Origin: Verrucomicrobiota bacterium
GTDB taxonomy: Bacteria > Verrucomicrobiota > Verrucomicrobiia > Chthoniobacterales > JAFAMB01
DNA: 35,821 nucleotides
Assembly: GCA_019235445.1 (NCBI GenBank)
Contig: JAFAKL010000391.1
Span: 1-35,821 of the forward strand
Direction: 5' to 3'
The position numbers were made by a program, and so were the translations under genes. The notes below the pieces were generated by a model, which did not search any database, was not told the DNA's origin, and saw only the letters and a program-made list of their open reading frames with translations. Numbering within the stretch: position 1 is the stretch's first letter; each line of letters begins with the position of its first letter. Below are positions 1 through 35,821 of the stretch, piece by piece.

Positions 1-48
1 GACGAACTGACGTTCTGGAGCATCTAGGATCGGCAACTAAATCGGACA

Positions 49-360
49 CTACCCGCCCCCGCTGAGCGCACGGAAAGCGACCATTTGCATGACCCACCCG
101 CTGGCATTCGAGAGGGGCGCGCCGGCGCTGTACAAGGGTTGGGCGTATACCTGTCCGTCCACGGGCAGATTTCCTATCAGCCCAAGGCCGTTTGCGTTGA
201 CATTCTGCAGCGTTAGAATGGTTTCGGCAGGGTCTAACCCGGTTCGCGCGTTTGTCATTATGATAAGTGAGCACATCCGCAGCGAAACCCCGGGAACTCA
301 AGAGGTAGCATGCAATAGCAAGCGGCAACTGGCGATTAAGGAGGTTTAAGAATCTTTCAA
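49..360 (-). pseudogene. Relic of a secreted PQQ-like beta-propeller protein, with frameshifts and a large internal deletion
   Basis: The minus strand reads ...GFAADVLTYHND in one frame, then (N)ARTGLDPAETILTLQNVNANGLGLIGNLPVDGQVYAQPLY after an extra A at 251-253. This matches the recalled N-terminal motif of PQQ-like propeller proteins. It is followed directly by SAGAPLSNASGWVMQMVAFRA-stop. GGAG lies 6 nt before a TTG at 360, followed by a hydrophobic leader that needs a second 1-nt shift. Confidence 0.7.
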
Positions 361-366
361 TTGTAA

Positions 367-3579
<3,213 letters not shown>

Positions 3580-3581
3580 TC

Positions 3582-3597
3582 TGTGAGATAGGTCACA
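3582..3597. promoter_or_regulatory. CRP-family consensus site TGTGA-N6-TCACA
   Basis: TGTGA-GATAGG-TCACA is a perfect consensus match, intergenic, 2 nt after the lacZ stop. Confidence 0.5.
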
Positions 3598-3675
3598 TCA
3601 TTCGAGTGTGCAGTCGACATGACTGGCCCCGCCTAAGGCGGTAAAGCCTCCGACAGTTTTTTCAGCTTGCCTTCC

Positions 3676-3720
3676 TTGTGTAGCCCCTGGAAAGCGTGTT
3701 ATTATAGTGGATGCTAAAAT
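3676..3720 (+). promoter_or_regulatory. Putative sigma-70 promoter(s) for the hybrid kinase
   Basis: TTGTGT (3676-3681), an 18-nt spacer, then TATTAT (3700-3705) with extended TG. A second TGnTAAAAT lies at 3712-3720, in an AT-rich patch. Confidence 0.4.
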
Positions 3721-3792
3721 TATAGATATGATGGACGCGTTCTCTTTGGGGGCACGCAGCTCCGTGGGCCAGAGCGCGCAACGAATTCAGCA

Positions 3793-6195
3793 ATGCTCTC
3801 CAAAGACGAATTACTTTTCATGCTGCAGTCGGCGGGTATTGGAACCTATCGTTGGGACGTACCTGAGGGGATCATGCAATGGGACACCCAGATGTGTGTC
3901 CTTTTCGGTTTGCTGCCAGGTGGATTCTCCGGGAAGTACAGCGACTTCCTGTCGCTGATCGATGCGAGCGATCGTGCCAGGCTGAGCCAGGAGATTGCTG
4001 TCGCATTGCAGGAGGAAAGCGCCGAATTCTGCAGCGAGTTTCGGGTTGTCACCCTTTCTTCGGCCGCAACGGCACGCTTTCTGGAAATGCGTTTCAAAGT
4101 TCGGCGTGTTGCGGAGGGGGTCTTGCGCGTAACCGGTCTTTGCCTGGACGTCACAGAGCGGCACCGTGTCACAGTGGAACTGGCCAGCGAGCGAGATCTT
4201 TTTTCAACGCTGATGAACAACCTCCCTGATAATATTTACTTCAAGGATCGCGACAGCCGTTTTGTGGCAGTCAACCCGGCGGTGCTCGCCCGAGTCGGTT
4301 TCAAGGATCAATCGGGAATTATTGGAAAAACTGATCGAGACATCTTCCAGGGCGATCATGCCCTCAAAGCACTGGCGGATGAACAAAGAATTATTGCCAC
4401 CGGTCAGCCGATGATCGGCATTGAGGAAAAGGAAATCTGGGCGGACGGAAAAGAATCATGGGCTCTAACCACAAAGTTTCCTTGGCGCAATGCAACGGGC
4501 GAGGTGATTGGGACCTTTGGATTGTCACGCGACATTACTGCTCTCAAGAAATATGAAGAGAAGCTGAAGGCAGCCAATGAGGCTGCTGAGAGAGCTGGAC
4601 GGGCCAAGAGCGAGTTCCTCGCCAATATGAGCCACGAAATCCGGACGCCCATGAATGGGGTCCTCGGCATGACGGACCTGTTACTCGACAGCGGCTTGAA
4701 TTCGGAACGGCGCGAGTACGCGGAGAGCATCCGAACGAGTGCCGAGGCCCTGCTGAAAATCATCAACGATATTCTCGATTTTTCCAAACTGGAGGCGGGC
4801 AAACTCTCCTTTGAAGTCCTCGATTTTGATCTCATCGAAACGGTTGAAAACGCTTTAGGCATGTTGGCCGAACCAGCACAAGGCAAAGAACTTGAGTTAG
4901 CCTGCAGTATCCTGCCAGAGACGCCCGTAACGCTGCGCGGCGATCCGGGTCGGTTGCGGCAAATTCTCACTAACCTGATTGCTAACGCCGTCAAATTTAC
5001 CGCGAGGGGAGAGGTCATCGTTCGTGTTTGCCCGGAACGCGAAACCAGGACACACGCTCTGTTGCGTTTTGAAGTTCAAGACACCGGGATAGGCATTCCG
5101 GACGAAGCGCAGGGTCTGCTCTTTGAGGCATTTAAACAGGCTGATTCGTCGACCACTCGCAAATACGGCGGGACAGGTTTAGGACTGGCCATCGCCAAGC
5201 AATTGGTGACCATGATGGAGGGTCAAATTGGAGTCCAAAGTCAACCGGGAAAAGGCTCAACCTTCTGGTTCACGGCGCGATTCGAGAAGCAGGCTACTGC
5301 CAGGGAACATCCGGAAAGATCCTTTGGCGAATTAGGCCATGTACGAGCGCTCATCGTCGTCGACAATGCGACCAATCGCGAAATTCTCGCACGCCAATTT
5401 CTTGGATGGGAAATAGAGGCGAACCGAGCGGCTACTGGCGCTGAAGCTTTGCAGATGCTGCGAGCCGCTGCCACAGAGGAGAAACCCTACGACTTGGCCC
5501 TGTTAGACGTCCAGATGCCCGAGATGGACGGTTTGACTCTCGCAAGCGCGATCAAGGCCGACCCCGCCATCGCCCGCACCCGACTGATCGTCTTGACCCC
5601 CTTAGGATACGCAATAAGCGCAGCAGAATTCAAAAGAATGGGAATTGAGGCGTACCTCGTCAAACCGGCCAGACAAGCGCGTCTGTTTGACTGTTTGTTC
5701 GACGTCATGACCAGACCTGTGCCGGAAAGAGAGCTCGCATCATCTGTTCTTGCTGCGTCTTCCTCTATTTTCCTGGAGCCTGCATCAGAGCTTGACGAAG
5801 TGCGAATACTTCTCGCGGAGGACAACCTCATTAACCAGAAAGTGGCTTTAGCCCAACTCAAAAAGCTCGGATTCAAAGCAGATCCTGTGGCCAATGGCTT
5901 GGAGGTACTGAGAGCGGTGAGCCAAAAACGCTATAACATCATTCTCATGGATTGTCTGATGCCTGAGATTGATGGATACGAGGCGACACGCGTGATTCGC
6001 GAAGAAGAGAAACGTGCGGATCACCGCTCGAACCGGAAGACGCCCATTTACATCATCGCCATGACCGCAAATGCCATGGAAGGCGACAGAGATCGCTGCT
6101 TCGCGGCAGGAATGGACGACTATATCTCTAAGCCCGTGCGATCTTGTGAACTTGAACAAGCGCTGGAACGCGCGAAAATGGCCAAAGCCACTTAA
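3793..6195 (+). CDS. Cytoplasmic hybrid histidine kinase: PAS-PAS-HisKA-HATPase-REC-REC
   Basis: PAS-like segments (GIGTYRWD; [12 protein letters not shown]...FGLSRDIT), H-box [16 protein letters not shown]-box [17 protein letters not shown]-boxes DTGIGI and GGTGLGL, and two receivers ([22 protein letters not shown]). No TM segments are evident. Confidence 0.93.
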
Positions 6196-6251
6196 AGCAA
6201 AATACTGTAAGCTCGGCGTCGTACCCTCCTCAGCTTTGATGAGGAACACTT

Positions 6252-6280
6252 GTCCGGTCTACGCGGACCCTTTAGTTTTC
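6252..6280 (+). terminator. Possible weak intrinsic terminator between the kinase and the TPR-CHAT gene
   Basis: GTCCG-N7-CGGAC hairpin followed by CCTTTAGTTTTC. A second hairpin TCCTCA/TGAGGA lies at 6227-6245. Confidence 0.25.
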
Positions 6281-6312
6281 CTCTTTGGTTCGTCTCAGGT
6301 GGAAATACGTTT

Positions 6313-9300
6313 ATGGCTCTGCCGCCGGCAAAACTGCTGTTTGTGTTCTTAGCACTTGCTCTCTTGATTCTCGCCAGCCCGGTATCATTGGCCGAGGACG
6401 ACGACCTGAACGCACTAGGCCAACAGGTAGATCAACTGATTGGGCAAGGAAAATATGAGGAGGCTATCCCCATTGCTGAAAAAGCGCTGGAAGCAACAAA
6501 GCGAATTCGTGGCCCGGGAGACCCCGGGACCGTCAGCGCCCTGAATACCCTGGGGTTCCTTTTGCTTAAGATTGGGCATGACAAGAAGGCCCTTTCGTAT
6601 TTCAAACAGGCTGATCATCTGAGACCTGACGATCCCAAGACTAAATGGCGCCTGGCTGAAGCTTACACCGCTCTTAAACGCCGCGCTGAAGCTGATCGCG
6701 CGTTCCAGGAATTAGTGCGTTTGGAGCCGATCTGGGAAAATTACTATGCTTACGCCGAATTCAAATACGGATCCTTGAATTTGCGCGAGGCGGAAAAGTT
6801 GTTTCATCTCGTTCTTGAACATATAGGTCCCGGAGGTCTCGCCAGATCGCCCGAAGCTGCGGCCTTAACTCGTCTCGCCTTTATCTGCTACTTGCGGGGG
6901 ACGAATCAAGAGGCCGAAAATTATTTTTCCAGTGCAGAGCAGCTGGATCCCGATGACCCAATTTTGCAGCAAAAAGAAGCGATCTATTGGGAGAGCCGGG
7001 ACCAGGTCGAAAAAGCCGAAGCCGCCTTTAAACGCTGCTTGAAGCTTAAGCCGGCGCTTGTTTACGAAGATTACGGCAAGTTTCTTCTGAAGCATCAGCG
7101 GTACCTCGACGCCGAGGGCATATTTCGCGAGGCAATGAAAAACGATCCCAAATCGTCCTGGTTCCGTATGTGCCTCGTCGAGACTTTACAACAACAAAAC
7201 AAGAATGCCGAAGCGGTCGAACTGCTGAAAGTCAGCACGCAGATCCTGGATGTTTCGGAAGAACTTTATTGGCGACTGGGCAAATCTCTCGCTGCGATGG
7301 GACAAAACGGCGAGGCTGAAGCAGCTCTCCAGCACTCACTCCGCCTGGGACCAACCTACACGGGGTACTATTCTTACGCCGAGTTGCTTCAATCCCTGGG
7401 GAGGAAGGCAGAGGCAAGCGAGATGTTTGCTAAAGCCGCTCAACTCGGTCCTCCTCCGGATGCTGCTTCGGCGGAGTTCTCCAAGGTCCGGACTTTGCAA
7501 GATTCATCCGGCGATTATAAGGGAGTACTGGAGGATCTCCGTGGTGTTGAGATGGCCCTCAAGACGAATCCGGAGTTTTTCTGGCGACTCGCCCTGTCGC
7601 TGCAGGCCGTAGGTTATTCGGATGAGGCGGGGGCCGCGTTTCAACAATCTCTGGAGATACGGACAACGTTTTCAGGCTGCTATTATTTCGCCAAGCTCCT
7701 CTTCGAGCAAAACCGCAGCCAGGAGGCGGAGGATCTCCTGGTTCGGGCCGGTGATCCGAAGAAAGAGGACGTCCCTGCCATCCTCACCGTTGCTACCGTC
7801 CGGCAGGATGCCGGCGAGTACGCTGAAGCTGTTCCAATGCTATCTCGTGCCTCCGAGCTGTCGCCGGAAAACAGTGCGGTTTTTGGCAAACTGGCGGTCT
7901 CTCTTGAATTCAGCGGACACCCTGATGACGCCGATGTCGCCTTTGCGAAAGCGGTCGAGCTTGAGCCTAACTCCTTCGCTACCTATTATCATAGCTGCTT
8001 CGCGTCACGGCGCCCTCCCGGTTTTTACGAGAAGCTTTGTCGCCGGGCGCTGCGTGCCAATCCGGAGAATGCCGATCTATTAGACGACCTTGCGATCATC
8101 GTTGAGGCGGTCGATCGATGGGAAGAAGCGGCGGACCTGGCTAGCAGAGCTCTTCAACTGAGAGACAAGAGGAAAGAGGATCCATGGATAGAACTCGCTA
8201 TCCTCATCGGAGCCGATTCGGTGACGGGAAAACAGGAGGATGCCATTCGCATGGTTAGCGCGCTGGCAGATTGTGCTCAGCCCAATGCCCAATCAGCAGA
8301 TCTTGGGGTGACCCCGTTTTTGTACCACACGGTAATAGCCCTACTCCGACTTCAGCAGGATGCCTACGAAAAAGCGATGGAAAGTGCCGCGCAGGCGCTG
8401 ACCGACTACAATTCTCCAGAGTTTAGCGCCGATATGGAAGCGAGCGCGCCCCGGGATAACGATTCAGCCGGCGACCAACGCGCGGATTTTAAATTGCTTC
8501 ACGCCAGGCTAATCATCTTGGAAGGGAAGGCGGCATTTCACCTCCGCCAGTTTGAAGACGCAATCCGATCTTATCAAGGAGCAGTTGACGAATTGCAACG
8601 TCTCCCAAATCCGTTGGTCTCCCAGCCGCAGATCATTGATTTCTCGATCCAGCCATACGATTCGAAGATCGACGCTTTGAGAGGTATCGCGAAGGTGTAT
8701 GAGGCGGAGAATGACTATACCGCGGCGATCGCAACCTATGAGAGGGCATTAACAACCGCGGAAAAAAATAGCGCGTTCCGGCAACAGCTCGAAAACATCC
8801 TGTCACTGCTTTATGCTTTCAGGCATACGGGTCAATATGATAGAGCGTCCCAGGCGTTAGGGCAATATGCTCTGGTTGTTGGTAAGCTTGAGGATGAAGA
8901 AAGCCGCAATAAGTATCAAGCCGCACTGGCGAAATATCGTGGCGAATATAACGAGATAATCGATTATTCCCGGAAAAGGCTGGAGGTGGCGGAGAGCAAG
9001 GGTCGCCCGCTGCCGGTGGCCGAGAGTTTGGCAGACCTCGCGGAGGCTCTGAAGGAGGTCGGCCAATACGAGGAAGCACTGCGTGCCTACAATCAGGCCA
9101 TTCAGATCCGAGAAGAACCACAGCATCGTTCTCCCTTCTGGGTTGCCTTTTGTCAGCGGAAAGTGGCGGAGATTTACCAGAGTATCGGAGACTATAAAAA
9201 GGCCCGCCAGTGGCTGCAGCAATCCTCCACCACCTGGGACCAGATCGGGAGAAAAGAGAGTGTCGCCGAAACCCTGACTCATCAGGCTGCGCTGGAAAAT

Positions 9301-11355
9301 CAACTTGGCAACTTCGATCAGGCGCTGACCTACCTCGAAACCGCCAGGGGCCTCTATCGGGCTCTGAAGGACCCTGTTGGAGAAGCCGAGACATTAAATT
9401 GGCAGGGCCAGATTCTGGAGGGACAGAGACGTTACCAGGAAGCGCTACAAACCTTTACCGATGCCCTGAAACAGGAACGCATGACAGACGATACGCTCAG
9501 CACAGCGCAGTCGCTTCGCCTGATTGGCCGGGAGCACATGCTGCTCGGCGAGAGCGCAAACGGCGAGCAGAAACGCCAGGAGTTTGCCGAGGCAGAGCGC
9601 AAGATGCAGGAAGCTCTCGCGATCGAGCAAAGCGCGAATTTAAATGGAAGGGAGGTACAGCAATCCATGGCGGAGCTCCGTTTGCAGGAGGGAAGGTTTT
9701 CGGAGGCCGAACAGTTTCTCATCGAAATCGTGAATCAGGACGCTAAAACCGAATACCCGTCGAACTGGGAGGCCTGGCATCTCCTGGGGTCGGCGGAGCA
9801 AGGTTTGGGCAAGAACGATGAAGCGCTTAAGCATTTTAAGCAGAGCATCGATATCATCGAGAAAAGGCGTCAGGTAACCGCCGGAACTCCAGGCGAACTG
9901 AATTTTCTCCAGCGATATCACGAGGCCTATCAGAGCCTGATTGAACTGCTCATTAAAACGGAGAACCTGCCCGAAGCCTACGATTACATTGAGCTCGAGA
10001 AAGTCACTGAGCTTCAGCAGGGTACTTTACCGCCTGGCCTTTCAGAAGATTCCCAGGGCGCAGCTTACCGCAAAGGTCGCAGTCTTCAATTCAGCGAGAC
10101 TGCGATCGAACGCGAAATCGCGGAGGAGGGAAAAAAGGATTCACCCGACGTGATGCGGATTGCCAATCTTGAGAAGCTCAGGAGAGTCATCAATCAGGAG
10201 TTTATCCAGTTCCTGCATGGACTTGAAGCTGGGCAGAACTATGCACAAATTCGGCAGCAACTCTTGGCGAATCCACGGGAACTGTATCGCAGCATCCACG
10301 ATCTCCCGGAAGACGTTTTCGTCCTTCAGCCCGTGCTACTTCCGCGTCAGAAAAAGATCGTTATCCTGGTCTATCACCGCGGTATACCGATCAAAAGAGA
10401 AGTATCGATTCCGGACGATGCCAAAGTCCGGGAGCTGATAGATAAGTTTCTAAACTTCCTGAGCGAGGAGCCTTCGACCAGTTCCAGGGAAGAAGCGTTT
10501 CATCGTCTAACTCGCATCAAAGAAATTGGCAATCAGCTGTACCAGTGGTTCATCGCTCCAATTGCGGACCAGCTGCGGTCGGCCAAACTGCTGGTGATCT
10601 CTCCGTCTGGCAACCTGCGCAAAATCCCCTTTCAGGCGCTTTACGATGGTAACCATTTTTTGATTGAGGCTTATCCCATCGTGACCTTAGGGCTAGGGTC
10701 GGGACCGGCCGGATCCCTCCCAAAGAAGTTAGATATTTTTGCCGTCGCCGATCCGGACGGGACCTTGCCGGGTACTGAAGATCAGGTGCTGAAGCTAAAG
10801 GAAATGTTTCCGGATGCACAGGTTCTTCGTCAACAGGATGCGACCAAAGCTTCACTGGAGTGGGACGAAACGGAAAAAAAATATAACGTCCTGGTTTTTG
10901 CCACCCATTGCGCGATTGATGATGATAAGCCTACGGCATCTTTCATCCAGCTGGCCGGCAAAGGAGAGGACAAAAAGCTAACCTACGACGAAATTGGGGG
11001 GTTTGGATCAGTCTGGGAACCGGGTCCCTATCCCTCTAACAGCGAGTGGAGAGGGGTTCGCCTGGCCGTACTCAGCGCCTGCAGCACTGCGGTGGATTTA
11101 ACGACGGAAGACTGGGCGGTGCAGGGATTTGCTGCCCAATTTGAATTAATCGGGATATCCTGGGTGGCTGCCAGTCTCTGGCCTGTCGAAGACCACTCTA
11201 CCACCGAGCTCATGAACGACTTTTTTCAAAACCTGCAAAACGGCAAGTCCATGGCAAATTCTTTGCAGGCAGCACAAGTTTCGCTGATTCATTCGAGCAA
11301 TTATTCAGATCCCTTTTACTGGTCACCGTTTATCCTGATTGGCGGCTGGCGCTAA
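6313..11355 (+). CDS. Exported TPR-repeat protein with C-terminal CHAT (caspase/separase-like) peptidase domain
   Basis: ATG at 6313 (ORF track starts at TTG 6250) gives the signal-peptide-like MALPPAKLLFVFLALALLILASPVSLA. A long TPR array follows. CHAT motifs are LVISPSGNLRKIPFQAL, FATHC (His codon 10906), LSACST (Cys codon 11080), ASLWPVED and PFYWSPFILIG. Confidence 0.9.
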   Translation: MALPPAKLLFVFLALALLILASPVSLAEDDDLNALGQQVDQLIGQGKYEEAIPIAEKALEATKRIRGPGDPGTVSALNTLGFLLLKIGHDKKALSYFKQADHLRPDDPKTKWRLAEAYTALKRRAEADRAFQELVRLEPIWENYYAYAEFKYGSLNLREAEKLFHLVLEHIGPGGLARSPEAAALTRLAFICYLRGTNQEAENYFSSAEQLDPDDPILQQKEAIYWESRDQVEKAEAAFKRCLKLKPALVYEDYGKFLLKHQRYLDAEGIFREAMKNDPKSSWFRMCLVETLQQQNKNAEAVELLKVSTQILDVSEELYWRLGKSLAAMGQNGEAEAALQHSLRLGPTYTGYYSYAELLQSLGRKAEASEMFAKAAQLGPPPDAASAEFSKVRTLQDSSGDYKGVLEDLRGVEMALKTNPEFFWRLALSLQAVGYSDEAGAAFQQSLEIRTTFSGCYYFAKLLFEQNRSQEAEDLLVRAGDPKKEDVPAILTVATVRQDAGEYAEAVPMLSRASELSPENSAVFGKLAVSLEFSGHPDDADVAFAKAVELEPNSFATYYHSCFASRRPPGFYEKLCRRALRANPENADLLDDLAIIVEAVDRWEEAADLASRALQLRDKRKEDPWIELAILIGADSVTGKQEDAIRMVSALADCAQPNAQSADLGVTPFLYHTVIALLRLQQDAYEKAMESAAQALTDYNSPEFSADMEASAPRDNDSAGDQRADFKLLHARLIILEGKAAFHLRQFEDAIRSYQGAVDELQRLPNPLVSQPQIIDFSIQPYDSKIDALRGIAKVYEAENDYTAAIATYERALTTAEKNSAFRQQLENILSLLYAFRHTGQYDRASQALGQYALVVGKLEDEESRNKYQAALAKYRGEYNEIIDYSRKRLEVAESKGRPLPVAESLADLAEALKEVGQYEEALRAYNQAIQIREEPQHRSPFWVAFCQRKVAEIYQSIGDYKKARQWLQQSSTTWDQIGRKESVAETLTHQAALENQLGNFDQALTYLETARGLYRALKDPVGEAETLNWQGQILEGQRRYQEALQTFTDALKQERMTDDTLSTAQSLRLIGREHMLLGESANGEQKRQEFAEAERKMQEALAIEQSANLNGREVQQSMAELRLQEGRFSEAEQFLIEIVNQDAKTEYPSNWEAWHLLGSAEQGLGKNDEALKHFKQSIDIIEKRRQVTAGTPGELNFLQRYHEAYQSLIELLIKTENLPEAYDYIELEKVTELQQGTLPPGLSEDSQGAAYRKGRSLQFSETAIEREIAEEGKKDSPDVMRIANLEKLRRVINQEFIQFLHGLEAGQNYAQIRQQLLANPRELYRSIHDLPEDVFVLQPVLLPRQKKIVILVYHRGIPIKREVSIPDDAKVRELIDKFLNFLSEEPSTSSREEAFHRLTRIKEIGNQLYQWFIAPIADQLRSAKLLVISPSGNLRKIPFQALYDGNHFLIEAYPIVTLGLGSGPAGSLPKKLDIFAVADPDGTLPGTEDQVLKLKEMFPDAQVLRQQDATKASLEWDETEKKYNVLVFATHCAIDDDKPTASFIQLAGKGEDKKLTYDEIGGFGSVWEPGPYPSNSEWRGVRLAVLSACSTAVDLTTEDWAVQGFAAQFELIGISWVAASLWPVEDHSTTELMNDFFQNLQNGKSMANSLQAAQVSLIHSSNYSDPFYWSPFILIGGWR

Positions 11356-11409
11356 GCACTTAAAAACGAAAGAGGAAGCCAAACGCCTGGTTGAACGAGG
11401 GCAGCTACA

Positions 11410-12579
11410 TCACCAATCAAGAATTGCTCCATCAATGGCTCGGATGGTTGTCGAATGCATGACTTCAGGTTGAAACGGATGTTGCCTGGCCTTTGCTTCG
11501 TTTACTTCGATGCCGAGTCCAGCCTGGGTCGTTGGCAACCAATAACCTGATTCTGTCTGCAACGAGCTGTTGACCACCTCCCAACGCCACGGCACGTCGG
11601 TGAGCATGTCTTCCTGAATCAGGAAGTTGGGCGTGGACAAAGCAAAGTGCAAGGCCACGGCATTTGCTATTGGCCCCAGAGGGTTATGCGGCGCCACCCC
11701 CATTTGATACGTCTCGGCTGCAGCGGCTATTTTCTTGGCTTCCGACAGACCGCCGCAATGGCAGATGTCCGGCTGAATGACGTGGCAGGCTCGCTGTTCG
11801 AAAACCGGCCGGAATTGGCTGCGACCGATCAGTCGTTCACCGGTGGCAATTGGAACTCGTACCGCTCGACTGACCTCCACCAGGGCCTCGACGTTTTCCG
11901 GGGGAACAGGTTCTTCACAAAAATAGGGACGGAATTCTTCCACCGCGTGGATGTACTGGATCGCCATGGCGGGATAGGTACGCCCATGAAAATCGATCAT
12001 GATATCGATCGACTCCCCGATTGCAGCACGCAACTTTTGCATCAATAACGCAAACCGCCGGATTTTCGGGATTCCCTCCAGCGGTTCCGAGTAAGGCACA
12101 AAAACTACTTTGATCGCCGTATAGCCCTGGGCAACTACGCTTTGGGCCAGGTCGATCAGCGGCTCGACGGCAAACGTTTCATAGACCGCACGCATATCGC
12201 CCCCGCCCAGGTGGGTGTACATTCGCACCCGCTCGCGGACCAGGCCCCCAAGCAGCTCAAAGACGGGCACTCCCAAAACTTTCCCCTTGATATCCCAGAG
12301 CGCTTGGTCAACGGCGGACAACGCGCTCATCCCGATGACCCCCAGCCGCCAGAATGATTGTCTATATACCTTTTGATAAATGTGTTCGATCCGGCGAGGA
12401 TCCTCCCCAACTATCATCGGAGCGATATCTTCGATCGCCCCGACCACCGATCGCGTCTTCCATTCCAACGATCCTTCGCCCCACCCGAAAAGCCCGGCCT
12501 GGTCCGTCTCTACCTTACAGAAAACCCAATTACGCATCTCTGCGTTGACCACCAGCGTCTTGATTCCGGTTATCTTCAT
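11410..12579 (-). CDS. dgoD: Galactonate dehydratase-like enzyme (enolase superfamily, mandelate racemase subgroup)
   Basis: 389 aa. Motifs RNWVFCKVETD-GLFGWGE, DQALWDIKGK, DFHGR, EEP, ATGER, QPD, APHNPLGP and a C-terminal DG..LDW are typical of DgoD. The substrate is not proven. Confidence 0.75.
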   Translation of the reverse strand: MKITGIKTLVVNAEMRNWVFCKVETDQAGLFGWGEGSLEWKTRSVVGAIEDIAPMIVGEDPRRIEHIYQKVYRQSFWRLGVIGMSALSAVDQALWDIKGKVLGVPVFELLGGLVRERVRMYTHLGGGDMRAVYETFAVEPLIDLAQSVVAQGYTAIKVVFVPYSEPLEGIPKIRRFALLMQKLRAAIGESIDIMIDFHGRTYPAMAIQYIHAVEEFRPYFCEEPVPPENVEALVEVSRAVRVPIATGERLIGRSQFRPVFEQRACHVIQPDICHCGGLSEAKKIAAAAETYQMGVAPHNPLGPIANAVALHFALSTPNFLIQEDMLTDVPWRWEVVNSSLQTESGYWLPTTQAGLGIEVNEAKARQHPFQPEVMHSTTIRAIDGAILDW

Positions 12580-12587
12580 AGACTGTC

Positions 12588-12649
12588 GTAAGCGAAGCGT
12601 CCTCGCTTTGCTGGACGCTTAAGAAGCCAAGCGAGGACGCTTTACCTAC
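12588..12649. repeat. REP-like extragenic palindrome
   Basis: Perfect 14-bp inverted repeat AAGCGTCCTCGCTT (12595-12608) / AAGCGAGGACGCTT (12629-12642), flanked by GTAAG and CTAC. An extra GGACGCTT sits in the loop. Confidence 0.65.
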
Positions 12650-12658
12650 ATCAAACCA

Positions 12659-13546
12659 TCATTGTAATTTGAGGTGTCCTGCCAATGCGTAGGCAAGTTC
12701 CCGGTGGACTTGTTCGGGCCATTCACCCAATTGGGGTCCCAGCCGGTCGCACAATTCCCCGAGGTTGTCGGTCCCGGCCGATCGCACCAGGATTTCCGCA
12801 CGTTCAACGAACTCGCGAGTCTCTCGACAGAACTCGGCGATTTCCGATCCCTTCTTTAGGGGCCAGTGACAGCTGACGTAAAGGTCGATATCCAGATGTT
12901 CAATGAACTGGCTGGTAAGAAGATAAGTCTCCGGATAGAGGTAGGTCGGACATAAGGTGGGCTGACCTTCGAGGCTTCGATAGAGAGCACCTTGAATTGC
13001 GTCTCCGCCCAACAAAGTACGGTGTTTGTGATCAAGAATCCCAAGGTGGCCTTTGCTATGGCCGGGAAGGGAAAGGATTTCCAGATCCCAATCCGGGCCC
13101 AAGCGAAGGCGCTCTCCTCCGCGAAACGTAAGTTCGACCGGTTGAGCTTCGCCGAGATCCTTCAAAATACCGCTTTTAACATCTTCAGGATAAAACACGC
13201 CATGCGGTCTGTAGGCATCGTACCTCGTAGCGAAAAGTGTTTCCGGATGGTCAATCTGAGATCGGTCCGCATCGCCACAGCAAAGGGTGGCTCTTGGAGA
13301 CCAACGCTTCATTCCCGCGTTTCCACCCACATGATCTGAATCGGGATGAGTGTTTACGATGTAGCGTAACTGCTCGGGCCGAAATTGCAGCCGCTCGAGC
13401 GCCGGCAGAATAAGGTCGTTGACGTGGTATGAGCAGCCGGTATCGAGCAGGAGGCTGGCCCACTCGCCGACCAGCAACGGCAGATAGATCGGTCGCTTTC
13501 CGACGGCGCCATCCAGGAGATAGACGGAATCGAAGAGTTGAATCAT
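12659..13546 (-). CDS. Metallo-beta-lactamase-fold hydrolase
   Basis: 295 aa with LLDTG, THPDSDHVGG (HxDxDH variant), LPGHSKGH, GDA and SCH motifs. Co-oriented with and upstream of the dgoD-like gene. Confidence 0.85.
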   Translation of the reverse strand: MIQLFDSVYLLDGAVGKRPIYLPLLVGEWASLLLDTGCSYHVNDLILPALERLQFRPEQLRYIVNTHPDSDHVGGNAGMKRWSPRATLCCGDADRSQIDHPETLFATRYDAYRPHGVFYPEDVKSGILKDLGEAQPVELTFRGGERLRLGPDWDLEILSLPGHSKGHLGILDHKHRTLLGGDAIQGALYRSLEGQPTLCPTYLYPETYLLTSQFIEHLDIDLYVSCHWPLKKGSEIAEFCRETREFVERAEILVRSAGTDNLGELCDRLGPQLGEWPEQVHRELAYALAGHLKLQ

Positions 13547-13726
13547 TTCGGCCCTTCCGAAGGCTCCGAGATCCCTCTAAATACAGTGTTAAGCGACAAT
13601 GTTTGCATTCCACGACGTTATGCTTGACGTTAAGAAAAATGGCAAGCCTTAACAAGATCCGCGCGGGCGATCGCTCAATTGTTAGCCGCTTAACTAAGAT
13701 TGCGCTAGTAGCACAAGCTCCCTATC

Positions 13727-16207
13727 TTAATCTAAAAGATCGCGGACCTTTTTCGCCAATGCGTGGATGGTGAAGGGTTTTTGCAGGAACGCAACTTCGG
13801 CGTTAAATACACCGTGACGTACCACGATATCGTCTGTATGGCCACTCTGAAAGAGTACCTTTATACCCGGGTCGCGGCCCCCAATCGCTTCGACCAACTC
13901 CCGACCGCTCAGTCCCGGCATAACCACATCGGTTAAGAGCAGATCGATCTTCGCTCGGGTACTACTTACCAGATTTAATGCCTCCTCCGCATCGGAGGCT
14001 TGTACCACCTGGTAACCCAGGGATTCTAAAAGCAAAGCCGTAACTTCACGAACGGAAGCCTCGTCTTCGACTAACAGGATAGTTTCATTGCCTTTAACCG
14101 GCTTAGAGGATGGCTTGAGCGCCAATCCTTCCGAGGACCCTGCGAATGCGGGTAAGTAGATGGTGAATGTGGTGCCGACCTCCGGTCGGCTTTCCACGGT
14201 CAGGTGCCCCCCGCATTGCTTGACGATACCGTCCACGACCGAAAGGCCAAGTCCCGTGCTGTCTTTTTTCGTGCTAAAGAAAGGCTCAAAGATTTGCCCC
14301 TGTATTCCCGGCGTCATGCCGCACCCGGTGTCTGTGACAGCCAAGCGCACGTAACCCCCCGGCCGCCGTTCCAGGCGGATACTTGGGAAAGCGGCTTCGA
14401 ACTCTACATTGCGTGCTTCGATCAATATCTCACCGCCCTGGGGCATGGCGTCGCGGGAGTTCAGAGCTAGGTTCATTAAAATCTGATTGATTTGCCCGGG
14501 GTCGACCTTCACTCGGCGCAGACCAGGCGATACAATCATTGTCAAGCGCACGTCCTCACCGATAAGTCGACGCAAAAGACTCTGTGATTCGGTCATCACC
14601 GACCCCAAGTCCAAAACCCTGGGCTCAACCACTTGTCTGCGTCCGAAAGCCAGCAATTGCGTGGTCAAAGCGGCGGCTCGCTCAGCGGCCTGGTTGATCT
14701 CAGCAACCGATGCTCGCAGTCGTTCTGGCGACGGGGAAGATGATGCAAGTAGCTCGCTGTGACCGAAGATGATCGAAAGCAGGTTGTTAAAGTCGTGAGC
14801 CACCCCGCCTGCCAACCTCCCTATGGCCTCCATCTTTTGCGACTGCTGCAGCTGCGTCTCAAGCCGACGCTTTTCGGTAATGTCCTCCGCCACGCCCGCA
14901 AGCCGAATCACCAGACCCGCAGCGTCGCGCACAGGAAATGCCCGGTCGCGAATCCATCGCTCGGAAAAATCTGGCCGAACGATGCGGTATTCGAGCTCAT
15001 AGGGAACGCCCGCCTGCGCCTGGAGGGTAGCAAGAACCTGCGGGCGATCGTCCGGATGGATGGCGTCAAGAAAAGATTGAGGTTGTTCCATCAGGCTTGT
15101 ACAGGTGCGGCCCCAAATCGTTTCGTAAGCGGGACTAATGTATAGCACCTCTTTTTTGGCCAAATCGGTCATCCAGAAGACTTCGCTGATGTTTTCCGCC
15201 AACTGGCGGAAACGCTCTTCGCTTTCGCGCAAATTCATCTCTGCCCATTTGCTCTGGATACCCAACGCCAGTGAGTCAGCAATGGCCGCTAGCGTCCTGA
15301 TCGTCGCTTCAGGCAATTCCTTGCGGGTAAAGACTGCCATAACACCCACCAACCGCTCTTCGACGATTAACGGGTAGCCCGCAAATGCCGCGACGCCTTC
15401 GCGCCGCGCCCAATCATGTTCTCGCCTGCTCAGCTCACTTTCGATCGCATGGGTTCGATAAGGCCTAAGTACTGTCGCGATGTGCCCAACGATTGCCAGG
15501 CCAGGCTCAACTCCTTGCGGGAGCATCTCTGGAGCGGCGCTAGCTCGCAGCTCCAAAGCAGTGCGGTTGCGCTCCTTCACGCTCCAGATGCGCGCCAAAG
15601 CAGCGTCGAGCTGCTTCACCATCGACTCAGCGCATGATTGAAGCATCTCACCTAAGCCACAGCGGCGCGTCAAGGCCACGCCTACCGCGCCTGCTAACTC
15701 CGCTAGCCGGCTCTTCTCGTTAAGTTCAAAATTCTTATTCGCCAGCTCGTCGACTAAAGGCTGGCTGTATTCATGTAACACATCCAATTCCGCATGGGCC
15801 GCGTTGCGCCGGGGCGGCCCGGTCCGGGCGCGGGCTCTGTCAACCGTCGTGCGTAGGGTGCCTAAAATAGTGCCTCCGGAGGATGGCTTGCGCAGGTAGG
15901 CATCCGCCCCCAGATCAAGCGCCAGCTTCTCGTCCTTTCGGGAGCAATAAATCGCGGTGTAACAGATAAAAGGTATTTTGTCCCAGCGGTTATCCCGGCG
16001 GATCTCCCGGCAAAGCCTGAAACCGTCCAAATTGGGCATAAGCAGGTCGGAGATTATGGCGTCCACCGGACCGTCCTTCAAAACCTCAAGAGCTTGGTGG
16101 CCATCTCCGGCGACAAGAACCGCATGACCTTCGGCTTCCAGGACTGCGCGCAGAAGCTTGCAGCTGGAGGCGTTGTCGTCCGCGATCAGAATTTTAATAG
16201 GAACCAT
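13727..16207 (-). CDS. Hybrid histidine kinase: REC-GAF-PAS-HisKA-HATPase-REC
   Basis: ATG at 16207 (MVPIKILIADDN; the ORF track extends to 16225). N-terminal REC ISDLLMPNLDG, GAF FAGYPLIVEERLVGVMAVF, PAS YISPAYETIWG, H-box LAGGVAHDFNNLL, N-box MNLALNSRDAM and C-terminal REC LTDVVMPGLSG. Confidence 0.93.
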   Translation of the reverse strand: MVPIKILIADDNASSCKLLRAVLEAEGHAVLVAGDGHQALEVLKDGPVDAIISDLLMPNLDGFRLCREIRRDNRWDKIPFICYTAIYCSRKDEKLALDLGADAYLRKPSSGGTILGTLRTTVDRARARTGPPRRNAAHAELDVLHEYSQPLVDELANKNFELNEKSRLAELAGAVGVALTRRCGLGEMLQSCAESMVKQLDAALARIWSVKERNRTALELRASAAPEMLPQGVEPGLAIVGHIATVLRPYRTHAIESELSRREHDWARREGVAAFAGYPLIVEERLVGVMAVFTRKELPEATIRTLAAIADSLALGIQSKWAEMNLRESEERFRQLAENISEVFWMTDLAKKEVLYISPAYETIWGRTCTSLMEQPQSFLDAIHPDDRPQVLATLQAQAGVPYELEYRIVRPDFSERWIRDRAFPVRDAAGLVIRLAGVAEDITEKRRLETQLQQSQKMEAIGRLAGGVAHDFNNLLSIIFGHSELLASSSPSPERLRASVAEINQAAERAAALTTQLLAFGRRQVVEPRVLDLGSVMTESQSLLRRLIGEDVRLTMIVSPGLRRVKVDPGQINQILMNLALNSRDAMPQGGEILIEARNVEFEAAFPSIRLERRPGGYVRLAVTDTGCGMTPGIQGQIFEPFFSTKKDSTGLGLSVVDGIVKQCGGHLTVESRPEVGTTFTIYLPAFAGSSEGLALKPSSKPVKGNETILLVEDEASVREVTALLLESLGYQVVQASDAEEALNLVSSTRAKIDLLLTDVVMPGLSGRELVEAIGGRDPGIKVLFQSGHTDDIVVRHGVFNAEVAFLQKPFTIHALAKKVRDLLD

Positions 16208-16551
16208 AATCAATATATATAACACTCTTCCAATAGCTCACGAGGTGCAACCACCTTAAACTCAAAATTCCGAAATAGCGCCGGAACCGTGACTTGGGGA
16301 GGAAAAGACGCTTGGTTACTGAAAGTGGTAATTCCACAAATCGTTGATCGTCAACATCTTACGTCACAAACTGATGAGACGGGGCACTAGTTCCTGGAGA
16401 TTCAGCCAGCGTACTTGCGACTTGGCAAGCGCCACGGCGAAGGCTAACCTGATCGTATCAGTGCATGGATTGACATTCTCTGGATCACTGCGGGCCTGGG
16501 ATGCCAAGGGTGAGTCTCATTGGCGCCCAAGTTAAGGTATAACAGAAAAGA

Positions 16552-17808
16552 TTGCGGGAAGTGATAGATTCGGAAATTCCTCCTGAAGACGCTATTGCCG
16601 CGCTCGTCGCGTTGGCCAACTCGTTCCTGCCCAGGTCAAACCTTTCAAGACTCTCTGCTCCTCCGACGGGCGCAGAAACAAAGGCGAGCAGCGCCCTCAC
16701 TCAAGAGCATTACCGACTCCTGATTGATCAACTTCCGGTGGCCACTTTCATGGCGTGGTTTAAAAACGGGCGCTGCGAGCTTTACGTAAGCTCCTACATT
16801 GAGACGCTGCTAGGATACACAGCGGCCGAATGGTCCGAAAATCCGATACTCTGGTATCAACGGCTGCACCCCGATGACCGGCAACGGTGGAACGAGGAAT
16901 TCGCATGGACGGTCGCATCTGCGCAGCCATTCCGGGGCGACTACCGATTCCTCGCCAGGGACGGCCGCCTTGTTTGGATTCACGGCGAAGTAAAGGTAAT
17001 CTATGACGAAACGGGCCTGCCTTTTATGCACGGCATAGGCTATGACATTACCGAACTAAAACTCATCGAAGATGGCTTGCGTGAGTCGCGCGAAGAAGCG
17101 CAGCGTGCCAGCCGCGCTAAGAGCGAATTCCTTACCCGTGCCAGTCATGAGTTGAGGACACCCCTCAACATTATCATGGGCTTCGCCGAATTCTTGCTTG
17201 AGGTCCAGTTGGATCCTCTTGACCCCAAACGCGAGGAGTACCTCCAGGAGATCTATAGTAGCGGCAAACAGCTGCTCGGATTGATCGATGACCTCCTTGA
17301 TCTGGCACAAGTCGAGGCAGGTAAGATGGATTTGAGGCTCGACAAATTCTTCGTTGGGGTGGCCGTAGAGAACGTCTGTGCCGGAGCCAAGACTGTTGCT
17401 CTCAAGCGCAAAATCAACATCGACGTCGCTGTTTCGCCAGAGATCGGGGAAGTTACTCTCGACCAGCAAAAGTTTAAGCAGATCCTCTACAACCTGCTAT
17501 CCAACGCCATTAAATTTACCGAGGCGGGGGGCCTGGTGACAATCCGCGTTCTGCCCCAAGACGCCCAGCACTTTAAGTTGGTGGTCAAGGACAATGGCAT
17601 CGGGATCAAATCAGAGGACATGCCACGGCTCTTCCAGTATTTTGAACAGCTGGACTGCGGCCCCTCACGGCGTTACGAGGGTTCTGGCTTAGGTTTGGCT
17701 CTCACGAAAGGGTTGGCCGAACTCCAGGGCGGAACCATCTCGATCGACAGCCATCACGGGGTCGGCACAACGGTTTCGGTTGTGCTTCCCAAACAGATTC
17801 CGGATTGA
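16552..17808 (+). CDS. Cytoplasmic PAS histidine kinase (no receiver domain)
   Basis: PAS_3-like LHPDDRQR...WIHGE...GYDITE, H-box ASHELRTPLN, N-box YNLLSNAIKFT, DNGIGI and GSGLGL. The start codon is uncertain (TTG 16552 or GTG 16561). Confidence 0.88.
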   Translation: MREVIDSEIPPEDAIAALVALANSFLPRSNLSRLSAPPTGAETKASSALTQEHYRLLIDQLPVATFMAWFKNGRCELYVSSYIETLLGYTAAEWSENPILWYQRLHPDDRQRWNEEFAWTVASAQPFRGDYRFLARDGRLVWIHGEVKVIYDETGLPFMHGIGYDITELKLIEDGLRESREEAQRASRAKSEFLTRASHELRTPLNIIMGFAEFLLEVQLDPLDPKREEYLQEIYSSGKQLLGLIDDLLDLAQVEAGKMDLRLDKFFVGVAVENVCAGAKTVALKRKINIDVAVSPEIGEVTLDQQKFKQILYNLLSNAIKFTEAGGLVTIRVLPQDAQHFKLVVKDNGIGIKSEDMPRLFQYFEQLDCGPSRRYEGSGLGLALTKGLAELQGGTISIDSHHGVGTTVSVVLPKQIPD

Positions 17809-17813
17809 TGGTA

Positions 17814-18497
17814 TCAGCCAAAGATCGAGGGGCCGCAATCGAGCAGCGCTGGGTCGAGTTCCCGCTCCATCGCATCGAACATCTGGTCAACGAAATCGGT
17901 CAACGCATCGGAGGCGGCCATCGCCGCATTGATACGGCGACTGCTAATCGCATCGAGCACAGCAAGGTGGCAGTCGATGGTCGGTTCAAAGTCAGCGCCG
18001 CTCTGGACCTGGGTGTGGTAAATCCAACCGATCCGTCGAAAAATGGTGTGCAACGGCCGAAGCGTGTGCTCGAGAAATGTCTCTCCGGCAGCGTTCAGGA
18101 TGATCTGGTCTATCCGCTGGTCGAAAAGATTGAAGTCGGAGATAGTCATTTTTTCGCGCTGATCCCGCAGAGCACGAGTGAGATGGATGATCTGATTGCG
18201 GTGAGAGGGCCCGGCGTGCTCAGCCGCGAGTCGAACCACGAAACGCTCTATGTCGCGCCTCAGCTGCAACAGGACGCGCTCTCGGGTAAGATCGATTGGC
18301 GCGATCTGGAGTCCATGTCGCGGGCGAACAACGATCAGCGTATCGGCCGCCAGCCGGCTGACTGCCTGATGCACTGGTGTTCGCCCGAACCCGGTCATTT
18401 CTTGCAAATCCTGCAGGGCGAGAAAGCTTCCGGGCTTGAGTTCGCACCTGACGATCAGATCTTCGATTCGCTCGCAGGCGAGATCGAAAAGGTTCAC
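17814..18497 (-). CDS. GntR/FadR-family transcriptional regulator
   Basis: Winged-HTH pattern IEDLIVRCELKPG...GFGRTPVHQAVSRLAADTLIVVRPRHG plus an FCD-like C-terminus (HLAVLDAI). The true start may lie upstream (see findings). Confidence 0.85.
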   Translation of the reverse strand: MNLFDLACERIEDLIVRCELKPGSFLALQDLQEMTGFGRTPVHQAVSRLAADTLIVVRPRHGLQIAPIDLTRERVLLQLRRDIERFVVRLAAEHAGPSHRNQIIHLTRALRDQREKMTISDFNLFDQRIDQIILNAAGETFLEHTLRPLHTIFRRIGWIYHTQVQSGADFEPTIDCHLAVLDAISSRRINAAMAASDALTDFVDQMFDAMERELDPALLDCGPSIFG

Positions 18498-18673
18498 TCG
18501 ATTACGCCGGAGCGATGGCGGCGAGGCGTTCTCTGCAACACGGCGGCTCTGTTGCGACTGTTTCCGGCGCGCTTTGGGCGGCTTTCCTTTGTTCGACGTT
18601 CTGGCATGCTCAACTTCAACTCTCGTTGCCAGGCTGGGTTTGCCACTTTAATTAAACAGGTTGGATGGCATTT

Positions 18674-19873
18674 TTAGAGGGAGCTCCTACGAACATGGAG
18701 GTCTGAACGTTTAAAAACGGCAGGCTGGAGATCGAGGCACAGACCGACTCCTTCCATGGGATAGACAAACCCGCCCTCGATCTGCGGAACGGCTGTGACA
18801 AGTTCCCGATACCAGCCGGTGTAGAAAGCGCGGACCGACTCTTGGATCAGAGTATTGGGTTGGCTGAACGATGCGTGGACCCCAGCGGCGAATCCGACCG
18901 GACCGGTGCAATCATGAGGCGCGAATGGCCGATGCCACGTTTCTGCCAAGGCCGCGATCTTGCGACCTTCGGTCAGCCCTCCGGTCCAGCATAGATCCAC
19001 CATGGCGACATGAATGGCGTCGCGCTCGAAAAACTCCTTATACGCCCATCGAGAGCCGAGCGTTTCGCTGGCGTAGACCCAGACGTCCGTCGAGCTGGCG
19101 TATTCGGCCAGTGATTGGGGTGAGTTCATCCGGATCGGGTCCTCGAACCAGGCAGGGGTGTAGGGCGCCAGTGCTTTGGCGATCTTTTTGGCCGTGGGCA
19201 GATTCCACAGACTGTGAAATTCGACCATGATTTCCATACGATCGCCCACCGCGTGGCGAATCTTTTCGAAAGGCGCGATTCCTGCCTTCATCTGTTCGGC
19301 GGTGATATGCAGGCCGCCGGTTTCTTGCGCTGCCGGATCAAATGGCCAGATTTTCATGGCCGTAATTCCTTCCTCGAGGAGGTTCTCAGCTAATACGTCC
19401 GCCCGGTTCATAAAGGCAAAGAGGTCTTCATACGGGCCTTCCTGCTCAGAATAATTCCAGGTGTCGACCGGACGGATGTTTCTCCCGCGAACGTAACGAT
19501 ATCCAGCGCAAGTGTTGTAGACCCGCACCTTGTCGTGGCAGAGCCCGCCGAGCAGTTGATGAACTGGCTGGCTGGCGACTTTCCCGAACAAGTCCCACAG
19601 GGCGAGATCGATAGCGGAGGCGGCACGATATTCCACCCCGGTCGAGGACTGGGCTACCGGCAGATTTACCAACTCCCTATTAAGGCGCTCGATCTGCAAC
19701 GGATCGTGCTCGAGGAGGCGTTCTGCCAGCGTTTCATGAATATGGGCCTCCACCGCTGCGGCGCCATAGAAGGTCTCACCGAGACCAATGATCCCGGCGT
19801 CGGTGCAGACTCTTACCCACAAGAGGTTGTAGAACTGGTCGAGCCTTATCGTTTCCAGGGAGGTGATCTTCAT
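18674..19873 (-). CDS. Mandelate racemase/muconate lactonizing enzyme family protein (probable acid-sugar dehydratase)
   Basis: 399 aa with GIIGLGET, SAIDLALWDLFGK, AMKIWPFD, EFHS, EDP, ASE, PHDC and QE motifs. Confidence 0.9.
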   Translation of the reverse strand: MKITSLETIRLDQFYNLLWVRVCTDAGIIGLGETFYGAAAVEAHIHETLAERLLEHDPLQIERLNRELVNLPVAQSSTGVEYRAASAIDLALWDLFGKVASQPVHQLLGGLCHDKVRVYNTCAGYRYVRGRNIRPVDTWNYSEQEGPYEDLFAFMNRADVLAENLLEEGITAMKIWPFDPAAQETGGLHITAEQMKAGIAPFEKIRHAVGDRMEIMVEFHSLWNLPTAKKIAKALAPYTPAWFEDPIRMNSPQSLAEYASSTDVWVYASETLGSRWAYKEFFERDAIHVAMVDLCWTGGLTEGRKIAALAETWHRPFAPHDCTGPVGFAAGVHASFSQPNTLIQESVRAFYTGWYRELVTAVPQIEGGFVYPMEGVGLCLDLQPAVFKRSDLHVRRSSL

Positions 19874-19930
19874 AAGGGGGACTGGGGCCGCTCACGATTT
19901 TATCCATGTTTTTGCTTGCGGCGCAAAAAA

Positions 19931-19949
19931 ATATATCACGATATATCAC
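19931..19949. promoter_or_regulatory. Candidate GntR operator in the divergent promoter region
   Basis: Direct repeat ATATATCAC twice at 10-bp period (19931, 19941), containing the palindrome GATATATC. It lies in the 114-bp gap between the divergent enolase and ABC genes. Confidence 0.6.
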
Positions 19950-19987
19950 CTAGATTTTTCGGCCGCTCCCCTCAAAGCGATTCGATC

Positions 19988-20956
19988 ATGAGCTCCCCAG
20001 ACCGCTTCTCCCACGCGCTCCGATTCCTCCACCATCTAGGGGCCGTCTGGATTGCTGTGATCCTGCTTTACGTCGTCTCGGGACTGATTTCTCCAGGTAT
20101 GTTTCAGGTCAGTCAGGCCCTGAACATCTTGCAGATCGCCGCCTTTCTCGGGATTGTGGCCATCGGACAGACTCTGGCTCTGTTGGTCGGCGGTATCGAT
20201 CTCTCCGTGGCCGGAGTTGTCACCATGTCCAACATCGTTGTCACCAGCCTCATGGTAGGCCGGTCTGAAACCATGGTACCGGCCCTCTTAATTTCTCTTC
20301 TCCTGGCCGCGGCTGTTGGATTTATCAATGGATCACTAATCACCCTGGCCCGCGTGACGCCGCTGGTGGCTACCTTAGGAACGAATTCGATCCTTTTCGG
20401 CGCCGCCTTAGTGTACACCGGCGGTGCGCCCCATGGGTCGATCTCGCCGGGGTTCGCGGTCTTTGGGCAGGGGCATCTCCTGGGCTTGCCGGTCAGCACG
20501 ATCTGCTGGCTGACCATCGGCGTGGCGATGGCTTGGGTGACACGCCAGACCACCTTCGGGCGCAGACTTTATGCGGTCGGAGCGAATCCGGCCGCCGCCC
20601 GACTGATGGGGATTCCCGTTTCTGCTATATTAATTTCTACCTACGTTCTGAGTAGTGTGATGGCCTGCCTGGGAGGACTCTTGCTTACTTCCTACATCGG
20701 TTCGCCTAGTCTCGGAATCGGGGATCAATTCCTGCTGACATCGGTCGCTGCCGTAGTGGTTGGCGGAACCGCCTTAAGCGGCGGGTTGGGCAGCGTCCTC
20801 GGAACAATCGGAGGCGCCATCTTTATTACCGAACTTAATAGTTTTACTAACATCGTGCGCGTCTCGACAGGCACCCAATTTGTCCTTCAAGGCGCAGTCA
20901 TAGCTTTGAGCGTCTTGATATACCACCTGGTCGGCAGCAAAAGAATCAGCAGTTAA
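19988..20956 (+). CDS. Sugar ABC transporter permease (RbsC-like)
   Basis: ATG at 19988 (the ORF-track extension to 19535 overlaps the opposite-strand gene). Motifs GGIDLSV, FGRRLYAVGANPAAARLMGI and SVAAVVVGGTALSGG; multiple TM helices. Confidence 0.9.
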   Translation: MSSPDRFSHALRFLHHLGAVWIAVILLYVVSGLISPGMFQVSQALNILQIAAFLGIVAIGQTLALLVGGIDLSVAGVVTMSNIVVTSLMVGRSETMVPALLISLLLAAAVGFINGSLITLARVTPLVATLGTNSILFGAALVYTGGAPHGSISPGFAVFGQGHLLGLPVSTICWLTIGVAMAWVTRQTTFGRRLYAVGANPAAARLMGIPVSAILISTYVLSSVMACLGGLLLTSYIGSPSLGIGDQFLLTSVAAVVVGGTALSGGLGSVLGTIGGAIFITELNSFTNIVRVSTGTQFVLQGAVIALSVLIYHLVGSKRISS

Positions 20957-20983
20957 CAAACCCCAACAAACAGAGATCGAATT

Positions 20984-22093
20984 ATGGCAATCAAAAAAAA
21001 TGTCTATGTGGTGACCCGGCGGCAGGCTATCCGCCTGAGCGCGGGCGCGCTTGGATTTGCGGCGTTCTCCCGAGTCTTCCCGGCGTACGGAGCGGATGCG
21101 ATCAGCAGTGCCAAAATCACCGCAGCCGGTGAAACAGTGAGCGGTAGCAAATACAAGAAAAAGGGTCCGTATCGAATTGGTTTCAGCAACGGGTTTTCCG
21201 GCAACACTTGGCGAACGGAAATGTTGCATTCGATGAAACAGGAAGCCTCCCAGCACCAGGATCTGGCTGATTTAATTATTGTCGACGGGCAGGGCGATAT
21301 TTCCAAACAGGTCAACGACGTCGAGAATCTCATCTCCCAGAATGTTGACGCGATCCTATGTATTGCGAACTCCAGTTCGGCGGTGGCGCCCGTGCTACGC
21401 GATGTCACCAAGCAGGGGGTCGTGACCATCCCGTTTAACCTGCCCGTGGAAGGCGAAGCTTGGACGGCCTATATCGGCACCGATCCAGAGAAAAAAGGGT
21501 TCACTCTCGGAAAATGGCTGCGACAGGCATCGGGTGACTCCGGGAAGATCGTGGCCTTAGGTGGACTACCAGGTAACTCCTATACGGCCAGCGCATGGGC
21601 CGGCGCGCAGAAGGCGTTCGAGGGTGGCCAAATCCAGGTCCTGGCCTTTCGGGACGCCTACTGGGAGGAAGATCGAGCCAAAGTTGTCATGGCGGACCTG
21701 ATCGCCGCCTATCCGCAAATCGACGGCGTTTGGTGTGACGGTTCTCAGGACGCCGCCGGCGCGATGAAGGCCTTGCTGGCGGCTAAAAGGCCTTTAGTAC
21801 CGGTGACCGGAGACGATTACAATGGGCTGTTGAAGCTTTATCAGGAACAGAGCGGCAACTATCCGAAATTCAAAATTGGACTCTTGTCCGAACCAACTTG
21901 GGAAGGTGTCGTCGCGCTACGGACAACCCTCAAGTTGCTGAACGGCGAGGATGTTCCCAAACGCCAGATCATTGAGCCCCGACTTATTACTTCGGAAAAT
22001 TATAAGGACTATATCCGCCCGGGCTTGCCTGATGGAGTCTTTGTCGATACGGATTTGTCAGATGACGAGCTGAAAACGTTGTTCAAATCGTGA
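20984..22093 (+). CDS. Sugar ABC transporter substrate-binding protein with Tat signal
   Basis: Twin-arginine leader TRRQAI. Periplasmic binding protein type 1 motifs IGFSNGFSGNTWR and QVNDVENLISQNVDAI. Confidence 0.9.
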   Translation: MAIKKNVYVVTRRQAIRLSAGALGFAAFSRVFPAYGADAISSAKITAAGETVSGSKYKKKGPYRIGFSNGFSGNTWRTEMLHSMKQEASQHQDLADLIIVDGQGDISKQVNDVENLISQNVDAILCIANSSSAVAPVLRDVTKQGVVTIPFNLPVEGEAWTAYIGTDPEKKGFTLGKWLRQASGDSGKIVALGGLPGNSYTASAWAGAQKAFEGGQIQVLAFRDAYWEEDRAKVVMADLIAAYPQIDGVWCDGSQDAAGAMKALLAAKRPLVPVTGDDYNGLLKLYQEQSGNYPKFKIGLLSEPTWEGVVALRTTLKLLNGEDVPKRQIIEPRLITSENYKDYIRPGLPDGVFVDTDLSDDELKTLFKS

Positions 22094-24660
22094 GCGACGA
22101 GCCACGGCACCCGCTCCTTGAGACCCCGGGACCCGTCTTGGCGGTCACCAGGGTGGACAAATCGTTTCCTGGCGTGCGCGCCCTGGTAAAAGTATCTTTT
22201 GAATGCCGCGCGGGCGAGATCCACGGGCTCGTAGGGGAAAATGGTGCCGGTAAATCGACGCTGATGCGGATTTTGGCCGGGGTCCTTCGCCCGGACTCCG
22301 GAAGTATCCAGATCAGTGGCAAGGGGGTGACACTCAACTCGCCACGGCATGCGCATGACCTGGGTATTGCGATGGTTTACCAGGACACGCGATTAGTCGA
22401 TGAGCTTGACGTTGCCCAGAATATCTGGCTGGAGCGAGAGCCGGGCTGGTCCTTTTTCGTCGACCGCAGCGAGATGGAACGCCGTTCGGCGGCGATTCTC
22501 CTGCGGCTTGGAATTCAGATCGATTTACGAAGAAGGGTGGGAGAGCTGAGTGTCGGGGAGCGGCAAATTGTCGAGATCGCGCGCGGGCTGACGGCCGACC
22601 CGGCCGCGTTAATCCTCGATGAACCAACTTCTTCGCTTGATCCCGCAGAGTCGAAACAGCTCGGCAAGATTTTGGCCGGGCTGCGATCGGCTGGAACGGG
22701 AATCGTGTTTATCTCCCATCGTCTTCCAGAGGTGCTGGAGTTCGCCGACCGGATTACGGTGATGAAGGACGGCGAAATAGTTTCCACCCTTGAAAACAAA
22801 GGACTGACGGTAGACACCCTCGTCAGCCTGATGGTTGGCCGCACATTGTCGCTGGCGTTTCCGTCCAAGACAGCAAAGCCGGGAGCAGCCCGCCTGGAAG
22901 TGGAGGATCTCTCGAGCCTGGGCCACTTTCAGAATGTCTCCTTTTCACTTGCTGCCGGCGAGATTGTGGGCCTTGGTGGAATACAGGGCAACGGACAGCG
23001 GCAAATCGCGCGCGCTCTCTACGGGCTTCTGCCAGCCACCGGGCGAGTCCGCCTGAATGGATCCAGGATATCTCTTCGTTCTCCGGGGCACGCCATCCAC
23101 TCCGGGGTAGTCTATGTGCCGGCCGACCGTCGAGGGGAAGGCTTATTTGTTGCCCACTCGATTCGCGAGAATATTGCCGTTCCGCATCTCTCCGCCTGGA
23201 GCAACTTCGGGATGATGTCTAATCGACAGGAGGCGGGGGCGGTTCGGGAGACGATTGACCGCCTGAAGATACGCACTCCTTCTGCGGAACAGCCAGTGGG
23301 ATTGCTGAGCGGCGGGAATCAGCAGAAAGTAGTATTCGGGCGATGGCTTCTGGCAAAACCAATACTTTACCTGTTTGAAGAACCAACCGTGGGTGTGGAC
23401 GTCGGAACCAAGCTGGAGCTCTATCGAGTGATCCGACGACTGGCGGACGAAGGCGCCGCAGTTCTGGTATTGAGCTCGGATCTGATTGAGTTGATCGGGC
23501 TGTGTGATCGCATCTTAGTGGTGGCGCATGGCAGGATTGTGGACTCAGTGCCCGCTGCCGAAGCGACGGAAGAACGAATTATCGGAAGCGCGGTCCGGAA
23601 TAAACGGGAGAATGCCCTCACTCGGGACTTCTCTGGGAAGGAGGCGGGCCAAAATGCCCGTCGGGTAAGCATCAGAGAAGTCCTTCTCCGGCGGTATGCC
23701 GGCGCAGGTTTGTTGTCGCTCCTCATTCTGTCGCTCGGCGTCTACACCACTTTGCGTTCTCCTTATTTCCTGACCGAACGCAATCTGGGGAATCTCGTGA
23801 TTCAGATCGCTCCCCTGGCTCTCGTCTCGGTCGGCCAGATGGCGGCAATTTTGATTGGCGGCATTGATCTTTCTGTCGGGCCTTCTATGAGTCTAACTAC
23901 CGCGCTGGCTTCGTATGTCATCGTCGGTAGCGCACCGGCTAACATTGTGGGGGGCATCGCTCTCTGTCTGTTTTCCGGCATTCTGATCGGCGCCTTAAAC
24001 GGGTTAACCATCCTCTACTTGCGCATCCCGGATTTGATTACGACACTTTCAACGTTTTCTGTCGTCTCGGGTCTCGCTCTAATCGTTCGACCAAGTCCGG
24101 GCGGCAATGTCAGCGAGGTTTTTTCAGACACGGTCACGACGCGAATCGGTTGGTTCCCGATCATCGGATTGGCCTTGATTCTTCTAGCCATCGCGGGAGA
24201 AAGCTTACAGCTGCGCGGTCGAGTTGGGACCCAATGGTATGCGATCGGATCGAACCCGGAAGCGGCTTTTGTGGCCGGGATTCCAGTCCGCCGGGTGCGG
24301 CTTTGCGCCTATTTATTTTCCGGTCTGATGGCCGTGTTGGCGGGGTTAGTAATTGCCGCTCGGATCGGGAGTGGAGATCCTCAGGCCGGAAGCCAGTTTA
24401 CTTTAGCATCGGTTACCGCCGTGGTTGTCGGAGGGACCAGCATCTTTGGCGGGCGCGGTACGGTCATAGGCACCTTGCTTGGGGCAATCTTGCTGGTTCT
24501 GATGCAGAATTCACTGAACCAATTGCATGTGAGCGCCTATTATCAGTACGTCTGGACCGGGGCGCTGATGCTCTTGGCGGTGGCGTCCTATTCTATGCAC
24601 GAATATGCAAATCTGGGGGCTAAGTTTAACGCCGGGCTGCAGAAACGGGCAAGGTTATAG
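22090..24660 (+). CDS. Fused sugar ABC ATPase (two NBDs, RbsA-like) and permease
   Basis: Walker A GENGAGKST, LILDEPT and LSGGNQQKV, then in the same frame a permease with GGIDLSVG, AIGSNPEAAFVAGI and AVVVGGTSIFGG. GTGA overlap with the upstream stop. Confidence 0.92.
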   Translation: MSDEPRHPLLETPGPVLAVTRVDKSFPGVRALVKVSFECRAGEIHGLVGENGAGKSTLMRILAGVLRPDSGSIQISGKGVTLNSPRHAHDLGIAMVYQDTRLVDELDVAQNIWLEREPGWSFFVDRSEMERRSAAILLRLGIQIDLRRRVGELSVGERQIVEIARGLTADPAALILDEPTSSLDPAESKQLGKILAGLRSAGTGIVFISHRLPEVLEFADRITVMKDGEIVSTLENKGLTVDTLVSLMVGRTLSLAFPSKTAKPGAARLEVEDLSSLGHFQNVSFSLAAGEIVGLGGIQGNGQRQIARALYGLLPATGRVRLNGSRISLRSPGHAIHSGVVYVPADRRGEGLFVAHSIRENIAVPHLSAWSNFGMMSNRQEAGAVRETIDRLKIRTPSAEQPVGLLSGGNQQKVVFGRWLLAKPILYLFEEPTVGVDVGTKLELYRVIRRLADEGAAVLVLSSDLIELIGLCDRILVVAHGRIVDSVPAAEATEERIIGSAVRNKRENALTRDFSGKEAGQNARRVSIREVLLRRYAGAGLLSLLILSLGVYTTLRSPYFLTERNLGNLVIQIAPLALVSVGQMAAILIGGIDLSVGPSMSLTTALASYVIVGSAPANIVGGIALCLFSGILIGALNGLTILYLRIPDLITTLSTFSVVSGLALIVRPSPGGNVSEVFSDTVTTRIGWFPIIGLALILLAIAGESLQLRGRVGTQWYAIGSNPEAAFVAGIPVRRVRLCAYLFSGLMAVLAGLVIAARIGSGDPQAGSQFTLASVTAVVVGGTSIFGGRGTVIGTLLGAILLVLMQNSLNQLHVSAYYQYVWTGALMLLAVASYSMHEYANLGAKFNAGLQKRARL

Positions 24661-24709
24661 TTCCCCCACCGCTCGGCGCCTCGACAATTCTTTGGTCGCC
24701 GATTCACGG

Positions 24710-24760
24710 TGACTCGCGAAAAACGAGTCATCTCTCCTGGAAAGCTCGCGAATTGCGAGT
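24710..24760. promoter_or_regulatory. Tandem palindromic upstream activator sites for a sigma-54 enhancer-binding protein
   Basis: CTCGCGAAAAACGAG (24713-24727, inside TGACTCG-N7-CGAGTCA) and CTCGCGAATTGCGAG (24745-24759). They are 32 bp apart and lie 75-120 bp upstream of the -24 element. Confidence 0.6.
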
Positions 24761-24834
24761 GTCAGAAGCTGGAGGAAAGAGGAGTTCTATGTCTAAGGCC
24801 TTGAAAATGAAGCGATTCCACTATCTGTACCTTT

Positions 24835-24850
24835 TGGCACGAGTCTCGCT
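24835..24850 (+). promoter_or_regulatory. Sigma-54 (-24/-12) promoter of the kdp locus
   Basis: TGGCAC-GAGTC-TCGCT: GG at 24836-24837 and GC at 24848-24849 with the required 10-nt gap. One mismatch to TGGCAC-N5-TTGC. The locus encodes a sigma-54 activator. Confidence 0.75.
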
Positions 24851-24937
24851 AAGGCAATAAGCGTTGCATCTCATTGTCCAAATGGTGGCGTCGGAAGAAA
24901 CCTGGGCGGTTCGAGGGCTTCTGGGCAAAGAAACGGA

Positions 24938-26761
24938 GTGATGAAAAGGAAAATCCTTCTTTGGCTCTGCCCGATCCTCATCCTTTTCCTTGGGGTAGGT
25001 CTGTACGCAGTCCTGTTGTTCAATCGGCTCGGCGGTTCGATCAATGTGATTCTGCGGGAGAACTATGACAGCGTGCTGGCCGGCCAGCAGATGAAAGAAA
25101 CCGCTGAGCGGATGGATTCCGGGCTCTCATTTGCCCTGGCCGGTGAAGAGAAGAGGGGGCGCGACCTTTTCGAGCAAAATTTTCCCCTTTTTCAAAAGAG
25201 TCTTAAGAAGGAGTTGGGCAATATCACCCTCCCTGGGGAAGGGGAGGTCGCCGATAAGATCAAGGAGGCCGAAGATCGTTACCAGGCGTTAGCTCGAACC
25301 TTTTGGGGCACGTCCGACCCGGACACCCGGCGGGAAATGTATTTCTCCCAGCTTTTGCCGCTGTTCACGGAGATCAAAAACAACGCTCAGGAAGTCATTC
25401 GCCTCAACCAGGATAACATGGTGGAGGCGGATCACCGTGCCAAATCCCTGAGCGCCGATTCCACGCGGGCCATGGTGGTCCTGCTGGCCTTTGGCGTGGC
25501 TTTGGCCATCTCGCTTGGATACGGATTGCAGCGAGCCATTCTCGGTCCGATCCAGACCTTGACCAGGGTTTCTAAAGAATTGGGTCAAGGCAAGCTGGAT
25601 CAGGTTGTTCCAGTGGCGTCGAACGACGAGCTCGGCCAACTCGCGGACGCATTCAATAAACTGGCGGCACGTTTGCGAGTTTATCGGCAGGCCACCACCG
25701 ATCAAATCTTGCAGGCCCGCCACATGACCGAGATTACTTTCTCCGCCTTCCCGGACTCAATTCTTGCCTTCTCGCTGGATGGAAAGATCAATTTTACCAA
25801 TCCTGCAGCCGTAAAGCTTCTCCAGAAACTGAACGGAAACCATGAACTCCCGCTGGCGATCCAGGAGGAAGTCGGAAAGGTATTAAAGGGAGCCCCGGAC
25901 AGTGTGCCGACAAGTTTTGAAAAGGCGATCCCGGTCCGGATTGATGAGCACGAGGCTTTTCTGCTGCCGAGGGTCATCGGAATGCGCGACGAGCCTGGCA
26001 ACCTGTTCGGGGCTGCCCTGGTTCTGCAGGATGTCACCCGATTCCGTCTCCTGGACGAGGTGAAGACGAACCTGGTTTCGACCGTCAGCCACGAACTGAA
26101 AACCCCGCTGACCAGTATTCGCATGGGTCTTCACCTGTTGCTGGAGGAAAGAATAGGCCCGCTCAACCCCAAGCAGCTCGAGTTGTTAGTGGCGGCGCGC
26201 GAGGACTCCGAACGTCTGCTGCGGATGATCAATGATCTCCTGGACCTGGCGCACCTCGAATCGGGCCAGACGCGACAGCAATTCGAGGTTATCTCACCGC
26301 GGACGCTCATTGAGGAGGCATTGCCAAACCTGCGCTCATTGACTGAGGCGCACGATTCACGTTTGGTGGCGGATGTCGCGCCGGACCTCCCTGACGTTAC
26401 GGTTGATCCCCGCCAGATTAATCACGTCTTTTCCAATTTTGTCTCGAACGCGGCCAGATTCTCCAAGCCGGGGGAGGAGGTCCTGTTGTCAGCCAAAAAA
26501 GTGGGCAAAGCAGTTCGCTTTTCGGTCTCAGATCACGGACCGGGGATTTCTATCGATTTTCAACCACGCGTTTTCGAACGGTTTTTCCGAATTCCCGGGA
26601 CTGAAGATTCGAATGGCGTCGGCCTTGGCTTGGCGATTGCCAAGCAGATCGTCGTTTCACACGGCGGAAGTATCGGGCTTCATAGCGCGCCGGGTGCCGG
26701 GAGCGAATTTTACTTCGATCTGCCATCAGGCGGAAAGAGCAACGAAGGAACAATCAGGTGA
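24938..26761 (+). CDS. Membrane sensor histidine kinase, TM-helical periplasmic domain-TM-HAMP-PAS-HisKA-HATPase (KinB-like architecture)
   Basis: Two hydrophobic TM segments, HAMP DELGQLADAFNKLA, PAS-like FTNPAA...QDVTR, H-box VSHELKTPLTSI, NFVSNAARF, DHGPGI and GVGLGL. Confidence 0.92.
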   Translation: MMKRKILLWLCPILILFLGVGLYAVLLFNRLGGSINVILRENYDSVLAGQQMKETAERMDSGLSFALAGEEKRGRDLFEQNFPLFQKSLKKELGNITLPGEGEVADKIKEAEDRYQALARTFWGTSDPDTRREMYFSQLLPLFTEIKNNAQEVIRLNQDNMVEADHRAKSLSADSTRAMVVLLAFGVALAISLGYGLQRAILGPIQTLTRVSKELGQGKLDQVVPVASNDELGQLADAFNKLAARLRVYRQATTDQILQARHMTEITFSAFPDSILAFSLDGKINFTNPAAVKLLQKLNGNHELPLAIQEEVGKVLKGAPDSVPTSFEKAIPVRIDEHEAFLLPRVIGMRDEPGNLFGAALVLQDVTRFRLLDEVKTNLVSTVSHELKTPLTSIRMGLHLLLEERIGPLNPKQLELLVAAREDSERLLRMINDLLDLAHLESGQTRQQFEVISPRTLIEEALPNLRSLTEAHDSRLVADVAPDLPDVTVDPRQINHVFSNFVSNAARFSKPGEEVLLSAKKVGKAVRFSVSDHGPGISIDFQPRVFERFFRIPGTEDSNGVGLGLAIAKQIVVSHGGSIGLHSAPGAGSEFYFDLPSGGKSNEGTIR

Positions 26762-27441
26762 GTGCGAACATTCTCATCGTCGACGACGAGACGAACGTGC
26801 GGTTGAACTATCGGATTACCCTTGAAACAGAGGGCTACGAAATCTTCGAAGCGACCTCGGGTGAAAAAGCGTTGGAGGCGCTGGCCGAGCGCTCGTTTCA
26901 CCTTGCGATCCTTGATATGCGGCTTCCGGCAATGGACGGTCTGCAACTGCTGGGCAAGATGCGGGAAGTAGGAATCACGGTCCCTGCGATGATCGTTACG
27001 GCCTACAGCGATGTGCCGCACGCGGTGCAGGCAATGAAGCTCGGGGCGATTGACTTCTTGCAAAAGCCTCTCAGGCCTGGGGACCTCCGCCGCATTGTGG
27101 CGGAGATCCTGACCCGTCACACCCCGCAGAAAGAGCACACGGCTGAAAGCTACAACTCCCACATCGTCGCGGCGAAACGTTTTCTGAATTTGCGCTCGTT
27201 CGCGAAGGCCAGAATGCATCTCATCAAGGCGTCGGAGTTAAACAACAAATCCGTCGAAGCCTTTAACCTGGCTGGGGTGCTCGCGGAGATGCTCGACGAC
27301 ATCGACAAAGCAAGAAAGTACTACGGCCAGGCGATCAGAATAGACAAGAACTATGAGCCGGCCCAACAGAACATGCGCCGGCTCTTTGAACTACAACATT
27401 TCGGATCTACCTCGGAGCCCCTCAATTTGGGAGAAACGTAA
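26758..27441 (+). CDS. Response regulator with REC plus C-terminal TPR (no DNA-binding domain)
   Basis: REC motifs ILIVDDE, LDMRLPAMDG, VTA and LQKP, then TPR EAFNLAGVLAEMLDDIDKARKYYGQAIRIDKNYEPAQQN. GTGA overlap with the kinase stop. Confidence 0.88.
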   Translation: MSANILIVDDETNVRLNYRITLETEGYEIFEATSGEKALEALAERSFHLAILDMRLPAMDGLQLLGKMREVGITVPAMIVTAYSDVPHAVQAMKLGAIDFLQKPLRPGDLRRIVAEILTRHTPQKEHTAESYNSHIVAAKRFLNLRSFAKARMHLIKASELNNKSVEAFNLAGVLAEMLDDIDKARKYYGQAIRIDKNYEPAQQNMRRLFELQHFGSTSEPLNLGET

Positions 27442-27454
27442 CGGTTAAAACCTT

Positions 27455-27538
27455 ATGACTGACATCATTTATATCGGAGTAAGCATACTTTCGGCTGGGA
27501 TCCTCATTTTATTTACCTGGTCCTGCAGCAGAATCTAA
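27455..27538 (+). CDS. 27-aa hydrophobic membrane peptide upstream of kdpF (accessory Kdp peptide candidate)
   Basis: Hand translation gives MTDIIYIGVSILSAGILILFTWSCSRI-stop: a single TM helix, with 13-nt gaps to both neighbours. Below the ORF-track cutoff. Confidence 0.75.
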   Translation: MTDIIYIGVSILSAGILILFTWSCSRI

Positions 27539-27551
27539 ACACACACGAACT

Positions 27552-27635
27552 ATGGCAACCCTAATCGTCGGTATCATATCCGTTGGTCTCATCATCTATC
27601 TCCTTTTTAGTATCCTGCGACCGGAAATGTTTTAA
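27552..27635 (+). CDS. kdpF: K+-transporting ATPase subunit F
   Basis: Hand translation gives MATLIVGIISVGLIIYLLFSILRPEMF-stop, with the KdpF C-terminal YL..(S/A)(I/L)L.PE.F signature, directly upstream of kdpA. Confidence 0.92.
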   Translation: MATLIVGIISVGLIIYLLFSILRPEMF

Positions 27636-27670
27636 CTCAGGTTTTGGGTACGTATCCACCACTAAATATT

Positions 27671-29482
27671 ATGAACACATCAGGCTGGCTTCAGCTGGCA
27701 CTCTATATTGTCGTGCTCCTTTTGATCACCAAGCCCCTCGGTATTTATCTATTTCGGGTGCTGGATGCCAACGGGAAAACATTCCTCGATCCGGTGGTTA
27801 AGCCGGTTGAACTGTTAACTTACCGGATTTTCGGGGTGGATCCCGAAAAAGAGCAAGGGTGGATTCTATACACTATGGCGATGCTCATTTTCGAGTTAGT
27901 TACCGTGCTTTTTACCTATCTGGTTCTGCGTTTCCAGAACTTCCTGCCGCTCAATCCCCAAGGTATGGCCGGAGTAACTGACCACCTTGCTTTCAACACC
28001 GCCTGGAGTTTCGCCACTAACACCAACTGGCAAAGCTATGGCGGCGAATCGACCATGAGTTACCTGTCGCAGATGCTGGCCCTGGCCTCGCACAACTTTT
28101 TCTCGGCGGCCATCGGTATCGCGATCGCCGCGGCAGTGGTCCGCGGGATTGTGCGCCACTCCACAAAAACGCTAGGCAACTTTTGGGTGGACCTGGTGCG
28201 AATAAATTACTATTTGCTGCTTCCGATTAGCATTGTTTACGCAGTCTTCCTGGTAGCCCAGGGTGTTCCGCAGAATTTTAAGCCGTACGACACGGCAAAG
28301 GTCGTGGAGGTACAAACGGTCCAGGTGCCCAAAAAAGACGACGCCGGCAACCCGGTCAAAGATGCGAAAGGGAACGCGGTCATGGTCGACCAAAAGGTAG
28401 ATTCCCAGAGCATCGTGGAGGGACCAATTGCATCGCAAATGGCAATCAAGATGCTTGGCACCAACGGCGGTGGGTATACCAACGCGAACGCAGCGCACCC
28501 CTTTGAAAACCCGACCCCGCTCTCCAATTTTATTCAGATGCTCTCAATCTTTGCGATTCCAAGCGCATTAACTTACTATCTTGGAAGGATGGTCAAGAAC
28601 CAGGGCCATGGATGGTCCGTATGGGCAGCGATGGCAATTGTATTTGTCGCTGGAGTCCTTGTTTGCTGGGGAGCGGAGGCGGCGGGGAATCCGATCATGA
28701 ACCATGTCGGGGTCGATCGCGCCGGCGGCAACATGGAAGGGAAGGAAGTCCGGTTCGGCATCTTTAACTCTGCTTTGTTTGCCACCATCACGACCGACGC
28801 TTCTTGCGGTGCAGTCAACTCGATGCATGACTCCTTTACTCCGCTCGGTGGGTTCGTACCCCTGTTTAACATCCAAATGGGAGAGATTATCTTTGGCGGG
28901 GTGGGCTCCGGATTGTACGGAATGATTCTGTTTATCGTGCTGGCGGTTTTCATCGCCGGGCTGATGGTGGGACGGACGCCGGAGTATCTCGGAAAAAAGA
29001 TTGAGTCGTATGATGTAAAGGTTGCTTCCATCGCGATCCTGCTGATGGCTTTTTCGATCCTGGGCTTTGCGGGTTGGGCCGCCTTGACGCCGTGGGGCCA
29101 GGCCGGAGAGAACAACAGCGGACCCCATGGTCTGAGCGAAATCTTTTATGCCTACAGCTCATGCACCGGGAACAATGGCAGCGCGTTCGCTGGGCTGACG
29201 GCAAACCCGACTAACAATGATCCTCATTACGATATCACCTTGGCCTTCGCGACGATCATTGGCCGATTTGGAATGATTATCCCGGTGATGGCCTTGGCCG
29301 GTTCTCTGGGGCGAAAGAAACTGATCGCCACCGGCGCCGGGACCTTCCCGGTGACTGGCGGCTTGTTTGTGACTTTGCTGATCGGAACGATCCTGCTGGT
29401 CGGTGCCCTGACCTTCCTGCCGGCCTTAACACTGACGCCGATTCTGGAACATTTCCTGATGCTAAACGGAAAACTCTTTTGA
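27671..29482 (+). CDS. kdpA: K+-transporting ATPase subunit A
   Basis: Motifs SFATNTNWQSYGGE, IKMLGTNGGG, NAAHPFENP, MEGKEVRFG, SCGAVNSMHDS, GRTPEYLGKKI and NNGSAFAGL. ATG at 27671 is preferred over TTG 27644. Confidence 0.97.
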   Translation: MNTSGWLQLALYIVVLLLITKPLGIYLFRVLDANGKTFLDPVVKPVELLTYRIFGVDPEKEQGWILYTMAMLIFELVTVLFTYLVLRFQNFLPLNPQGMAGVTDHLAFNTAWSFATNTNWQSYGGESTMSYLSQMLALASHNFFSAAIGIAIAAAVVRGIVRHSTKTLGNFWVDLVRINYYLLLPISIVYAVFLVAQGVPQNFKPYDTAKVVEVQTVQVPKKDDAGNPVKDAKGNAVMVDQKVDSQSIVEGPIASQMAIKMLGTNGGGYTNANAAHPFENPTPLSNFIQMLSIFAIPSALTYYLGRMVKNQGHGWSVWAAMAIVFVAGVLVCWGAEAAGNPIMNHVGVDRAGGNMEGKEVRFGIFNSALFATITTDASCGAVNSMHDSFTPLGGFVPLFNIQMGEIIFGGVGSGLYGMILFIVLAVFIAGLMVGRTPEYLGKKIESYDVKVASIAILLMAFSILGFAGWAALTPWGQAGENNSGPHGLSEIFYAYSSCTGNNGSAFAGLTANPTNNDPHYDITLAFATIIGRFGMIIPVMALAGSLGRKKLIATGAGTFPVTGGLFVTLLIGTILLVGALTFLPALTLTPILEHFLMLNGKLF

Positions 29483-29488
29483 ACGACC

Positions 29489-29522
29489 GACTAACAACTG
29501 ACACTGACCACTAATCACTAAT
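29489..29522 (+). repeat. Degenerate heptamer tandem repeat in the kdpA-kdpB spacer
   Basis: GACTAAC AACTGAC ACTGAC CACTAAT CACTAAT fills most of the 41-bp intergenic gap. Confidence 0.6.
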
Positions 29523-29523
29523 T

Positions 29524-31542
29524 ATGCCTGCTCAAGCTCAATCTATTTTTGATCCGGCGATTATTGTGCCGGCCATCGGGGATTCGTTCAAAAAACTGAA
29601 CCCGGTCACCCTGGCCAAGAACCCGGTGATGTTCGTGACGGAGGTGGGAGCTCTGATCACCACCGTGCTGCTGGTTACAGGGCACGGCTCTAATTTCGGA
29701 TTCCAACTGCAGATCGCCCTCTGGCTCTGGTTTACTGTCCTGTTTGCAAACTTTGCCGAAGCGATGGCCGAGGGACGAGGCAAGGCTCAGGCGAAAGCGT
29801 TGCGTGCCACCCGAACAGAAACGTTTGGAAATCGCCTGAAGCCGGACGGAACCGTGGAAAAAATCGCCGCGAACTTGTTACGGAAAGGGGACATCGTGGT
29901 GGTTTCAGCCGGCGAACTTATTCCTGGGGACGGTGAAGTGATCGAAGGAGCCGCCACTGTCGACGAGTCAGCAATTACGGGTGAGTCTGCGCCAGTGATC
30001 CGCGAGTCCGGCGGCGACCGCAGTGCGGTCACCGGCGGGACCAAGGTCTTATCTGACGTGATAAAGATCGAGATCACGTCGAACCCAGGTGAGACGTTCC
30101 TGGATCACATGATTGCCCTGGTCGAGGGCGCTTCGCGCCAAAAAACGCCGAACGAGATTGCTCTCACCATTCTCCTCTCGGCCCTGACCTTAATCTTTTT
30201 GATCGCCATGATGTCGTTGAAAGCCTTCGGCATCGCCTCATCGGTCGATTTTACGATTCCGGTTCTGGTTGCCTTGTTGGTCTGTCTGATTCCCACCACC
30301 ATTGGGGGATTACTCAGCGCGATCGGGATTGCGGGTATTGATCGCCTCGTCCAGAAGAATGTTCTCGCCATGAGCGGACGTTCGGTCGAGGCGGCGGGAG
30401 ATGTAGATGTGCTGTTTCTCGACAAGACAGGCACAATTACGATCGGTAACCGGCAGGCGACCGAATTTCTTCCTGCGCCCGGAGTGACGAAAGAGCAATT
30501 GGCGGATGCTGCTCAACTGGCCTCCCTTGCCGACGAGACGCCAGAGGGGCGCTCGATTGTTGTGCTGGCCAAAAACTTCGGTATTCGAGCCCGGGAATTG
30601 AGCGAGATGCCTAAAGTGATCTTCGTTCCGTTTACTGCTCAAACGCGGATGAGCGGTGTTGACATGGATGGCACGAGCTACCGGAAAGGGGCTGCGGAGG
30701 CGATTCGCAACTACGTGGGCGGCCACATGCCGGAAGCGGTCGAGAAGGATGTCAAGGCGGTTTCCAGTTCTGGCGGCACGCCTCTGGTGGTGGCAACCCG
30801 CGAACGAGTGCTCGGCACGATTCAGCTCAAGGACATCGTCAAAGGCGGCTTGGCAGACCGGTTTGAGCGGTTCCGCGCCATGGGAATCCGCACCGTGATG
30901 ATCACGGGCGACAACCCATTGACGGCTGCCGCGATCGCCCATGAGGCCGGGGTAGACGACTTCCTGGCGGAAGCGAAACCGGAAGACAAACTGGCGCTCT
31001 GCCGGAAGGAACAACAAATCGGCCACCTGGTGGCCATGACGGGCGACGGGACAAACGATGCTCCCGCTTTAGCTCAAGCTGATGTCGGCGTGGCGATGAA
31101 CACCGGCACTCAAGCGGCGAAAGAGGCGGGGAACATGGTCGATCTCGATTCGAATCCGACCAAGCTGATCGAAATTGTTGAGATCGGGAAACAACTGCTG
31201 ATCACACGCGGAGCGCTGACCACCTTCAGCATCGCAAATGACGTGGCGAAATATTTTGCCATTCTGCCGGCCATGCTGGTCGGCACGTTCAAAGAAATAG
31301 CACCACTGAACATCATGTTCCTGAAATCGCCGGAGAGCGCGATTTTAAGCGCCGTCATTTTCAACGCGGTAATCATCATCGCCTTGATCCCCCTCGCGCT
31401 GAAGGGGGTCAGATTCCGGCCGCTCGGCGCCGCAAAAATCCTGGCGCGCAATCTCCTGATTTACGGCTTGGGAGGCATCCTCCTGCCGTTTGTCGGGATC
31501 AAGTTGATCGACATGTTTATCACCACCATTGGACTGGCCTGA
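29524..31542 (+). CDS. kdpB: K+-transporting P-type ATPase subunit B
   Basis: Motifs [27 protein letters not shown] (phosphorylation site), KGA, TGDN and [10 protein letters not shown]. Confidence 0.98.
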
Positions 31543-31556
31543 TCTGAGAAAATCTT

Positions 31557-32168
31557 ATGAAAACCTTTGTGAAAGAACTTTACACCTCGGTCGCTGCAAC
31601 AGTCGTCCTTTGTGCAGTGGTGAGCGGTTTGTATCCGGTTTTGATTTGGGGAATCGGGCAGGTTTTATTTTCGCATCAGGCCAATGGCAGCCTGGTCGAG
31701 AATAACGGTCAGATTGTCGGCTCTGAGCTCTTAGCTCAGGGATTTAGTGGGGCGAAGTACTTTCATCCCAGGCCGTCTGCAGCGGGAACCGGATACGATC
31801 CACTTAACTCCGGCGGGTCGAACCTGGGACCGACTTCGCAGAAATTGATTGACGGAATTAAAGCGAATGTCGCTCAGTACCGGCAGGAAAACGGTTTGTC
31901 CGGCGATGCGGTCGTTCCTGCGGACGCCGTCACGGCGTCCGGGAGCGGGTTGGATCCTCATATCAGTCTACAAAACGCTCGGATACAGGTTCCGCGTGTC
32001 GCTAAGGAGCGGGGTTTCAGCGAAGATGTCGTCCGGGGCGAAGTTAGCAAAGCCACAGATAACCCTTTGTTCGGTCTCGGCGGTGAGCCCGGGGTGAACG
32101 TGTTGAAGGTAAACCTTGCTCTCGACTCGCTCGCGCCGAAAGGCAGACTGGCAGAAAAGAAGCCTTAA
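31557..32168 (+). CDS. kdpC: K+-transporting ATPase subunit C
   Basis: Motifs QANGSL, YFHPRPSA, SGGSNLGP, VTASGSGLDPHIS and GEPGVNVLKVNLALD. Confidence 0.97.
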   Translation: MKTFVKELYTSVAATVVLCAVVSGLYPVLIWGIGQVLFSHQANGSLVENNGQIVGSELLAQGFSGAKYFHPRPSAAGTGYDPLNSGGSNLGPTSQKLIDGIKANVAQYRQENGLSGDAVVPADAVTASGSGLDPHISLQNARIQVPRVAKERGFSEDVVRGEVSKATDNPLFGLGGEPGVNVLKVNLALDSLAPKGRLAEKKP

Positions 32169-32188
32169 CTTTCGCGCATGCGGCGCGG

Positions 32189-32229
32189 TCGGCCTGTTCG
32201 GTCCGGCGGTTTCCGGACCGACGGGCCGA
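32189..32229. other. Strong GC-rich hairpin between kdpC and the KdpD-N gene
   Basis: TCGGCCTGTTCGGTCCGG-CGGTTT-CCGGACCGACGGGCCGA forms about 17 bp with one bulge and one G-U pair. There is no U-tract. Confidence 0.6.
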
Positions 32230-32309
32230 ACTAGTTCATAAAGAACGTGGAGTGAAACGGAGTAAGATTGTCTTGCGCGATGAAGCCGAAGCATGCACCG
32301 GCCGATGTT

Positions 32310-33440
32310 ATGTCAGTCGCCGATAATTCTAACCTGAATCCTACGCCCGATGATTTTTTAACCATCATCCGCCGGCAACAGCTCGGCAAGCTGAAGATTT
32401 ACCTGGGACCCTGTCCTGGAGTGGGCAAGACCTATCAAATGTTAATTGAAGGAAACCGGCTCCGCACCCAGGGCGTGGACGTGGTGATCGGCTATGTCGA
32501 ACCTCACAACCGTCCTGAAACCACTGCGCAGATCGGCCGGCTGGAGATTGTTCCCCCTCTGGTGGCGAAGTATCACGGGATCGCTTTGAAAGAGATGGAT
32601 CTGGACGGGGTCCTGGCCAGGAAGCCGACGGTTGCGCTGGTCGACGAACTCGCGCATACCAACGCGCCCCAGAGCCGGAATCGCAAGCGCTACGAGGATG
32701 TGCAAGACTTGCTGCGGGCGGGAATCAACGTTATCGCCACCGCGAACATCCAACATTTCGAGTCGCTCTATAACATTGTCCAAGACGCGACCGGAGTGAA
32801 GGTAAAGGAGCGTGTACCCGACGAAATAATTACGCAGGCAGACCAGGTGATAAACATTGACCTGCCGGCGGAAGATCTTCTCGAGCGGCTTCAGGCCGGC
32901 AAGATTTATCCCAAAGAAAGGGTGGAGGCGGCCCTGAAAAATTTTTTCACCTCCAAAAACCTGACCCGGCTGCGCGAAATGACGCTAAGCGAGACGGCGA
33001 ATATTCTTGATCGCAAGAACCGTGAGGGTACCGAAACAGAGAGCAACATCGGCGGTCTTGGCCAGGTCATGGTGGCCATCAGCAGCCAGGGACCTGATCC
33101 CGGCCGGTTGCTTCGCAAGACCGCTCGCCTTGCCGAGCGGCTGAATGCGCAATGGTACGCCGTCTACGTTCGGACGCCCAGCGAGTCGGCGGTAAAGATA
33201 GATGCGACAGTCCAACGCCAAGTCGCCGAGACCCTGGAAGCAGCGCAAAAAATGGGCGGATTAGTCATTTCTCTCAAGCATGAAAACGTAGCCCAGGCGT
33301 TGATCTCTTTCGCCAAGGAATACGGCATTACCCACGTTGTGCTCGGACGCCCCGGCAAAAAAGCCTTCCGTTTGTTTAGCCGGGCGCTGCACGATGAATT
33401 AATTCAGGAGTTACCCGGAATAGATCTGGTGATCGTTTGA
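32310..33440 (+). CDS. kdpD: Soluble KdpD N-terminal sensor (KdpD domain plus USP domain; no TM or kinase domain)
   Basis: GKLKIYLGPCPGVGKTYQML (Walker A-like), EMDLD, ALVDELAHTN, KRYEDV, NIQHFESL, GKIY and LREM, then a USP domain ending IDLVIV-stop. Start could be 32268, 32280 or 32310. Confidence 0.9.
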   Translation: MSVADNSNLNPTPDDFLTIIRRQQLGKLKIYLGPCPGVGKTYQMLIEGNRLRTQGVDVVIGYVEPHNRPETTAQIGRLEIVPPLVAKYHGIALKEMDLDGVLARKPTVALVDELAHTNAPQSRNRKRYEDVQDLLRAGINVIATANIQHFESLYNIVQDATGVKVKERVPDEIITQADQVINIDLPAEDLLERLQAGKIYPKERVEAALKNFFTSKNLTRLREMTLSETANILDRKNREGTETESNIGGLGQVMVAISSQGPDPGRLLRKTARLAERLNAQWYAVYVRTPSESAVKIDATVQRQVAETLEAAQKMGGLVISLKHENVAQALISFAKEYGITHVVLGRPGKKAFRLFSRALHDELIQELPGIDLVIV

Positions 33441-33501
33441 TCCCGGCGCCGCCGTGTCTGCTTGCGCGCCGGCGCCGCTTTAGGCCATATTCTTCGCGGC
33501 C

Positions 33502-34824
33502 ATGCGGATCCTGGTGGTGGATGACGAGAAGAACATTCGGCGGGCAATGTCCCTTGCGCTGGAGTCGATGGATCACGAAGTCGCCACGGCTTCGACCCGT
33601 CAAGAAGCTCTCGAAGCGCTCCGGCAAACGGCCTTTTCGGTTATTTTTCTCGACCTGAAACTCGGACAGGAAAACGGCCTGAAAATGTTGCATGCAATTC
33701 ACCAGGTTGCCCCGTCTACAGCCGTGGTCATGATTACGGCTTACGCGTCCATCGAAACGGCAGTCGAAGCAATCCGCCAAGGTGCCTATGATTACCTGCC
33801 AAAGCCCTGTACCCCGGAACAGATTCGGCAGATTTTGTCGCGGATCTTTCATACCCGTAAGCTGGAAAATCGGGTTCTGGAACTGGAATCGCGGCTGCAG
33901 TCGCAGGTTCCCGAGCTGGAGTTGCCATCAGAAAATCCTGCCATGCAGAAAACGCTGGAAGTGGCCTGGAAGGCATCCGCCAGTGAAGCGACGGTATTGC
34001 TCCTGGGCGAAAGTGGAACTGGCAAAAGCATGCTGGCCAGAGCAATGCACGAACGCAGCGGCCGGCGCGAAAGCGCGTTTGTCACCGTGAGTTGTCCGAG
34101 CCTGTCTCGGGACTTGTTAGAGAGCGAGCTTTTCGGGCACGTCAAAGGGTCGTTTACAGGTGCGCACCAGGAAGTAGCCGGCAAGGTGGCCGTAGCCCAG
34201 GGCGGCACGCTTTTGCTTGACGAGATTGGCGAATTGCCTCTTGAGATCCAGGCAAAGTTGCTCAGGCTTCTGCAAGAGCGAGAGTACGAGCGGGTAGGCG
34301 ACCCCAGTCCTCAAAGAGCGGACGCACGCGTGATTGCGGCCACCAACCGTGACCTGAATCAGGCGGTCGCGGCAGGCCGTTTTCGAGAAGACCTCTTTTA
34401 TCGGCTCAACGTGATCAGCATTACCTTGCCGCCCTTACGCGAGCGCGCTGCGGATATACCCCCCTTAGCCCACAGGTACTTGACGTTTTTTGCCAGGCAA
34501 GCGGGCAAGCGGCTGGATGGTTTCTCAGAAGAGGCGCTCGCTAAACTGCAGAGTTACGCCTGGCCCGGTAATTTACGCGAATTGCGCAACGTGGTTGAGC
34601 GCGCCATTATTCTTGGCAGCGGACCGGTTATCCAGGCCGCTGACCTGGCGATTTTGCCTGGACGCGAGGAGCCGCAGGCGCGGTTGGGCGCGCGCGTTTC
34701 TCTTGAGACCATTGAGAACGAGCACATCCGCCAGGTGCTGGCACAATCCCGGACCGTGGACGAAGCTGCTGAAATCCTCGGGATCGACCCCGCAACACTC
34801 TACCGGAGGAAAAAGCGGCTTTAA
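33502..34824 (+). CDS. Sigma-54-dependent response regulator REC-AAA+-Fis HTH (NtrC family, AlgB-like)
   Basis: REC FLDLKLG, Walker A GESGTGKS, ESELFGHVKGSFTGA, Walker B LLDEIGE, FREDLFYRLNV, WPGNLRELRNVVERA and HTH AAEILGIDPATLYR. Confidence 0.95.
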   Translation: MRILVVDDEKNIRRAMSLALESMDHEVATASTRQEALEALRQTAFSVIFLDLKLGQENGLKMLHAIHQVAPSTAVVMITAYASIETAVEAIRQGAYDYLPKPCTPEQIRQILSRIFHTRKLENRVLELESRLQSQVPELELPSENPAMQKTLEVAWKASASEATVLLLGESGTGKSMLARAMHERSGRRESAFVTVSCPSLSRDLLESELFGHVKGSFTGAHQEVAGKVAVAQGGTLLLDEIGELPLEIQAKLLRLLQEREYERVGDPSPQRADARVIAATNRDLNQAVAAGRFREDLFYRLNVISITLPPLRERAADIPPLAHRYLTFFARQAGKRLDGFSEEALAKLQSYAWPGNLRELRNVVERAIILGSGPVIQAADLAILPGREEPQARLGARVSLETIENEHIRQVLAQSRTVDEAAEILGIDPATLYRRKKRL

Positions 34825-34880
34825 GAGGCGGAAAGATAGGTGGCGCTTGCTTGGTACCCTGTTTAGCGCCTGTCCAGAAA

Positions 34881-34935
34881 GAGCGAGGACGAGGACGATT
34901 TAAGAACGAGCGGACGAGGAGAGATTGACGAGCGA
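34881..34935 (+). repeat. Purine-rich GACGAG/GAGGAC hexamer-type repeat patch
   Basis: GAGCGAGGACGAGGACGA...GAACGAGCGGACGAGGAGAG...GACGAGCG downstream of the activator gene. Confidence 0.45.
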
Positions 34936-34943
34936 TCAGGACT

Positions 34944-35042
34944 CTACTTTGTCTCACCATCCCGGTGGTGGGGTTACGTTGAAGTCAGCATCCGAATCTT
35001 CCAGGTCTCGCCCTCACGAACATCAATCTATCCCCAATAACC
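34944..35042 (-). pseudogene. 3' remnant of an NTF2/SnoaL-like (DUF4440-type) gene
   Basis: The minus strand reads GYWG*IDVREGETWKIRMLT-[frameshift]-NVTPPPG-[frameshift]-GETK-stop. This resembles the recalled C-terminal GYW..I.VREG..WK.RM.T.N.TP motif of NTF2-like proteins. Confidence 0.55.
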
Positions 35043-35099
35043 CTATGGCAAATATCGATTCAACGTAGACGGCGAATTCCATCGCAAAGGTCTTCGCCT

Positions 35100-35141
35100 G
35101 CTAAGACGGCCCGATTCGGGTTTGGCTTAGCGTTGTTTTTT
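35100..35141 (+). terminator. Putative intrinsic terminator
   Basis: GCTAAG..GGCCCG-ATT-CGGGTT..CTTAGC stem followed by GTTGTTTTTT. Confidence 0.45.
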
Positions 35142-35403
35142 GGCCGCTTCGCTAGCGGAACCCCACTTACCGTGGTTCGAACGATGCCCCGCTCCTCGAC
35201 CCTTTTCAAATAGTGCATCTTCGAACGTATCCAACAATCGCGGGCTCGGGCACATCGGCGGCGGAGCCGAGTATCGGTTTACTCCCCATATCGGGATCTT
35301 CGGCGAGGCCGACTATAACTGGGTCAGCGGCGGGAATCACAACTTCAATTCCGGAGTAAAAGACTTTGTCCAGGTCAATTTCGGCCTCAGATTCGCTTTC
35401 TAA
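35140..35403 (+). pseudogene. C-terminal fragment of an outer-membrane beta-barrel protein
   Basis: GHIGGGAEYRFTPHIGIFGEADYNWV...FVQVNFGLRFAF-stop gives three amphipathic strands and a terminal Phe beta-signal. There is no signal peptide or N-terminal strands. Confidence 0.7.
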
Positions 35404-35520
35404 GCGAATGAGCGAGTTCCTGTGACCTGGTGACCGGTGAAACAACCAGTCTTAGAACAGGAAGGACCATCCTCTATTCGAGCCCTCCGTCCTGACGGAG
35501 CCGGCGAGATAAGGATCTGG

Positions 35521-35658
35521 TTGCGGCGGGTCCTACTCACAGTAGGATCCGCCCTTCTTTTCAGCTTGGCCGCCTGCGCCAATCAGAGCTCCACCAACCA
35601 ACGGACGGAGCCTCTGTCTGTTACGAACGCCCCGGTCGCGGCTCCGCCTGGGCGGTAA
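35521..35658 (+). CDS. Putative small lipoprotein (45 aa)
   Basis: AAGGA lies 5 nt before TTG 35521. MRRVLLTVGSALLFSLAAC has a basic n-region, an h-region and a LAAC lipobox. The ORF track starts at GTG 35437. Confidence 0.55.
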   Translation: MRRVLLTVGSALLFSLAACANQSSTNQRTEPLSVTNAPVAAPPGR

Positions 35659-35821
35659 TGCCGGCAACACCACCCCGCGGTTGGCGGGTACTCTCGCCAT
35701 TGGGGGAGCGGGAATAAAGGCTCTCGCGCGTCTCGAACTGCCAGTGCATCGTCTCACAAATGGGAGGCATACCGCCGTTGGCGATTTGGCCGATTTTCAA
35801 TGCGCTATTATAGCGACGAGC

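Follow-up and report, generated by a model that had tools for sequence, protein, structure and literature searches.

A kdpFABC operon of a Verrucomicrobiota bacterium linked to a sigma-54-type promoter, an NtrC-type activator and a stand-alone KdpD-N/Usp protein

In a Verrucomicrobiota bacterium, the potassium pump genes kdpFABC lie in one co-oriented run with a sigma-54-type promoter, a membrane-bound sensor kinase, a receiver protein with TPR-like repeats (REC-TPR), a KdpD-N/Usp protein on its own and an activator of the NtrC type, a layout which is real and widespread and the core of which is already known from Desulfovibrio. The stretch of DNA analysed, called the window throughout, comprises 35,821 nt of contig JAFAKL010000391.1 (GCA_019235445.1; genome assembly 4.05 Mb), and positions follow its numbering. 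All elements of a preceding sequence-only reading, which had proposed a Kdp system with sigma-54 control, a split sensor and no KdpE, were found at 24713-34824, co-oriented on the + strand:

24713-24759, +, tandem 15-bp palindromes of the CTCGC-N5-GCGAG type, candidate upstream activating sequence
24835-24849, +, sigma-54-type -24/-12 element, TGGCAC-N5-TCGC, 1 mismatch
24941-26761, +, sensor histidine kinase with HAMP, HisKA and HATPase_c (a GTG opens the ORF at 24938)
26758-27441, +, REC-TPR single-domain response regulator, Response_reg 101 bits
27455-27538, +, 27-aa hydrophobic peptide, conserved ORF with no family match
27552-27635, +, kdpF, 27 aa, TIGR02115 32.9 bits (cut-off 26.85), PF09604
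27671-29482, +, kdpA, KdpA 745 bits (ATG at 27671, ORF open from TTG 27644)
29524-31542, +, kdpB, TIGR01497 1038 bits
31557-32168, +, kdpC, KdpC 232 bits
32310-33440, +, stand-alone KdpD-N plus Usp (TTG 32268 opens the ORF; in relatives the alignment begins near residue 13)
33502-34824, +, NtrC-type sigma-54 activator with REC, Sigma54_activat (219 bits) and HTH_8

KdpF, KdpA, KdpB and KdpC all score above their curated cut-offs and are encoded in a single operon, as is characteristic of a KdpFABC P-type K+ ATPase; with the start taken at 27671, the identity of KdpA within the genus amounts to 84-94%. The whole window gave no Rfam match at gathering thresholds and, thus, no sign of a riboswitch, whether for c-di-AMP or otherwise. 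Comparison of the flanks revealed no synteny common to the loci beyond the cassette, except for one 82-nt match.

The wider survey is based on 80 loci with this kinase family, kept of 344 and including no D. vulgaris sequence. Pump genes are co-oriented with the kinase in 67 of the 80 loci; among the remaining 13, eight are on contigs too short to tell and five have no pump genes within reach. An NtrC-type activator is encoded immediately 5' of the kinase in 46 of 71 loci and a stand-alone KdpD-N/Usp is linked in 52 of 80, so that kinase family, activator and KdpD-N keep their predicted linkage with kdpFABC from one phylum to another, the record titles naming Verrucomicrobiota, Planctomycetota, Acidobacteriota, 'delta proteobacteria', Bacteroidota, Gemmatimonadales and others. 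The prevailing gene order is kinase-(REC-TPR)-kdpFABC, and the same module is present in the records of Chthoniobacter flavus Ellin428 and Singulisphaera acidiphila DSM 18658.

The -24/-12 element is located about 90 nt 5' of the kinase ATG and carries TCGC instead of TTGC in its -12 part. Taken alone, this match is at chance level, with two matches in the window versus 2.31 expected and at least two in 67 of 100 shuffles; the second match, at 11252, lies within a 1701-aa ORF and was taken as chance. The weight of the element rises because the palindrome pair is unique in the genome and because the element itself is conserved in relatives. The pair, with palindrome starts 32 bp apart and positioned 75 nt 5' of the -24/-12 element, occurs once in the window, in none of 100 shuffles and a single time in the 4.05 Mb genome, and is found 5' of the kinase in eight of nine same-genus loci; within the genus, the -24/-12 element is conserved along with it. 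In relatives, the -24/-12 element keeps its position 5' of the kinase above chance: 22 of 80 loci carry it with at most one mismatch within 300 nt 5' of the kinase, versus 0/80 on the opposite strand and 0/80 inside the gene, and 51 of 80 with at most two mismatches, versus 5 and 12 in the controls. In 39 of 80 loci, belonging to several phyla, a GCA-N3-TGC palindrome related to the window pair lies 5' of the kinase, at a density of 1.54 per kb versus 0.07 per kb elsewhere in the loci. Together with an activator whose AAA+ domain possesses the GSFTGA loop plus the motifs Walker A and Walker B, and with rpoN found in the genome, these elements compose at the sequence level a sigma-54 NtrC-type activator system. 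Control of the operon by sigma-54 and the activator, as proposed initially, is thus the most likely reading and very probably correct.

The sigma-54 promoter might, on the other hand, drive the kinase and REC-TPR only, with the pump transcribed mainly from a promoter of another type in or after REC-TPR. Relatives provide some ground for this, as REC-TPR (or the kinase) is separated from kdpF/A by anything from 66 to about 1700 nt, with approximately 1.4 kb inserted before kdpF/A in several loci (L070, L072, L074, L141) and 3 kb in L050; in addition, two further regulators bind the kdp genes of D. vulgaris in the published descriptions (PMC3333781, PMC4641369). In the window, however, the gap after REC-TPR measures 13 nt and terminator-like sites are unremarkable (13 in the run versus 12.8 expected, none of which stands out). 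Also, no -24/-12 site with up to two mismatches was found between kinase/REC-TPR and kdpF/A in the 80 loci, and kinase and pump genes follow each other in the prevailing order. A separate pump promoter is therefore considered unlikely.

The window activator is the sole member of its orthogroup in the genome; it is the best match there of the relatives' activators, which are also its nearest relatives in the tree. Its location is peculiar, as an activator after KdpD-N is encountered in none of 19 other family loci and none of 40 wider loci. In five of five same-genus genomes the best activator homolog is unlinked to kdp; no kinase was found beside it in those two of the five loci that were examined for one, and the palindrome was absent from all five. 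One might therefore regard the gene at 33502-34824 as a chance neighbour serving other genes, with REC-TPR or some unlinked regulator as the target of the kinase, a view with which not only the unique position and the unlinked same-genus homologs are compatible, but also the grouping of the window activator with the activator of another genus and not with the same-genus copies. Against this stands that the activator belongs to the one orthogroup encoded directly 5' of the kinase family in those 46 of 71 loci of several phyla, and that the palindromes, the expected activator site, occur in this genome at the kdp promoter only. A chance neighbourhood is thus very unlikely, and kinase and activator probably form a cognate pair. 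A sigma-54 promoter needs its activator to be present already in order to fire, and a sigma-70-like promoter for the activator gene was not found in the 61-nt gap preceding it. The suggestion of a positive feedback loop through regulators encoded in the operon they activate holds in part: as the in-operon position of the activator is a peculiarity of the window, it is for the kinase alone that such feedback can be called general.

The kinase consists of a transmembrane helix, a periplasmic four-helix bundle, a second transmembrane helix, HAMP, a PAS-like region, HisKA and HATPase_c, and its relatives start at an ATG corresponding to 24941, not at the GTG at 24938. Of its description as a HAMP/PAS membrane kinase, HAMP and the membrane helices are confirmed, whereas PAS is sub-threshold in the window protein (E 0.16) and clear only in the ortholog of the Singulisphaera acidiphila record (PAS_4, E 1.3e-11). 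The term 'split sensor' has to be abandoned, since the DUF4118/GAF membrane module of KdpD is missing from the kinase; a split KdpD of the type with a separate kinase containing DUF4118 and GAF (Silberberg 2024) is thus not present. By its predicted domains, the kinase represents a separate class and not a detached half of KdpD. A search of PDB sequences with the alignment of the sensor domain returned HAMP matches only. Among fold matches of the sensor domain is KinB (4llc; target-normalised TM-score 0.76, E 0.017), with better matches to NarQ, chemoreceptors and Adeh_2942. In the Pseudomonas AlgB/KinB pair, the gene for an NtrC-family regulator precedes that of a kinase with transmembrane, four-helix-bundle, HAMP and PAS regions. 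The kinase family studied here resembles AlgB/KinB in this arrangement, and the fold likeness to KinB is a generic one of four-helix bundles; a family-level match was not obtained, NCBIfam giving generic sub-threshold matches only.

The KdpD-N/Usp protein ends after Usp, with neither membrane nor kinase part. It can be aligned with 2r8r, a solved N-terminal domain of KdpD; both of its Walker motifs, A (G-X5-GKT) and B (DE), are intact, and residues G33, G37, V38, G39, K40, T41, D112 and E113 are invariant among 29 sequences. The substrate motif TGES of KdpB is equally kept, E154-S155 of the window aligning with E161-S162 of E. coli. The Usp motif RXXXR-X8-WXAVY is of the E. coli type, with R269, R273, W282 and Y286 invariant; the S. 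aureus-type c-di-AMP motif SXS-X20-FTAXY is absent from the window Usp, and a diadenylate cyclase is encoded in the genome. KdpD-N has been described as a serine kinase that phosphorylates KdpB and shuts the pump off in E. coli and, as a short KdpD, in Deinococcus geothermalis; short KdpD/Usp forms are kept after the pump genes and a separate two-component system runs transcription, in the passages cited (Silberberg et al. 2024, PMC11018627). As the Walker motifs are kept in KdpD-N and the TGES serine in KdpB, the window protein combines the sequence features of a KdpD-type atypical serine kinase with predicted catalysis, and is most likely the KdpB-inactivating serine kinase rather than only a kinase modulator, an assignment favoured with modest confidence.

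The modulator function had been the original proposal: KdpD-N/Usp as a detached sensor input which would bind the HAMP/PAS kinase in trans and tune its kinase/phosphatase balance, a role compatible with that of a serine kinase. In E. coli, the N-terminal half of KdpD and the C-terminal one can complement one another in trans. Kinase and KdpD-N are adjacent (at most 300 nt apart, in either order) in eight of the 52 loci holding both, in one genome the sole KdpD-N adjoins the kinase with kdpA on a different contig, and the Usp is of the E. coli type. Moreover, the D. vulgaris authors, in the descriptions cited, read KdpD-N and kinase as a single split kinase (PMC3333781, PMC4641369). Yet the kinase, lacking DUF4118 and GAF, has no homology to KdpD's C-terminal half, and in 38 of 52 loci KdpD-N follows kdpC within 400 nt, the position expected of a pump regulator. 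Complex prediction for KdpD-N and the cytoplasmic portion of the kinase, with alignments A2 and A3, scored 0.08 versus a mark of 0.32, which weighs on neither side of the question of binding. Tuning of the kinase in trans is rated as rather improbable.

There is a 4-nt overlap between the start of REC-TPR and the stop codon of the kinase gene. Its TPR models remain below their cut-offs (E 3e-4), and its receiver finds as best genome match the receiver of the activator (86 bits, first of 28 matches). The gene comes after that of the kinase in 30 of 74 loci and is missing there in 44 of 74; in one same-genus genome, a remnant is all that is left of it. In a sample of the phylum, matches at E ≤1e-25 occur in at least 3 of 401 genomes (its own, G049 and one with a 148-residue partial match), a lower bound given that seven candidates were scored per genome. 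REC-TPR is an accessory, lineage-specific component that can be lost, and any specific role assigned to it is tentative and doubtful. The two micro-peptides of the sequence-only reading correspond to two 27-aa ORFs, the second of which is KdpF; the first, without a family match, has a counterpart of the same length and pattern in 18 of 19 loci of the family and is recovered by tblastn in 5 of 80 wider loci (L065, L066, L067, L077, L096).

The genome contains one KdpD-domain gene and one kdpA, both within the window. A single-chain KdpD with DUF4118, GAF, HisKA and HATPase_c is not encoded in the run, and the search for kdpD and kdpE elsewhere found neither a canonical pair nor a full-length kdpD in the assembly, which is 91.7% complete; a full-length kdpD was likewise not found in the records of S. 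acidiphila DSM 18658 ('complete sequence') and C. flavus Ellin428. The claim of an absent KdpE holds for the run, where both receiver proteins carry TPR or AAA+/HTH_8 and neither carries Trans_reg_C. Genome-wide, KdpE was not found, the best match reaching 126 bits with the NCBIfam cut-off at 325, and the search is a weak test because the model passes its cut-off in one of 14 control genomes, E. coli alone. Given the completeness of the assembly and three full-length OmpR-family regulators elsewhere in the genome, there is still room for a hidden canonical regulator. In other families of the same order, canonical KdpD (896 aa) and KdpE exist, with the full architecture at L060.

Contrary to the assumption that no mechanistic description of such a system was known, the same logic is in print for DVU3334-DVU3339.1 of D. 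vulgaris Hildenborough, where the sigma-54-dependent regulator DVU3334 targets its own kdp operon and the authors, in the cited passages, describe KdpD-N and kinase as one kinase 'split into two ORFs' (Rajeev et al. 2011, PMC3333781; Kazakov et al. 2015, PMC4641369). In both organisms a sigma-54 regulator is encoded with kdpFABC and KdpD-N/Usp is separate from the histidine kinase, with no OmpR-type KdpE in these descriptions, a likeness drawn from the published accounts. The D. vulgaris order is given as kdpFABC, KdpD-N, kinase and activator, whereas in the window kinase and REC-TPR come first, behind the promoter; the window also has the extra 27-aa peptide before kdpF and REC-TPR, the latter with no counterpart in the D. 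vulgaris accounts. Within the literature searched, these two papers alone address direct control of kdp by sigma-54 and an activator, at the level of DNA binding; Francke 2011, in the part considered, concerns PTS-Ntr and no activator. With E. coli KdpD/KdpE-KdpFABC the window shares the pump, the KdpD-N Walker motifs, the E. coli-type Usp motif and the KdpB TGES serine, but it differs in having a sigma-54-type promoter and an NtrC-type activator, and neither single-chain KdpD nor OmpR-type KdpE in the run. The short KdpD/Usp of Deinococcus geothermalis equally stands alone after the pump genes next to a separate two-component system; in the cited passages such short forms are tied to c-di-AMP (PMC11018627), unlike the window Usp with its lack of the S. 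aureus-type motif, and the two-component system of the window is distinguished by its NtrC-type/sigma-54 nature and its specific four-helix-bundle kinase family.

In the mechanism proposed, K+ limitation or osmotic stress, a signal assumed by analogy with other Kdp systems, would lead the membrane kinase to phosphorylate the activator, which would bind the palindromes and open the sigma-54 promoter. Transcription would then cover the genes for the kinase, for REC-TPR, for the pump and for KdpD-N, and since it includes the kinase, the sensing side would be self-amplifying. In K+-replete cells, KdpD-N/Usp would phosphorylate the KdpB TGES serine and turn the pump off. REC-TPR may be a second receiver of the same kinase, as phosphate sink or connector; phosphotransfer from the kinase to both receivers we infer only. 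That the run 24713-34824 acts in this full sense as a single potassium-uptake unit driven by the sigma-54 promoter is, on balance, favoured. A more far-reaching joint reading, which appears quite improbable, sees the kinase as K+ sensor with two outputs, kdp transcription through the activator and KdpD-N activity on KdpB through REC-TPR or direct contact, with the 27-aa peptide as an additional pump subunit. If true, four proteins would rebuild in trans the one-chain 'tandem serine-histidine kinase' logic of KdpD, and K+ sensing by a short KdpD/Usp without c-di-AMP motif would be explained.

Regulation of Kdp is taught as KdpD/KdpE. The window and the 80 related loci describe a second coherent Kdp module, composed of a specific family of four-helix-bundle kinases, an activator of the NtrC type whose palindromic site can be recognised, a promoter of the sigma-54 type and a KdpD-N encoded on its own. 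With cultured hosts among its carriers, this module bears on two questions: how the K+ signal reaches a short KdpD/Usp, and what role the REC-TPR receiver plays.

The run at 24713-34824 holds, in order and all on the forward strand, the parts that a sequence-only reading had listed, and their domain assignments were confirmed, while the interpretation placed on them is partly supported. The gene assignments are backed by Pfam and NCBIfam, except for the first 27-aa ORF, for which neither collection gave a family match.

Features of the run
24713-24759, + strand: two 15-bp palindromes (sequence)
24835-24849, + strand: -24/-12 element (sequence match)
24941-26761, + strand: histidine kinase, 606 aa, after the -24/-12 element (Pfam/NCBIfam)
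26758-27441, + strand: REC-TPR, 227 aa, its start overlapping the kinase stop (Pfam/NCBIfam)
27455-27538 and 27552-27635, + strand: two 27-aa ORFs after REC-TPR, the second KdpF, over the cut-off
27671-29482, 29524-31542 and 31557-32168, + strand: kdpA, kdpB and kdpC, after the 27-aa ORFs (Pfam/NCBIfam)
32310-33440, + strand: KdpD-N/Usp, soluble, after kdpC (Pfam/NCBIfam)
33502-34824, + strand: REC/AAA+/HTH_8 activator, 440 aa (Pfam/NCBIfam)

Intergenic gaps are small (only 13 nt separate REC-TPR from the first 27-aa peptide), and terminator-like sites are not enriched in the run (13 observed versus 12.8 expected). The gaps between kdpC and KdpD-N (32190-32228) and between KdpD-N and the activator (33445-33476) contain imperfect, GC-rich hairpins that lack a T run; processing or attenuation at these sites may adjust how much pump is made relative to the regulators. 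The assembly consists of 546 contigs and is 91.7% complete, the window being one entire contig.

The kinase carries HAMP, HisKA and HATPase_c domains and a sub-threshold PAS match (E 0.16), the PAS domain being unambiguous in an ortholog (PAS_4, E 1.3e-11). The proposal of a split sensor does not hold, as a piece of KdpD is ruled out by the absence of DUF4118 and GAF in the domain search and by a different sensor architecture: in a model of residues 1-260 (mean pLDDT 78, above 90 in the periplasmic part) the N-terminus is predicted to form a four-helix bundle flanked by two membrane helices, with NarQ, chemoreceptors and the Adeh_2942 sensor as nearest folds and KinB lower in the list. Since the kinase differs in class and other families of the same order keep a canonical 896-aa KdpD and an OmpR-type KdpE after kdpC, the textbook pair has been replaced here rather than split.

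A KdpD-N match is present in 35 of 61 related genomes, and short forms of about 380 aa prevail in the family of the window (25/36). Kinase, REC-TPR, the peptide where present, kdpFABC and KdpD-N follow in identical order in 19 of the 20 fetched loci, the twentieth being a solitary second KdpD-N copy. This copy (L042, contig C3 of genome G008) is 74% identical to that of the window, and its flanks, about 4 kb to one side and 9.5 kb to the other, are devoid of kdp, kinase and REC-TPR genes. A same-genus genome (G005) possesses three complete kinase/REC-TPR/kdpFABC/KdpD-N cassettes (L036 on C34, L037 on C28 and L038 on C12).

A search with the kinase sensor-domain alignment extended the set to the best 80 of 344 loci, whose titles name Chthoniobacterales, other Verrucomicrobiota, Planctomycetota, Acidobacteriota, Bacteroidota, 'delta proteobacteria'/Syntrophales/Desulfobacterales, Gemmatimonadales, Zixibacteria, Hydrogenedentota and Sumerlaeota, with Chthoniobacter flavus Ellin428, Singulisphaera acidiphila DSM 18658 and Aquisphaera insulae among the named strains. 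Among these best 80, pump genes and kinase are co-oriented in 67, eight of the other 13 lying on contigs too short to judge and five having no pump genes within reach; linkage to KdpD-N is seen in 52. Of the 71 loci that extend far enough to tell, 46 have an activator of the orthogroup immediately upstream of the kinase, and a complete REC-TPR comes after the kinase in 30 of 74, according to their titles chiefly in Verrucomicrobiota and Planctomycetota. The S. acidiphila and C. flavus records each contain a single kdpA and a single, short KdpD-domain gene; a full-length KdpD was not found in them. In a 'delta proteobacterium' (L119 10001-20678) the kinase is directly followed by a short KdpD-N and, about 1.7 kb onward, by a separate kdpFABC and a second KdpD-like gene reaching the locus end, so that two Kdp control layers may coexist.

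Sigma-54 control, as originally proposed, draws no strength from the -24/-12 match of the window by itself, which is not above chance (two matches versus 2.31 expected; the second, at 11252, falls within the gene of a 1701-aa protein), but gains from its surroundings and from relatives. The tandem palindrome pair arose in 0 of 100 shuffles and occurs once in the 4.05 Mb genome, in which rpoN was also found. This pair recurs in eight of nine same-genus loci, where its starts are spaced by 31-32 bp and a TGGCAY-N5-yCGC element preceding the kinase gene follows about 75 nt downstream; in the ninth, one copy is exact and the other degenerate. A second tandem pair (10497/10529) was seen in L037 after KdpD-N, ahead of a further partial kinase/REC-TPR copy. 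Across the best 80 of 344 loci, 22 have a -24/-12 element with at most one mismatch in the 300 nt before the kinase, compared with 0/80 on the opposite strand and 0/80 inside the gene; when up to two mismatches are allowed, the figures are 51 upstream, 5 on the opposite strand and 12 in the gene, and no such element was found between kinase/REC-TPR and kdpF/A. Farther upstream, 39 of these 80 loci bear a related palindrome (1.54 per kb upstream versus 0.07 per kb elsewhere), in the form CTCGCA-N3-TGCGAG in the genus of the window, TCGTGCA-N3-TGCACGA or TCATGCA-N3-TGCATGA in the Chthoniobacter group and CCTTGCA-N3-TGCAAGG in 'delta', Gemmatimonadales, Bacteroidota and Hydrogenedentota loci. Such a pattern would be expected of a single activator orthogroup acting on a single type of promoter ahead of the kinase-kdp operon.

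The position of the activator after KdpD-N is found in 0/19 family loci and 0/40 wider loci. It is the sole member of its orthogroup in its own genome. Its best homologs (64-67% identity) are unlinked to kdp in all five same-genus genomes tested; none of these five homolog loci bears the palindrome, and in both of the two that were examined for it no kinase stands beside the homolog. In the tree, the activator has as its sister (support 100/100) the upstream, kdp-linked activator from a different genus and does not group with the same-genus orphans; compared with L052, L054 and L056, the gene at 33502-34824 is 61-67% identical to same-genus homologs versus 74% to that of the other genus, whereas the rest of the cassette tracks genus lines (kinase 79-86% identical within the genus). 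This suggests that the activator gene was replaced or moved. The positive feedback suggested earlier would thus be general for the kinase, while for the activator it would be a local peculiarity.

REC-TPR retains the receiver acidic pocket, and its closest receiver domain in the genome is that of the activator. Clusters of comparable REC-TPR proteins of 220-230 aa occur in several phyla. In one same-genus genome (L033 4453-4593; same record as L065 11817-11909) only a remnant corresponding to query residues 1-31 and 209-227 is left in an otherwise intact cassette, so that REC-TPR is dispensable there. In 18 of 19 family loci the 27-aa peptide is conserved in length and pattern, so that it is a real gene.

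KdpD-N aligns with the solved KdpD N-terminal domain 2r8r over 212 residues, and its Walker A (G-X5-GKT) and Walker B (D-E) motifs are intact and invariant in 29 sequences. As shown by Silberberg et al. 2024 (PMC11018627), the KdpD N-terminal domain is an atypical serine kinase inactivating KdpB, and short KdpD/Usp forms are retained behind pump genes while a separate two-component system runs transcription. The E-S of the KdpB TGES motif is kept here, aligned to E. coli E161-S162. Modulation of the kinase in trans, as first envisaged for KdpD-N, finds some support in the direct adjacency of both genes in 8 of 52 loci and in one genome with KdpD-N beside the kinase and kdpA on a different contig, but inactivation of KdpB as a serine kinase is the best-supported putative role. 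The Usp motif is of the E. coli type (RXXXR-X8-WXAVY); the c-di-AMP motif SXS-X20-FTAXY is absent from the Usp domain, although a diadenylate cyclase was found in the genome.

The neighbourhood is rich in signalling genes. Three more PAS/GAF histidine kinases are encoded at 3793-6195, 13727-16225 (- strand) and 16552-17808, two of the three being hybrids that also contain receiver domains, and the 1701-aa protein (6250-11355) combines many TPR repeats with a C-terminal CHAT protease-like domain. The gene for a periplasmic binding protein (20984-22093) precedes that for an 856-aa protein in which two ABC ATPase domains are fused to a branched-chain-type permease (22090-24660); for this fusion the loci of relatives gave no DNA match. 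After the activator, about 1 kb (34825-35821) contains short ORFs only, among them an 87-aa fragment (35140-35403) with a weak outer-membrane beta-barrel match below the cut-off (E 1.7e-4), and a strong terminator-like hairpin at 35525-35553.

A comparable arrangement is the Desulfovibrio vulgaris operon DVU3334-3339.1, in which, according to Rajeev et al. 2011 (PMC3333781) and Kazakov et al. 2015 (PMC4641369), a sigma-54 regulator targets its own kdp operon and KdpD-N/Usp and kinase are separate proteins. The literature searched gave no description of such Kdp control beyond D. vulgaris. The comparison of loci made here widely extends a type of Kdp control that is known but has hardly been studied.
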